A stretch of DNA of 64,000 nt from contig CAXXXF010000016.1 in NCBI GenBank assembly GCA_963667175.2, forward strand, positions 96,001 through 160,000. Direction: 5' to 3'. Numbering within the stretch: the first letter of the stretch is position 1; each line of letters begins with the position of its first letter. The position numbers and the translations under genes were made by a program. The notes under the pieces were generated by a model that had not been told where the DNA came from, ran no database searches, and saw only the letters and a program-made list of their open reading frames with translations. The stretch comes from Candidatus Latescibacterota bacterium. Its GTDB lineage: Bacteria; Latescibacterota; UBA2968; GCA-2709665. Below are positions 1 through 64,000 of the stretch, piece after piece.

Positions 1-2
1 AC

Positions 3-560
3 GAAGGCTTCGAAATGCCTGTCCGCAGGGTGCGGCGTTATCTCCGTCCGCAGTTGAAAGGCGACAACTGGCAGGAACGCCAGATGCCGTTCTCTTTCGG
101 CAGGTATGAAAACAATTACAGGTGGAAGAAACCGGGCGATGGCGCGCAACCGGCCGTCTGGACGGCCCGATTGCCGCACAGCGGGGATTACGACGTCTAC
201 TATTATTTCCTTCATCCCAGGTTCTCCAGGCGCATGCGTATGGCGTCGGAATTCAGTCTGGCCGTCTGTTACGGCGCCGAGGTGGATACGCTGGCGGTCG
301 AATCGAACAACCTGAAGGCCGGCTGGAACGTCCTGGGACGATACCGGTTCGAGGGCGGAGAACTGGCCCGGGTCGAGTTGTCCGACCGCGCCAACGGCCG
401 CCTCTACGCCGACGCGGTGCGCTGGCGATACGTGGATCCCGACCATCCGGAAGAAGTGTACGAAGAGGATCTGCCAACCTGGAATTTCGGTCGCGGCGGC
501 CGGGGCGGTCGAGGAGGCGGCAGCCGGGGCGGCGGATCGTGGCGTGGGAGAAGCTGGTAA
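3..560 (+). CDS. 5'-truncated protein ending in a golvesin/Xly CBD-like domain with a Gly/Arg-rich tail
   Basis: Frame is open from the window edge. Contains the GDYDVYYY...GWNVLGRYRF...YADAVRW pattern typical of golvesin-like beta-sandwich domains, and a GRGGRGGRGGG tail. Confidence 0.6.
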   Translation, partial: EGFEMPVRRVRRYLRPQLKGDNWQERQMPFSFGRYENNYRWKKPGDGAQPAVWTARLPHSGDYDVYYYFLHPRFSRRMRMASEFSLAVCYGAEVDTLAVESNNLKAGWNVLGRYRFEGGELARVELSDRANGRLYADAVRWRYVDPDHPEEVYEEDLPTWNFGRGGRGGRGGGSRGGGSWRGRSW

Positions 561-594
561 ACCGTTGGACAATAACCCTTTTGCGAGGTGCAAT

Positions 595-1677
595 TTGAAC
601 AGGCGAATCCTGAGCGACTCCTGCATTGCATTCACGGCTGTTGTCGTTGCAGCCGGCTGCGGCGGGCAAACCGAGCAGCGGTCCGTGGACCTGACCGTCC
701 CGGTCACCGTCCAGGCCGTTCGCCTGGACACCATGGAGGCGACGGTGGCGGCCACCGGTACGCTCCGGCCCTCCCGGGAGGCCCGCATACAGACCGAGGT
801 CGACGGTATTCTTCAATATGTCGCGCGGGGCGTCGGAGGACGTCCGAACGATGGAATGCGGGTCACCCGGAACCAGGAGATTGCACGGCTGGTGAACAAG
901 GAGCTTGTCGTAAACGCACGCCTGGATTCCAGGCAACTCGCGCGCGCCACCGCGAAACGAACGCTGCGCGAGCATGAGGTGCTCGTTGAACGAAAGCTGG
1001 GTACGGAGAGAGACCTGGACGAAGCGCGCCGCGCCCTCGCCGAGGCCGAATCCAATTACGAAGACGCGCTCGTTCAGATCGCCAAGACGACGATCCGGAC
1101 GCCAATCAGCGGTTTTCTGACGGGATTGGCCGACATTACCGAGGGTACGCTGGTGGAGGCCCGAACGACCATCGCTACCGTGATGGATTACAGGCAGGTG
1201 CTCGTCGATCTGAAGATTCCAAACGCCTATATCGCAGCCGTTTCACCCGGCCAGGTCGTGCGAGTGGAAAACTATGCATTGCCCGGAAGGCGGTTTCTGG
1301 GAACGATCCAGGTCGTGGACCCGGCCATCGATCCGACCACGCGCACCTTCCGGGTCGTTGGGACCGTGAAGAATCCGAACCGGACGTTGCGTCCGGGCAT
1401 GTTTGTGAAAGCCGAGATCGTCACGGAGTCTCACGAAGACGCGGTGGTGATTCCTCGCCGCTTTGTCCTGACCCGCCAGAATCGCAAAGTGGTGTTCGTG
1501 GAAGAGGAGGGTAGGGCACAGATGCGCGACGTGGAACTGGGTTTGGAGGGCCCCGAGCAGGTCGAGATTCTGGAAGGGCTTGAAGCGGGCGAGCGCCTCA
1601 TTACCAGCAATTACGAGACGCTGCGACCCCGTACCCGCGTGCGTGTAACCGGCGTGGGCGTGGCGGGGCAGCAGTGA
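595..1677 (+). CDS. RND efflux periplasmic adaptor (MFP), probable lipoprotein
   Basis: TTG at 595 after GAGGTG; lipobox-like AAGC; MFP motifs IRTPISG, IDPTTRTF, LRPGMFV, GLEAGERLI. Confidence 0.9.
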   Translation: MNRRILSDSCIAFTAVVVAAGCGGQTEQRSVDLTVPVTVQAVRLDTMEATVAATGTLRPSREARIQTEVDGILQYVARGVGGRPNDGMRVTRNQEIARLVNKELVVNARLDSRQLARATAKRTLREHEVLVERKLGTERDLDEARRALAEAESNYEDALVQIAKTTIRTPISGFLTGLADITEGTLVEARTTIATVMDYRQVLVDLKIPNAYIAAVSPGQVVRVENYALPGRRFLGTIQVVDPAIDPTTRTFRVVGTVKNPNRTLRPGMFVKAEIVTESHEDAVVIPRRFVLTRQNRKVVFVEEEGRAQMRDVELGLEGPEQVEILEGLEAGERLITSNYETLRPRTRVRVTGVGVAGQQ

Positions 1678-1908
1678 AGGCGAAAACCGTGCGCCCGCCG
1701 CCGGGAGCACCCGTCGCAATTCCCTGGTAACTCTTCGCCGCAGACGCAACATCAACCGAAATCATCTGGTGAGTTGCCGTTTGGACCCCTCTGGGGCCCA
1801 GGGACTGCGTGTGGGCCTTCAGGAGGGTTTTTTTCATCTTGATCCGTCATTTTTCGGGGACGTCAATTCGAGTATTTGCGAGCGGATCTCATTCAAAGGG
1901 CCGATACA

Positions 1909-4900
1909 ATGGCATTGCCCGAATATTCGACGAAATATCCGGTAACGGTTGCCATGGCAACGCTTGCCGTCGCGCTCCTGGGCTGGATTTCGCTGGAGCG
2001 CCTGGAGGTGGACCTGCTGCCCGACCTGCGTTCTCCCGTGATTACCGTGGACCTGCGATTTCCGGGCAAAACCCCCAGGGAGATGGAGGAACGATATGCG
2101 CGTCGCCTGGAAGGGGATATCGGCACGGTACGCCACGTCAAACGCGTTCATTCCGTGTCCCGTTCCGGGCAGGCCGTGGTCATCGCGGAATTTGAATGGG
2201 ATGCGGACATGGATTTCGCCCTGCTCGACGTGCAGAAGAAAGTGGCGCGGTACGCTTCGGATCCCGAGATCACGAGTCTGGACGTGACACAGGAAGACCC
2301 CCAGGCGTTGCCGGTGATGCGTCTGGCCGTCTCCGGAGCGGACTGGCAGGACCCGGACGAATTGCTGGGCAGCGCAGAAACCGTCATCCGGCCCAAGCTC
2401 GAGGGGTTGTCCGGGGTGGCTTCGGTGGAAATCGAGGGGGGCGCCGAAAAAGAAATCCGGATCACGCTGGATTCCTATCTCCTTCAAGCATTCGGCGTCA
2501 ATTCGGAGACGGTCGTCTCGCGGATACGCGAGGCCAATTCGGATGTCTCCGGGGGAACGTTGAAAGACGGACAACGTACCTATCTGGTAAAAGGCCTGGG
2601 ACGTCTGACCGACTTGACAGACGTGAACAACCTGGTTGTGGGCGAACGCAGGGGCGAATCTTCGAATGGCGAGGAAGACGCCTCGACCCAGCGCGTTCCC
2701 GTCACGGTGAGCGACGTTGGAACCGTGGGTCTGCTGTATAAGGAAAGGGAAACCATCGTTCGCCTCGACGGCAGGGAGTGCGTCGGGCTTTCCGTTTACA
2801 AGGAAGCCGGCGCGAATACCTCGTCGGTGGTCAACGGGGTTCTCCGGGAACTGGGAAGCCTGGAGGCCGATCTGAACGGCATCCGGTTTACGGTGGTGGA
2901 AAACCAGGCCCGCTTCGTCGAACGCGCGGTAAATGAAGTGGAAGAGGCGGCCGTTCTTGGCGCGTTGCTCGCAGTGGGCGTGCTGCTGGCTGCGCTCCGG
3001 CAGTGGACCGCCACGCTGGTGATCGGACTTGCCATTCCGATTTCCGTTCTGGCCACGTTCACGCTGATGTATTTCCAGGGGCTGACGCTGAACGTCATGA
3101 CCCTCGGCGGCCTGGCGCTGGGCGCCGGCATGCTGGTGGACAACGCCATTGTCGTGATCGAGAACATATACCGGCGCCTCGAGAGAGGAGAAACGGCCGC
3201 AGAGGCCTCCGTCAGAGGCGCCAGTGAGGTCGGGGTCGCGATTCTGGCGTCCACGCTGACCACGGTGTCCGTGTTTCTGCCCATTGTCTACCTTCACGGG
3301 TTGGCCGGTGAACTCTTCAAGGAACAGGCCTGGACGGTCGCGTTCTCACTGGTTTCGTCTCTCGCGGTGGCGATGACCGTGGTGCCCATGTTGACCGCCC
3401 GGCTATTCAGGCGGTATCCTCGACGGTCTGCAGGGATCGCGGGAACGCGGTCCTTCAGACGCTTTCTGGACCGGTCGCTGAACCATAAGGGGCGGACGAT
3501 GGCGGTGCTCGCGGCCTGCCTTGTGGCTGCCTTCTATATGGCCCGGTCCATCCATACGTCTTTTATTCCCACGGAAGACGAGGGTGTGCTCCACGTGGAC
3601 CTCGCGCTGCCGGAGGGCACGAGACTGGAGTCGACAGACAGGGTGGCGAGGCGGGTTGCCGCCATTACGCAGGCGGTTTCCGGAGAGGAAGCGCGGCACA
3701 TCTACCTGCGCGTGGGAACCGATCCGAACCGGTTTGGCGCCGTGGGAGAACCCACGGGCCCGAACAGGGCCGAGATGACGGTCGTGCTGGGCCGACAGGC
3801 GAACCGTCGCGGCGTCTCCGAACTCACCACGGTTCTGGATGCAGCCCTCCTGGAAGTTCCGGACATTAAGGTAAATTATCGACTTCAAAAGGCTGCATTG
3901 GAGGGTCTTATACGAGGCGCAACTGCGCCGGTCCAGGTCGAGGTCAGCGGCGAGAACCTGGAACTGCTTCGGGAACTGACCGCAGATCTGAAACGGCGCA
4001 TGGACGCGTTGTCCACGGTATATAACGTGCGAACCAGCTTTCAGGACGGTCAGCCCGAGGTGGACGTGGTGCTGCGGCCGGACGTCACAGCGGCGTTCGG
4101 ACTGACCTCGCAGAACCTCGTGCGAGAGCTCGAACGCAGGCTGGGCGGAGAGGAAGCCGGAGAACTCTCCAAGGACCAGCGGGCCCGAACGATCCGGGTG
4201 GGTTTCGAGGACGTGGACCTTCGGGAGCTGCAGCACGCGAGAATCGACGGTCCCGACGGGGCAATGCTTACGCTGGGAGATCTCGCCGACCTGCGGGTCG
4301 TTCAGGGCCCCAGGGAAATCCTGCGGGACGGGCAGCGCAGGGTCGGGCGGGTATCCGCTTTCCTGACCGACGGTGTGGTCTTGAGCCAGGCGGCAACACA
4401 GATCAGGCAGGCGGTGCGACAGATGGCCATACCGCACGGATACCAGGTGACCATAACCGGTGAGGAACGGGAGCGGGCCGAATCATTCGGCGGCCTGCAG
4501 TTCGCCCTTCTGCTTTCGGTGGTGCTCGTCTATATGGTCATGGCTTCGCTCTTCGAGTCTCTGCTCCATCCGTTTACCGTCATGCTGACGGTGCCGCTGG
4601 CAGGCATCGGCGTGGTGGTCGCATTCTGGAGTCTGGGAGAAGCGTTTGGCGTGATGGCGTTCATCGGCGCGATCATGCTGGGAGGAATCGCCGTTAACGA
4701 CGCCATCATACTGGTGGACCACATCAATCAGTTGCGGCGCGAGTTGGGCGACGTGAGACAGGCCGTACTTCAGGCCGCGCAGGATCGGATGCGCCCGATC
4801 CTGATGACCAGCGCCACGACGATTCTGGCGTTGTTGCCCATGGCCGTGGGCGTCGGCGAAGGCGCCCGACTGCGTGCCCCGATGGCGGTGGCCGTTATCG

Positions 4901-4992
4901 GCGGTCTGGTCACGTCCACGTTGATGACCCTTGTGGTGATTCCCGTCGTCTACGAACTGATCGAAGGGCTCAGAAGGAGGAGGGCGGCGTGA
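1909..4992 (+). CDS. RND efflux permease (AcrB/CusA-like family)
   Basis: About 1030 aa with the two-repeat TM pattern; GMLVDNAIVVIENI and RMRPILMT motifs. Confidence 0.95.
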   Translation: MALPEYSTKYPVTVAMATLAVALLGWISLERLEVDLLPDLRSPVITVDLRFPGKTPREMEERYARRLEGDIGTVRHVKRVHSVSRSGQAVVIAEFEWDADMDFALLDVQKKVARYASDPEITSLDVTQEDPQALPVMRLAVSGADWQDPDELLGSAETVIRPKLEGLSGVASVEIEGGAEKEIRITLDSYLLQAFGVNSETVVSRIREANSDVSGGTLKDGQRTYLVKGLGRLTDLTDVNNLVVGERRGESSNGEEDASTQRVPVTVSDVGTVGLLYKERETIVRLDGRECVGLSVYKEAGANTSSVVNGVLRELGSLEADLNGIRFTVVENQARFVERAVNEVEEAAVLGALLAVGVLLAALRQWTATLVIGLAIPISVLATFTLMYFQGLTLNVMTLGGLALGAGMLVDNAIVVIENIYRRLERGETAAEASVRGASEVGVAILASTLTTVSVFLPIVYLHGLAGELFKEQAWTVAFSLVSSLAVAMTVVPMLTARLFRRYPRRSAGIAGTRSFRRFLDRSLNHKGRTMAVLAACLVAAFYMARSIHTSFIPTEDEGVLHVDLALPEGTRLESTDRVARRVAAITQAVSGEEARHIYLRVGTDPNRFGAVGEPTGPNRAEMTVVLGRQANRRGVSELTTVLDAALLEVPDIKVNYRLQKAALEGLIRGATAPVQVEVSGENLELLRELTADLKRRMDALSTVYNVRTSFQDGQPEVDVVLRPDVTAAFGLTSQNLVRELERRLGGEEAGELSKDQRARTIRVGFEDVDLRELQHARIDGPDGAMLTLGDLADLRVVQGPREILRDGQRRVGRVSAFLTDGVVLSQAATQIRQAVRQMAIPHGYQVTITGEERERAESFGGLQFALLLSVVLVYMVMASLFESLLHPFTVMLTVPLAGIGVVVAFWSLGEAFGVMAFIGAIMLGGIAVNDAIILVDHINQLRRELGDVRQAVLQAAQDRMRPILMTSATTILALLPMAVGVGEGARLRAPMAVAVIGGLVTSTLMTLVVIPVVYELIEGLRRRRAA

Positions 4993-7900
4993 TTCTCCCC
5001 GATCTTGCGGTCCGGCGACCCGTAACGACGTCGATGTTCTTCGCCGCATTCGCCATATTGGGAGTCGTGTCGTGGACGAGGCTTCCGGTACAGCTCTTTC
5101 CGGAGCTGATCTTTCCGGAGGTGTTTGTCACGCTGTCGCTGCAGGGGGCCTCTCCGGAACAGGTGGAACGAGACCTGCTGGTTCCCGCGGAAGGGGAGAT
5201 CGGCAAGCTGGACGGCGTCCAGGAGATGGAGTCGTTCGCGATGGCCAACAGGGGAGGTATTCGCGTATCCTACGCGCCCGACGTGGATATGAAGTTCGCC
5301 CTGCTTCAACTTCAGAGCAACCTGAACAGATTGCAGCCGACGCTGCCCGAGCGTACTCAGTCCGACGTCAGGAGGTTCGATTCGACGGATCTCAGCAGCA
5401 GCATTATGGAGCTTCACGTGCTCGCCGACTGGGACCTGAACCCGTTGCGGGAGTTCACGGAGGAAAAAATCCGGCCCGAGCTGGAGTCTGTCGACGGTGT
5501 CGTCAACGTGACCGTATTGGGCGGACGTCGCAGCGCCGTGGAAATCGTCCTTGATCCGTTCCTGCTGGAGGCGCATGGTCTTTCGACGGGACAGGTTCGG
5601 GCACGCCTGAACAGCTATAACCGGCGGCGTGAGTACCTGGGGCGCGTATACGAAGGGAATCGGGCCTATTCGGTGAGCATTCAGGGTCAGTTTACGGACC
5701 TGCGTCAGATTCGCGATCTCGTCCTGAACGCGGACGGCACGCTCAGGCTGGGCGACGTTTCCCGGGTGGAATTCGGACTCCAGGAACAGGCCGATCGGCA
5801 CAGAGTCAATGGAAGACCGTCGGTGGGCGTCCGGATCCAGAAGGACGACGAAGCCAATCTGATCGAGGTTGCCGCCTCGGTCGAAGGCGCCATCGGCCGT
5901 CTGAATCGGGACTTCGAGAGCGAGGGCGTGGAACTGGGCGTGAGTTCCTCACAGGCGGATCTGATGACCGGAGCGCTTTCCACCCTGAAGCAGGCGGCCA
6001 TTGCCGGCGCCGTGCTCGGACTGATCGTGCTCTTTCTGTTTCTTCGGAACCTTCGTTTCGTCTCGGTCCTCCTGCTGGCCATTCCGATTTCTCTCCTGAT
6101 GACCTTTAATCTGATGTACCTCGGCGGGCTGTCCGTCAACGTGCTGTCTCTGTGCGGTCTCGCCCTGGCGATGGGGATGCTTGCTGACAACGGCATCGTG
6201 GTGATGGAAAACATCTTCAAGCACTACGAACGGGGTAAATCGCCCGCCGACGCGGCAAGGGACGGTGCGGCCGAGGTCGGGCGCGCCGTGGTTGCGGCAA
6301 CCGCAACCACCGTAACCGCATTCCTGCCGATTCTGTTCATCGAGAGCGACGCGCGGGACCTGCTGCGGGAACTCGCGTTGTCCATGGCCTTTCCGCTCCT
6401 TGCGTCACTGCTGGTGGCCCTGACGCTTGTTCCGGCCCTCGCCGTCCGAGCGTTGAGCCGAGGGGTCCGACAGCCTCCGGACGTTCGCGGGTTGCTCGAA
6501 CGGTATACGCTGCTGCTGAAGACCGCTCTGCGTCACCGCGCATCGGTGGTCCTGTCCGCGGGGGTGGCGCTCGCGCTGACACTCGTGGTGGCGTTCTTCT
6601 ACCTGCTGCAACAGCAGGTGCGCAGGGAGGAGACACGTTTTACGGTTTACGTGAACCTTCCGGAAGGGGCCACGCTGGATGCGACGGACGAGGTCGTGAA
6701 ACAGGTGGAAGCGTCCGTACGGGACGTGCCGGGTCTGGACCGGTTTACGACGTCGGTCCGCGAGGCGGAAGCCGACGTGAATGTATTGCTTGACGGACGT
6801 TCTGACCGGCCCGGCGGCATCTCGCTGGATGAAATCAAAGAGCAACTCGACGACAGACTGCAGAATGTGCAGGGAGGTGTCGTCGGATACGAACCCAGGC
6901 CCCGTGCGGGGAGGGGAGGCCGCGGGCAGGGGATAGGACAACGTCGGAGACGCGGTTCAGGTGGATTCGATCTGACCGGGGCCACGCCGAATGAGCAGGT
7001 TGTGGTTCGAGGGTACGACTTTACGATCCTGACGATGATTGCCAATGACCTGACGTACCGCCTCGAAGAACTGGAGGAGGTGGATGCCAACAGCGTACGC
7101 GCCGACGCCGAACGGAGTTCGCCCGAGGTGCAGGTGATACCCGATGCGGCCGCCCTGTTCGACCGGCGGCTTGGCGCGCAGGAAGTGCTCGCCGCCATGG
7201 GTGACACCCGTTGGGACGGGTTTCGCACAACGGTCCCGTTCCTGCTGCCCGATGCAACCGAGGTGCCCATCGAAGTGCGTACGATCGAAGAGGAGGACCG
7301 CGACCGCTACGGACTGGCGGAATTCAGGCGTTCACGCATACTGAACCGGGACGGGCATTACGTGCCTCTGTCCGAAGTGGCGAGGGTCCGGACGGATGAG
7401 GGACGGAGCAGCCTGTTGCGGACCGACCAGACCCGTCGGATTGTGGTTTCCTACCGGTTTCCTTCGGAGATTCTGGATTCTCAGCCGCGGTTGGATCTCG
7501 CGAGACGGGTCGTGCGAACGACGCTGCAGGACATGGTTCTGCCGGAGGGGTATTCGATCGAAATCATCGAGGCTCACGAGGAGATGATCTACTATTGGAT
7601 GATGGCGGTCGCCGCGGTACTCATCTATATGATCCTGGCGTCGCTGTTTGAGTCTTTCGCCTCTCCGATCATCATTCTGTGTACGCTGCCGCCCGCGGCC
7701 ATCGGCTCCTGCTGGGCGCTGATGATGTCGGGCACGGGCCTCAGCCAGCAGGAGGGTCCCATGGCGCTTCTGGGCTTCATCGTCCTGCTGGGCATTGCGG
7801 TGAACAACGGAATCATCCTGATCGACGCGGTCGGCGTGCTCAGGACTCGATTCGGCTTTCGCCGGGAACGCGCGGTGCTGACCGCGGCGCGGTCGCGTGT

Positions 7901-9701
7901 TCGACCCATTCTGATGACAACGGCCACGACGCTTCTGGGCGTTCTTCCACTGGCGCTCGAATACGGCGGCGATTTTGAAATCTGGCCGCCGTTCGCAATT
8001 ACCGTTCTGGGTGGGCTGTCGGTTTCCATGGTCTCCACGTTGATCCTGATTCCAGTGGTCTACATGGGACTGGATCAGATCGGCGCCTGGCTTGCCGACA
8101 TGGGGGCTATCGCCGTCACGCTGTCGCTGCTGGCGACCGCCGCGGCCGGGTATGGCGTTTATGTGCGGTATGAAAGCGTTTTCTGGGCAACGCTGTCGAT
8201 ATTACCCATCTGGGGCGCGTCACTGACAGCGATATGGATCGTCCTGAAAGTACACCGCGCCCGAGTCGCCGCCCGGCGGGTATCCGGCGCCGTTCATTCC
8301 ATCCAGCTGAGAAATCTTACCAAGATCTACGGTGCGCCCGGGCGGTTTATACGGGAGTGGGCGCGCAACGAGCGCCGGCGAGGGCGGATGATGGAAACCG
8401 GGCCGGGTCCACACGACCGCAAGGCGGTCCGTGAAGCGCTCATCTGGAAGCTGCCGTTGCTCGCGCTGTTGTCGGTCTTCACGACCTATTTCGTGGACGA
8501 AATCTGGATCTATCTGCACGGGCTTGCGCTGGCATCCATGCTTGCGCACGTGGGGAGATGCATTGGAGACCTGAGGGAAAAGCAATTTCCGGCGCCGATC
8601 GCCCGCATTGGCGCCCTGCTGCTCAAAGCCGTGCTGCCATTGACGTTTGTAGGCTATGCGCACTGGCGGCTGAACCTGCTTTCAGTCACGCTTGCCACGT
8701 TCGGGCTGTGGGTCGCCTATCGACTGGTGCGGCGGCTCGCCGACAGGGTACGTTCCGGGGAGATCGATCCCGATGCCGTGTCCGGACGTTTGGCGCGGCC
8801 GCGCCGGTGGAGCTATCGAATGGCCTCGGCCATGCCGCTCGTCGGCGTTCCCCGGCCGGAGTTTCGGGCGCTGGCGGGCGTCAACCTGGAAATCGGCAGG
8901 GGGATGTTCGGACTTCTGGGCCCCAACGGGGCCGGCAAGACCACGTTGATGCGCATTCTCTGCCGGGTACTCGAACCCAGCTACGGCTCCATTCTGATCG
9001 ACGGTCGAAACGTCCTGAACAGGGGATCGATTCACGGTCTGATTGGCTACCTGCCGCAGCACTTCGGCAACTACGGACACCTTTCCGCAACCGAGTATCT
9101 GGAATACCGGGCGCTTCTGGAGGGTTTCAAAGACCGGACAATTCGGGACACCCGGGTGATCGAATCCCTGGAACAGGTCAATTTGATCGAACGCAAAGAC
9201 GATCCGGTCGGCTCGTTTTCAGGCGGTATGAAGCAGCGCCTGGGCATCGCTCAGACCCTTCTGCACACCCCGCTGATCGTGGTGGTGGACGAGCCCACGG
9301 CGGGGCTCGATCCGCTGGAGCGCATCCGGTTCCGCAACCTGCTTGCCAGGTTGAGCCAGGATCGCATTGTCATTTTCTCCACGCACATCGTGGAAGATAT
9401 CTCCGGAAGCTGCAATCGTCTGGCAGTACTGGACCATGGGTGTCTTCTGTATACGGGAACGCCGGAGGAAATGCGGAATCTGGCGACGGGACGGGTGTGG
9501 GACACGGTGGTTTCGGAGCGGCGCTTTTCGGAGATGGAGGACAAACTGAAGCTCATTTCGCATCAACGAACGCCCGGCGGGATCCGGATGCGGTTCCTGT
9601 CAGAACAGGCGCCGGTCGATATCGGCGCGCAGAGTGTGGATCCAACCCTGGAAGACGCGTACCTGTACCTGCTTGGCGGAGGGGAGGGACAGCCGTGCTG
9701 A
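4989..9701 (+). CDS. RND permease fused to extra TM segments and a C-terminal ABC ATPase
   Basis: RND motifs GMLADNGIVVMENI and RVRPILMT. ABC motifs GPNGAGKT, FSGGM, VVVDEPT, STH. One uninterrupted 1570-aa frame overlapping the previous stop (GTGA). Confidence 0.9.
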   Translation: MILPDLAVRRPVTTSMFFAAFAILGVVSWTRLPVQLFPELIFPEVFVTLSLQGASPEQVERDLLVPAEGEIGKLDGVQEMESFAMANRGGIRVSYAPDVDMKFALLQLQSNLNRLQPTLPERTQSDVRRFDSTDLSSSIMELHVLADWDLNPLREFTEEKIRPELESVDGVVNVTVLGGRRSAVEIVLDPFLLEAHGLSTGQVRARLNSYNRRREYLGRVYEGNRAYSVSIQGQFTDLRQIRDLVLNADGTLRLGDVSRVEFGLQEQADRHRVNGRPSVGVRIQKDDEANLIEVAASVEGAIGRLNRDFESEGVELGVSSSQADLMTGALSTLKQAAIAGAVLGLIVLFLFLRNLRFVSVLLLAIPISLLMTFNLMYLGGLSVNVLSLCGLALAMGMLADNGIVVMENIFKHYERGKSPADAARDGAAEVGRAVVAATATTVTAFLPILFIESDARDLLRELALSMAFPLLASLLVALTLVPALAVRALSRGVRQPPDVRGLLERYTLLLKTALRHRASVVLSAGVALALTLVVAFFYLLQQQVRREETRFTVYVNLPEGATLDATDEVVKQVEASVRDVPGLDRFTTSVREAEADVNVLLDGRSDRPGGISLDEIKEQLDDRLQNVQGGVVGYEPRPRAGRGGRGQGIGQRRRRGSGGFDLTGATPNEQVVVRGYDFTILTMIANDLTYRLEELEEVDANSVRADAERSSPEVQVIPDAAALFDRRLGAQEVLAAMGDTRWDGFRTTVPFLLPDATEVPIEVRTIEEEDRDRYGLAEFRRSRILNRDGHYVPLSEVARVRTDEGRSSLLRTDQTRRIVVSYRFPSEILDSQPRLDLARRVVRTTLQDMVLPEGYSIEIIEAHEEMIYYWMMAVAAVLIYMILASLFESFASPIIILCTLPPAAIGSCWALMMSGTGLSQQEGPMALLGFIVLLGIAVNNGIILIDAVGVLRTRFGFRRERAVLTAARSRVRPILMTTATTLLGVLPLALEYGGDFEIWPPFAITVLGGLSVSMVSTLILIPVVYMGLDQIGAWLADMGAIAVTLSLLATAAAGYGVYVRYESVFWATLSILPIWGASLTAIWIVLKVHRARVAARRVSGAVHSIQLRNLTKIYGAPGRFIREWARNERRRGRMMETGPGPHDRKAVREALIWKLPLLALLSVFTTYFVDEIWIYLHGLALASMLAHVGRCIGDLREKQFPAPIARIGALLLKAVLPLTFVGYAHWRLNLLSVTLATFGLWVAYRLVRRLADRVRSGEIDPDAVSGRLARPRRWSYRMASAMPLVGVPRPEFRALAGVNLEIGRGMFGLLGPNGAGKTTLMRILCRVLEPSYGSILIDGRNVLNRGSIHGLIGYLPQHFGNYGHLSATEYLEYRALLEGFKDRTIRDTRVIESLEQVNLIERKDDPVGSFSGGMKQRLGIAQTLLHTPLIVVVDEPTAGLDPLERIRFRNLLARLSQDRIVIFSTHIVEDISGSCNRLAVLDHGCLLYTGTPEEMRNLATGRVWDTVVSERRFSEMEDKLKLISHQRTPGGIRMRFLSEQAPVDIGAQSVDPTLEDAYLYLLGGGEGQPC

Positions 9702-10417
9702 ACTGGCGGGAATTGCTGCTCACCACGTGGCGGCTTTATCGGCTGAGCTGCAGGATCATATTCCACAGGAAGTTGATGTTCATGGGCATCGGCCTTCTCG
9801 TCTATTACGCCGCCATGTACGCGTTCGCGGTGTGGCGCCCCGACGAGGGGTTCGGCGTGTCGCAGGCGCTCAACGTTCTGGTTGAAATCCCCGGTATTGC
9901 GCTTGCCATTTATCTGACGATGGACCTCGTTGCGGGCGAACGAGACCGGAATACACTTGAAACCCTGTTCAGCACAACCTCTACCCACTACAAGATCTGG
10001 ACGATCCGGATGGTGGGGGTGTATCTGGTTCTGGCGGGAACCCTCATGGGAATGACGGTGGTCGCCTATTTCGTCTTCGCCGAACTTCCGATTTTCCGGG
10101 GCGGATTGAACGCCTTTCTGCCGGCATGTCTTGCCGCCGGGCTCACGTTTACCTTCTCCGTTCTCTGTCGAAGCGGCAACGCGGCCGCGATGCTGGCGAC
10201 CGGGGTGATGGTCCTGGCTCTGGTCGTTTCGAAGTCCATGCCCGATTCTCCCTTCGTGCTCTTTCTGGACACGTTTGATCCGCCGGTGGGCATGGAAGAC
10301 ACGCTTTGGGGCGACCGGGTTCTGCTGAACCGTCTGGCCGTCGTGCTGCTGTCGGGCTTGCTGCTGTTTATCGGCCTGCGCAGAATGGAAGCGCGGGAGC
10401 GGCTGGTATCTTCGTAA
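9695..10417 (+). CDS. ABC-2-type transporter permease
   Basis: GTG at 9695 after GGAGGG; about 6 hydrophobic segments; ERDRNTLETLF motif. Confidence 0.8.
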   Translation: MLNWRELLLTTWRLYRLSCRIIFHRKLMFMGIGLLVYYAAMYAFAVWRPDEGFGVSQALNVLVEIPGIALAIYLTMDLVAGERDRNTLETLFSTTSTHYKIWTIRMVGVYLVLAGTLMGMTVVAYFVFAELPIFRGGLNAFLPACLAAGLTFTFSVLCRSGNAAAMLATGVMVLALVVSKSMPDSPFVLFLDTFDPPVGMEDTLWGDRVLLNRLAVVLLSGLLLFIGLRRMEARERLVSS

Positions 10418-10463
10418 CGGCGGGTCTCCTGTGCCACAGACGCGGGACCGACGGGCGCCCATC

Positions 10464-11606
10464 CTATTCCTTTCTTACGTCCAGCCGGACTTTTCGCGGC
10501 GCCACGTTCACGACCGCCAGATCCGTCCCATGCCTGATTGACTCGACGCCGAACTCGAACGTCCTGCGCCCGAACCTGACGTAGCCGGCATCGATGACGA
10601 GCCGAAAGGCGTCCTTGGGCGCGAGCAGAAGGGCGCGTCGGGGACCCTTCACGGTGACGTCTACGGCGGCCGGTCTCACGCCCTCCAGCGCATAGCCGCC
10701 CGGCAGATTCTCCACGCCGACCGCCACTTCATACGTCGCTTCCTGGACCGACGCGCCGGGCACCAGAAATACCCATGCGCCGAACGCCAGCGCGAAGGAG
10801 AGCATCCCCTCCGAGAGATGCCGCGCCAGCCAGCCTCGACCGGCCCTCCGATCGCCGACAACCACGTGTTGAGAGTGCTTCTGCAACCTCGACAGCAGTT
10901 CGTCAGGATCGTCCAGAATCTCAAGTCGACCCTGGCGTGCGACGGCGATGGTGCCGCGCTCCTCGGAAACGACCAGGCAGAGGGCGTCGCTGCGTTCGGT
11001 CAACCCCAGCGCCGCGGCGTGGCGGGTTCCTGCCGGCCCGAGTTCGCTGCGGTTTTCCGACAGCGGCAGATGGACGGCAAAACGCTCCAGCCGGTCGTCC
11101 CTCATCACCAGCGCCCCGTCGTGCCCCGCCGAAGTCGTGCCGAACAGGCTGTCGATGAGCTCCTCGCTGATGGTGGCTTGCAGTACAATCCCACCCTGCA
11201 GGAGCCGGTCGAGCGGTTCCCGTCCGGGAAGGACCACCAGGCCGCCCCGCCGATTTTCCGCCAGCTGAACCATCGCGCGAACCAGTACCGCCAGACTCCC
11301 CCCGCGGGGACGCGATGCCCTTCTGCCCAGGCCCAGCGCTGCAATCTGCTCGAAGAGCCTTCGAAGGTCGTCCTGGAAGACAACGACCAGCAGCACGACG
11401 AGTACGGCAAAGAACCCCTGGAATATCCACGCCGTCAGCTGCAGCTCGAACTGCCGCGCCAGGAGATAGAAAGCGCCCAGAAACGCCAGCCCGACGAGCG
11501 CCATGCGGGCGTGCATCCTCCGGGTCCAGGCCAACAGTCCCCAGAACAGCACGCCCACGACCGCGATGTCCACGACGTCTGAAAATGTAACCTCAAGCAG
11601 CGTCAT
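10464..11606 (-). CDS. cdaA: Membrane diadenylate cyclase (DAC/DisA_N) with a C-terminal YbbR-like domain
   Basis: Three N-terminal TMs, FQDDLRR, HDGA and GTRHAAA motifs, then a TM and VDVTVKGPR. Confidence 0.85.
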   Translation of the reverse strand: MTLLEVTFSDVVDIAVVGVLFWGLLAWTRRMHARMALVGLAFLGAFYLLARQFELQLTAWIFQGFFAVLVVLLVVVFQDDLRRLFEQIAALGLGRRASRPRGGSLAVLVRAMVQLAENRRGGLVVLPGREPLDRLLQGGIVLQATISEELIDSLFGTTSAGHDGALVMRDDRLERFAVHLPLSENRSELGPAGTRHAAALGLTERSDALCLVVSEERGTIAVARQGRLEILDDPDELLSRLQKHSQHVVVGDRRAGRGWLARHLSEGMLSFALAFGAWVFLVPGASVQEATYEVAVGVENLPGGYALEGVRPAAVDVTVKGPRRALLLAPKDAFRLVIDAGYVRFGRRTFEFGVESIRHGTDLAVVNVAPRKVRLDVRKE

Positions 11607-11945
11607 ATTGAAGGTTTTCCGCCTGCTGAATTCGGTCGATTGAGGGCGATGGGGACACCTGACGGCGTGTGAAACCCCGCCAGCCCGAAATATGGGCAAT
11701 CTTTCTCATTTCGTCAAGACCGCCCCTGCCGGTTTGCTTCGCGGCAGATCGACGTCTGCCGGATTCCGAGGCGGCAGGACCGCGGTCCGGTCCGGGCGGC
11801 GCCATGTTCGCCCGTTGAATCGATCCGTGGTTCTCGTCTTTCGTTTGGCCGGTCCGGGGAAAATACCTATATTTGGAGACGTTCAGGGATAGCCGGAAAG
11901 GGCCAGAACCAAATTTCACGCGGTATTCGGACGGAGGCAAGCGAC

Positions 11946-12626
11946 ATGCAGGGTACTCGGGGGCGAATGACCAGACGGGAACTCAGGCAGGACGAATTTG
12001 TCAACAGGATGCTGGCCGCATGGGCTTACGTGGAAGAGAACTACGTCCGCGTGCTCGCCGCTGGCGGGGGGGTGGTGGTCCTCATCCTGCTCGGCATTTT
12101 CATCATGAACCGGATGGACGCCCAGACAAGAGAGGCAGTGGAGGCGGAGGGGCAGATCCGGATCCTGTTGCTCCAGGGTCGGGTAGACGATGCCATCCTG
12201 GAAGCCGAACGTGTCTCGGAGACGTACAGCGGCGAAGCGGCAGCCGGGCGGGCCCTGCAGTTGGCCGGCGGCCTCTATTTCGAAACCGGGAGGCACGTGG
12301 AGGCGAAGGCCGCATTTGAAAGATACCTCCAGGAGTTCGACGCGACGGGGCTCACGGGATACAGCGCCTGGTCCGGTGTTGCCGCCGCCCTGGAAGAACA
12401 GGGCGATTCCGCGGGCGCGGCGGCCAGATACCTGGCGTTCGCCGATGAGTTCGAAGACTCTCCGTTCGCGCCCAATGCGCTCAAGGAAGCGGCCCGATGC
12501 TATCGGGTATCGGGCGATACCGGTCAGGCCAGGATTCTTCTGCAGCGCATTCTGGACCGGTATTCGAGGAGTTCCGTCGTCCGAAGCGCGGAGGAGGAAC
12601 TCAAACAGATGGGTGGTATCGGATGA
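11946..12626 (+). CDS. Membrane-anchored tetratricopeptide repeat protein (YfgM-like)
   Basis: RRELRQDEF N-terminus, one TM, then helical TPR-like repeats. Confidence 0.8.
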   Translation: MQGTRGRMTRRELRQDEFVNRMLAAWAYVEENYVRVLAAGGGVVVLILLGIFIMNRMDAQTREAVEAEGQIRILLLQGRVDDAILEAERVSETYSGEAAAGRALQLAGGLYFETGRHVEAKAAFERYLQEFDATGLTGYSAWSGVAAALEEQGDSAGAAARYLAFADEFEDSPFAPNALKEAARCYRVSGDTGQARILLQRILDRYSRSSVVRSAEEELKQMGGIG

Positions 12627-15600
12627 CCGGCCCGGAACTGAGTCTCACCCGTACGCGCGAATTTCACCCGACCGACCTGGACGAAGAAATCCTGCTGGTC
12701 GTACCGGACGACGTACAAGGGCATGCAGCCGTCGCCCGTGTCGCGGAAGCGGTGGGGGAGGCGGGACGCCCCCCGGAGACGATCCCTCAGAGCCGCTTTC
12801 GGCAGGCGCTGTTCCGGGAAAAGCACGTGATTGCCTTCGGAAATCTGGCAAATAACCGGGCGATTCAACGTCTCTATACCGCCCGGTGTTGTTTTGTGGA
12901 TACCTTCTTCCCGGGCGCACACGGCTACCTGGTCAAATCGATATCAGACCCGTTCGGGTACGGCCGGAATTGCATTGTCGCAGGCGCCAGCTCAACGGAA
13001 GGGTTGGAGGCGGCGCTCGGCGTTTTCAGGGACATTGTGGCCGCGAGTCACGGCCGTCTGGACCGGGTTCACGCCGCATCATTCGACCACGAACTTCCGC
13101 GGTTGCCGGATGCTTCCGAAACCGACCGCATGGTTCAGGACGATTTGAAGATCTGGGGGACGGGGTGGTCTGCGTCGCCGTTCCGGGGCGGCCGGATCCT
13201 GTCCTACCTCTGGCGCCATTACCTGACGGATCATCCGGTCTGGGCGCGAGCGGCGGTGGAAATCCTGAAGGGATCGATAGAGCCGTGGCGAGCGGAATGC
13301 AGTGCGCACCCGGAGGCGTACCACTGTTTCTTCAACCTCCACCTCTACATCCATCTTTGGGACCTGGTGGAAGACAACCCGCTGTTTACCCCGGAAGACC
13401 GGCTGGGGGCGGTGACCATGTTCGGCGAGTTGCTCAGACATCTCATGAAACTCTCGTACGTTTCGGAGGAAGTGAATCCACCGGGTCAAATCCGGCAAAA
13501 TCACACGACCTTTATCGGCCTGAATCTGGCCGTGGGCGGCGATTATATGGTCGGGCGGCACGGGATCGGCGAATTTCAGCACGCAAACGACGTCGCAAAG
13601 CGCATTTTCGAAGGTCAGATGCATAGTTACAAGCCCGATGACGATGGGGGCGTGGGGTACGTCTGGCACGTGCCCCAGGAAACGCTGAGCTATTTTCTGT
13701 ACCGCGGCGACGACCGTTACATCACCGGGGGACACGTGTCGGATCTCTGCAAATTGGCGGTGGTGACAACCGACAATATGCGCAGCGAGTGCGGTTACGG
13801 CGATACCACGGGGTATGCCGGTTTTTCCTCGGTCGGATGGGATGCCCGGCTCTGGCCGCTGATGGTTTCGACGTGGCATCAGCCGGATGCCGCGCACCTT
13901 TGGACGTTGAACTGGCTTGGAGACGGAAAACGGCCTCCCCCGGACAGGGCGCTGCACGGTCTCTATTCGGCCGTGGACTACGTGGACGGCGGATTCGCCA
14001 TGGCGGCGTGTAAGCCGGTCGTACCCCGCGAACTGCTCGGCATCTGCGTGATGGAGTTGCCCGAGCCAGTGCTCGACTGGGTACGACGGTACTCGCCGCA
14101 GGCCCATCATCCGCGTCCGGGGAGAAGGTATTTCGACAAATTGTCCCTGCGGCGCAATTTCGAGCCCGGGGGGGAATACCTGCTGCTGGAAGGACTCGGA
14201 ACGACCTGCCACGGACACGAAGATACCAATGCGATCGTCCGGCTGACCTGGAACGAGAGGGCGTGGCTGGCAGACGGGGATTACATCCGGGCCGCGCCCG
14301 CGTTTCACAATTCCGTCGTGGTCATGCGAGACGGCGAGGGAGTTCTCGAATCGCCCGGAGACGGCGTGGTGATCCCGCCTTTGGCGTCCTTAAACGTCTG
14401 TAGCGACGGCGCGGAACTGGCGATGCTCCGCTCCGAAGCCGCGGGTTACAACGGTGTGGACTGGCAGCGGGAGATATTCTGGCGCAAGGGTCGATATATG
14501 GTCGTCATGGACCGGCTTCGCTGTCGCGAACCGGGAGACTATTATCTACAATGTCTCTGGCGAATGGTGGGGGATCCGGTCCGGGAGGCGGACGGCGTGC
14601 GCATCCGGCCAGGCGGGGGAGGACTTTTATATTCGTAACGCGGACGGCTCCACGCAGGAAATCGTGTCCGGACCCGCACGTCAAGAGCCGATGGGGAAGC
14701 TATCCGCATTCGGACGGAACCATTTCCGTGCTGCATCAGCGAACGGGCGTGCAGCCCTCGAAGCCGGCACGTCGTTCACCTTTATGAATCTGCTCACCCC
14801 GGATGCCTCGGATACGACTGGAACGGGTCGGCCCCGACGCGGTCAGGGTCACGGATGGGGACGACGTCGCGTTGTTGGGCGCGGGAACGTTGGAACAGGA
14901 CGGTCTCGAATCTCTCGGGGAGCATGTTCGCGTGCCTCGCTCCGAGGCAGTGGCGTGCGCTTACAGGGCGTCGAACGGCTGACCGGACGGGAGGTCGAAC
15001 CATCGGAACAGGTTCCGGACCGACCCGAACTGGCGGCGGCGGTCCGGTCCGTACGGGCAGTCCCGGCCGTGACGACCGCGCGCGCGACGCGTCCCTCGGT
15101 TTTCTGGCGGGCTTGGCGCAGCGGTGGTGCCGGGCGTTCCCCCGGCCGATATCCGGGATATTTCCGTCTCGGATGACGGTGAATTGCTGCTGGCCAGCGG
15201 CGGTGACGTCGTGCTGACTGAACGCGGAAAACGGGGGAATCGGTCTGGTTCCGGCAGATTGACGCGGAAGGCGGCGCCAGCCGGGTCCTTGGATCGGATA
15301 TCGACGGAGACGGAAAACCGGAAGTGCTGGTGGGGGACTGAAGACTCAAAATATTGATTGTTCTGGAAGGGAGATACCGGTGACGAACGCTGGCGTCGCG
15401 AGTCTGGCGAATATGTGGAATCGCGGCACGAGGGTCTCGGCCATCGACGTGGCGGACCTGGAGGGAAACGGCGATCTGAACGTGCTTGCCGGTACCGAAG
15501 GGTGGTTTGTGAACGCGTTTGCGCCCGACGGCGAGCTCCTAGATGGGCCGAATGGTTTCGATATCACGCCATCACCGCGCTTGCAAGCCGCGGACGTGGA

Positions 15601-16191
15601 TGGAGACGGAAAGGCCGAGATTCTGGTCGGTACGGAATACTACACGCCGCTTACCGTGCACAATTTTGACGGGTCCTTCCGCTGGTCGACCTTCGAGCAG
15701 GTCGGGATCGCACGGGAACGCGACAACGCCGAGACGCGGCATCTGTCTGAAACAGATGGTACTGTGCGACCTCGACAGCGACGGCGTTCAGGAAATCATC
15801 TACGGGACGGAAGACGGCTGGATTTACGCCGTCAATCCTCAGGACGGCGCCGAACTCTGGCATATCAATCTCGTGGGGCAAATTACGGGACTCGTCGTTC
15901 TGGATGGCGTTCTGATCGCGGCGTGCGAGTTCGGCGCGCTGTATGGAATCGATTTTGCCGGCAATCTGACGTGGCGCCGCCACGAAGCGCAATGGATCCA
16001 TGCCGTCGCAGAATCCCGCGGCAATGATCGCCGTTGCCGCCGACCGGCGGGAAATCCGGACGGTCGACAGCGAGGGGCGCTGCCAGGGTTTGATTGAAAT
16101 GCCCGCGAACGTCACGTCGCTCGTCGGGGCGCAGAGCGGATTCGTCTGTGTCTACGGGCAGGGGATTGCCAGGCTGGATCTTGTTTCCTGA
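12623..16191 (+). pseudogene. Heparinase II/III-like protein with C-terminal FG-GAP/PQQ-like beta-propeller; multiply frameshifted after about 14600 (decay or sequencing error)
   Basis: QNH, HGHEDTN and HNSVVV motifs in the intact 5' part. DxDGDG repeats (DIDGDGKPE, DVDGDGKAE, DLDSDGVQE) are spread over alternating frames. Confidence 0.7.
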
Positions 16192-16234
16192 ATAATGGCA
16201 GTCACGGTTCACAGTTTCACGAAACCCCTCACAA

Positions 16235-16262
16235 AACCGGTATAAGATATATTATGTAAACT
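16235..16262 (+). other. dif: dif site (XerC/XerD chromosome dimer resolution site)
   Basis: AACCGGTATAA-GATATA-TTATGTAAACT has the 11-6-11 layout. The right arm equals the Bacillus subtilis dif arm TTATGTAAACT as I recall it. It is intergenic between convergent genes where strand bias flips. Confidence 0.85.
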
Positions 16263-16272
16263 TACGGTTGTT

Positions 16273-16989
16273 TCACGCGGGCTGTCTATCGGCATTTCCT
16301 GTCATTTTCGATTCATGGGCCACATTCTGACCTGTTTTGTCCCGCAGAGCGGACAATTCGGTTTTCAGGCGTCCGATTTCAAGATTCTTGGCCGCCAGGT
16401 CCTCTTTAAATGCCTCGCAGCTGTTTTCGAGCGTCCTGTTTTGATCCTCCAACCGGCTTTGTTCTTCTCCCAGGCGGTTCAGTTCTTTTCTGAGCCAATG
16501 CGCCGTTAATGCGGCCTTTTCCCGGGCTTTTTCCGTCGCGCGGAGGTTTTCGCGCAACCCATCGAGGTCGTCCTTGTATTTTCGCGCTTCGGTCCATCCG
16601 GATGCGGACGAGGCCTCCAGTTGGGTCTGGCGTTCGCTCAGTGACCGAAGTTCGGCCGTGCGTTCAGCCAGCGCCCGCTCAATGGCATCCAATTTTCCGA
16701 CACGCCGTTGCAACCGGTCGTAATCGTCCCGTTGAAGTTGCACGAGGGATTGACTCTGGATCGCTTCGAGACTATTCGATTCCAATGTTTTTCCATATTT
16801 CTTCCTGTAAATTTCCAACAGATCCTCTTTGGGGATCCTCCACGCGCCATTCCACTTCCGGGCGTTCAGATAGTCCCGTTCGATGTAGTTTCGGACCGTT
16901 TTCGGGGTCACCTTGAGCAGATTTGCGGCCTGTTCGATGCTAAGATGTTCGGTCCGGACGTCGTTGGAATCGGTCATTGATTGCTCCAT
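16273..16989 (-). CDS. Excisionase/MerR-like HTH protein with a long coiled coil
   Basis: LSIEQAANLLKVTPKTVRNYI...WRIP HTH, followed by heptad-rich helix. Confidence 0.8.
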   Translation of the reverse strand: MEQSMTDSNDVRTEHLSIEQAANLLKVTPKTVRNYIERDYLNARKWNGAWRIPKEDLLEIYRKKYGKTLESNSLEAIQSQSLVQLQRDDYDRLQRRVGKLDAIERALAERTAELRSLSERQTQLEASSASGWTEARKYKDDLDGLRENLRATEKAREKAALTAHWLRKELNRLGEEQSRLEDQNRTLENSCEAFKEDLAAKNLEIGRLKTELSALRDKTGQNVAHESKMTGNADRQPA

Positions 16990-17092
16990 TACTTGAATAT
17001 TCTCATTTTTTTCCTAAATTATTATAGGAAATTTCATTCCTGAATTCAAGGACGATTCACGACGTAACATCGTATCGAGAAGGAAGACTCAA

Positions 17093-18202
17093 ATGGAAAG
17101 CGCAGCCCTGAAACGCACCCCACTCTACCGGCAGCATGTCGAATTAAACGCGAAAATGGTGGAATTCGGAGGATGGGAGATGCCCGTCCAGTATACCGGA
17201 ATCGTTGCGGAACATCGTGCCGTGCGAACATCCGCAGGGCTGTTCGACGTCAGCCACATGGGCCAGATCCAGGTTTCGGGCGCCGGGGCGAGGGATTTCC
17301 TGCAATATCTGGCAGCCAACGACATCAGGAGGCTGAAGAACGGCAGATGCCAGTATTCCTTTCTTCTGAACGAGCGCGGCGGCACGATTGACGACATGAT
17401 GGTCTACCGGACCGGTCCGGACGCTTTCACGCTTGTTGTGAACGCGTCCAACGCGGAAAAGGACTGGGCTCACGTGGTATGCGTCGGCGCCGGGCGGAAG
17501 GACGTCCACCTGGAAAACAAAAGCGGCGAGCGTGCCCTGCTGGCGTTCCAGGGGCCTGCCGCCGGCGTTATTCTGTCGAAGTTGACGCCCGACGACGTCG
17601 AGGAGATTCGATTCCACGACGTCCGGCCTTGTACCGTGGCCGGCCTGCCGGTTTGGCTCGCCGCGTCCGGTTATACCGGCGAAAACGGATTTGAGGTCTT
17701 CGTGGCTTCGAACGAGGTGGAACAGTTGTGGCGCGCGCTGTTGGACGCGGGCAGGGACGCAGGCGCGGCGCCGGTCGGTCTGGGCGCCCGCGATACGCTG
17801 CGTCTGGAAGCGTCGCTCGCACTCTACGGGCACGAACTGGACGAGACGACTTCCCCCCTGGAGGCCAATCTCGGTTTCGCCGTGGCGAAGACCGGTTCCT
17901 ATATCGGTTCCGATGCGATCGGGGAACAGTTGGAGAGCGGCGTCAAACGGAAACTGGTGATGCTGGAAATGGTCGACAGAGGCATTCCACGCCAGGGTTA
18001 CGAGATTCGTCGACCGGACGGTACAGCCGCGGGCGTGGTCACCAGCGGGTCGGTCTCGCCCTGGTCCGGAAAGAGTATCGCGATGGGCTATGTCGAGCCC
18101 GAATTGGCAAAGCCAGGGCGGGAACTGTTTGTTTCCGTCCGGTCCCGGCGGCTTCGAGCGAAGGTGGTTCGAAGGCCCTATTACCGGCGGCCGGGCAGCT
18201 AG
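17093..18202 (+). CDS. gcvT: Glycine cleavage system aminomethyltransferase T
   Basis: LKRTPLY, FGGWEMPVQY, LFDVSHMG, GYTGENGFE, GLGARDTLRLEA. Confidence 0.97.
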   Translation: MESAALKRTPLYRQHVELNAKMVEFGGWEMPVQYTGIVAEHRAVRTSAGLFDVSHMGQIQVSGAGARDFLQYLAANDIRRLKNGRCQYSFLLNERGGTIDDMMVYRTGPDAFTLVVNASNAEKDWAHVVCVGAGRKDVHLENKSGERALLAFQGPAAGVILSKLTPDDVEEIRFHDVRPCTVAGLPVWLAASGYTGENGFEVFVASNEVEQLWRALLDAGRDAGAAPVGLGARDTLRLEASLALYGHELDETTSPLEANLGFAVAKTGSYIGSDAIGEQLESGVKRKLVMLEMVDRGIPRQGYEIRRPDGTAAGVVTSGSVSPWSGKSIAMGYVEPELAKPGRELFVSVRSRRLRAKVVRRPYYRRPGS

Positions 18203-18323
18203 CGGAACACGAACCAACCCCCCTACCCCGCCGGTTTCGTTGTTCCCGCGCACGCGGCCCTGCGTCTTCAGCCACTTCTCAAGGAAAAAGCCCGGAATCG
18301 CTGAAAGATTCCAGGCTTTCGTC

Positions 18324-20777
18324 TTACGCCACGATATTAACGAGGCGATTGGGTACGACAATCACCTTTCTGGGTACCTTACCCGCCAGATGGTTCCTCA
18401 CGTTCGGCTGTTCCAGCGCAAGCCTCGTGACGTCGTCGCCTTCCGCATCCATCTCCACCTGGAACCGGGCGCGGACCTTCCCGTTGACCTGGACCGGCAT
18501 CTGAATGGTGGCCGGACGCGCCAACTCCTCGTCCCATTCGGGCCACGCCTGCTCGTGAACACTGTAGCGTTCGCCGATGCGTTCCCACAACTCTTCCGAC
18601 AGATGCGGCGCAAAAGGCGCCAACAGCAGGCACAACGACCGGATGGCGTCTTTCCACGCGGCCGATTCGGCGACCGCCGCGGATCTTACCTTGCCGAGGC
18701 GGTTGACGAAGGTCATCAGCGCTGCGACCGCGGTGTTGAAGTCGAAGGATTCCAGGTCCGCGGTGACTTTCTTGATCGCCTGGTGGGTCATCCGCCGCAG
18801 TTCCATGGTCTCCGCCGGACCCGGAGGGTTGCCCGGAGACGCCGCCGGCTCGACGACAAGCGACCACACCCGGTTCAGAAATCGCGGAACCCCTCCCATG
18901 CTCGCCGAGTTCCATGGACCTCCCTGGTCCCACCGGCTGATGAACATCAGGTACGTCCTGACGCTGTCAACGCCGTGCGCATCGATGAGTTCGTCGGGAT
19001 TCACCACGTTGCCCCGGGACTTGCTCATTTTCTCGGAATCCTCGCCGAGAATGATGCCCTGGTTGAACAGGCGGACCATCGGTTCGGCCTGGTCGGTGGC
19101 GATCAACTTCATGTCCCGCATCGCCCTGGTGAAGAAACGGGTATAGAGCAGGTGCATTGTGGCGTGTTCGATGCCGCCCGTGTACTGATCCACCGGCAGC
19201 CAGTACGCTCCTTCATCCGGGTCGAACGGGCCGGCGGCGAAATGCGGACTGAGGTACCGGTACTGATACCAGGAGGAACACATAAACGTATCCATCGTAT
19301 CGGTTTCCCTCTGCGCCGTTCCGCGGCACACCGGGCAGGTCGTATGCAGGAATCCGTCGTGGTGTTTCAGTGGAGATTCGCCTGTAGGCAGGAACTCCGC
19401 ATCTTCCGGCAGCGTCACCGGAAGGTCGCGCTCCGGAACGGGCACCACGCCGCAGTCGGCGCAGTAGATGATCGGTATGGGGCAACCCCAGTACCGCTGT
19501 CGCGAAATCAGCCAGTCGTGCAACCGATAGTTGACCTTGCGCTCTCCGATGCCGCGCGCTTCCAGTTCTTCCGCTACCGCGGTCTTCGCCGGGTCGGACG
19601 GCGTGCCGCTGAACCGGCCGGAATTGACCAGCGTGCCCTTTCCCTCATAGGGATGCTGCAGCGCCCGCCCGTCCCAGTCCGGCGGCGCTATGACCGTGGA
19701 AACCGGCAATCCGTACCGTTTTGCGAAGCCGAAATCCCGTTCGTCGTGTCCGGGCACGGCCATGATCGCGCCGGTACCGTACGTTGTGAGCACGTAGTCG
19801 GCAATATAGATCGGCACCTCCGCGTCGTTCATCGGGTTGATCGCGTACGCGCCCGTAAAGACACCGTCCCGGTCTTTGTCAAGCGACAGCCGGTCGATTT
19901 CGGACTGCCGGCCGGCCTTTTCGCGGTACGACGCGACGTCGGCCGCCTGAGCCTTTGTTGTAATCGCATCGACAAGCGGATGTTCCGGCGCCAATACCGC
20001 GAACGTAACGCCGAAAATCGTATCCGCGCGCGTGGTGAACACGCGAAACGACGCCCCGGATCCCTTCACGGTCATTTCGAACTCCACCCCTTCACTGCGG
20101 CCGATCCAGTTGGTCTGCATCGTCTCGACCCGGTCGGGCCAGTCCAGACCTGAAAAATTCAGCAGCGAATCCGCATATTTCGTAATCCGGAACAACCATT
20201 GATCCAGGTCTTTCTTCACGACGGGCGTATCGCAGCGTTCGCAGTGGCGGTCGTCTCCCCACACCTGCTCCCTGGCAAGCGTGGTATTGCAGCGCGGACA
20301 CCAGTCGACCGGGGCCTTCTTCCGATAGGCCAGCCCGTGGCGATAGAACTGAAGGAAGAGCCACTGCGTCCACTTGTAGTAATCGGGCTCGCACGTAATG
20401 ATTTCCCGGTCCCAGTCGAACATGGCGCCCATTCTCTTCAGGTGACGCCGCATTTTTTCGATGTTTTCCATGGTCCATTTTGCGGGATGGATTCCCCTTT
20501 CGATGGCGGCATTCTCCGCCGGAAGCCCGAACGCGTCAAAACCGATCGGGAACAGCACGTTGTACCCTTTCATCCGCATCCACCTGGCGCGAGCGTCGGA
20601 AGGCGCCATCGCGTACCAGTGCCCGATATGCAGGTCTCCGGAAGTGTACGGCAGCATGGTCAGCGCATAGTGCTTGGGCCTGCCTTCCTCAACGGCGCTC
20701 TTGTAGACCCCCGTCTCGTCCCAGCGGGCTCGCCACCGCGACTCGATCGAAACAAAATCGTATCCGCTCTCAGCCAT
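18324..20777 (-). CDS. leuS: Leucine--tRNA ligase
   Basis: HIGH and KMSKS motifs, GFDAFGLPAENAA, editing domain GTGAIMAVPGHD. Confidence 0.97.
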   Translation of the reverse strand: MAESGYDFVSIESRWRARWDETGVYKSAVEEGRPKHYALTMLPYTSGDLHIGHWYAMAPSDARARWMRMKGYNVLFPIGFDAFGLPAENAAIERGIHPAKWTMENIEKMRRHLKRMGAMFDWDREIITCEPDYYKWTQWLFLQFYRHGLAYRKKAPVDWCPRCNTTLAREQVWGDDRHCERCDTPVVKKDLDQWLFRITKYADSLLNFSGLDWPDRVETMQTNWIGRSEGVEFEMTVKGSGASFRVFTTRADTIFGVTFAVLAPEHPLVDAITTKAQAADVASYREKAGRQSEIDRLSLDKDRDGVFTGAYAINPMNDAEVPIYIADYVLTTYGTGAIMAVPGHDERDFGFAKRYGLPVSTVIAPPDWDGRALQHPYEGKGTLVNSGRFSGTPSDPAKTAVAEELEARGIGERKVNYRLHDWLISRQRYWGCPIPIIYCADCGVVPVPERDLPVTLPEDAEFLPTGESPLKHHDGFLHTTCPVCRGTAQRETDTMDTFMCSSWYQYRYLSPHFAAGPFDPDEGAYWLPVDQYTGGIEHATMHLLYTRFFTRAMRDMKLIATDQAEPMVRLFNQGIILGEDSEKMSKSRGNVVNPDELIDAHGVDSVRTYLMFISRWDQGGPWNSASMGGVPRFLNRVWSLVVEPAASPGNPPGPAETMELRRMTHQAIKKVTADLESFDFNTAVAALMTFVNRLGKVRSAAVAESAAWKDAIRSLCLLLAPFAPHLSEELWERIGERYSVHEQAWPEWDEELARPATIQMPVQVNGKVRARFQVEMDAEGDDVTRLALEQPNVRNHLAGKVPRKVIVVPNRLVNIVA

Positions 20778-20801
20778 CTGACGACTCCCTCATCTCACGT
20801 A

Positions 20802-22097
20802 TTATGGGTAAAGCCGCTGCAGCATCCGGGGAAACGGAATGGTCTCCCGCACATGCCGCAACCCGCAGATCCAGGCTACGGTTCGTTCGATCCCCAGGCC
20901 GAATCCGGCGTGAGGCACCGATCCGTAGCGTCTCAGGTCCAAATACCACTGGAATGGGGTTTCGTCAAGTCTGTGTTGGGCGATCTTCCGCCGCAATTCC
21001 TCCAGGCTGTCCTCCCGCTGCCCGCCACCGATAATTTCTCCGTATCCTTCGGGCGCCAGCATATCCATGCAGAGCGCCAGCCGGCCGTCGTCCGGGTCCC
21101 CCTTCATATAAAAGGCCTTGCACGAGGCCGGATACCTGTGCACCAGGACCGGACGATCGAACTGCTCCGCGAGAACGGTTTCCTCGTCCCCGCCGAAATC
21201 CTCGCCCCACGTATGCGAGACGCCCTGCCGGTTCAGGATGTCAACCGCTTCCGTATAGGAGATCCTCGGGAAGGGTTTTTTCACGCGTTCGAGAGGGGCG
21301 ATATCCCGTTGCAGCAACGCAAGTTCCTCACGACGCCTTTCCAGAACCTGCTGAACGACGGCGGAGACAAAGTCCTCCGCCAGATCCATGTCGCCATTCA
21401 GGTCCAGGTAGGCCACTTCCGGCTCGACCATCCAGAATTCGGTGAGGTGCCGCCGGGTCTTGGACTTCTCCGCTCTGAACGTCGGCCCGAAGCAGTATAC
21501 TTTTCCGAAGGCCATGGCACTGGCCTCCAGATACAGCTGACCGCTCTGGGTCAGGTAGGCCTGGTCGTCGAAGTAGTCGGTCTGGAAGAGCGTTGTCGTA
21601 CCCTCGCATGCCGAAGGCGTAAAGATCGGCGAGTCCGTGAGTACGTACTCTCTTTCGTCGAAATAGGTCCTGCACGCCCGGATGATTTCGCTTCGCACGC
21701 GCAAAATGGCGTGCTGGCGGGAGGAACGCAGCCAGAGATGACGATGGTCCATCAGGAAAGCAGTCCCGTGTGCCTTTGGTGTAATGGGATAGGGCTCCGA
21801 TGCATGGACGACCTGAATATCGGAAACGCCGACTTCGAAACCCAGAGGCGAACGTTCGTCCTCGCGAACGACCCCGAATACCCGGAGCGACGACTCCTGG
21901 GTCAGGCCGCTCGAACGCTCGAACACATCGGCCGACACGTCGCCTTTGAAAACCACGCACTGAACCACGCCGGTTCCGTCTCTCAGCTGGAGAAAATGCA
22001 GCCTTCCACTGGCGCGTTTGTTGTGCAGCCACCCCTGAAGCAGGACGTCGCGCCCTTCGTACTCGCCGATTCTTGAAATTGAAATGGGTACGGCCAT
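20802..22097 (-). CDS. asnS: Asparagine--tRNA ligase
   Basis: OB-fold N-terminus, [33 protein letters not shown]. Confidence 0.95.
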
Positions 22098-22274
22098 CGT
22101 GCTCCTCCCCGGACGCGCGGTCGATGCGCCTGGTTACTCCTCTTGCCAGTGTTCTGTCCCGAAAATAAGTTGCCTGAATTCGGCCGTCGAGTCGCCCGGC
22201 TCGCAAGGCGCCAGAGCGCAGGCGACCTGGCCAGGTCGGCGAGCAATGGCAACGCTGCGAGAGGGGATGAATCG

Positions 22275-22309
22275 GCCTGCCTGCAGCGCAGGGCACTGCG
22301 CAGGCAGGC
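22275..22309. repeat. REP-like palindrome, copy 1
   Basis: GCCTGCCTGC-AGCGCAGGGCACTGC-GCAGGCAGGC; a related copy is at 38412-38448. Confidence 0.65.
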
Positions 22310-22488
22310 GGAAGAATGGTGAGGTATTTTTGGGACAGGACACCAGTACCCGCAAACCCAATCCGCAGCGCCCAGGACGTAGACGCCGTGATTCGCAATG
22401 AAGGGTTCTCTGCGCAACGTCACAAAACCAAAAAAGACGACCGGAAGTTGCCGATCGCCTTTTGCCGACCACGTTCCTGCCTGGCGGG

Positions 22489-24627
22489 TCAGCGCCGGTT
22501 TGGCCTTCTCGGGCCCCGGGATTGGCGCGGCGGAGGCTCGACGTATCCGGGCGGAGGCTCGAACGTCGCCTTGCGACTAAGTCGAACCTTGCCCTGGTCG
22601 TCGATGGAAATCACTTTGACGTCCAGCGTGTCCCCCTCGGACAGCACGTCTTCGACCTTGTTCACCCGGCGGTAATCCAATTCGGAAATGTGGCACAGCC
22701 CCTCTTTCCCCGGGAGAATCTCGATAAAGGCGCCGAAGTCCAGAGTTCGCTTTACCGTACCGTTGTAGACGCGGCCCACCTCCGGGTCTTCCACCAGCGC
22801 CTTGATCATCTCCATGGCTTCTTCGCCGGCCCTGGCGTCGACCGAACTGACGGTGATCAGCCCGTCGTCTTCCACTGCGACGGTGGCGCCCGTCTCTTCG
22901 ATACTGCGTATGGTCTTCCCCCCGGGGCCGATGACCGTGCCGATTTTCGCGGGATCGATATACAGGGACAGGATACGCGGCGCGTAGGGCGACAGCTCCG
23001 GCCTCGGACGGCCGATCGCTTCGTTCATGATGCCCAGAATGTGGTTCAGCGCACCCCGTGCGCGTCCAAACGCCTCCTGCATGATTTCGAAACTGACTCC
23101 CTTGATTTTAATGTCCAGCTGAATCGACGTCAGTCCTTCGGCCGTCCCCGCGATCTTCAGGTCCATATCGCCAAGATGGTCTTCCGCGCCGAGAATGTCG
23201 GTCAGCAGTTCCCAGCTGGAACCGTCGTCTCCCATCACCAGACCGACACCCGCGCCCGCAACCGCGGTCTTAATGGGTACTCCCGCGTCCATGAGTGCGA
23301 GCGATCCACCGCACACCGTGGCCATGGACGACGAACTGTTCGATTCCAGGATTTCGGAAACCACCCGAATTGTATAGGGAAAGTGCTTCTCATTGGGCAC
23401 GACCGGAACCAGCGCCTTTTCCGCGAGAACGCCATGTCCGATCTCACGCCGTCCGGGTGCGCCGATCCGGCGGGTCTCCCCCACGCTGTACGACGGGAAG
23501 TTGTAGTCCAGCATGAAACTCTTGTACGACATTCCCTCCAGATCGTCCACCATCCGGGTATCCAGCTTGCTGCCCAGCGTCGCTACGCACAGCGCCTGGG
23601 TCTGACCCCTCGTAAACACGGCCGATCCGTGTGCGCGCGGCAATACACCGACTTCAATCTGAACCGGCCGAACTTCGTCCAGGGCGCGTCCATCGATCCG
23701 GCGTCCTTCCTCCAGGATCATCCTACGCATCTCCGCCTTGACGATGGCGCCGATTTCCGCGCCGATTTCCGCGCGCGACTCCGGATACTCCGCTTCCAGG
23801 GCCTCCTGCGTATCCGCTTCGATCCGTGCGATGACGTTCGACCTGTCTTCTTTCTCGGACAGCCGGTTCGCCTCTCTGATGCGCTCTGCCGCGTGCGCCC
23901 TCACCGCCTCTTCAAGCGCTTCATCAGGTTCGGGCGCCACCACCACCCGCTTCGGTTTTCCGCATCTGGCCACCAGGTCTTCCTGTACTTCCACGAGCCT
24001 GGCGATGGCTTCCTGCCCTGCACGCAACGCGCCCAGCACGTCGGCGTCGGGCGCCTCGTGGCACTCGCCCTCAACGGAAATGATCGAATCCTTATTTCCC
24101 GATACGATGACGTTGACGTCGCTCTCGTCCAGTTGTTCGTAGGTCGGATTGATGACGTACTCGCCGTTTATTCGTCCCACCTTCACGGCGCCGATCGGTC
24201 CCTCGAACGGAATGTCGGAGATACAGACGGCCGCGGACGCGCCGGTCATCGCCAGCACGGCAGGGTCGTTTTCTTCATCGAAGGACAGCACGGTGACCAG
24301 TACCTGCGTTTCCACGTCCCGCTTCAGAAACAGGGGCCGAATCTGGTGGTCGATCAGCCTGGCGCTTAACTTTTCCGTTGTGGAAGGCGCGCCTTCCCGC
24401 TTGAAGAAATTCCCGGGAATTCTGCCGCTTGCGTAGAATTTCTCCCTATAGTCCACCGTTAACGGGAAAAAGTCCATATCGGACTCTCTGGTATCCGCCA
24501 CTGTCGCCACGAGCACGACGGTTTCGCCATATCGCATCCACACGGCGCCATGGGCCTGTTTGGCCACGCGACCGGTTTCGATGGATAACGTCCTGCCTTC
24601 CAGTTCCAGTTCTATTTTTTCTGCCAT
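22489..24627 (-). CDS. pnp: Polyribonucleotide nucleotidyltransferase
   Basis: FFPLTVDYRE, RREIGHG, GDMDLK, KH and S1 domains. Confidence 0.98.
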   Translation of the reverse strand: MAEKIELELEGRTLSIETGRVAKQAHGAVWMRYGETVVLVATVADTRESDMDFFPLTVDYREKFYASGRIPGNFFKREGAPSTTEKLSARLIDHQIRPLFLKRDVETQVLVTVLSFDEENDPAVLAMTGASAAVCISDIPFEGPIGAVKVGRINGEYVINPTYEQLDESDVNVIVSGNKDSIISVEGECHEAPDADVLGALRAGQEAIARLVEVQEDLVARCGKPKRVVVAPEPDEALEEAVRAHAAERIREANRLSEKEDRSNVIARIEADTQEALEAEYPESRAEIGAEIGAIVKAEMRRMILEEGRRIDGRALDEVRPVQIEVGVLPRAHGSAVFTRGQTQALCVATLGSKLDTRMVDDLEGMSYKSFMLDYNFPSYSVGETRRIGAPGRREIGHGVLAEKALVPVVPNEKHFPYTIRVVSEILESNSSSSMATVCGGSLALMDAGVPIKTAVAGAGVGLVMGDDGSSWELLTDILGAEDHLGDMDLKIAGTAEGLTSIQLDIKIKGVSFEIMQEAFGRARGALNHILGIMNEAIGRPRPELSPYAPRILSLYIDPAKIGTVIGPGGKTIRSIEETGATVAVEDDGLITVSSVDARAGEEAMEMIKALVEDPEVGRVYNGTVKRTLDFGAFIEILPGKEGLCHISELDYRRVNKVEDVLSEGDTLDVKVISIDDQGKVRLSRKATFEPPPGYVEPPPRQSRGPRRPNRR

Positions 24628-24704
24628 CCACTCCTTCTCCTCAACAAAATGGAAAATTCCTCAGCCTGCTGCAGTGGCCGGTTCTCGTTTCTCGCCGCAG
24701 GCAT

Positions 24705-24974
24705 TCATCCACGTATTCCGAGTTTGCCGATCAGGGCGCGATATCCCGCCAGATCGCGGCGCTGCATATATCTCAAGAAACGCCTGCGCCGGCCTACCAG
24801 TCTGAGCAGCCCACGGCGGGAATGGTGATCTTTCCTGTGCCGCCGGGCGTGATCGGTCAGCATTCTGATCCGTTCCGTCAAGAGCGCGATCTGCACTTCA
24901 ACGGACCCGGTATCCCTGGCGGATTGACCGAAGGACTCCACCAATTCGCCCTTCTTTTCCTTTACTAAACCCAC
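24705..24974 (-). CDS. rpsO: 30S ribosomal protein S15
   Basis: [22 protein letters not shown]. Confidence 0.97.
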
Positions 24975-25921
24975 TGCTTTTCCTCCGTGTAATGATCCAG
25001 CTCCTTTGCCAGAATGTCACGGGCACGCTGCCCGTCCGCGCGAATTTGCGAAATAAGCCCTTCCGGACTCCCAAACCGGCGTTCGCCGCGCAGGCGACCG
25101 ACCAGTTCCAGGGCGATCCGGCGTCCGTAAAGATTCCCGTCGAAATCCAGGAGGTGTGCCTCCAACTGTCTGTTCTTCCCGTTGAACGTAGGACGTACGC
25201 CAAGGTTTACAACGGCCGCGTACCGTTCGGGGACGTACGCCATTGCCGCGTAGACGCCATCCGGCGGCAAGAGCTTAGCGCGTTCGTCCGGCACAATATT
25301 GGCAGTCGGATAACCCAGTTGCCGCCCGCGGCCGTCACCTGGCGCCACGCTGCCTGAAACGGGATATCCGCCTCCCAGCATCTCACGGGCGCCGTCGATT
25401 CTCCCTCTCCCGACCAGATCACGAATCCGGCTGCTGCTGACCGGGCGGTCCCCCACGATCACGGGCGGGACAACGGAAACCTCGAAACCGAACCGACCGC
25501 CAAGCGCACGCATGGTCTCGGGATCGCCGCTGCGACCCTTGCCGAATCCATGATCGTAGCCCAGCACGACAACCCTCGCTGCCAGATAATTCGCCAGATA
25601 GGTCGATACAAATGCCTCCGGACTCAGGTTCTGTACCTGCCGCGTAAAGGGAATGACCGCCAGCACGTCGATACCGGCATCGACAAGCCGTCGGCGTTTT
25701 TCATCCAGCGACGTCAGAACACCCGGCGGATCCGATGGATGGATGACGGCCCGCGGATGTGGATCGAAGGTGACGGCTACCGCGGCGCCCGACCTCTCCC
25801 GCGCCGTGGCGACAACGGCTTCGATCACGGCCCGATGGCCTCGATGAACACCATCGAACGTGCCAACCGTAACCACCGCGTCGTCGATTGCCAGTGTCTG
25901 ATTCAACGTCCGCGTCTGCAT
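24965..25921 (-). CDS. ribF: Riboflavin kinase/FAD synthetase
   Basis: [30 protein letters not shown]; ATG at 25921. Confidence 0.96.
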
Positions 25922-25926
25922 CCGGT

Positions 25927-26820
25927 TCAACCTTTCGGCCGGCAAAGCACCCGCACGGGTATTAATATCCCGTCGTCGGCCTTCCAACGCCCGATGCCGA
26001 GCAACACCCCCTCGGGATACAGCGCACGTGCGAGTTGACCGGACTCGAGTGCGGTTCCGTCCTTCACGTTGGCGACCGCATTGCCGTGAATGAAACGACC
26101 GGCCTGAGCCGCGTTCAGGTTGAGACGCGGCAGGTCGCGCAATAACCGGTTTGGATCCAACAGATACGGCTGAAGTTCCTCCCTCGACGCGACCGAATCG
26201 AGGCGCGGAAGGGGTACGCACTCGTCGATACGAACAGGACCGGCGGACGTGCGTCTCAACCCGGCCAGATACGCCCCGCAACCCAGTTCACGACCGATAT
26301 CGTCGGCCAGTGTACGGATGTAGGTGCCTTTTGAACAGGAGACCGTCAGGTGCAGATCGGGAGGACTGAAATCTTCAATATCGATTTCGAATATGCGAAC
26401 GCGGGACGGTCGTCGGGTGACGTCGGCGCCCGCCCGCGCCAATCGGTACAACCGCTTGCCGTCCACCTTGCGGGCCGAAAACATCGGGGGAATCTGTTCA
26501 ATATCTCCAACGAAAGAGCCCACCGCGCTCCGCACGACCGACACGTCGGCGGGAACCCGGTCGCACCGCGCCACGACTTCGCCTTCCGAGTCGAGGGTGC
26601 TTGTGCGGATTCCGAGCCGGATATGTGCGGAATAGGTCTTGTCGTGACTCGCGAGATAGGAACTGAGCCGGGTGGCGCGGCCCAGGCACAACACCAGAAC
26701 TCCGGTTGCCAGCGGATCCAGAGTGCCCGTGTGCCCCACTTTCCGGACGTTCAGCCGTCGTCGAACGCGATCTACCACGTCGTGAGACGTCAGATCCGGA
26801 GGCTTGTCGATGGGCAACAC
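25927..26820 (-). CDS. truB: tRNA pseudouridine(55) synthase (start uncertain)
   Basis: DKP..TSHDVV, GHTGTLDPLATG, CSKGTYIR. Confidence 0.96.
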   Translation of the reverse strand: MLPIDKPPDLTSHDVVDRVRRRLNVRKVGHTGTLDPLATGVLVLCLGRATRLSSYLASHDKTYSAHIRLGIRTSTLDSEGEVVARCDRVPADVSVVRSAVGSFVGDIEQIPPMFSARKVDGKRLYRLARAGADVTRRPSRVRIFEIDIEDFSPPDLHLTVSCSKGTYIRTLADDIGRELGCGAYLAGLRRTSAGPVRIDECVPLPRLDSVASREELQPYLLDPNRLLRDLPRLNLNAAQAGRFIHGNAVANVKDGTALESGQLARALYPEGVLLGIGRWKADDGILIPVRVLCRPKG

Positions 26821-26901
26821 GCCTGTGACGTCGATTCCGGCCTCCTTTCCGGCGCCGCTGTTGTGCCCCGTAAACAGGTTGCCTGAATCCGGGGCAGAAC
26901 A

Positions 26902-27240
26902 CTACGCCTTCAAGTCATCCAGAAGCCTGTCGATTCGGCTTGCCCGCTCCAGCGTGTGATCCAGCTCGAATTCCAGTTCCGGCACGTGTCGAAGTCGGAT
27001 CCTCCCGCCCAGTTCCCTGCGCAGAAACGACGTGGCGCGACAGAGGATCTTCATGGTCACGTCGCGCGTCTCTGCCTCCCCCATCACGCTGACAAATACC
27101 CGCGCGAATTTCAGGTCCCGTGTCACCCTGACCCCCGTGACGGTCACGTAGCCCAGGCGAGGATCCTTGATATGCCGGTGGATCAGGTCACTCAGTTCTT
27201 CCTGTATCTGCCGACCTACGCTCTCGGCGCGCCACATCAC
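26902..27240 (-). CDS. rbfA: Ribosome-binding factor A
   Basis: KDPRLG..VTVT, DLKFARVFVS, LRHVPEL; located between infB and truB. Confidence 0.95.
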   Translation of the reverse strand: MMWRAESVGRQIQEELSDLIHRHIKDPRLGYVTVTGVRVTRDLKFARVFVSVMGEAETRDVTMKILCRATSFLRRELGGRIRLRHVPELEFELDHTLERASRIDRLLDDLKA

Positions 27241-27518
27241 ATCAGTTCCAGTGAGTAGTCGATGAGCTCAACCCGATGGTCACGCTGTACCTGGTCCACG
27301 ACCTTGGAAAGCACGCGATTGACGTACCGGGATTCGTTCGCAACCATAACAACGCCGACCTCCGCCTTCTGCCAGAGTTCGTTGTGGCCGACCTCCGAAA
27401 CGGATACGTTGAATTTTGATCGAATCCGCTGTCGAAGGCTCTCCAGGACCCGGCGTTTTCCCTTCAACGAACCGCTCTCAGGCAGATATAGATCCAGACG
27501 ACATAGTCCGACGGTCAT
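27237..27518 (-). CDS. DUF503 (YlxP-like) protein
   Basis: SLKGKRRV...KFNVSVSEV; usual position downstream of infB. Confidence 0.9.
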   Translation of the reverse strand: MTVGLCRLDLYLPESGSLKGKRRVLESLRQRIRSKFNVSVSEVGHNELWQKAEVGVVMVANESRYVNRVLSKVVDQVQRDHRVELIDYSLELM

Positions 27519-27526
27519 AGCTTCAA

Positions 27527-29995
27527 TTACAGCGTGCGTGCGGTTTCAACCTGTTCATAGGCCTCGATCACGTCGCCGAGTTTGGTGTCGTTGAAATTCT
27601 CCAGGCCGATACCGCACTCAAAACCGGACTGTACCTCCCTCACGTCGTCCTTGAACCTGCGCAGGGACCCGATCCGGCCCTCGTAGACCACGACATTGTC
27701 CCGCAGCACCCGCACCAGTGCGCTACGGGTCATTCTGCCGTCGGAGATGTAACAACCGGCGATGATTCCCACCCGGGGCACCTGGAACGTCTCACGTACC
27801 TCCGCCGATCCAACAATCTGTTCATCGACGTCCGGTGTGAGCAGCCCGGCAAGCGCCGCCCTGATGTCTTCAACCGCTTCGTAGATGACACGGTAGGAGC
27901 GCACATCGACTCGTTCCTGCGCAACCACCTCGCGTGCGCGTACGTCCGGCCGCACATTAAAGCCAATGATGATCGCATCCGAAGCGGACGCGAGCAGGAC
28001 GTCGGATTCGGAAACCGCGCCCACGCCTCGATGGATCACGTTGATCCGCACCTCGTCGCTGGGAATCTGCATCAGGGAATCGTGAAGCGCTTCCACGGAA
28101 CCGTCGACGTCGCCCTTGAGAATCAGGCGCAATTCCTGGACCTGTCCGGCCTTGATCTGATCGTGAATGTCGACCAGGCTCACCCTGCGTATCCGGTGGG
28201 CCTCCCGCTCACGGCGCAACTGTTGTCTCTTCTGGCTGATTTCCCTGGCGGTGCGTTCGTTTTCCACCGAATAGAAGGTATCTCCGGCCTGAGGAAGTCC
28301 GGACAGGCCGAGCACCTGAACCGGCACCGAGGGGCCCGCTTCGGCAACCCGGTGTCCGCGCTCGTCGAGAAGCGCCCTCGCCCTGCCGCTGTAGAGGCCG
28401 GTGACGAAGGTATCGCCCACTCTGAGCGTCCCCTCCTGAACCAGCACGGTTGCCACGTTGCCCCGGCCGCGGTCCAGGCGTGCCTCCACGATAGCGCCTT
28501 TGGCGCGTTTGTCGGGGTTGGCCTTGAGCTCCAGCAGATCCGTTTCCAGAGCCAGCAACTCGAGTAGATCCTTTACGTTCTCGCCGGTCTTTGCGGAAAT
28601 TTCACAGGACTGAACCTTGCCCCCGTATGCTTCGAGGATGACGTTGTGTTCCGTCAGTTGCCGCTTGATTCGATCCACGTCCGCGCCGGGAAGGTCGATT
28701 TTGTTGATGGCAAGCACAATGGGTACGCCCGCGGCGCGGGCATGGTCGATGGCTTCCACCGTCTGCGGCATGACGTTGTCGTCGGCCGCCACGATCAGGA
28801 CAACCACGTCCGTCACCTGGGCTCCCCTGGCGCGCATTGCTGTAAACGCCTCGTGACCGGGCGTATCCAGAAACGTCACCATCCGGTCGTTATTCAGATT
28901 GACGTGATAGGCGCCGATGTGCTGGGTGATTCCTCCTGCCTCGCCCGCCACCACGTTGGTGTTGCGAACGTAGTCCAGCAGGGATGTCTTTCCGTGGTCT
29001 ACATGACCCATTATGGTCACCACCGGCGGACGCGGCTTGAGGTCGTCCACCTCGTCTTCGTCTTCCTGTTCCAGCACGTCTTCCGCGAATTCCTGGAGCT
29101 CCTCGACCCCGATGCCGAACTCGTCGGCAACCAGGGTAATGGTGTCCATATCCAGCCGTTGGTTAATGGTGACCATGAGTCCCAGCGTGAGACACTGTTT
29201 GATCACATCGGTCAGCGGAACGTCCATCAGTGCCGAAAGCTCGCCGACGGTGGTGAACTCTTTGACCTTGATAACGCGGTCGACCTCCACCTCTTCGTCG
29301 ATCTCCCCGTCGTCTCTGCGGCGACGCCGGCGCGACCGCGTCGTGCCCGTCTCCATCTGAGCCATCGTGCGACGCACGCTGGCTTCAATCTCCGTCTGGT
29401 CGGGAGCGGGCCTGCCGCGGCGTCGGCGACGTCGCCTGCCGTCACCACGTTCGGGGGCGGGCTTGCCCCCTTTCTGCGATGTTTCGGCCTGCCTGCCCGG
29501 CCCTGCCGTGCTTGCAGCATCGGCCGACGGTTCTCTTCGCGCCGTATCGCGCCTCCGCCTGCGCGTTGCCTCGTCATCGCGAATTTCACGAATCTCGACA
29601 GCCTCACGGACGGGCGTGGCAGGTCTGGGTTTGTCCGCGGCTTTGGACGCGGGCTTTTTCGCGCTTCGTGATCTGGGGGTCGCCGGTGTTTTCCGGACGT
29701 CTTTTTCGGGTTCCCGTCGCTGTCTTTTCTGCGCGGACTTGCGTTTGATTTCCTGGCGGGAGGCGTTTCGCTCCTCCTCGAACTTGCTCTGGATACGATC
29801 GAACATATCCTTCGTACACACAGCCATGTGGTTCTTGACGTCGAACCCCAGACCTCTGACCACGTCCACCATCGCGACGCTGGAGAGGTTAAACTCCCGC
29901 GCGACCTCGTAGATTCGGCGTTTCTTGTCATCGGAGGATTCGGGTGACCCCTTAGCCGTATTTGGCGGCGCTTTTCTGATCATCGGCCCAGTCAC
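27527..29995 (-). CDS. infB: Translation initiation factor IF-2
   Basis: [30 protein letters not shown]. Confidence 0.98.
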
Positions 29996-31491
29996 CTCCC
30001 CTCAATCCCGGATGCGTCGCCGACCTGATCCTCTTCCGATGCCGCCGCCTCCATCGCCGCGTCTTCTTCCGAACGTTCAACGACCTCGTCCACGACCGGC
30101 TCGTCGCCTGCTTCTTCCGCGGCCGCAGCGGCAGCCGCGGCTTCTTCCTCAGCAAGTCGCGACGCTGCGGCTTTCTCCTCGGCGAGTCGCGCCGCTTCCT
30201 CGGCCCGCTGCCGTTCCAGTTCCTCGCGATAAGCCTGGACTTTGACCGAGACGACCTCATCAGCCGCGCTCTGGATTTTTGCGCCGGTGGACTCCCCGAT
30301 TCCGGGCACGTCGAGCAACCGGACGAGCGAGACGTCCACAAGGTCGTTGGCGGACTGTATTCCCGCAGCCTCGAGACGTTCGAGCATGACTTTGCCCACG
30401 CCGGCGACTTCCGTCAACGGAACAAATGTCGCCGCGCGTTCATCCTGCAGTTCTTGGAACCGGGTTTCGGTGATAATGTCGACCTTCCATCCGGTCAGTT
30501 GCGCGGCCAGTCGGGCGTTCTGCCCCGATTTGCCAATGGCGAGCGACAACTGGTCGTCGTCGACGATTGCCGTCATCGTTGTCTTGTTTCGATCGACCAC
30601 CACACGTTTGACCATGGCGGGGCTGAGCGCACGGGAGAGAAAGATGGCTTCGTCGTCGCTCCAGGGCACGATGTCGATCCGCTCGTTGCTCAGTTCCCGA
30701 ACGACCGCCTGAACCCTGGAACCCTTCATCCCCACGCAGGCGCCGACCGGATCGATACGGGCGTCGTTCGAATACACCGCGATTTTTGCCCGCTCTCCAG
30801 GTTCGCGGGCGACGGCCCTGATTTCGATGATACCCTCGTAGATTTCAGGAACCTCAAACTGAAACAGCTTAACCAGAAACTGCGGATGTGTACGGGAAAG
30901 GACGACCTGCGGACCCTTCGACGTGCGGAGAACGTTGACCAGATAGGCACGGATGGGGTCTCCCTGGCGGTAGCGCTCCTTGCGAATCTGCTCCTTGAGC
31001 GGAATGACCGCCTCGGTGCGCCCCAGATTAATCAGAATATCGCCGTGGCTGATCTGCTGGACGGTGCCGCTGATGATCTCGCCGATTCGACTCTGATAGT
31101 CCTCGTAGATTTTCTCGCGCTCGGCTTCCCGCACCCGCTGGATAAGGATCTGCTTGGTGGACTGAATGGCGTTACGGCCGAAATCGGCAAACCTGAGCAA
31201 CTCCCTGACTTCCCCGTTGACTTTGACGCCGGGTTCGATCTCGCGGGCTGCCGTAAGTCCGATCTGCAGGGCGGGATCCTCGACCTCCTCGTCTCCGACG
31301 ACGGACTTGGTGGCAAAAACCTCGATATTGCCGGAGTTGACGTCGATATTCACCTCGACGTTGTCCGACGTGCCGAACCGCCTCTTGGTTGCGGAGAGCA
31401 GCCCGATTTCCAGGGTTTCGATCACGAGCGCCCTGTCAACGTTTTTTTCCTGGGCAATCTGGCCCAGCGCCTCAAGGACTTCGTAGTTCAA
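29992..31491 (-). CDS. nusA: Transcription factor NusA
   Basis: FGRNAIQ, AREPGERAK, GACVGMKGSR, AIGKSGQN; HhH repeats and acidic tail; TTG start. Confidence 0.97.
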   Translation of the reverse strand: MNYEVLEALGQIAQEKNVDRALVIETLEIGLLSATKRRFGTSDNVEVNIDVNSGNIEVFATKSVVGDEEVEDPALQIGLTAAREIEPGVKVNGEVRELLRFADFGRNAIQSTKQILIQRVREAEREKIYEDYQSRIGEIISGTVQQISHGDILINLGRTEAVIPLKEQIRKERYRQGDPIRAYLVNVLRTSKGPQVVLSRTHPQFLVKLFQFEVPEIYEGIIEIRAVAREPGERAKIAVYSNDARIDPVGACVGMKGSRVQAVVRELSNERIDIVPWSDDEAIFLSRALSPAMVKRVVVDRNKTTMTAIVDDDQLSLAIGKSGQNARLAAQLTGWKVDIITETRFQELQDERAATFVPLTEVAGVGKVMLERLEAAGIQSANDLVDVSLVRLLDVPGIGESTGAKIQSAADEVVSVKVQAYREELERQRAEEAARLAEEKAAASRLAEEEAAAAAAAAEEAGDEPVVDEVVERSEEDAAMEAAASEEDQVGDASGIEGR

Positions 31492-31503
31492 GAGAACATC
31501 TCC

Positions 31504-31953
31504 TCAAAATTCGAAATGGAGGTTGGCTTTTCTTACGTCGGCCGCCGGGACGACCTGGATCCGGCCGCCGACGTTGAATACCAACTCGGCCCCGTCGTAT
31601 CGAGTGAGGCGGCCGACCAACACGCGCCCGCCTTCCAGTATGACCTTAACGGCCCGGCCGACGGCTCGTCTGTAGTCCCGATCGGACTTGAGCGGCCGGT
31701 CGAGGCCGGGTGAAGAAACCTCGAGGACGTAGCGCCCGCTGATCGGATCGTGAGTATCCAGAACATCCGCGATACCGCGGCTGAGGCGCGCGCATTCATC
31801 AACGGTGACGCCGTCTGTTCGATCCACGTCGATGCGTAGCGTTCTGTTCCTGGGACTGCCCGAGAGTTGCAGATCGACCAGCTCCGCGCCCTGGTACTTC
31901 AGATAGGACGCGATCAGCTTTTCGATGGCTTCCTGAAGCGCCGGATCGTTCAT
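31504..31953 (-). CDS. rimP: Ribosome maturation factor RimP
   Basis: YVLEVSSPGLDRPL. Confidence 0.95.
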   Translation of the reverse strand: MNDPALQEAIEKLIASYLKYQGAELVDLQLSGSPRNRTLRIDVDRTDGVTVDECARLSRGIADVLDTHDPISGRYVLEVSSPGLDRPLKSDRDYRRAVGRAVKVILEGGRVLVGRLTRYDGAELVFNVGGRIQVVPAADVRKANLHFEF

Positions 31954-31986
31954 AAACCGGAAATGCAACTTTAGGTCCAGATATTC

Positions 31987-32011
31987 AAAAGAGCGGGCAC
32001 CCGCCCACTCT
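31987..32011 (-). promoter_or_regulatory. rimP leader terminator-like hairpin (attenuator)
   Basis: Minus strand reads AGAGTGGGC-GGGT-GCCCGCTCTTTT just upstream of rimP, matching the short GAGUGGG...CUC-UUUU rimP-leader pattern. Confidence 0.75.
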
Positions 32012-32083
32012 CGCTGTTCAGAAAAATAAATATATGGTATTTCACACTATAGCGCAAGCATTAAATTCCGGACAGACACCCGC

Positions 32084-32446
32084 TTATCGCCCTCCGTCGA
32101 CCAGGTTCTTGAGTTGCCCGAGCATTTCACGCAACTCGTCCATGACCTCTTCGAGTTCCTTCGGCGGAATCGACGCGGCCGCGGACTTGCCGACCGCCGG
32201 ATCACTCCACAGAGAGGGGTCTTCTCTGAGGCGATCGAGCGCGCCTTTCAGCGTGTATTTTTCATCCTGTCTCAGACGTTTGATGGCCAGTACGATTCTG
32301 AGATCGCGCGCACGGTACAGCCGGTTTCCGGAACGTCCCCGCCGGGGCCGGAGCATGGGAAATTCCTTCTCCCAATAGCGCAGAACCTGCGGCTCGATAC
32401 CGGTTTCCTCAGCCGCTTCACGGATGGAATAGTAGATCTTCTTCAT
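32084..32446 (-). CDS. MerR-family HTH DNA-binding protein
   Basis: YYSIREAA...VLRYWEKEF...GNRLY. Confidence 0.9.
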   Translation of the reverse strand: MKKIYYSIREAAEETGIEPQVLRYWEKEFPMLRPRRGRSGNRLYRARDLRIVLAIKRLRQDEKYTLKGALDRLREDPSLWSDPAVGKSAAASIPPKELEEVMDELREMLGQLKNLVDGGR

Positions 32447-32452
32447 TGCGTG

Positions 32453-33772
32453 TCATCGCTTTTTCTTGAATAAGATACGTACCGGAGTTCCCTTCAGATC
32501 GAAACGTTCCCGCATGCGGCGTTCGAGATAACGCCGATAGTGTTCCGGCACGTCCCCGGGCCTCGTGGTAAAGAAAATCACCGTGGGCGGTTCTACCACG
32601 GGTTGAACACAATAGTACATCTTCGACGCCCGACCCCTGCGGGTGGGCGGCGGATGGGTGGCGTTGACTTCCTGGAGAAACCGGTTGAGGGCGGAAGTGG
32701 CAATTCGCAGACGCCGTCTGTCGTAAATCTCGAGCGCCGTCTCCAGAATCTTCCAGGCGCGCTGGCCGGATAGAGCGGAAACAAAAAGGAGCGGAAAGTC
32801 TCTCAGTGAGGGAAACCGGCCGACAATATCCCGCGCGTACACGATTGCCGTCTTGTCGTCCTTGTCGATCAGATCCCACTTGTTCATCGCCAGCAGGGCG
32901 CCCTTGCCCAATTCGGCCGCGTCGCCGAGTATCTTCACGTCCTGAAGCGTGATCCCTTCGTCCGCATCGGCGATGACGACGGCGACGTCGCACCGCTCCA
33001 GGCTCGTTCTGGTGCGAACCGTGCTGTAATATTCGACCTGCGCTTTCACCTTCGCGCGCCTCCGAAGTCCCGCGGTATCGATCAGCAGGAAGTCGCGGCC
33101 GTTTCGCTTCATCGGCAGATCGATCGCATCGCGTGTCGTGCCGGGAATCGGACTGACCACCATCCGGTCTTCACCGGCCAGCCGATTGATGAAGGTGGAC
33201 TTGCCCACGTTGGGTCGGCCGACCACCGCAATACGCGGTACGCCGGCGTCTTCTTCAGGGTCAGCATCGGTTTCCGGAATGAGCGCGACCACCTCGTCCA
33301 GAAGGTCGCCCGACTTGCGCCCGCTCAGCGCCGATACGGGCACGGGCTCGCCAAGGGCCAGACCGTAGAAGCCGGCAACGTCCGGCTCGTCGCGTTCCGA
33401 ATCCACTTTGTTCACAACCGGCAGGCAGGGTGTCCCGTTCACGCGTACCAGACGGGCGATGGCGGCGTCGTCGTCGGTGGGGCCGGTCCTGGCGTCCATG
33501 ACGAGAATGATCACGTCCGCTTCGGCCACGGCCACCTCTACCTGATCCCCCACGGACTGCGCAATCCCCGCGTCTGGATTGAGCGTATAGCCGCCGGTAT
33601 CGACCAGCGTGAAAACCCGGCGGTTCCAGGCGACCTCCGCGTAGTTTCGGTCCCGTGTCACGCCGGGAAAATCGTCGACCACGGCCCGCCGGTGGCCCAG
33701 AAACCGATTGAAGAGTGTGGACTTCCCCACGTTGGGTCGTCCAACGATCGCTACAACACGTCGCTTCGGCAA
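32453..33772 (-). CDS. der: Ribosome biogenesis GTPase Der
   Basis: Two GRPNVGKS G-domains plus a KH-like C-terminus. Confidence 0.97.
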   Translation of the reverse strand: MPKRRVVAIVGRPNVGKSTLFNRFLGHRRAVVDDFPGVTRDRNYAEVAWNRRVFTLVDTGGYTLNPDAGIAQSVGDQVEVAVAEADVIILVMDARTGPTDDDAAIARLVRVNGTPCLPVVNKVDSERDEPDVAGFYGLALGEPVPVSALSGRKSGDLLDEVVALIPETDADPEEDAGVPRIAVVGRPNVGKSTFINRLAGEDRMVVSPIPGTTRDAIDLPMKRNGRDFLLIDTAGLRRRAKVKAQVEYYSTVRTRTSLERCDVAVVIADADEGITLQDVKILGDAAELGKGALLAMNKWDLIDKDDKTAIVYARDIVGRFPSLRDFPLLFVSALSGQRAWKILETALEIYDRRRLRIATSALNRFLQEVNATHPPPTRRGRASKMYYCVQPVVEPPTVIFFTTRPGDVPEHYRRYLERRMRERFDLKGTPVRILFKKKR

Positions 33773-33797
33773 GGTCTCAACTCCGGTGGGTGCCGCG

Positions 33798-35213
33798 TCA
33801 GGCCAACTGATGCGGCAGAATATACGGGTGCGGCGAACGCATCAGGTCGTCTTCGGAACCCGCGGGGGCATCCCCCCGTGCGGCCCGCGCCGCCGTGTCC
33901 GCAAGATCGTAGGTGCCGATCAGAACCCGGCGCTTCAGAGCGCTTTCCAGGTCGGCGGGAGTCAGGTCGTCGAGAAACAGGCCGTGATGGCTCACGCAGT
34001 TGGGAGGCAGGATCACCAGATCGGTTTCACGCCACTGCGACTTCAGCGCGTCCAGCATGTCTTGTCCGGTCAATAGCCCCGATACCGTGATGCCCTCACC
34101 CAGAAAGCGGTTCTTCACCTCCACGACGCGCACAGACATCCAGGGGATACGGTTCAAGCGCTTCGCCATCGGCCGGATGAACACGGCGCCCAGTACGCTC
34201 GTGACCAGCGTTATCGAGATCCGCCCGGACGTCAGCGATTCCAGCGCCGGCGCCCCCGCTGCGAAGCGGTCCGTGAACCGCCGCACCATCCCCACGCCGT
34301 TCTCTACGAGCGGAAAGCCGTCGTAGTGTGCGGCCTCGGGGACTCCCCGGCCGGACGTCAGATAGAATTCGTCTCCGAAATAGACGAAGTTGACGCCAAA
34401 CTTCCTGCGAAACTGCCGCTGCCATGCCGACGCCTGATCCAGGCACTCCACGGCAACTTCCGGCGTTACCGGGTCCAGCCGGGGCAGGTTCTGACGGTAT
34501 CGGGTCAGCCCGAGGGGAACGATGCCCACGGATTCCACGGAGGGGTACCATCGGGCCAGGTCGTACACCGTCCGTTTGAGGTGCTGACCGTCGTTCAGCC
34601 CCGGGCACAGAACGACCTGCGCGTGCATCCGGATGCCGTGACTCGCAAGGAAATCGATACGTTCCATCACGTCCACCGGCTCCGTCCGTCCCAGAAGCGT
34701 CGCCCTGAGTTCCGGATCGGTCGCGTGGACGGAGATGTACATGGGGCTCAGGCGCTGTTCGACGATCCGGCCGAATTCCTCTTCCGAAAGGTTCGTGAGG
34801 GTGACGTAGGCGCCATGGAGAAAGGACAGCCTGTAGTCGTCGTCCTGGTAGTAGAGGGTCTTGCGCATCCTTTTGGGCATCTGGTGGAGAAAACAGAATA
34901 CGCACTTGTTGTTGCACTTGATGATGGGCATTTCCGACAATGTCACGCCCAGGTCGTCGTCCGGATCCTTTTCTACGTCCACCACAACGACCTCGTCCCC
35001 CCGTCGGAGAACCACCTCCACCGTCTCTTCCGCGACGTGGAAGCGGTAGTCGATCGGATCGCGCACGGGTTCGCCGTTGATGGATTCGATGACGTCTCCG
35101 GGCCGGATGCCAACGGCCTCTCCAATCCCTCCGTAGGCGACCGCTTCCACGTCGAGCCCTGCGACTGCTTCGTCGACCTGAGGCCGACCCTCCACCTGAC
35201 CTGATTTTTTCAT
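33798..35213 (-). CDS. PDZ/DUF512 radical-SAM-like protein
   Basis: CNNKCVFC motif, DDDYRLSFL, ENGVG. Confidence 0.9.
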   Translation of the reverse strand: MKKSGQVEGRPQVDEAVAGLDVEAVAYGGIGEAVGIRPGDVIESINGEPVRDPIDYRFHVAEETVEVVLRRGDEVVVVDVEKDPDDDLGVTLSEMPIIKCNNKCVFCFLHQMPKRMRKTLYYQDDDYRLSFLHGAYVTLTNLSEEEFGRIVEQRLSPMYISVHATDPELRATLLGRTEPVDVMERIDFLASHGIRMHAQVVLCPGLNDGQHLKRTVYDLARWYPSVESVGIVPLGLTRYRQNLPRLDPVTPEVAVECLDQASAWQRQFRRKFGVNFVYFGDEFYLTSGRGVPEAAHYDGFPLVENGVGMVRRFTDRFAAGAPALESLTSGRISITLVTSVLGAVFIRPMAKRLNRIPWMSVRVVEVKNRFLGEGITVSGLLTGQDMLDALKSQWRETDLVILPPNCVSHHGLFLDDLTPADLESALKRRVLIGTYDLADTAARAARGDAPAGSEDDLMRSPHPYILPHQLA

Positions 35214-35406
35214 TTGAATTTATATATACCTGTTAGAGAATAGAGTACACAAAATACTTAACCCATCACTTTGAAGTTAAGACAATTGGTGAAAACGTCA
35301 AGAAAAATGTGCTGATCCGCCAGCGACGTGCGATCCCCCGGGGGCCAACAGACACGGGTCGCCACAATAAAACCCTTCCTTCGTCCGTATGAACCCGGTC
35401 CCGCCT

Positions 35407-35949
35407 TCAACGTTCCGGCAGGAACAACAGCCCGGGCCTGACGCCGCCGACCTCCTTCAGGATTTGAGGGTCGAGGTCGATGACACGATGGAGGGTCTTC
35501 GCGAGAAGAAGTTGTCGGGCCGTCAGTCCCTCGGCGCCGCTAAACGTGGTACTGCGCAGGTCCGTGTTGCAGAAGAGGGTGTTTTCGAGATCCGCTTCCT
35601 TGAGCGAGCCCTCGCTGAGATCGCAATCCGTGAAATCGGCGCCCGCAAGTACCGCCCCATAGAGATTCACGCAGTTCAGATTCGCCCCGCGGAAGGTGGC
35701 GCCCCTCAGATAGCCGTCGCTCAGGTCCGTATGATCCAGTACGGCGCCGTCGAAGTTGGCGCCGACGAGCGTGGCCGAACTGAGATTCTCGTAACTCAGG
35801 TCCATGCCGCTGAAATCCACGCCACTGAGGTCTTCGTAGCTGAAATCGGCGCCGGAAAGATCGGGCGTGAGGCCGGGGTTTTCGGCCCGCCAGCCGTTCC
35901 ATGCCTGGACGCTTTCCCTGATGATGTCCAGATGATTCGGATCGGCCAT
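35407..35949 (-). CDS. Pentapeptide repeat protein
   Basis: WNGWR..NP N-terminus, then A(D/N)(L/F)xx repeats. Confidence 0.9.
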   Translation of the reverse strand: MADPNHLDIIRESVQAWNGWRAENPGLTPDLSGADFSYEDLSGVDFSGMDLSYENLSSATLVGANFDGAVLDHTDLSDGYLRGATFRGANLNCVNLYGAVLAGADFTDCDLSEGSLKEADLENTLFCNTDLRSTTFSGAEGLTARQLLLAKTLHRVIDLDPQILKEVGGVRPGLLFLPER

Positions 35950-35982
35950 TCAAGTACCCGCCATAGCGCGTCTTCAGGGCGT

Positions 35983-36882
35983 TCACGTTGTGAGTGTGTT
36001 GACGAAATGGTTCACAAAGCGCTCCGATTCCACGTCCACGCATACCTCGGCGTTGGACTCGATCGCATCGGAACGGATCGGAACCGTTGCGCCGTTGAGC
36101 CTGTCGGAACGTGTTTCCACGTGGATGGCGCGGGACCGCGTTTCGCAGAACGTGGGGTCGAAGACCATTGCCACGGCCAGCGGATCGTGCAGAATGGGAT
36201 GCTCCCTTCCGGAATCCTCGCGCCACAGTTGGATAAGATCGAAGCACAGGCGGTTGATGGTCCGGTCCACCGATCCGATCGTGTCTACCTGCGCGTTACT
36301 CAGGCGGCACTTTTCGGTCACGTCGAGGCCCACCATGGTGATCGGTACGCCGGCGCCAAAGACGACGTGCGCGGCTTCGGGGTCGCAGAGGATGTTCCAC
36401 TCCGCCGTCAACCGACCCACGCATCCTCCCATCAGGCAAATTGTCGTTTTCTCCGCCAGACGAGGCTCCAGGGTGAAAGCGGCGGCAATATTCGTCAGCG
36501 GGCCTATGGGTACGAGCGTAACGTCGCCATTGCCTCTCAAAATCGTATCGACAATAAAGTCCACGGCACGGCCCTCCGCGGGCCTGACGGTTCCGGGGTA
36601 CCGCCGAATGGCCTCCATCTGACGCGGCCGATGCGACTCGATTGCCGCCCGGCCCTTGGCGTGCGAATCGAACAGCGGCTTCCCGATACCCGCGAACACG
36701 GGAACGTCTCCGCTGCCGAGCGCATCCAGGACGCAGCAAGCCAGCTCTGCCCGCCGCGCCGTATCGCGGAAGACCGTGGTGACGCCCACAAGCTCGATCT
36801 CACCGCAAAGCAACGCGAACGCCAACGCGAGCGCGTCGTCAACGTCGTCTCCGATATCCGTATCGAGGATGATCTTCTTCAT
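35983..36882 (-). CDS. Nucleoside hydrolase (IU-NH family)
   Basis: DTDIGDDVDD, GPLTN, AEWNI..DPEAA, LHDPLA. Confidence 0.93.
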   Translation of the reverse strand: MKKIILDTDIGDDVDDALALAFALLCGEIELVGVTTVFRDTARRAELACCVLDALGSGDVPVFAGIGKPLFDSHAKGRAAIESHRPRQMEAIRRYPGTVRPAEGRAVDFIVDTILRGNGDVTLVPIGPLTNIAAAFTLEPRLAEKTTICLMGGCVGRLTAEWNILCDPEAAHVVFGAGVPITMVGLDVTEKCRLSNAQVDTIGSVDRTINRLCFDLIQLWREDSGREHPILHDPLAVAMVFDPTFCETRSRAIHVETRSDRLNGATVPIRSDAIESNAEVCVDVESERFVNHFVNTLTT

Positions 36883-36932
36883 CTGATTCTGCTCCCGAAT
36901 TTCGACAGCCGTCCCCTGACACCCGCGCGTCG

Positions 36933-37655
36933 CTATCCCTTCGCCTTCCCATTGGCGCCCGGGTCGAAAAACGATCGATCAACGATCACGTCGAGCGGAT
37001 TATCAGCGTCCACCGGGCGCGCGCCGATTTCAAACAGGCGCACATTGTCCGTCGACGCCAGGGCGAACACCGGCTTTCCTTGCGCCAGCGCGTCTCGGCA
37101 CAGCGCTTCGATCTTTCCTCCGGCTTCCGCATGGGCAACCAGAATGACGTCCGACAGCGCGGCAACGCGTGCATTTCGTTCGGATGCGCTGGCGACCGTG
37201 GGTCGATGTACATGATCATCGAAAAAGGACAGAATCGCGAGGCGGCCTTCATAGAGCGATGGATTCCATACCTTTAATATCCTCATCCTGCCGAGCCCAC
37301 GGGCCGGACAGAACACCAAACGCGCAGGTCCTGGCAACAGGGTGTATAGAAGCTCTTTTTCCATGCGCGACTGAAAGCCGCACACAATCGTCACGCCGGC
37401 GTCCCGCAGTCTCCGTGCGAGATCGAACGTCTTCAGGATCGGATCGCCCGGGCACCGCGCCGAACAGAAGAAACCAATCAACCGTCGCTGAAGAATCCGT
37501 GGATTCCCCATAAGCGCTACGGGCGCCTCGTCCCCGGCGCCAATGGCTCGCCTCAACACCGCCGGCATATCCGGCGATTCTCTCGTATAGCGTCTGATCG
37601 TCAATTCAGACCTCGGTATTCCATGTGCGAACCGACGGCTACTGCGATCATTCAT
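36933..37655 (-). CDS. DprA/SLOG-like protein
   Basis: GN..IL...GFFCSARCPG, GFQS, RN..VAALSD motifs of the SMF/DprA Rossmann-like fold. Confidence 0.75.
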   Translation of the reverse strand: MNDRSSRRFAHGIPRSELTIRRYTRESPDMPAVLRRAIGAGDEAPVALMGNPRILQRRLIGFFCSARCPGDPILKTFDLARRLRDAGVTIVCGFQSRMEKELLYTLLPGPARLVFCPARGLGRMRILKVWNPSLYEGRLAILSFFDDHVHRPTVASASERNARVAALSDVILVAHAEAGGKIEALCRDALAQGKPVFALASTDNVRLFEIGARPVDADNPLDVIVDRSFFDPGANGKAKG

Positions 37656-38007
37656 CTTCGATTATGGTCTCGGTTACCCTTCTCAACTGGGGCAAATTTC
37701 CCATACAGGCATCAAAGATAATCTCGTGATCCAATACATCGTAGTGGTGTGAGATTATGTCTCGCAGACGCATGATCTTGTTCCATTCAACTTCAGGGTA
37801 CTTCTCCAGCAATTCCGGGTTGAGACCGGCCAGACTCTTCACATTCTCGCCGATTATCTGCGGTCGCATCGCAACCGCATCGAGAGTAAACAAGGCGTCA
37901 GCGTCCGAAAGGAGATCATCGGGCGTACGTATGTCCTCAAGTCGCTGCATAATGAGATCAGTCGACGTGAGGATGTTTTCCAGACTATCCCGTACTGGAG
38001 CGTTCAT
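37648..38007 (-). CDS. HepT-like HEPN RNase toxin (DUF86)
   Basis: IIGE and RDIISHHY (R-x4-H-x-Y). Confidence 0.88.
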   Translation of the reverse strand: MNAPVRDSLENILTSTDLIMQRLEDIRTPDDLLSDADALFTLDAVAMRPQIIGENVKSLAGLNPELLEKYPEVEWNKIMRLRDIISHHYDVLDHEIIFDACMGNLPQLRRVTETIIEDE

Positions 38008-38297
38008 ACGTAAAGCGCCTCTTTTTCGATGCGTTGGATAAATCCGGTTCGGAGATTCTTACTCAACCGCCGGATATCCACCCTGCATCCAAGGGCTTGC
38101 TCCACAAAGATGTGAAGCCCGGCCAGATCGTCGAACTTCGGCTCCCTGAGTTCGACAACGAGGTCGACGTCACTTTCATCCCGCTGCGTTCCCGAAGCGT
38201 ATGACCCGTACAGACCGATCCGTCGGACGCCAAATCGACGCTCCATTTCAGCTTTATTCTCGGCAAGAAACCTGAGAATGTCTTGTGCTGATCTCAT
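38004..38297 (-). CDS. MntA-like minimal nucleotidyltransferase antitoxin
   Basis: GLYGSYASG..SDVDL; ATGA overlap with the HEPN gene. Confidence 0.88.
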   Translation of the reverse strand: MRSAQDILRFLAENKAEMERRFGVRRIGLYGSYASGTQRDESDVDLVVELREPKFDDLAGLHIFVEQALGCRVDIRRLSKNLRTGFIQRIEKEALYV

Positions 38298-38411
38298 AAT
38301 TGCTTCCTTAATTCGCGATGGGCAGATTCTACTACTTGGAAAATAACATCGGAAACTACGAAACACGCGAAAAAAAAGAAAAATCCGTGGCTGAAATCAA
38401 TTACGACAAGA

Positions 38412-38448
38412 CGCCCGCATGCAGCGCATGGCACTGCGCAGGCGGGCG
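38412..38448. repeat. REP-like palindrome, copy 2
   Basis: CGCCCGCATGCAGCGCATGGCACTGCGCAGGCGGGCG, similar to 22275-22309. Confidence 0.6.
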
Positions 38449-38538
38449 CAAAACCACAACGTTGCACTTCAGCCTGGCAATGCGACGATTTCCATCATTA
38501 TGGTCGCCCCAACGAGGCATGACAACTGTTTCGCTAAT

Positions 38539-38628
38539 TCATGCATGAGTCGAGGAAGACGGTACATCTGCAACTGCCCCAAAATCATCAGGATTCGATT
38601 CAAGCCACGCTTTCGTTCGATTTCTCAT
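38539..38628 (-). pseudogene. Probable truncated HEPN gene start
   Basis: MRNRTKAWLESNPDDF overlaps the end of the upstream MNT gene and stops after 29 codons. Confidence 0.45.
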
Positions 38629-38959
38629 ATAGCGTCTTCCCTGTGCTTTCTATCCGGCCGAGAAACGAAGCGCCCTGATTTCCAAGAAGCTCGTACTCGG
38701 TCCTGGTGTAGACAACAAGGTCAACGGGAATATGCCTGTTGATCTCCCTGATACTTTTCCTTACCGCCGTTCTTACCTCCATTCTTTCCACATAGGTACG
38801 CGGGACCGACTCCGAATCCAGGATGACCAGCAAATCGAAATCACTCTCCAATTCCCGCTTACCAGCGACAGTAGATCCAAACAGAACAATCCTGTACGGA
38901 TCAACCGTCATAAGACACGAGACGATATCGTCAAGGTCGCTGGTCGTCGTTTTCTCCAA
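38600..38959 (-). CDS. Minimal nucleotidyltransferase (MNT) domain protein
   Basis: IVLFGS...SDFDLLVI...PVDLVVYT. Confidence 0.85.
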   Translation of the reverse strand: MEKTTTSDLDDIVSCLMTVDPYRIVLFGSTVAGKRELESDFDLLVILDSESVPRTYVERMEVRTAVRKSIREINRHIPVDLVVYTRTEYELLGNQGASFLGRIESTGKTLYEKSNESVA

Positions 38960-39000
38960 TCTAAACCCCTCTCACAATCGTCTTCAATTTGCTCCCCAAC

Positions 39001-39125
39001 GCGGTCACCACGCCATCACTCCCCCCTTGAGGGGGAGGGTCAAAAGCACCCTCACTCGGCGCTGCGCGCCACCCTCTCCCAGGGGGAGAGGGTCTGATTG
39101 CCAGCCCGATGGCGCGCCGGTGGGG
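39001..39125. repeat. Composite palindromic repeat, copy 1
   Basis: Contains CTCCCCCCTTGAGGGGGAG and CCCTCTCCC-AGG-GGGAGAGGG hairpins; direct repeat of 39958-40075. Confidence 0.8.
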
Positions 39126-39335
39126 GGTTCTCACCCCATGCACTCAGGTGAATTCCAGACCGTTGATCAGCCATGAATATGGGGATTATATATGTTAGTG
39201 ACCAACCGTAAATACGCAAATTACAGGCCATTAGTAAAGGCCAAATTTCCGTACACGTCACGCCTAGGGGCTGATTCAATCCCTGGGATTATCGTTATTC
39301 TAACTGTCTTTTGATTATCATTTACGTTTTTCCGC

Positions 39336-39364
39336 TTGACACACTTACCCTGTCCGGATAGATT
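39336..39364 (+). promoter_or_regulatory. Sigma70-type promoter
   Basis: TTGACA-17 nt-TAGATT upstream of the small membrane gene. Confidence 0.6.
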
Positions 39365-39435
39365 TTTGTCGTAACTGGGGGCGGTCATTATTGAAAACAG
39401 ACAGTGTTCAGACATACGCATAAATGAGACTGCAG

Positions 39436-39684
39436 ATGTCTATTGACTACAAGAAAACAGCTAAGGAATTTGCCCCGGTTGTCATTGCCCTGATTGCGCT
39501 ACTCGGTCTTATGTATGGAATGATCAATCAGGCAGAGGGGCGTATCAATGATCGAATAAACAGGCTGGAATCAAGAATCGATAAGCGGTTTGATCGGCTT
39601 GACGTTAAACTCGACATGTTCATGGCGAAGATTGATGAAAACAGTCAGCGCATTGCGCGTTTGGAAGGTAAAGCAGGTCAATGA
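39436..39684 (+). CDS. Small single-TM coiled-coil protein
   Basis: Hydrophobic VVIALIALLGLMYGMI, then heptad repeats ending RIARLEG; has its own promoter and a downstream hairpin. Alternative start at 39424. Confidence 0.75.
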   Translation: MSIDYKKTAKEFAPVVIALIALLGLMYGMINQAEGRINDRINRLESRIDKRFDRLDVKLDMFMAKIDENSQRIARLEGKAGQ

Positions 39685-39720
39685 GCCACATCCGGGTCGA
39701 ATAACAATAGAGCAATGCTT

Positions 39721-39769
39721 AACAACAATAAGCCCATGGGCTGGATCAATCCCTGGGCTTATTGTTGTT
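39721..39769. terminator. 16-bp perfect hairpin, possibly a bidirectional terminator
   Basis: AACAACAATAAGCCCA ... TGGGCTTATTGTTGTT. Confidence 0.6.
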
Positions 39770-39797
39770 CGATCTCAAGGTCAAACCTCGTGATCGT

Positions 39798-39873
39798 TTA
39801 AACGTAATGTGCCTCTTTTTCGACGCGTTGAATAAACCCGGTTTGGAGATTCTTACTGAGTCGACGGATATCC
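39798..39873 (-). pseudogene. 3' remnant of a second mntA paralogue
   Basis: Encodes DIRRLSKNLQTGFIQRVEKEAHYV*, versus DIRRLSKNLRTGFIQRIEKEALYV* at the end of 38004-38297. Confidence 0.8.
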
Positions 39874-39957
39874 TTCAGGAGACTCGATCGCCAGTTGGCG
39901 TACACAACTGACTCGGACAACGAGACTCACCAAAGACACCGACTCTCTGTACGTCGC

Positions 39958-40075
39958 GCGGTCACCTCGCCATCACTCCCCCCTTGATGGGGGCGCCCTC
40001 ACCCGGCGCTGCGCGCCACCCTCTCCCATAGGGAGAGGGTCTGATTGCCAGGCCGACGGCGCGCCGGAGCGGGGA
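39958..40075. repeat. Composite palindromic repeat, copy 2
   Basis: GCGGTCACC..GCCATCACTCCCCCCTTGA..CCCTCACCCGGCGCTGCGCGCCACCCTCTCCC..GGGAGAGGGTCTGATTGCCAG. Confidence 0.8.
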
Positions 40076-40112
40076 TCTTATGGTCATCTCCTACCGTAAG
40101 AATTCAATGATG

Positions 40113-40307
40113 TCATAGCTTGCCGGATTGCCCTTCGGGTACTGACAGGCCATCTTCCCGGAGTGCGATGACGTATCCGTCGATTGCCTCCCTGATATTG
40201 GCACACGCTTCCTGTCTCGTGGCCCCCTGACTGACACAGCCGATCAGACTGGGGCACTCAGCCACCCAGAAACCGTCTCGACCGGGATACAGTACAGCCT
40301 GTCTCAT
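40113..40307 (-). CDS. HicB-like antitoxin (orphan)
   Basis: WVAECPSLIGCVSQGATRQEA..NIREAI. Confidence 0.85.
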   Translation of the reverse strand: MRQAVLYPGRDGFWVAECPSLIGCVSQGATRQEACANIREAIDGYVIALREDGLSVPEGQSGKL

Positions 40308-40596
40308 CCTGTCCTTTATTCGCTTCGTTGTTTTCGTTCTCGGCCAGTCACTTCGTGCCAACATTTCTGATCTTCTACAGCCGGCGTGAACGCCAACACA
40401 GATGTTTGGATGGGCAGCCGCAGTCTGGTTGCGCGCTTCGAGAACAAATGCAATAATCCTGCCAATGCGCGTTCCAATTCGTTGCAGTGGTCTGCCTGGC
40501 TATTGTTAGCAATATCCACCTGACGATGTCAGAATCTCCGACGCACATTTGGAGCGCCCGGCCTTGCTGCTGTAACGTCACGTAACAACCCGCATC

Positions 40597-40821
40597 TCAC
40601 GCGAATTCGTAGAGTGGCACTGTCGCTGAGGGGCGGCGGTCCTCCTCGAGCACGCTCTCAATCCTTCGAACCGTGTCGAGATTCAGCAGCCCATCGCCGC
40701 AAAAGGAACAGACCTCAGCCGGAACATGGTCGATAACGACCACCTGGCCTTTGCGCCGTACGGTGTGCGTGATGCCTTTCGCTTCGTATTCGCCTGGACA
40801 TCCGTCAATGCTGCATTTCAT
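40597..40821 (-). CDS. YgiT/MqsA-type zinc-finger protein
   Basis: MKC..C...VPAEVC..CG. Confidence 0.85.
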   Translation of the reverse strand: MKCSIDGCPGEYEAKGITHTVRRKGQVVVIDHVPAEVCSFCGDGLLNLDTVRRIESVLEEDRRPSATVPLYEFA

Positions 40822-40880
40822 TGCGATCGTCTCCTTTGGGTCGGAGTAACCCATTTGGGCAGTTTGGGTTCATATACCAC
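40818..40880 (-). pseudogene. C-terminal remnant of a DUF4258-type toxin
   Basis: VVYEPKLPKWVTPTQRRRSQ*, with its stop overlapping the YgiT ATG (ATGA). Confidence 0.6.
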
Positions 40881-40899
40881 ATTTGTACCGATCGAAATC

Positions 40900-43800
40900 T
40901 CAAGCCCAAGGGCCTATGCCTTCCGTGATCTTGCGATACAGGAACTTCTTATCCAACTCCCTTGCACGTTTCTTTACCGCACGATTCAATTCATCCTCGT
41001 TAAGCTGCAAATGAGCCATCTTCATTTCGAAGAAATCGTCCTTTTCCGATACTGCATCGATTTCCTTTCGCATCCACACACGACACCGAGAATCCGCTGA
41101 ACGTAGAAACAGAACCCAGGCGGCGTACGCGGTAGTCGGATCAGGAGCATCGAGATATGCCTTCCACCAATGACGACCGCAAGCTTCGATCCACTTGGAA
41201 CGTGCCGAACTACGGAAAAGCCTTTCATTGTAAGTCTCGAGTTCACCGTCAGGCCAAGCCTCAATGTTGGGCAACGAATTGTTAGCCCGAAAACCATCCA
41301 GTACCGTCGTGCGCATCCGCCTCCACGCAAAGGGCGTGGTCCGGTCTTTTTCGATTACCTCATTGAGCCAATCCGTTTTGTTATTCTCCGATGCGGCAAG
41401 CGCAATTTCGAACAGTGCCAGGTCTGTACGAAAGCACTTTTTCCCCAATATTTCAGCTCGAAGATCCAAGACTTCTGGCGAGTCCAGTACCCGGAAAGCC
41501 AGACGCAGAAGATCTCCGACTTGAATTCGACGAACGATCTGAGCCGTTATCGTGTCAAAAATACCGCGCCAAAAATTCGCACCCCGGTCGGGTTCGTCGG
41601 CGAGTAAGACCTCGCACAGCGTTAAGATTACAGGTGTAGCCAAAAAGACTCGGTGTTCAACCTGAGCGGTACCCCCGGACCAACTGTTTTGCCACTGTTC
41701 GACGTATTCCGGTACATGGGCGAGTATGGATTCGATATCCCGTCTATCGAGTTCTACCGGAAATAGATCGACGCCCTTTCGACGGGCTTCATTTATTCGG
41801 GATGCACCTGTTTCTAGTGCGCGCATACGTGCACGGACATTTGTTAGATCGGATCCCAGTTCGAAGTTGTTCAGGGCGTCGGCAGCCATTGCGGTTCCGA
41901 CGATAGCTGCCGCCAGCCTTACTTCTTCCGGCTTTTCTCCGCGCCGGCGCGCGGCTTCGAGCAAACGCCACGGCGCGAGTCTGGGTGCTAACTCTTCGAA
42001 CGACACCGACAAGGAAGCTTCGATTAGAGAATCAGATCCAGACTGATTATAGTAGAAATGTCTATTTGGACTCCACGACCAACAGCCTTCCAAGAGTTCG
42101 CGACCGAAACGACGCACGTCCGCTTGGTTCATTATCATGAATGCAGGTGTCGAAAGGTCGTCATCTTCATGCAAGGTAAACCTGAGAATCCACGACCACG
42201 CAAATTCGGTAAGTTCGAACTGCTGCAACGCAAGTAGCGTTAGTAAAGCCTGTTGCTGTTTCGGCGGAGCCGAGTCATACTGCCTTATTAGCGTATCCAC
42301 ATCAGCGGCCGTCAAAGGGTTCAGTACTATAGTATAATCACGTAATAATTCCGGAGGGTCCGCCTCGATTATTGCTTCAACTTGGTTCCGACCTTGCAGA
42401 CTCCCTATTTCGATCATTAAGAGTCGGCTTGCGGCGAATGACTCGTTTTTTGTGTCACTTTCTCGTACTTTGCGACGAAGGGCACGTGCCGCTGCTGCTT
42501 CAGCTTCCCCGGAAAGGATAAATTGATTCGTCGCCGAAATAGCGCTCCAATAGCGAGACTCACCTGGGCAAGTTTCAAGGCCTTGGAGTTTGCGACGCAT
42601 AAGGTCGGCAAGCAAATCTGGTGCAGATCGAGCAAGAGCTGGTACGGTTTCTTCGAATCGAACATCATGAATCGTCGGCCCCATGCTTCGGTTCAACTTC
42701 TCAACGTCTAGATTTGCGGCTATTTCGCTAAGTTCGACTATGAAATTGTCGGGTAAATCAAAGGTGGGATCCAACCACAACTCTCCTATTCTCTTTATGC
42801 GGGATTGCACCGGGAGTTCCCGATCCTGAAGGACCTCGTGAGCGTGTTGCCGTTCCAGAGGTAACAAACTTTGGCCTGGATTTGACAAATAGTCTCGCTC
42901 ATAGTTGCGGCCACCACCGATGTCCGGGTCCAGAAGTGCAGCTGCTTTGTCATCCTGCTCGCAACCGGTCAACCAAAGTAATAGCGCGGCAACGCGCTTG
43001 GGTAGATCGGGGTGTACACCGGGTTCCGGAATGCGACTACGGACTTTCTCCGATAAGTCACGCAGACCCTCAGCAGTTTCTTCGGGATCGACTTCGTTTA
43101 ACAAGCAGAGCCATTCCAACGCCTCCCAGCATCCACTATGATCTCCGGCGGCAAGGGCAGTGGCCGCTGCCTCAAAAGCTGGCAACGCTTTATGCAGCGG
43201 AAAGCCTTCAAGAATCGCCGGCACTGTCGACTTAACGAGACCCGGAAACCGATCGACCAGATTGAGTTCGACACCGACAACTGAAATGGTACCGGCACAG
43301 TGAGTTCCGATCATTTTCGAGAGATGATCTTCCCTCCATTTTCTCTGTTCATCGCTCCGTTTTCGCCGAGTGTCAATGTCACGATAAACGGTACCCATCC
43401 AACGTCGTGTACGTTCGACCAAGACTTCAAGGGCCGCGTTGTCCGTCCTCGGAATAGCGCACAACGCCTTTACAGCCCAATGTCGTGCTGATTCATGAAC
43501 ATAGGTGTCCGAATTTTCAACTGCGTCAATCAGGGCTCCGGGAAGATCTGACGCAAGTGCTACGATTTCCTGCCTTTGCGCATCGGTTGCATTCTGATCG
43601 TGTAACCACGCCGTTAGTAGGACCCCGGATGTTGAACTGGCTCCCCGGCCCTGTTCAATTAGAATTGACACTCCCGCACGCAGTATCTCTGAAGTTTGAT
43701 CGAATCCCGCAATCGGATCAAGCCAATTCATTAACTCGACATCTAAGGATTCAAAGTTTTGTGACGTCTGCTTATCGAGATGTGTCACAAGCGAAATTGC

Positions 43801-45432
43801 AAGCGCATGCGCGACGATTGCGGGTTCAAGTACCAAATCGCCTGACGAATTGGCCTTTACGAAACGACCGTCGACAATATCGCTCAGCCGTGCGTAAACC
43901 TCTCGTTCCGTGAGGTCGGGACGGCTCATTGTCTCTCCAAGCGACTTAATCGAATACTCCCGAATGCCATCTCGATATTGTCGTGCTATGTCTTTCAGCC
44001 AGTCTCTCCAATCGACTTCACTGAATGACTCTCCGGCCCGCACGCCAAGCGCGTCACGGCCGTATTCCCAGAGCAATCGGTGCAGTGTTATTGGTTCAGT
44101 TTCGCCAAATCGTCCTCTGAATCGAACAACCAAATCGAAAAGGCGCGGAGTACGTGCCATTTCAAGCACATCCTGGCGAAAATCCTCACGCCTAAGACCC
44201 TCGTACGCCAGCATCTGTTCGATTTCACCGCCAGGCTCGGCATCATAACGTCCAATTTCGATCGGTACAGCCGCTTCTACCAGACCATTCAGTGTAGACA
44301 ACCTATTTTCAAAATGATGCTTCCGCGTACTGACAATCACCCGTATTCTTCCTCTAAATGATCCTGATTGCAGAACTTTCAGCAAATCCAACCACGAAAC
44401 TGACGGCTGCTGATTTAATCCATCAAACCAAACCGTTACAGATGGACCTTCATGTACAGGACGTTTTAGTATACGGTCGAGGCGTCGGTGCCAATGATCA
44501 GGGCTTCTTACATCTGTCAATGCAAAAAGACGTTCTGCCAAAAAACGCTTAAATTCCGTATCCGACACAGCCAGATTTCCGGCCACTGCCGATGATGGAA
44601 TTGTGAGAATTACAGGTTGCTCGCTTCGGTTTCCGAATAACCATTCTAACGTCGTCCAGGTTTTGCCAACGCCTTCACGACCCAACACGACCGCAGGGGC
44701 ATCATCCCGCGCGGATCCACGCCACCAGCGGTCCAGCGAGTCGTGTACATTCTTGCGCTTGACCTTCTTTTCTGTGGATCCTCCCGCGCAATTCTGTCCA
44801 AATACTGCAGCGGACTCTCTCGGGTTATTCCAGATCTCGTTGAGTCTTTCGTGTGATATCTGTCGCAATGATTCGAACCCCAGACACCAGGATTCCAGGT
44901 CGCGTTTTAGTCGTTTAATGGCAGCAACAGATGCAATTTGAAGATCGCGAGCAGCCCGCCCTGCGGCACTTGAAAATATGGTGTCGACTAAATCAGGAGA
45001 AGATGCGCACAACGCTACGAGAGGCCCGATTTCATCGTCCTGCCAATCAAAAGTCAAGATCGGTACGCCATGCCAGTCGCCACATTGATCTAGCGACTGC
45101 CGAATTTGCTCCGGCACTGTACGTGTCGTAACCAAAATCCACGCTTCAAGGGCTTGATCACGTCTGACTGCGTGTTGAATCTCTCCCAGCAGCTTGCGCT
45201 CGTCAAAGCCGGTTTTGTCACTGTACTTCTTGCATTCAAGGCGAAACCGCCTGCCCTGCTGTCCAGCGGGCCCTGCATCAGCTCCGTGTTGAAAGCCCGA
45301 GCGGGCGACTGCAATAGGTACGTTGAGGAGGCGACCGATCAAAGCCGCTACAAGCTTCTCGAACCCGGACGAATCCGTCTCGTTCTGAAGCTCGTGCTTG
45401 AGGTTTTTCAAGGCTGCTGAAATCGTAGACAC
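40900..45432 (-). CDS. Nuclease-STAND NTPase-helical repeat protein (Avs/NLR-like defence candidate)
   Basis: FE...QHGAD...LECKKY (PD-(D/E)xK, Mrr-like); Walker A GREGVGKT; Walker B VWFDGLN; STR; TPRLF; about 1000 aa helical C-terminus. Confidence 0.75.
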   Translation of the reverse strand: MSTISAALKNLKHELQNETDSSGFEKLVAALIGRLLNVPIAVARSGFQHGADAGPAGQQGRRFRLECKKYSDKTGFDERKLLGEIQHAVRRDQALEAWILVTTRTVPEQIRQSLDQCGDWHGVPILTFDWQDDEIGPLVALCASSPDLVDTIFSSAAGRAARDLQIASVAAIKRLKRDLESWCLGFESLRQISHERLNEIWNNPRESAAVFGQNCAGGSTEKKVKRKNVHDSLDRWWRGSARDDAPAVVLGREGVGKTWTTLEWLFGNRSEQPVILTIPSSAVAGNLAVSDTEFKRFLAERLFALTDVRSPDHWHRRLDRILKRPVHEGPSVTVWFDGLNQQPSVSWLDLLKVLQSGSFRGRIRVIVSTRKHHFENRLSTLNGLVEAAVPIEIGRYDAEPGGEIEQMLAYEGLRREDFRQDVLEMARTPRLFDLVVRFRGRFGETEPITLHRLLWEYGRDALGVRAGESFSEVDWRDWLKDIARQYRDGIREYSIKSLGETMSRPDLTEREVYARLSDIVDGRFVKANSSGDLVLEPAIVAHALAISLVTHLDKQTSQNFESLDVELMNWLDPIAGFDQTSEILRAGVSILIEQGRGASSTSGVLLTAWLHDQNATDAQRQEIVALASDLPGALIDAVENSDTYVHESARHWAVKALCAIPRTDNAALEVLVERTRRWMGTVYRDIDTRRKRSDEQRKWREDHLSKMIGTHCAGTISVVGVELNLVDRFPGLVKSTVPAILEGFPLHKALPAFEAAATALAAGDHSGCWEALEWLCLLNEVDPEETAEGLRDLSEKVRSRIPEPGVHPDLPKRVAALLLWLTGCEQDDKAAALLDPDIGGGRNYERDYLSNPGQSLLPLERQHAHEVLQDRELPVQSRIKRIGELWLDPTFDLPDNFIVELSEIAANLDVEKLNRSMGPTIHDVRFEETVPALARSAPDLLADLMRRKLQGLETCPGESRYWSAISATNQFILSGEAEAAAARALRRKVRESDTKNESFAASRLLMIEIGSLQGRNQVEAIIEADPPELLRDYTIVLNPLTAADVDTLIRQYDSAPPKQQQALLTLLALQQFELTEFAWSWILRFTLHEDDDLSTPAFMIMNQADVRRFGRELLEGCWSWSPNRHFYYNQSGSDSLIEASLSVSFEELAPRLAPWRLLEAARRRGEKPEEVRLAAAIVGTAMAADALNNFELGSDLTNVRARMRALETGASRINEARRKGVDLFPVELDRRDIESILAHVPEYVEQWQNSWSGGTAQVEHRVFLATPVILTLCEVLLADEPDRGANFWRGIFDTITAQIVRRIQVGDLLRLAFRVLDSPEVLDLRAEILGKKCFRTDLALFEIALAASENNKTDWLNEVIEKDRTTPFAWRRMRTTVLDGFRANNSLPNIEAWPDGELETYNERLFRSSARSKWIEACGRHWWKAYLDAPDPTTAYAAWVLFLRSADSRCRVWMRKEIDAVSEKDDFFEMKMAHLQLNEDELNRAVKKRARELDKKFLYRKITEGIGPWA

Positions 45433-45730
45433 AATGCTGGCCTGTGCATTGGCATTCGGTTCACGGAGCTGGTTCTGCAGAACTCAACATTTCCGAGTGA
45501 CTCCCAACTGCATTCTTCCAATACGGCATCGACTATTGATTTATCGAGATTGTATATGTACTTGCGCTGCCGGGCACTGTATCTGACGCCGATGTACAGC
45601 CTCAAATGGACTCGTGCCGTAGACGACTTGTACCTTTGGTACCGGAGTGCCCTTCAGATTCTTAGCGACGACGTACTGCATCGAGATTGCACCATTCGAG
45701 CTTGCCCGCTTGCGTCTTCCCTGACCTGGC

Positions 45731-48700
45731 TCAATCAGAATGCCGAAGTATCCCTTGGCTAAACAGTTTTTCCTGGGCGCGCTCGGCGTTTTTCCGGACT
45801 CTTTCGTCGTTATGTTCGAGACCGGCTTTCAAGATCGCTTTTGCATCGTCAGCCGGAATGTAGAAACCGCCACTTCTGGGTAGCACATCCGTCAGCTTGG
45901 CGAAACATCCGACTACCCTTGGAGTATGTTCAGGAAGCATTGCTCGCAATTGTCGAGTCGCATCGTGTGGGAGCCGTGTTTCCGGGTCGTCGTCACGCCC
46001 GTCTCTGAGATTCTTGGTTTCGTTCAGGATTCCACGAATCTTCAAGACCCTCGACAAGGCATCTAAACGCCATTCGGTATCAAGGCATTCAGCTTCGAAC
46101 CATTCAGAAAATTTCCGAAGTTCCAATGCTTCCTCGGTCTTCAATCGCCACTCGAAGAAGGTGACGATTCTGTCCTTTGAACCATTTTCAAGCTGATTGC
46201 CAGCTTTTCGCAATGAATGCCCTACATAGTTAAACAGAGTCGCCCAATGCTCTCTCTTACCATCGCTAGCTTTGTAGAATCCGTTCAGTAGACTACCAGC
46301 GCCTACCAATGGAAATACTCCCCATGTGTAGTATGAAAACAAGTGTTCCCCAATGATGCCCGTGAGATTTCCTAAAACATTCTCCCGATCTCTCAATCGG
46401 TCCAGATGATTCAGGGCGAACTCGAAGTCATCGCGAACATATTCAAAGACTGCCTTATCCGGGTGATTATAGCGAAGAAGGCTACCGAAGGCCCCACGCC
46501 AAGCGGCAAAATTGTGTTGGGGAAACAAGATCGACTTGCGGTCTGATGCCCAATGTTTATCAAGATCGAAAATTGACCGGTAGAGCCTACCCAGGATCAC
46601 GTATTCCGGAATTGTCAGCGGATACGCCGCTTCCGATCCAAACCTCTTTTCGAGGATCGCCTTCAATTCCGGTACGTCCGCTTTGCTATCTTGTCTGCGT
46701 ATCCAGAGTCCAAATTTGACCAGATTCTCCAGCGCGCACCCCCTTGTTGTGTTAATCGCTTCGGTCAATTGATCGTCACGGTTCAATGGTGTCCGATCAT
46801 CTCGATCGAGTAGCCAGTCGTATTGCGTACAGAGCAGGCCCAAGATGGTAACCAAATGTACCCGAAAGTGAGCCGGAACTTCCGCATTGTGTTCCAAACA
46901 CGCCTCTACAAAGTTGCAGACGGCACGCCGCGCGGTATGCCATCGGGGAGACACGCGAGATCGATCCCACAGTTGAGCGACACCGTATGGATGCTCATTT
47001 CTAGGATCCGAGTGCGAGAGCACCCATTCACAAAACGGAAACCATTGTTCGAGTTTGTCGAAGTTCTTCGCCTTTACCTGGTCCCGCATTGCATTAATCA
47101 TCGCCCTGACGTAAATGGGCCGAAGGATGTTTTGGCGATTACTCATCCAGAAATCGAGCCTGTCGACCTGCGGGATTATTGACTCTCTGAAGACAATCTG
47201 AAACGCATCAGCAAGTGCTTCAATGTTTATGTCCGTGAGCCAGTCATCGTTGGGCCGGTGTTCGTCCTGCCACTCGTTTATGTATTCAAGCAGTTGTACA
47301 TCCGATAGCGCCGCAAGTTCTTGGGGCGATCTTGGACTGAGGTTCGTAACCACCCCGCCATTGGATATTCTGCGACGCGAGTAGCTCTCATCCGTTATTT
47401 CATCCTCGGTTTCATCGGCTTCAAGTTCCTGATAGTAGTCCGAATACTTCCCAAAAAGCAGTTGCGCGAACGGTCTGAGTTGCTTTCGATGGAAACCCAA
47501 TGTCTCCCTGCTCAAATCTGGATTCCGTAAATTCGTCACCCATGAAGAAGCGGTAATCCTCCTCTGGAGGGCCGCTGAGGATTTCATCATATATTTCCTT
47601 ACGCTCGTTCTCGGTGAGCAAGTCCTCGCCGAAGTGTTCAGCGGCCAACCTGATCATCCGCTGAAATTCGTAGCCATATCGCAATCGGCCGTATTCGTGC
47701 GCTACAATGAACTCTCGAATCCACGGTTTGGTTTGCTCGCAAGGGTGCAAAGCGTAAAGGTGCTGACGGAGACGCGCGAAAACAGCCCAACGCTGATTGC
47801 GAAGAATTCCGTCCAGAGCCTCAATCGACTCGCTCTCTTGTTCAAAGACCCTTTCACAGACAGAGGTTAGCGTATGGACAAGGGTCTCTTTGGAATCCGG
47901 ATAGTCCGTTTTTGGTTCGTTGAGTCGCGGACACCAAGTTTCCGAATAGTCGGAAATCGTCTCGCTATCAAGATCGTCTTCGTGTATTCCGAAACGAATC
48001 ATAGTCGCCGTTGCGTCAATCAGTATACGGGCGACCTTGTAAGGCTCTTTATCAGCCAGCGGTCGAACGTTCTCGTTAAGGATGTCCGTAAAAATGGAGC
48101 TGAATCTCGGAACCGGTTCAAGTGTCGTCGCAATTAACGAGGCGACATCATGGCCATTCATCTGCCTCTTTTGTTTCTGCTTTTCTTCTGCGTCGGGGTC
48201 AGGGGCAAATTGGACCAGTATTTGCGCAAGTTCAGCGGCAGCATCGGTTTGGTCCGTGGAGATCCAATATGCCAGCAGATCTGGAAATTTAAAGGGAAAG
48301 AACTGGTGTTCGAGTCTCGCGTACTCAAGCATCTTTGGTAGCAGTTGCGCTGATCGCTCGCCGTCGAGTTTCAATGCAATTTCTAGGATATTTGCGTAGA
48401 CCTTCGGATTATCTACGGCCGGCAATTTCAACACCAAGTCGAGTACAACCCGAGGAGCGCACACGCACACATCTTCGAGATATTGAAGTTCCGGCCAAAA
48501 AGGAAAACGGACGTATCCATCTGACAAGTACTCGGCTTTGGGTGGATTCTTGAAGAATCCCCTTTCCTTCAAAAACGGAATCCAAACGGGGTGCGTTGCG
48601 TTTGTAAAGAAGAAGACGTAATTAGCGCCCCTACGTGAAATCAGCCTATAAAGAGCATCTACGTCAGTATCGGAGTGTTCGGATTTACCCAGGATGGACT

Positions 48701-49547
48701 GGATCTCCTGCTGATCCTGCGCCGTAATTGGAGCGAGAAGATCATAGACCAAACGTTCAAGCGTTTCAACATTCTCCATGAACTTCATTTCATCTCTTGC
48801 ACGGATTGACCGATGATGCGCGAAACCTTCCAGCTGACTCCACGTCTTGTGAAACGCATCCCGTTTTCGGTTTTGGATATCAGTTCCCATTTGATCTGCC
48901 ATCGGGTCGATGTTTCTAATCGCAATCTGAATTTGTTCCTTTCGGGACGGCTGTAGATTTAGCTGCAAATATCGATCGATCCTTCTGAGCGTCTCGTCAA
49001 GTCTAGCGTCGATTTTCTTGTCCTTCCAGATTTCCCTGTATCTATTCTTATCGTTCACAAAACGCTCACGTATTCCCTGCCTCATTCCCGGGAAGTCGTA
49101 AGTCTGTACATCGCTTTCGTAGACGACTCGAGGAAGTTTCTCCACGAGCTCTCTCAATGACTGCGCAGCCTGAGAGATCCGGTCCGGATTATATGGGTTC
49201 TCCAAGGCGTAAAGCGCGCCCAAGTACCAATCCCCCAAACGGTACTCTTCAGTTTCAACGCGTCTTAACGATTCCAAAACTTGCAATTGAATGGTGCTGA
49301 GTTGTAGTGGTTTCGGCTGACCTAAACTTACCTGTTGGTCGCCGCCACAAGTGCCCGAAGCGAACCCTTTGGCAGCCTCCTGATCACCCAACCGCTTCCT
49401 TGCATCCAGGATCTCGATACCGGCGAGGCGGTCTGACGCATCGTAGTCCAGCGCGATCCCTTCCTCAACCCTATCCGTCGTCACCGTTGTTTCCTTTAGG
49501 CGGATGTAAAGCGCATCGACCTCACGATCATAAGAAACCTTTACCAT
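45731..49547 (-). pseudogene. DUF2283 fused to a HEPN-like domain and long helical region; one frameshift near 47500 (about 1270 aa if joined)
   Basis: N-terminus YDREVDALYI...DYD..GIEILDA. Then GALYAL..NPDR..AAQSLREL..FAHH. ORFs 47421-49547 and 45731-47590 overlap in different frames. Confidence 0.65.
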
Positions 49548-49554
49548 CGTCGCC

Positions 49555-49806
49555 TCAATAGAATGTGTATACGGTTATGACAACGATCTCAATCTGCTTT
49601 TCAACAAAGATAGGCCTGACTTTCTTTCTCATGTAGAATTCACCATTCCAATTGCTACGAAACGGGAAATCCCTATTGCTAACAAACCTGCATTCATCCG
49701 CCGATCTCCATGCGGAGGAACGAATCGACTCGACAACTTCCTGTTTCGTGGCGCCACGATGCCTCATTTGATCGAGTGCATGATTGGAAAATCGGATTGG
49801 TTTCAA
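49555..49806 (-). CDS. DUF4258 (RelE-like) toxin candidate
   Basis: IRFSNHALDQM..RG...IVVITVY; lies 7 bp upstream of the DUF2283 start. Confidence 0.8.
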   Translation of the reverse strand: MKPIRFSNHALDQMRHRGATKQEVVESIRSSAWRSADECRFVSNRDFPFRSNWNGEFYMRKKVRPIFVEKQIEIVVITVYTFY

Positions 49807-49962
49807 TTGTCCTTAAGTTTTGTCTGAGTTCGCCTGACAAATGATGAGCGAGGTCCAAGCAAGACTCGAGTGGTCTGTGCGGAGATCCCGCGCGGAATCT
49901 CCGCAACGCCGAGGCCTGATCCGAAAGATTCAGAACGTGCGAATGCAGACATTCTCGCATCT

Positions 49963-50897
49963 CTATACTCCGACTCCACGTAGTTCGTTTCCGAGGATGA
50001 GATTTTCTGGTGAGGGAACCCACTTGTCTTCGGTGGGAAGATGCAGTTGATTTCTAAGTTGCCGCTTGTACCGTCGCAGTCCCTCTGTCCTCCCGATTTT
50101 TCGCAGATGCCCGGCCCTCGCAGAGTTCAAATGGATTGAATATTCGCCATCGACGTACAATAAGCCCGTGTCGTACGATCGATGATGAAGAGCGCAGAGG
50201 GCTAAACCATTGCTGACGGCATCGTGGCCTTTTGGATGCGCATGAGGGACAATGTGGGCAGCATCCACAAGATCCAATTGGATCCCACACATCGCACACG
50301 TATGGTCATATACCTCCAACACCTTTTGCCGGAACTGCGGGCTTCGAGGGTATGCAATTCGGGTTAAGGTGACTCTCCGTCTGTTTATTTCAACTGATCG
50401 GTGAAGGGGCTGTCCGAGCGGGGTTTTACAATGAACCTCAAATAGCTCCTCGAGATCTTCGTCTGCGGCTTCATGAAGTACTGATGCGTTTTCCACATAT
50501 ATGCCGATTAGATCGGCCCGGAAGTTGATCACGTTTTGCCCGTCGGTATCGAGATACGTAGAGAATCCTCTTGTCACAGCCATACGCATTGACGATAGAC
50601 GAGTATAAATGGAAAACCGTTGCGCTCGCGGATTACGATCCAGGAATCTATCTGGATCCCAAGCGCTAAACGCCTTCGCATCTGCGGAAAAACCCAAGAC
50701 CAATACTGTGTCCCCGATTTGCCTGTCTTTGGTCAATTTCGTTGGCAGATGGCCTGGACACTGGATCCGGTATTCGTCCGGATCAGAACGTCGAGCAAAG
50801 TGGACATTACCTATGAATACCGAAAGATATCGATCCTTATAGTAGAATCGGTACGGGTTATCTCCACCGACGAAGTACACAGCATGCGTGTGTTGGC
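49963..50897 (-). pseudogene. HNH endonuclease, 3' part (interrupted by IS256-family element)
   Basis: FRQKVL..Y..CAMC..AAHIVP..NGLALC..HH..D; rejoins in frame with 52323-52382. Confidence 0.85.
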
Positions 50898-52322
50898 GGG
50901 AATGTACCTATCTTAGTTGAAATAGAAGAGGCTCCGATGTAAATTGGATACGGTAGTCGCGAAATGAATACTGTATCCTCATACGAAAGGAGCCTGTGAT
51001 GGGCAAGGTATCATCGAAGTCTCGTGAAGTCAAGTTGAACACGGAAGGTGTTGTGAGGTCCAGGGCGGTTCCCGCGGGTATGCTGGAGGATGTTGACGTC
51101 CGTGTGGCCTTTATCCAGTCGCTGATCCCTCTGGGTCTGGCCGCCGTGGAGGAAATCTTGCAGAATGAGGTCGCCGCGTTGACGGGCAAGAGATACAGTC
51201 GCAAGACGTGCAAGACCCGGAATCGCCGGTGGGGCACGCAACGGGGATCGGTGTATCTATCGGACCAGAAAGTGCCCATGGACGTGCCGAGGGTGCGCGA
51301 CGTGGTAGCCAATGAGGAGGTGCCTCTACAGGCGTATCGCCGCTTGCAGCGCCCCAAAGACATGGACGAAGGGTTGCTGCTTCGCGTCCTGGGCGGCCTT
51401 GCCACGCGTTCATACGCCCGTTGCGCAGAGGCGGTACCCGAGGCGTTTGGCTTGTCTTCGTCGACGGTCTCGAAACGGTTCATGAAGGCATCGGCGGCCA
51501 AGCTGAGGCAGTTTCAAGAACGGTCGCTTGCCGGCTATGACCTGGTGGGGCTGTTTATGGATGGCAAGACCTTTGCCGATCAGCAGATGATCATTGCCCT
51601 TGGCGTGACCATACACGGGCACAAGGTCCCGCTGGGGTTCGTGCAGGCCGCCAGTGAAAATGAGCGCGTGTGCCGGCAGTTTGTCAATTCGCTCATTGAT
51701 CGCGGACTGCGGTATCACCAGGGGCTGCTGTGCCTCATCGACGGCTCGAAGGGATTGCGGTCCGCGCTGACCAAGGCCCTATCCGGATACGTCGCCATAC
51801 AACGCTGTCAGTGGCACAAACGGGAAAACGTGATCGCCTATCTGCCCAAATCACAGCAGGACGAGGTCAGAAAGGCCCTCCACGATGCGTACGACAAGGA
51901 GACCTACAACGACGCCAAAGCCGCACTCCAGGCCCTCAAACCCTCCCTGGCGCTGAGGAATGCAGCGGCACTGAACAGCCTCGAGGAAGGGCTCGAAGAA
52001 ACCCTCACCCTCCATCGGCTGGGACTCATGCCACAGCTCAAACAGTCGTTCCGCACCACCAACTGTATCGAATCCCTCAACGCCATGGTCGCTCAGCGCA
52101 CACGCAATGTAAAACGATGGAACAACTCCGATCAGCGATATCGATGGTTGGCAGCCGCCCTGTTGGATATACAGCCCCGACTGCGGAGAATCAAAGGATA
52201 TCGCTTTCTTCCCGTACTCAGACTTCCACTACAAAAACACCTCAACCTCAATCATGACGCGCAAGAGGCCTACGCCGCCGACTGAACGCCTCTCCTTTTT
52301 CAACTAAAAATAGTACTTGCCC
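50898..52322 (+). mobile_element. IS256-family insertion sequence
   Basis: Imperfect IRs GGGAATGTACCTATCTTAGTTGAAA and TTTCAACTAAAAATAGTACTTGCCC; 8-bp target duplication GTGTTGGC at 50890-50897 and 52323-52330. Confidence 0.93.
50999..52285 (+). CDS. IS256-family DDE transposase
   Basis: FMDG, IDGSKGL, QRCQWHK, RTTNCIESLN. Confidence 0.95.
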   Translation: MGKVSSKSREVKLNTEGVVRSRAVPAGMLEDVDVRVAFIQSLIPLGLAAVEEILQNEVAALTGKRYSRKTCKTRNRRWGTQRGSVYLSDQKVPMDVPRVRDVVANEEVPLQAYRRLQRPKDMDEGLLLRVLGGLATRSYARCAEAVPEAFGLSSSTVSKRFMKASAAKLRQFQERSLAGYDLVGLFMDGKTFADQQMIIALGVTIHGHKVPLGFVQAASENERVCRQFVNSLIDRGLRYHQGLLCLIDGSKGLRSALTKALSGYVAIQRCQWHKRENVIAYLPKSQQDEVRKALHDAYDKETYNDAKAALQALKPSLALRNAAALNSLEEGLEETLTLHRLGLMPQLKQSFRTTNCIESLNAMVAQRTRNVKRWNNSDQRYRWLAAALLDIQPRLRRIKGYRFLPVLRLPLQKHLNLNHDAQEAYAAD

Positions 52323-52382
52323 GTGTTGGCGTAAGGCGTCAAATAACGCGTGAAAGAGGTCTTTCCTGTCGAGTAGCATCAT
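52323..52382 (-). pseudogene. HNH endonuclease, 5' part
   Basis: MMLLDRKDLFHALFDALRQH continues as THAVYFVGGDNPY once the IS is removed. Confidence 0.8.
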
Positions 52383-52401
52383 TTCGCATAGGCCTCGTTG
52401 A

Positions 52402-55400
52402 TTATACAGACGAAAGCTCTTCGACAAATCGAGGATCGATCGAGTATGTGGACGATATCCACTCATCAATTCCCCGCAAACGGCGGTCGGCGCACAACTC
52501 CGTTAGGTTCGGTGACATGAAGCGTTCCTTTACGGAGTTGGGTATATTCTTTTCGCCTGCGTCTCGATTGATACCGCGGACAAGCGAAGTGAAGGAAAAC
52601 AACTCCCTCAAATCAGCCCACTCGGCACCGATTCCTGACAGGAACACGAAGTCGGCTCTTCTCGTTAGCGACGACAGCTTCTGATAGTTGAAATTGCCGA
52701 TATACTTACCGGCGTTCTTCTTGAAGACAAGTGCGGAATACCTGTAATTGTGCAGCAACTCCCCGATAATTGCCAGTCGATGTAAGTGATCGTCCGGGAT
52801 TGTGTTTACCGGTGTAAGGAGATCGTCAAGCAACCAATTTGTGACGTGGAAGCCGTCACCCCGGGTCAGCCAATACCAAAAGCACGTGTCGCCGCCTGTG
52901 ATGGCGAGAGCCGCAAAGGCTTCCTCTTTCGAATGCAGACCCACCCAACCGGATTGCGACGGACCAAGAACACTGCGATCATCGGGATGTAATACTGGTG
53001 GCGGCTCGATATACGTGGAGATGAAATTGCGTGCAGTTGGCGAGAATCCCAACTTGAAAGAATTACGTCCGAGACGGCGGTCGGGAGTTAAACGTGACGT
53101 CGAAGACTGAATATGCATTGCTAACAATTTCGCCCCAAAACGGTTCGTAAGGCGGGGAATTCCGAAAGATTCATTCGGCATCACATCATGCACCTCGTTA
53201 TAGGAAAGATTGTCCAACAAAAAATCTCGATAGGCTGCGCGCCACCTGTATAGGCGGGTAGCGAACAAATCGGTTTTCTGCGCGGCGGAAGTAAGCCATA
53301 TCGTACATCTCTGGCTAACGCCAGAGAATAGCGCAGCCGGTATATTATCGAACGAAGAATGCCAATGCGTACCGGCGCCGGCCATAAGTTCACGTAGTTC
53401 CGAAAATTCAAAGCTAAAAGTCGTTGAAAGTGGGACAATTAACCCACAGCGTCCGCGCCGGCTCAGGATGCGGTGTGATTGTACGACAACGTAACCATAG
53501 ATATCGGGAAATTTTAGATTCTTAGTAGACCGGACTACATAGCCAACCGACCTGCGGTCTACGTACGGCGGATTTCCGACGATCACGTCAAACCCGCCTC
53601 CGTGCATGATGCCATAGAACTCCACAAACCAATGAAATGGCTGGTGGCTTGCGCACCATTGCTCGAAGGCCGTTTGGTCGCCGGTTTTGACGCCGCACTC
53701 ACCGGCCAGATATCGGTTCAACTGGTTACGCAGCTTATCAAGTCGCCCTCTCAGGTCGAATTTCGCACTTGCAAACGCATTCGCATCCATCTCGTGGTCG
53801 GTCTGCATTTCCTGGAACAGACGAAATGCGCGGTCCGCCAATTCGGCGCGTTCTTCGATTTCAGGGAGAGATTGTTCCTTGAACAGATCGCCCCTTACCG
53901 CCCGTCTTACGTCATCGAGAGACGTGAAGCCCACCAATGTGTTACCGGCACGTACGTTGAAGTCAATATCAGGCAAGGGCTCGATTTGCTCATAGTGTTC
54001 CAACTGTGCGACAAGTTTCAGGAAGAGGCGCAGCTTGCAGATTTCCACGGCTTCTTCCATGATGTCCACGCCATAGAGGTTGTTGATAATGATCGACTTG
54101 AGAATGAAATATCTCTCGCTGGGATGCGAGTCAACCTGCTTCAGAATCTTTCGGAAGTCGCTCATTTTTTCAGGGCGGTGCTTGCGTTGCGACCGCTGCA
54201 GATCATCCAGAAGCCCCCGCATTGCTTCGAGGCACGCGGTGTAGATCGGCTCCAGGATGTTGAGCGCGGCGAAGAGGAACGCGCCAGAACCGCACGTCGG
54301 ATCCAGAATCGACACGGCGGAAATCGCCTTCCAGAAGGCGCGGACCAGTTCAGGACCCTCGCTCCCCGAGATGACGTCCTGCGCGAATTTTTCGATATCC
54401 AGGTTGTAGGTGATCAGGTCGTTGATGGCCGTGACCTCACCCAAGGCGAGTTTGGCGTATACTTCCTCGTAGTGGCGCCGCCGTGCGACGTGCTCGCGCC
54501 AGGTTTCCGTTGGCAGGGCATAGTCGCCTGTCGCGGGTTCGTTCCAACCGTCGCGTTTTGCGACATCTTCCAGTCCTGCTGCGATTTCCGAAGGCAGGTC
54601 GCGCTTTCGCACAAGGTCTTCCTTCTTGTGGATATCGTACGTGATCCCGTGACGGACCGCTTCGTAGAAGTACCGATCCGACTCGTCCTGCAACAGAGAC
54701 CACACCCCTCCGTCGGCCCTGAATGCAATCGGGCACGACTTCCTCGCCCGATCGAACAGAAAGGGAATGATCGTGTTACGGCTGATGTATCCGGTAATGT
54801 CCTCTTTGGTGTAGTAGGCCCCCATCTGCTTCTGGTTGATGTACTTCTCGAAGATGTAACCCAGCACGTCGGGGTTGATTTCATTGTCCTGATGTAACGG
54901 CCGGTCGTCCAGGTGCCACGTATAGGCATCGAAAAAGTCGAAGATTCGCTCGAACGCTTCATCGGGTATTTCTATCTCTGGATTATCCCGCTCCAGATCG
55001 TGGACGTCGAACAGGCCGCCATTGAGAAAGGGCACCTTACCCAGCAGCGCCGACAATTCCGGAGAACGATTCGCCTCCGGCTGCCCCAGCCCTTCGTGGA
55101 ACAACTTCAACAGGAACAGCCTGTAGAACCTGTTGAATCGCCCGTTTCCATATTGCTGACGCACGCTTTGGAGGCGGTCGCGGAGATATTCGGTGTTGTT
55201 GTCGAGGAATCCGCGTTTCTGAATGAAGTAGATGAACATCATGCGGTTCAGCATCAGCGAGGCGTACCATTCTTTGTCGGCCAGGTCTCCGATCCCCTCG
55301 ATGAACCCCAGAAAGGCCTCGTGTTCCTTCTTGAAGCGGTCGTAGAACCGTTTGGTGACCTTCTCCACGTCGAAGGCTGCCCGAACGCGGCCGGATACGT

Positions 55401-55851
55401 CGACAATCGTCAGGTCTTCTTCTTCATCGAGTGTGAAGACGATGTTATCCAGCTTCTGAATGAGGCGTTCGCCGGTATCCCCTCGCCGGTACGACTCTGA
55501 TCGTTGCCGGTCGGGACGGCCCGGTTCGCGTTTTACCCATTGCCAGGACTGCTCGCCCTTGTCATGGGTGGCGTAGACGATGATGTGTTCTCGGACCTGT
55601 TTCGCGACGGCCTTTTCGATCTTCCTTCGGTTGGAATATTCGGGAATCGTCGTCTCGTCGCCAGAGACGTGTTGATAGGCGACCATGCCCCGTTTGTGGG
55701 CAATAGCTTTGAGTGTAAACGACCGCTCGCCGACATCAATGACCGTATCGACGCCCCCGTGGTCCCAGCCCAACTCCTCGATGAAGAGAGCGCGGAGGTT
55801 GAACTTGTCCAGATACGTCCTGACTCTTTTTCTGTTCAGAATTGAAGACAC
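52402..55851 (-). CDS. Large amino-DNA methyltransferase (Eco57I/type IIG-like, gamma motif order)
   Basis: FLNGGLF, LGYIFEKY, GAYYT, LDPTCGSGAF, GNPPY, then a TRD-like C-terminus. Confidence 0.9.
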   Translation of the reverse strand: MSSILNRKRVRTYLDKFNLRALFIEELGWDHGGVDTVIDVGERSFTLKAIAHKRGMVAYQHVSGDETTIPEYSNRRKIEKAVAKQVREHIIVYATHDKGEQSWQWVKREPGRPDRQRSESYRRGDTGERLIQKLDNIVFTLDEEEDLTIVDVSGRVRAAFDVEKVTKRFYDRFKKEHEAFLGFIEGIGDLADKEWYASLMLNRMMFIYFIQKRGFLDNNTEYLRDRLQSVRQQYGNGRFNRFYRLFLLKLFHEGLGQPEANRSPELSALLGKVPFLNGGLFDVHDLERDNPEIEIPDEAFERIFDFFDAYTWHLDDRPLHQDNEINPDVLGYIFEKYINQKQMGAYYTKEDITGYISRNTIIPFLFDRARKSCPIAFRADGGVWSLLQDESDRYFYEAVRHGITYDIHKKEDLVRKRDLPSEIAAGLEDVAKRDGWNEPATGDYALPTETWREHVARRRHYEEVYAKLALGEVTAINDLITYNLDIEKFAQDVISGSEGPELVRAFWKAISAVSILDPTCGSGAFLFAALNILEPIYTACLEAMRGLLDDLQRSQRKHRPEKMSDFRKILKQVDSHPSERYFILKSIIINNLYGVDIMEEAVEICKLRLFLKLVAQLEHYEQIEPLPDIDFNVRAGNTLVGFTSLDDVRRAVRGDLFKEQSLPEIEERAELADRAFRLFQEMQTDHEMDANAFASAKFDLRGRLDKLRNQLNRYLAGECGVKTGDQTAFEQWCASHQPFHWFVEFYGIMHGGGFDVIVGNPPYVDRRSVGYVVRSTKNLKFPDIYGYVVVQSHRILSRRGRCGLIVPLSTTFSFEFSELRELMAGAGTHWHSSFDNIPAALFSGVSQRCTIWLTSAAQKTDLFATRLYRWRAAYRDFLLDNLSYNEVHDVMPNESFGIPRLTNRFGAKLLAMHIQSSTSRLTPDRRLGRNSFKLGFSPTARNFISTYIEPPPVLHPDDRSVLGPSQSGWVGLHSKEEAFAALAITGGDTCFWYWLTRGDGFHVTNWLLDDLLTPVNTIPDDHLHRLAIIGELLHNYRYSALVFKKNAGKYIGNFNYQKLSSLTRRADFVFLSGIGAEWADLRELFSFTSLVRGINRDAGEKNIPNSVKERFMSPNLTELCADRRLRGIDEWISSTYSIDPRFVEELSSV

Positions 55852-55870
55852 CTGGATGTCCCCTGATGCG

Positions 55871-56329
55871 TCACGTCCGAACGAGATCGACCAGCGAAAC
55901 GGTGTCGATTTCGTCGAATCGCGCGAAGTCGTGCCGGTTCTGCGTTACCAGCCTTCGGATGCCACGGGTTGTCATTGTGGCGACGATATTGGCGTCATGC
56001 AACCCTTTGCCTTGAACGCCATATCTCAATGCAAGTTGGCGCAGATTGCCAGCGACCTCCTGGTTTTCGTCGAACAATTGAAGGTGACGCCGGAACTCAT
56101 CCACGTTTCCAACAACGTCGCGTACGTTCAGACCAAGACCGTTTGCACGAATGGGACGCGATGCGACTGCCATGTATTCCCTGAGAATCTGCCCACTTCC
56201 GGCGAGGCGAATACCGCGCCCGGGGGACTCGGCCAGTAGCCTTATTGCTTCCGCGTGTTGGCGTCGCGATTCGTCCGTCGCGGTCAAGAGGACGTTGGTG
56301 TCCAGAAAATGAAAATTACCGGCCATCAT
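55871..56329 (-). CDS. PIN-domain (VapC-like) toxin
   Basis: FLDTNVL, QILREY, HDANIVA, TQN..DF; start could be 56326-56335. Confidence 0.9.
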   Translation of the reverse strand: MMAGNFHFLDTNVLLTATDESRRQHAEAIRLLAESPGRGIRLAGSGQILREYMAVASRPIRANGLGLNVRDVVGNVDEFRRHLQLFDENQEVAGNLRQLALRYGVQGKGLHDANIVATMTTRGIRRLVTQNRHDFARFDEIDTVSLVDLVRT

Positions 56330-56588
56330 CGCCATAGATCTCATCCCGATTCCACGACGTCGTCTTTCCAGTCCTGACTGTCACCAGATCCAGCATCGGG
56401 ACATCCTCGTTTTTCGTGCCTGTCCCGTCCAACTCAGCAAGACCGGATTCATTATCGGACCTGGGACGAAGAACGAAACCGTCAGGCCCTTTCTCGATCT
56501 CAAGATGGTCTCCGGGACCTACCCGCAGCATGTTCAGCACCCGCTCTGGCAGGGTGACCTGGCCTCCTGAGCTTATCTTTACAATCAT
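56316..56588 (-). CDS. AbrB/MazE/SpoVT-type antitoxin
   Basis: KISSGGQVTLP...GPGD; C-terminal WNRDEIY; overlaps the PIN gene. Confidence 0.85.
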   Translation of the reverse strand: MIVKISSGGQVTLPERVLNMLRVGPGDHLEIEKGPDGFVLRPRSDNESGLAELDGTGTKNEDVPMLDLVTVRTGKTTSWNRDEIYGDDGR

Positions 56589-56646
56589 GGGGACTTCCTT
56601 AAAACCGGATGGTGAGTAACCGAACCAGTAATAACGTTGCAATCAT

Positions 56647-56811
56647 GAAACAGAATCAAAGGCACGAACTACGAAAGACGCGAAATAGCGCGAAACAAGA
56701 TCAAAGGCTCGGACTACGAAAAACACGAAACAGAATCAAAGGCACGAACTACGAAAGACGCGAAATAGGATCAAAGGCATGAACTGCGAAAAATACGAAA
56801 TGGCACGAAAC
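56647..56811 (+). repeat. Four degenerate ~35-bp tandem repeats downstream of the GxxExxY gene
   Basis: Unit approximately GAAACAGAATCAAAGGCACGAACTACGAAAGACGC. Confidence 0.85.
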
Positions 56812-56816
56812 GAGGT

Positions 56817-57203
56817 CTATCGTTCGTTTACGAAACGTTCGTGTTCTAATCCTTGATGATGGCCGAAATTGACGAGCAGGCCGAGTTTCACGCCTGTTGA
56901 TTTCAGGTAGTTGACAATTTGCGCGCGGTGTTCATCTCCCAGTTGTTTCACTGCTTTGATTTCCACGATAATCCTATCGAAACAGAAAAAATCCGGCTGG
57001 TAGAACTGTTTCAACGCCTGTCCTTTGTAATGTATTTTCAGGTCCATTTTCTCTTCGTACGGGATCGCCGAGGAATCGAATTCCATCGCAAGACACTCCT
57101 GGTAAACCGCTTCAAGAAAGCCGGTTCCCTTTTCCTTGTACACTTCAAAGCAGGCGCCGACAATCCGATAACTTTCCTCTTTGTAGACGATTTCTCCAGT
57201 CAT
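56817..57203 (-). CDS. GxxExxY protein (PD-(D/E)xK fold)
   Basis: GFLEAVY, PDF, IVEIKA, QIVNYL, GLLVNFG. Confidence 0.93.
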   Translation of the reverse strand: MTGEIVYKEESYRIVGACFEVYKEKGTGFLEAVYQECLAMEFDSSAIPYEEKMDLKIHYKGQALKQFYQPDFFCFDRIIVEIKAVKQLGDEHRAQIVNYLKSTGVKLGLLVNFGHHQGLEHERFVNER

Positions 57204-57748
57204 ACCTTTTGTGTCTTTCGTTGTTTATCGGACCCATAGTACAGATGATCCGGGGCGCCTGCGGTTCATCGTCCACTTCGACAACCTGAACGCCTCTCTG
57301 TAGACGATTTGTCCCTTATATCTTTCGCGTTTTTTCGCGCGTTTCGTAGTTGGTCTTTCTTTGTTTTTCGCGACTTACGCAGTCGATCTTTTCGTGTCTT
57401 TTCGCGTGTTTCGTAGTTAATATTTCTTTGTTTTTTTGCGTTTTTTCGCGTCTTTCGTAGTCAATCTTTCTTTGTTTTTTCGCGACTCTCGTAGTCAATC
57501 AGACCCATAGAACAGATGACTCTGCTGGACTCGTGCGGTTCGTCGTCCACTCAGACAACGTAAATGCCTCTCTGTAGACGATTCTCCAGTCATACCTTTC
57601 GCGTTTTTTCGCGTGTTTCGTAGTTAATGTTTCTTTGTTTTTTGCGTCTTTTCGCGTCTTTCCTCGTCTTTTCGCGACTCTCGTAGTCAATCAAGCCCAT
57701 AGAACAGATGATCCGCGGTTCCCGCGGTTCGTCGTCCTCGTGCACGAC
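57204..57748 (-). repeat. Triplicated unit: helicase 3' end + ACTACGAAAnACGCGAAA repeats + GxxExxY 5' start
   Basis: Three diverged copies: [43 protein letters not shown]. Each is followed by A-rich repeat sequence and ATCGTCTACARAGAGG. Confidence 0.85.
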
Positions 57749-60700
57749 ACAGAGCCGCCCATCCTCCCATATCTCGATCACGACAGAAGCCAGATCCTCG
57801 TCGGAAATACCGCTTCGCAATTGCCGGTTCAGTGTATCCACGGTCGATTGCCGTAGCGGATATCGGTAGATCTCACCCACCGCCCGACGAAGTTGCTGTG
57901 TATCGAAGAGTGTGCCCTCGACACTCTCGGCATAGTTCTTCAGTCGTTCATAGGTACGGAACCTCGCGCCGGAAGGTCGTCCCAGTTGACCGCCGACCTG
58001 ATTCTCCTCGCGCGCGATCCGTTCCGCGGCCTTTCCGACAAGATTGTGATGTTTCTCGTGTCGGGGCAGTGCCGGTGTGTCCGGCTTGCATTCTGCCGCA
58101 CGCAGGATTTCAAACTGGCTTTCCGTGACACTGCTGCCTTCCCAATCCATCCACGCGAGGGCGTCGTTGTCCTGGGTTGTCCGCATGTAAACGAGTACGC
58201 CATTCTGCTGATTCTCTTTAGGCGAGGCGGCTTTGGAGGCGTGCACGACGTCCGGCATCTCCTCCACTGTTTTCTCCAGCGTCGGATCGGCAGTCGTGGC
58301 GTTTCTCCAGATCTGATAGGCATATGAAGCCAGGTCCACCTCGGAATCGTCGTCGCCGTCGAGGATTCCGGTCTGTTCGTTATACAGATCCACGACGGAA
58401 CGAGTGTCATCGTCCTCGAAAAAGGCCTCGTCGGTTCCCACCACTTCCGCGTTCTCGCCCAGGCGCTGTCTTACGCGGGCGCGTAACCGAATCACACGTT
58501 CGATGCCCTCGGCGGGAAGAAAGGAGTAACAGAGGATGTCCTGCGCCGACTGCCCGATGCGGTCCACGCGTCCGGCTCTCTGGATCAGCCGGATGATTGC
58601 CCACGGAAGGTCGTAATTGACGACGATGGCGCAATCCTGCAGGTTCTGTCCCTCGCTCAACACGTCCGTCGCGACCAGCACTCTGAGTTCCTCATCAGCC
58701 GCGATCTGCCCGCCCTTTTCATTGCTCCTGGGACTGAAACGCCAGGCCAGCTGAGTCGGATCCGCCGAACCGCCCGTAACGCCGGACAACCGTTCCATGC
58801 CCTCATCCCTGAGCTGACGTTCCAGGTAATGTACCGTATCGGCGAACTGCGTGAAGACCAGAACCTTGTTACGTGGATGCTTGTCCGCAAGGATCTTCTG
58901 CAGAGCGGCAAGCTTGGCGTCGAGCGACGGATTCCATTGGCCGAAGTCCTCCAACATTTCACGCAACGTTCTGGTGTCCGACAAAAGAGATTGCAGCAGT
59001 GACTCGCCGAAGTGACGCGGGCTGAGCCAACGAAATCGACTTCTGTATCGTTCGCTGTAATCAGTGTAAACTCTCGCGGCGTGCCGACGGAACTCTTCCT
59101 CGGTTCTTAGGGAGTATTCGGTCTGATTCTGGCCGCCTTCGTCCTCTCCTTCGTCAAAAATGTCACCGGCAGCGCCGTCCGCATCCTCGTCGTAAGATTG
59201 GGGATCCAGAATGCCGGCATCTGTCGTGCCGATCGGCAGATCGAGTCCGTTTTCGATGGCATGGATAAAGATGAAGTTCCTCAGCACGTGCCGCTCGATC
59301 GACAGCAGGAACGAATGACCGCTGCTTTCAAGGCGTTTGAACAAATTGGTACGGCAGAAGCCCATTAGGCGCCTTCCCGCGCGCGACAGGTCCTGCAGGA
59401 TTCGGTCCTCGGCAGAAGATGGCGGCGGATCGACCGACGACATCAGGTAGTTCGCCAGACCGTAGCGCGGGAGTTCCAATCCGTTGATGGCGGAAACCAC
59501 GTTGTCGTCGAAGAGCCGCGCGTACTGGTTGTCGATTTCGAAACCCACGGTTCGCGGAACGCGAACGGGGAAATAGGAGCGCGAGCCGTCTTCGAACGTC
59601 AGATACCTTCGTCCATTCGCCGAATCCAGCGTGGCGTAGTTCTCCTGAATAAAGCTGCGCGTGCGCCGTACGAGGTAGCGTCGCATCAATTCGCGCCAGT
59701 CGTCCGCGTATTCGGACTGTTCGAATGCCGCGAGCGACCGGACGTCCGCCTGGTGGCGGCGAATAAACTCGGTTTCTCCGACCTCGCGCAACAGGCGCTC
59801 GGGTCTGATGCCCAGGTCTTCATCCTCATGCACAAACAACCGGATCTGGTTTGAGAGATCGTGGTACGTCTTGTTGTACGGCGTGGCCGAAAGCAGAATG
59901 CACTTGCTCTCGTTCTCACGAATGTATTCCTGGATTGCGCGGTACCTTTTTCCCTCTCGATTCCGGAGATTGTGGCTCTCGTCAATGACAACCAGCCTGT
60001 AGCGTCGCATGTCGGGGAGTCTGTTGATCGCCCGGCTGATCGAAAGTACCCGCGCCCGCAATCGATACTCGTCGCGATAGTCCTCCCACATCGGCGCCAG
60101 ATTCTTGGGGCATATAATCAGCGTTTCTACCCCATAATCGTCTTCAAATACCCGCGCTAACGCCGTGGCCATCAGCGTTTTACCGAGTCCCACCACGTCG
60201 CCGATGATCACCCCGCCGCGTTTGTTCAGGTGATGCGCGGCGATCTTCACGGCGGCCACCTGGAAATCGAGAAGCTTGTTGCCGAAGTCGTTCGGAATTC
60301 GGAACTCAGTCAGACCCGCCCGGGCTTCCTGAGACAGGTGATAAGCCATCTTCACGTAAATGTGGTACGGCGGAATCAGTCGAGGCCCCGCCCAACTCTC
60401 GTCGATAATCTTGGTGAGTTCGTCCGAAATATCGATGCACCAGCGGTCGGACCAGCGATCTTCGAACCATTGCGCAAGCTTTTCGCAGGCATCGTGATCC
60501 ATCACGTCAACGTTCAACTCACCCTGCCGGGAAAGACCGGACTGCGTGAGATTGCTGCTGCCCAGGTATCCGATTGTAGGATTGATGGGATCCGGCCGGA
60601 ACAGCATGTAGAGCTTGGCATGGAGCGTGTGGCGAAGGTAGAGCTTGACCACGACCTTTTTCGCTTTAATCTGTGCTGATAGCCTGCGAAGTCCGGCCTC

Positions 60701-61036
60701 ATCTACATTATTTGGCGCACCGGTGGCTAACTGATCCCTGAATTCTTCCGCGAGCCGTTTCTTCAGGCGAAGCGCGGTCTGATTGTCGAGTCTTTCATCC
60801 CGAGCGATCAGACTCCTTGCAAGTCGAAACTCGTCGTGCGGCAACCGATGCATGCCCACCAGCAGCCGGCAACAGTGCCCCTCCCCACCCTTCCACTTTT
60901 CGACATATTCGTCAATATTCCGCCACCCACGCAGGTTGAAGTAGCCGACACAGAAGTCCGCACGTTCGGAAACCTCCATCGTCTCCTGAAGTGCAGGAAG
61001 AAGCGGCTGCTCAATATTGTCGAAAATTCGTGGCAT
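57590..61036 (-). CDS. PLD-domain nuclease fused to a SNF2/SF2 helicase
   Basis: HAKLY..GSSNLT (PLD); [31 protein letters not shown]. Confidence 0.92.
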
Positions 61037-61620
61037 CAGGAGATCTCACTATGTCGCTGGTTCGCAATCGCTTTACACCTCGGACATTTGGCAATACCAG
61101 ATATAGGTAAGTATCCTCCATCTGTCAACCGGCTATTGAGAATCCTCACTACCCTAATGACTACTAACTAGTTGGTAACAATATGCTTAACCCCACATTT
61201 TGCCGAGTTACTCCTTACGACGAGTGACGATTCGCACGTCGAAAAATCCAGAAGGAAGAATAGAAGAAAATGCCTTCCTGCGGAATCGACTACGTCACAA
61301 ATCGAAACCGTTCGTTTTGCCAGGCTCGTTCTTGGATGGTCCAAAACGAATCGGCCATTCAAGCAATTAACTTAAATGGCGTTGGACTAACAATACAATT
61401 GGCAAAAAAGCGTATTATAAAACGAATCACTAACCAGATGAACTGGCCAATTGCGGTGGGATATTTCTTGTTTTACAACGCGAAAACTTGCACGTGTTTC
61501 GAATCTTAGTTTCTGGGTCAGCGGCCGAGGACATCAAATACAGTTTGATATGGGATGATTGAACTGGTGCAGCAATGCCGCGTAAAGACCATCCCAACGG
61601 AAAGGAGAAACCGCACAATA

Positions 61621-62323
61621 TTACTGGTTTTTCCCCAATCCTCCGAGGTAGTCAGGTATTGTAATAAGCACCTTTATCCGCTCCCTTTCTTCCGTGGTTA
61701 TACTGCGAGAGACAAACGGGAAGAGATATAACAGAAGCTTCTTCGAATTGTCCCATGCATCACTTGTGTAAGTCATTCCATTGTGTAGCATGTTGAATGT
61801 TGTCATGATCCATTTGATGTATACAATCGGAATTAGCAAGTCGGAAATGCTCGTCCATCGATCGGCAAGATCCTCGCGCCGGTATTGAGTCTTTAATGTG
61901 TCGTCGCACTGCCCTGTGCAACACCAATAGACATGCTCGCAATGCTCTTGCCTTCGTTGCCCTTCCCGATGACGTCGGCTCCACTCCACTACAATGCCAC
62001 ATGGTTTCGGTAGGAGAAGATTCTCCCCACAATTGGTGCATAACAGATCAGATTTCTCCATGTAGATATCTGCGGGTCTCGGATGGCACACTTCCCATTC
62101 GGCGTAGGATTTAGGGAAAAAGCGCTTCGCAAGCGCTAGCCCCTGGGGGGAACTAATACATTCACTTTCAATTCTCTCATGGTCGTACACCAAGATTTCA
62201 AACTGCGATTCGGATGCTTTAAGTACAGATGCAAGACCAGAACTTATAACGGTGGAGTAAAACCCAACAAAACCATCACAATTGTGAGTAGAAATACGAT
62301 CGTGAATATCGAGTTCGTCGCGC
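61621..62323 (-). pseudogene. Mrr-like restriction endonuclease, 3' part (interrupted by IS3-family element)
   Basis: Open frame DELDIHDR..GFVGFYST..SSGL..YDHERIE, with Cys-rich CTNC and CCTGQC motifs; rejoins in frame with 63919-64000. Confidence 0.75.
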
Positions 62324-62400
62324 CCTACGTGCCAATATAGGGTGAGACAACTCCCCCTTCGAGATTAATGTCGTATCATGGGCGGAGAGGAGAACAAGAG

Positions 62401-62868
62401 ATGAGGTCAAGAACCGATGTTGTAGGCAACGGCAGCAAGGGGTCTCTGGTTGTGGAGGTCCCGCGCGGGACCTCCACAACCACGAGGCCGGATCCGGAGG
62501 TGCCGGCGCGTGCGAAGCGTCGCCGGTTCACGGCAAAGTACAAGCTTCGCATCCTGGAAGCGGCGGATGCGTGCCGTGCCCCTGGCGAAGTGGGCGCGCT
62601 GCTGCGCCGGGAGGGGTTGTATTCCTCGCAGTTGACGCAGTGGCGTCGTGCGCGTCGTGAGGGGTCGCTCAAGGCGCTGTCGAAGCTGCGGGGACCCAAG
62701 GGACATCGCCGCGACGAGGTGGCCGTCGAGAACCAGCACCTGCGCAAGGAGAACGCCCGTTTGCGTCGACGATTGGAACAGGCGAACACGATCCTCGAGA
62801 TCCAAAAAAAAGCCTCCGAGATCCTGGGTGTCCCCCTGAACCGGCCAGCAGGCGACGACGACGTATGA
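62401..62868 (+). CDS. IS3-family OrfA
   Basis: RRRFTAKYKLRIL..LLRREGLYSSQL..WR. The A8G run at 62804-62812 gives a -1 frame that is open into orfB. Confidence 0.9.
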   Translation: MRSRTDVVGNGSKGSLVVEVPRGTSTTTRPDPEVPARAKRRRFTAKYKLRILEAADACRAPGEVGALLRREGLYSSQLTQWRRARREGSLKALSKLRGPKGHRRDEVAVENQHLRKENARLRRRLEQANTILEIQKKASEILGVPLNRPAGDDDV

Positions 62869-63878
62869 TCCGTGCGGCAGAACAACTGGCCCCGAAGGTG
62901 GGCTTGGCTTCGGCGTGCCGGGCCCTGGGTGTGGCGCGTGCTTCGGTCTACCGTGCGCGTAAGCCAGCCCCACGCACGCCTCGTGGCGCGCGGTCCTCGT
63001 CGCCACGTGCGCTTTCCCAAAACGAGCGCGCCGCCGTGCTGGACATCCTGCACGAGGACCGCTTCGCAGACCAGGCGCCACCGGCAGTCTACGCCGCGTT
63101 GCTGGAGGAAGGGCGGTATGTCTGCTCGATCCGGACCATGTACCGTCTGCTTCACGACGCAGGGGAAGTGCGCCAGCGGAGACACCAGCTCCGTCATCCA
63201 CGTCTGGAACCGCCCCGCTTGATGGCGGATGCACCCAACCAGGTCTGGACGTGGGATATCACGCGGCTGCCAGGACCACGCAAGTGGGTGACCTATCCCC
63301 TCTACGTCGTACTGGATCTGTTCTCACGCTATGTCGTGGCCTGGACGGTCGCCACAAGGGAGAGCGCCACATACGCCAAGCGCCTGATTGCCAACGCATG
63401 CCAGAAACAGGGCATTCAACCCGGACAACTGACGCTGCACCAGGACCGCGGCGCACCCATGACGGCCAAGACCTTTTCGCAGTTGCTGATGGACCTCGAC
63501 ATCCTGGCCAGCTACTCTCGACCCCGTGTGTCCGATGACAACCCGTATTCCGAAAGCCAATTCAAGACGCTCAAATACGCGCCTTCATACCCCGGGCGCT
63601 TCACCAACCCGCAAGAAGCACGCACCTATTTACAGGCCTTCTTTCCCTGGTACAACACACAACACCGGCACAGCGGACTGGGCTTACTCACGCCCGATAC
63701 CGTCCACCACGGGCTGACACAGCAGTTTCAAGCCGCCAGACAATCGGTGCTGGACCAGGCCTATCACAACCACCCTGAACGATTTGTTAAGGGGCATCCT
63801 CGTCCACCACGCGTTCCAGACCAAGTCTGGATTAACCAACCACAGAACACCATCGAATGCCATCAGTTGCTTCACTAA
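62865..63878 (+). CDS. IS3-family OrfB (DDE integrase core)
   Basis: WTWDIT, DLFSRY, HQDRG, DNPYSESQFKTLK. Confidence 0.93.
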   Translation: MIRAAEQLAPKVGLASACRALGVARASVYRARKPAPRTPRGARSSSPRALSQNERAAVLDILHEDRFADQAPPAVYAALLEEGRYVCSIRTMYRLLHDAGEVRQRRHQLRHPRLEPPRLMADAPNQVWTWDITRLPGPRKWVTYPLYVVLDLFSRYVVAWTVATRESATYAKRLIANACQKQGIQPGQLTLHQDRGAPMTAKTFSQLLMDLDILASYSRPRVSDDNPYSESQFKTLKYAPSYPGRFTNPQEARTYLQAFFPWYNTQHRHSGLGLLTPDTVHHGLTQQFQAARQSVLDQAYHNHPERFVKGHPRPPRVPDQVWINQPQNTIECHQLLH

Positions 63879-63918
63879 ATTCCAACGGGAGGTGTCTCAT
63901 TTCTATTGACACGTTCCG

Positions 63919-64000
63919 GCGCTTTGTTACGGAATCTCCAGAATGTGCATTATGCTTACAACTGACAAGCCACCGTACACGCGTCACTCCTCCGACTCCA
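63919..64000 (-). pseudogene. Mrr-like restriction endonuclease, upstream part (runs off the window)
   Basis: GVGGVTRVRWLVSCKHNAHSGDSVTKR, in frame with DELDIHDR after IS removal. Confidence 0.75.

What the first reader, a model, noticed from the sequence alone, without database searches (positions are those of the whole stretch)
3..10417. Hybrid RND + ABC export operon with a covalent RND-ATPase fusion
Seen: co-oriented, partly overlapping genes for a golvesin-like-domain protein, an MFP, a standard RND permease, a second RND permease fused to a complete ABC ATPase, and an ABC-2 permease. Known: characterised RND pumps are proton-driven and have no ATPase, while ABC-2 exporters use a separate NBD. 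Both RND chains here keep the TM4 Asp (LVDN, LADN) and the RPILMT motif. Inference: a single dual-energy machine in which a heteromeric RND is tethered to an ABC transporter, possibly for macromolecule or lipid export. I know of no characterised example.
Basis: partly seen in the sequence, partly recalled or inferred. Interest (0 to 1): 0.8.

Follow-up and report, generated by a model that had tools for sequence, protein, structure and literature searches.

The report
RND efflux pump fused to ABC ATPase
A real and widely conserved gene encodes a proton-driven RND efflux pump joined to an ATP-driven ABC transporter motor in one protein, inside a larger export operon whose function nobody has tested.

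Summary
Window 4989-9701 is one uninterrupted 1570-aa ORF: a full RND permease (ACR_tran 5-1027), about 260 aa with six extra predicted TM helices, then a complete ABC ATPase. It is not an assembly artefact. Independent contigs bridge the junction without indels. The same roughly 1570-aa architecture recurs in 108 of the 120 listed homologues, in 82 of 168 genomes of the window's phylum, and in a 36%-GC Bacteroidales MAG.

It starts 3.7 kb upstream of the window and reads: free ABC ATPase, 1127-aa ABC-2 permease with an inactive M1-peptidase-like domain plus Golvesin_C, (OMF in distant relatives), MFP, RND1, RND2-ABC, small ABC-2 permease.

All ATPase motifs, and the TM4 Asp and TM11 Arg of the fused RND, are invariant in 109/109 sequences. 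The ATPase's first beta strand appears to be separated from the rest by a 4-TM insertion.

My best reading is a physically coupled ATP-plus-proton trans-envelope exporter built on an MdtBC-like heteromeric RND. Mechanism and substrate are inferred. Four paper searches found no description.

The parts
3..560 (+). 3' end of gene B. This is a 1127-aa ABC-2 permease with an M1-peptidase-like pseudo-enzyme domain and a C-terminal Golvesin_C domain. The gene starts 2823 bases before the window (L003 13177..16560). Gene A, a free 301-aa ABC ATPase, lies just upstream of it (L003 12268..13173), outside the window.
   Evidence: Golvesin_C 2e-16. Whole protein: ABC2_membrane_3 1e-6 plus Golvesin_C. Profile matches to M1 aminopeptidases (F3 7.5e-9) and to the xanthan lyase C-terminus. 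Peptidase_M1 hits in 14 of 18 orthologues. No HExxH or GxMEN in 18/18. Six predicted TMs at the N-terminus.
544..1677 (+). Periplasmic adaptor (MFP), longest ORF. The true start is uncertain. A lipobox-like AAGC is seen by eye.
   Evidence: HlyD_D23 3e-25. TIGR01730 RND_mfp 2.3e-57, above its cut-off.
1838..1875 (.). 38-nt copy of a dispersed repeat in the MFP/RND1 intergenic region. Other copies in the genome extend about 100 nt further. It is probably unrelated to the pump.
1876..4992 (+). RND1, the unfused RND permease (likely ATG at 1909). TM4 is VDN, TM10 is VND, TM11 is RPILMT.
   Evidence: ACR_tran 1.7e-223. The motifs are kept in 21/21 orthologues.
4989..8069 (+). RND2, the RND permease part of the fusion (aa 1-1027). 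TM4 is DN, TM10 is NN, TM11 is RPILMT. It carries a Gly/Arg-rich periplasmic loop at about aa 640-670.
   Evidence: ACR_tran 5-1027, 2.1e-180. Best solved relative is E. coli MdtB, 9lyq_B, 1.2e-85. The loop is shown.
8094..8249 (+). Two extra predicted TM helices directly after RND TM12 (aa about 1036-1087).
   Evidence: Hydropathy and reading of alignment A1. The topology is inferred.
8301..8333 (+). Displaced first beta strand and A-loop of the ATPase (IQLRNLTKIYG, aa 1105-1115).
   Evidence: Lys 109/109 and Tyr 106 / Phe 3 of 109. Invariant K85 and Y87 in A1. The free-ATPase profile always starts at position 8-16 on the main domain. In 9 of 32 printed modules, positions 1 to about 20 map to this region, but at non-significant i-E of 3.8-10.
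8442..8741 (+). Insertion of four predicted TM helices between beta 1 and beta 2 of the ATPase (aa about 1152-1251).
   Evidence: The linker profile is found almost only behind RND domains.
8841..9701 (+). ABC ATPase core plus C-terminal domain (aa 1285-1570). Walker A, Q-loop, signature SGGMKQR, Walker B DEPT and H-loop are all intact.
   Evidence: ABC_tran 6.5e-26. All motif residues are 109/109. It is 45% identical to free ATPase A.
9695..10417 (+). Gene F, a small 6-TM ABC-2-like permease (240 aa). Its start overlaps the fusion's stop.
   Evidence: ABC2_membrane_2 2e-4, below the cut-off. Collinear with the TMD of B (hhalign E 4.8e-5, prob 68%). Homologous to the variant locus's permease (E 2.3e-11), which itself passes the Pfam cut-off. 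Six hydrophobic segments.

Best explanation
This is a conserved composite trans-envelope exporter. An MdtBC-like heteromeric RND pump (unfused RND1 plus RND2), with one adaptor and an outer-membrane channel, is covalently tethered through the C-terminus of RND2 to a catalytically competent ABC-2-type ATPase.

That ATPase works with its paralogue A and with the two paralogous ABC-2 permeases. B carries a large, probably periplasmic, inactive M1-peptidase-like domain plus a Golvesin_C domain. F is a minimal permease.

The most likely mechanism is export in series. The ATP-driven ABC unit moves or extracts the substrate across or out of the inner membrane, right beside the RND. The RND then takes it from the outer leaflet or periplasm and expels it through the MFP and OMF using the proton gradient.

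Mixing fused and unfused RND subunits in a trimer would yield one or two tethered ATPase domains instead of three. That would resolve the mismatch between a trimeric RND and a dimeric ABC.

Shown here: the anatomy, its conservation, co-inheritance of the parts, and intact catalytic residues. Inferred: physical assembly, stoichiometry, order of the steps, and substrate.
For: 1. Real fusion. It is a single ORF. Contigs from independent runs bridge 7686-8382, 7898-8798 and 7712-8285 with no gaps, and no indel is listed between 4800 and 10440. A clean 1567-aa ORF exists in a 36%-GC genome.

2. Conservation.
- All 120 listed homologues carry both PF00873 and PF00005, and 108 of them are at least 1480 aa.
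- 82 of 168 genomes of the phylum have the module, nearly all in open frames of at least about 1575 aa; shorter frames occurred on cut contigs or with an internal stop.
- The linker profile gives 145 hits among 1.84 billion representatives. All 23 hits of at least 1500 aa place it at about 1016-1300.

3. Unit of inheritance.
- Gene order is kept in 20 of 20 loci for B, MFP, RND1 and RND2-ABC. A is adjacent in 19 of 20. F is detected by tblastn in 13 of 20 and by profile in one further locus.
- An OMF gene sits inside the operon in distant relatives.
- Flanking genes are conserved in only 1 of 20 loci.
- B and the fusion co-occur: both in 79 genomes, neither in 82, discordant in 7, and all 7 are 58-90% complete.
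- A permuted variant locus holds the same seven component types: MFP, A, F, RND1, B, RND-NBD, OMF.

4. Both engines are under selection. In 109/109 fusions the TM4 Asp, the TM11 Arg and Thr, Walker A Lys, Q-loop Gln, signature, Walker B Asp-Glu and H-loop His are invariant.

5. Subfunctionalised RND pair. RND1 keeps a TM10 Asp in 21/21. The fused RND2 has Asn there in 21/21 loci and in 102 of 109 fusions. The best solved relative is MdtB.

6. Established knowledge.
[quoted passage not shown] HAE-1 heterotrimers such as MdtBC exist. ABC units are dimeric (PMC8277102, passages read).
- MdtBC has B2C1 stoichiometry (PMC7015380, Introduction passage).
Against:
- Stand-alone A-B and A-B-B' loci without RND or F exist. 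The A/B module can therefore probably work alone and may be functionally separate.
- Neither RND has the AcrB-type Asp-Asp/Lys relay, so proton coupling of this subfamily is assumed, not shown.
- Here the OMF is not in the operon; six OEP genes lie elsewhere.
- No substrate clue was found. Flanks are not conserved and no riboswitch was seen.
- The system is rare in Bacteroidota, 4 of 401 sampled genomes, so it is accessory, not core.
- The displaced beta 1 strand is supported by conservation, but only by non-significant HMM mini-domains.
Confidence: 0.5

Rival explanations
1. ATP-powered or ATP-gated RND. Dimerisation of the tethered ATPase domain acts directly on RND2, through the six extra helices. 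It either drives or licenses the RND transport cycle. The ABC-2 permeases are only a platform, and the proton gradient is secondary or unused in the fused subunit.
For: The fused RND2 lacks any charged TM10 residue in 102 of 109 sequences, while RND1 keeps an Asp there in 21/21. The tether consists of membrane helices conserved as a family-specific module. The ATPase motifs are invariant.
Against: The TM4 Asp and TM11 Arg/Thr of RND2 are invariant in 109/109, which is unexpected if protonation were dispensable. A cognate ABC-2 permease F always follows the fusion. The variant fusion has no TM tether at all, so helix-mediated force transmission is not a general feature.
Confidence: 0.2
2. Co-localisation only. 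The fusion is a scaffold that fixes expression ratio and location of two transporters. They act on related substrates but without direct hand-off or mechanical coupling.
For: A-B modules occur alone. Gene adjacency of the ABC parts is permuted in the variant. Fusions of co-operating but independent proteins are common (general knowledge).
Against: The fused state is nearly universal. All 23 full-length hits to the linker profile have it, and open frames of about 1575-1600 aa occur across two phyla. A mere convenience fusion would be expected to split often. The specialised linker and the split ATPase are conserved.
Confidence: 0.15
3. Periplasmic extractor model. The ABC unit does not carry substrate across the inner membrane. 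Like MacB or LptB2FG, it uses ATP to move the large ectodomain of B (M1-like plus Golvesin_C). That domain captures a peptide- or glycan-bearing substrate in the periplasm or outer leaflet and loads it into the RND/MFP/OMF duct.
For: B has a roughly 880-aa domain after its TMD with an inactive M1 fold and a Golvesin_C domain that matches a xanthan lyase C-terminus. A weakly hydrophobic seventh segment after a positive cluster would place that domain outside the cytoplasm (sequence, read by eye). B co-occurs with the fusion in 79 genomes.
Against: The location of the B domain is not established. F has no ectodomain. No FtsX or MacB periplasmic domain or beta-jellyroll was detected.
Confidence: 0.15
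4. Artefact. A frameshift, misassembly or chance open frame in GC-rich DNA joins two separate genes.
For: The window is 60-64% GC and full of long spurious ORFs. A few short forms sit on long contigs and a few relatives show an internal stop.
Against:: the same frame is kept in over 100 sequence clusters, in a 36%-GC genome, and in independent contigs without indels.
Confidence: 0.01

Closest known systems
MdtABC-TolC / MuxABC-OpmB (heteromeric RND pumps)
   Same: Two paralogous RND genes lie in tandem behind a single adaptor gene. E. coli MdtB is the best solved relative of RND2. The two subunits differ in their relay residues.
   Different: Not orthologous: NCBIfam MdtB and MdtC scores are far below their cut-offs. 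The relay is Asp-Asn/Asn-Asp or Asn-Asn instead of Asp-Asp/Lys. One subunit carries six extra TMs and an ABC ATPase. The operon also holds ABC-2 components.
AcrAB-TolC working in synergy with single-component inner-membrane transporters
   Same: [quoted passage not shown]
   Different: There the partners are separate and uncoupled. Here they are one polypeptide and one operon, and the first step would be ATP-driven.
ABC-2 (type V-like) exporters of the DrrAB / GldAFG / NodIJ group
   Same: The ATPase domains score best against the DrrA, GldA and NodI models. The permeases are separate 6-TM ABC-2 proteins.
   Different: Scores are below every equivalog cut-off. One ATPase is fused behind an RND and is interrupted by a 4-TM insertion. 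One permease carries an M1-like plus Golvesin_C domain.
MacAB-TolC (ABC-driven tripartite pump)
   Same: An ABC ATPase is combined with an MFP and an OMF in a trans-envelope system.
   Different: There is no FtsX-type 4-TM permease or MacB periplasmic domain. Here the duct-forming inner-membrane partner is an RND.
CFTR NBD1 regulatory insertion (recalled, not tested here)
   Same: An insertion is tolerated between the first and second beta strands of an ABC ATPase domain.
   Different: The CFTR insertion is a short soluble segment. Here it is four predicted membrane helices, or about 50 soluble residues in the variant.

Membership tests
RND / HAE-1-type tripartite efflux pump | Full-length 12-TM ACR_tran permease | tested here: met
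   ACR_tran covers 17-1029 of RND1 and 5-1027 of RND2.
RND / HAE-1-type tripartite efflux pump | Cognate periplasmic adaptor encoded alongside | tested here: met
   RND_mfp 194 bits against a cut-off of 94.9.
RND / HAE-1-type tripartite efflux pump | Outer-membrane factor partner | tested here: inconclusive
   None in this operon; six OEP genes lie elsewhere in the genome. An OMF sits inside the operon in distant relatives.
RND / HAE-1-type tripartite efflux pump | AcrB-type proton relay (TM4 Asp-Asp, TM10 Lys, TM11 Arg) | tested here: not met
   TM4 is Asp-Asn in both. TM10 is Asn-Asp in RND1 and Asn-Asn in RND2. Only the TM11 Arg is kept.
RND / HAE-1-type tripartite efflux pump | NCBIfam curated cut-off of a named RND permease model | tested here: not met
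   Best is RND_permease_2, at 623 and 518 bits against a cut-off of 1250.
MdtBC-type heteromeric RND | Two RND paralogues in tandem with one adaptor | tested here: met
   Seen in the window and in the 24 related loci examined that hold the main architecture: 20, L114, L115 and L035, L120.
MdtBC-type heteromeric RND | Mixed trimer of defined stoichiometry | not testable with these tools
B2C1 is known for MdtBC (PMC7015380).
MdtBC-type heteromeric RND | Orthology to MdtB or MdtC | tested here: not met
   401 and 374 bits against cut-offs of 1774 and 1584.
ABC-2-type exporter (DrrAB/GldAFG-like) | ATPase with Walker A, Q-loop, signature, Walker B plus Glu, and H-loop | tested here: met
   Invariant in 109/109 fusions. 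Free ATPase A also has them (sequence, read by eye).
ABC-2-type exporter (DrrAB/GldAFG-like) | Separate 6-TM ABC-2 permease | tested here: met
   F alone is below the Pfam cut-off. It aligns with the TMD of B and with a permease that passes ABC2_membrane_2. It has six hydrophobic segments.
ABC-2-type exporter (DrrAB/GldAFG-like) | Equivalog-level match to DrrA or GldA | tested here: not met
   168.8 against 312 bits and 161.3 against 402.6 bits for the fused ATPase.
MacAB-type ABC tripartite pump | FtsX-type permease with periplasmic core domain fused to the ATPase | tested here: not met
   No such Pfam or NCBIfam hit in any of the six proteins.
M1 aminopeptidase (domain of B) | HExxH-E zinc site and GxMEN motif | tested here: not met
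   0 of 18 orthologues have HExxH or GxMEN. One of the 18 rows, L021, was partly out of frame.

The most novel reading that the evidence does not exclude
This is a new class of hybrid primary/secondary transporter. ATP hydrolysis at ATPase domains tethered to a heteromeric RND trimer, and proton flux through that trimer, are mechanically coupled in one trans-envelope complex. Substrate is taken from the cytoplasm or inner leaflet and delivered outside the cell without a free periplasmic intermediate. The mixed RND trimer exists to reconcile three-fold RND symmetry with two-fold ABC symmetry.
Probability: 0.35. Interest if true: 0.9.

Novelty: new variant of a known kind. Interest (0 to 1): 0.75.

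Why it matters
RND pumps and ABC transporters are the textbook examples of proton-driven and ATP-driven export, and they are treated as separate machines. A conserved natural fusion of the two gives a direct handle on three questions:

- How substrates that start in the cytoplasm reach RND pumps.
- Whether two energy sources can be combined in one pump.
- How a trimeric and a dimeric machine can be matched.

The fusion sits in a seven-part operon that also holds an inactive peptidase-like ectodomain. The family is present in about half of the sampled genomes of the window's phylum. It occurs sporadically in MAGs labelled Bacteroidales, Acidobacteriota, KSB1, Calditrichota and Spirochaetales. 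Everywhere it carries only generic automatic names, so a functional assignment would re-annotate many genomes.

Tried and rejected
- **Triple fusion RND1-RND2-ABC.** Open frames of 2326 and 2612 aa suggested it. It was rejected: RND1 and RND2 lie in different frames, and the long frames come from 73% GC.
- **Core Bacteroidota envelope function** (for example surface lipoprotein export). Rejected: only 4 of 401 sampled genomes carry the module.
- **Regulatory RNA or terminator as a substrate clue.** Three sub-threshold Rfam matches only, and no terminator-like site after F.
- **Conserved neighbours as a substrate clue.** Flanking genes recur in 1 of 20 loci, the one from the same genus.
- **The search for related loci.** The linker alignment had no stretch conserved enough. 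With the module alignment, the scan was driven by Walker A and H-loop patterns. 78 of its 80 loci were ordinary ABC ATPases; only L034 and L035 were relevant.
- **Linker helices as a cryptic ABC-2 domain.** No similarity to F (hhalign prob 0.2%).
- **Genuinely split forms.** A few short homologues sit on long contigs and one cluster has members of 91-732 aa.
- **RNA-library contigs.** Contigs from runs X18 and X19 cover parts of the gene at 90-99% identity. This is not proof of transcription. Uncovered bins were not interpreted.
- **Golvesin literature.** The listing showed only Dictyostelium cell-biology papers and I opened none.

Full report
**Observation**

The + strand of window 1-10417 carries five co-oriented genes:
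- 3..560, open at the 5' end: Golvesin_C, E 2e-16.
- 544..1677: a periplasmic adaptor (HlyD_D23 3e-25; RND_mfp 2.3e-57).
- 1876..4992: an RND permease, called RND1 here (ACR_tran 1.7e-223). Its likely ATG is at 1909.
- 4989..9701: a 1570-aa ORF with ACR_tran over residues 5-1027 (2.1e-180) and ABC_tran over 1297-1438 (6.5e-26).
- 9695..10417: a 240-aa hydrophobic protein with a sub-threshold ABC-2 hit (21.1 bits against 27.2).

The RND1 stop and the fusion's start overlap as GTGA behind a GGAGG-like stretch. The fusion's stop overlaps the GTG of the small permease. The next gene, 10464..11699, lies on the other strand and is a CdaA-type diadenylate cyclase. The 619-aa ORF 8558..10417 is only a GC-driven upstream extension of the small permease's frame.

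**The fusion is not an artefact**

- Contigs from independent public runs bridge the RND/linker junction at about 8069 without gaps: 7686-8382, 7898-8798, and 7712-8285 in an RNA library. No insertion or deletion is listed between 4800 and 10440.
- A search with residues 1030-1570 listed 120 clusters, all carrying both PF00873 and PF00005. They are 38-95% identical to the query over that region, and 108 of them are at least 1480 aa.
- In whole genomes the C-terminal module was found in 37 of 41 close relatives including the window's genome, and in 82 of 168 genomes of the phylum. Nearly all sit in open frames of about 1575-1600 aa. The few exceptions were cut contigs or showed an internal stop.
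- A Bacteroidales MAG with 36% GC has a clean 1567-aa ORF of the same build. Chance open frames are not an issue at that GC.
- A profile of the linker alone found only 145 representatives among 1.84 billion. All 23 of at least 1500 aa carry it at about 1016-1300, directly behind an RND domain. The rest are short fragments.

**The unit is larger than the finding**

The window is G000:C16:96001-160000. Two more genes of the unit lie upstream:
- Gene A is a free 301-aa ABC ATPase. It ends three bases before gene B.
- Gene B is 1127 aa, and the window's first ORF is its tail. B has six predicted N-terminal helices of the ABC-2 type. These are followed by a region that matches M1 aminopeptidases in profile searches (tricorn factor F3, 7.5e-9; Peptidase_M1 hits in 14 of 18 orthologues). 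It has no HExxH or GxMEN in 18 of 18 orthologues, though one of those rows was partly out of frame. The protein ends with Golvesin_C, which also matches the C-terminus of a xanthan lyase.

tblastn of the parts against 20 loci from 20 genomes, 94% down to about 40% identical in the module, gave this picture:
- The order B, MFP, RND1, RND2-linker-ATPase is kept in 20 of 20.
- A is adjacent in 19 of 20.
- F is detected in 13 of 20. In one of the seven misses that I checked, a profile found F with E 3e-38.

In the more distant loci a TolC-type OMF gene sits between B and the MFP (OEP 1e-48 and 3e-37). The Bacteroidales locus has all seven genes in a row. The window's genome has six OEP genes, none of them at this locus. 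Flanking genes are shared with only 1 of 20 loci, so the unit runs from A to F.

Within the phylum, B and the fusion are co-inherited. Both are present in 79 genomes and neither in 82. Three genomes have only the fusion and four only B, and all seven are 58-90% complete.

**Anatomy of the fused protein**

Behind RND TM12 come, in order:
1. Two predicted helices.
2. A cytoplasmic segment with the motif IQLRNLTKIYG.
3. Four more predicted helices.
4. The ATPase core, starting at its second strand.

In 109 full-length fusions the Lys of that motif is invariant, and the Tyr is Tyr in 106 and Phe in 3. This fits the first strand and the A-loop aromatic of an ABC ATPase.

A profile of 19 free A-type ATPases always begins at its position 8-16 on the main domain. 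In 9 of the 32 modules whose rows I printed, positions 1 to about 20 mapped to the motif region. Those scores are not significant on their own (i-E 3.8-10). I therefore infer, without proof, that the ATPase is split by a 4-TM insertion between its first two strands.

The even number of helices keeps the ATPase in the cytoplasm. The linker shows no similarity to the small permease.

**State of the two engines**

*ATPase.* Walker A Lys, Q-loop Gln, signature Ser and Gly, Walker B Asp, the catalytic Glu and the H-loop His are each 109/109.

*RND.* The alignment with E. coli MdtB, the best solved relative (1.2e-85), shows that neither RND has the Asp-Asp/Lys relay.
- RND1 has TM4 Asp-Asn, TM10 Asn-Asp and TM11 Arg in 21 of 21 orthologues.
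- The fused RND2 has TM4 Asp-Asn (109/109) and TM11 Arg and Thr (109/109). At TM10 the first Asn is 109/109, and the next residue is Asn in 102 and Asp in 7.

The two RNDs are thus consistently different, as expected for subunits with divided roles. The fused one still keeps an invariant membrane Asp and Arg.

**The ABC parts are two paralogous pairs**

- The fused ATPase and A are 41-49% identical to each other in every locus. Orthologues of either are more alike than that, so the duplication is old.
- F aligns end to end with the transmembrane domain of B (217 columns, E 4.8e-5, probability 68%).

A variant locus (L119) holds the same component types in another order: MFP, A, F, RND1, B (922 aa), RND-ATPase (1437 aa), OMF. 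Its free ATPase is closer to A and its fused one closer to the window's fused ATPase. Its B and F are recognised by profile (E 5e-28 and 2.3e-11). Its fusion has no membrane linker and carries only about 50 soluble residues between the first two strands.

The adjacency A|B and E|F of the main form becomes A|F and B|E there. This fits one integrated ABC unit made of A, the fused ATPase, B and F.

Against that reading, stand-alone A-B and A-B-B' loci without RND or F exist. The A/B pair can therefore probably act alone.

Stoichiometry stays open between two arrangements:
- Two homodimeric modules, with two fused subunits per RND trimer.
- One heteromeric module, with one fused subunit per trimer.

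Either way, a mixed RND trimer would avoid three tethered ATPase domains.

**Mechanism**

Established knowledge:
- RND heterotrimers such as MdtBC exist.
- ABC units are dimers (PMC8277102, passages). MdtBC is B2C1 (PMC7015380, Introduction passage).
- The preprint on MdtB cryo-EM (10.1101/2025.04.25.650598) was seen only in a search listing.

Combined with the anatomy, the best reading is export in series within one assembly. The ABC unit takes an ATP-driven step across or out of the inner membrane. The heteromeric RND then expels the substrate by proton drive through the MFP and OMF.

The inactive M1-like domain plus Golvesin_C of B suggests a peptide- or glycan-bearing substrate, or a docking role. 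That point is speculation.

Rivals are a directly ATP-driven or ATP-gated RND, a mere scaffold fusion, and a MacB/Lpt-like periplasmic extractor that uses B's ectodomain.

**Distribution and names**

Named relatives are MAGs labelled Latescibacterota, Gemmatimonadota, Acidobacteriota, KSB1, Calditrichota, Bacteroidales/Odoribacter, Spirochaetales and Krumholzibacteriia. All carry generic names such as 'efflux RND transporter permease subunit' or 'ATP-binding cassette domain-containing protein'.

In a sample of Bacteroidota the module is rare: 4 of 401 genomes, counting the query genome itself. Runs holding near-identical DNA are mainly sponge, coral and marine metagenomes.

**Novelty**

Four full-text searches found nothing on such a fusion:
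- RND, ABC, fusion protein and Gemmatimonadetes.
- RND-ABC and ABC-RND phrases.
- 'fused RND' and 'AcrB fused to' phrases.
- ACR_tran with ABC_tran.

The library lacks most subscription journals, and supplements were closed. NCBIfam has no model that reaches its cut-off for any of the six proteins except the generic RND_mfp.

I class it as a new variant built from known kinds, with a substantial chance that it works as a new hybrid class.

**Limits**

There is no structure, no complex model and no expression proof.

Noticed in passing
L119 (G169:C30:7000-26999), minus strand 4652..19997: A permuted variant of the system: MFP, free ATPase, small ABC-2 permease, RND, B-like protein (922 aa; no Golvesin_C hit in Pfam), then a 1437-aa RND-ATPase fusion, then OMF. 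The fusion has no membrane linker and only about 50 soluble residues between beta 1 and beta 2. It appears to be a second architecture of RND-ABC fusion.
   Followed up: partly
L121 (G027:C1:1454000-1473999) and L123 (G058:C27:12000-27332): Stand-alone copies of the A-B pair exist, and one ATPase is followed by two tandem B paralogues. No RND or F lies nearby. The ABC-2/M1-like/Golvesin_C permease family therefore also exists on its own. Several genomes show 2-4 matches to the B profile, some of them fragments.
   Followed up: partly
window 1838-1875: This 38-nt stretch in the MFP/RND1 intergenic region recurs at least 8 times elsewhere in the genome at 91-94% identity. The other copies share a further roughly 100 nt with each other, which looks like the end of a dispersed mobile or repeat element. 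Only a stub is present here.
   Followed up: partly
window 6900-7000 (RND2 aa about 640-670) and window 480-560 (C-terminal tail of B): Gly/Arg-rich low-complexity stretches. A Gly-rich loop of variable length sits in the periplasmic part of RND2 in all 21 orthologues aligned. B ends in an RGG-like tail, and one relative of B has a long poly-Gly insert.
   Followed up: no
window 10464-11699 (- strand): A CdaA-type diadenylate cyclase (DAC 1.2e-31 plus CdaA_N) converges on the end of the operon. It is conserved next to the operon only within the same genus.
   Followed up: no
L003 4130-12167 (upstream of the window): Upstream, on the same strand, lie a DMFA2_C/Laminin_G_3 protein, a TPP enzyme, a DAO oxidoreductase and a 415-aa protein with a RidA-like domain. 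Of these, only the RidA-like and DAO genes were checked against the 20 loci, and they recur only in the same-genus locus.
   Followed up: partly
(G105, G059, G060, G081; P0137, P0142): A few relatives show an internal stop or short gene calls on long contigs. These could be pseudogenes, real split forms or long-read indel errors.
   Followed up: no
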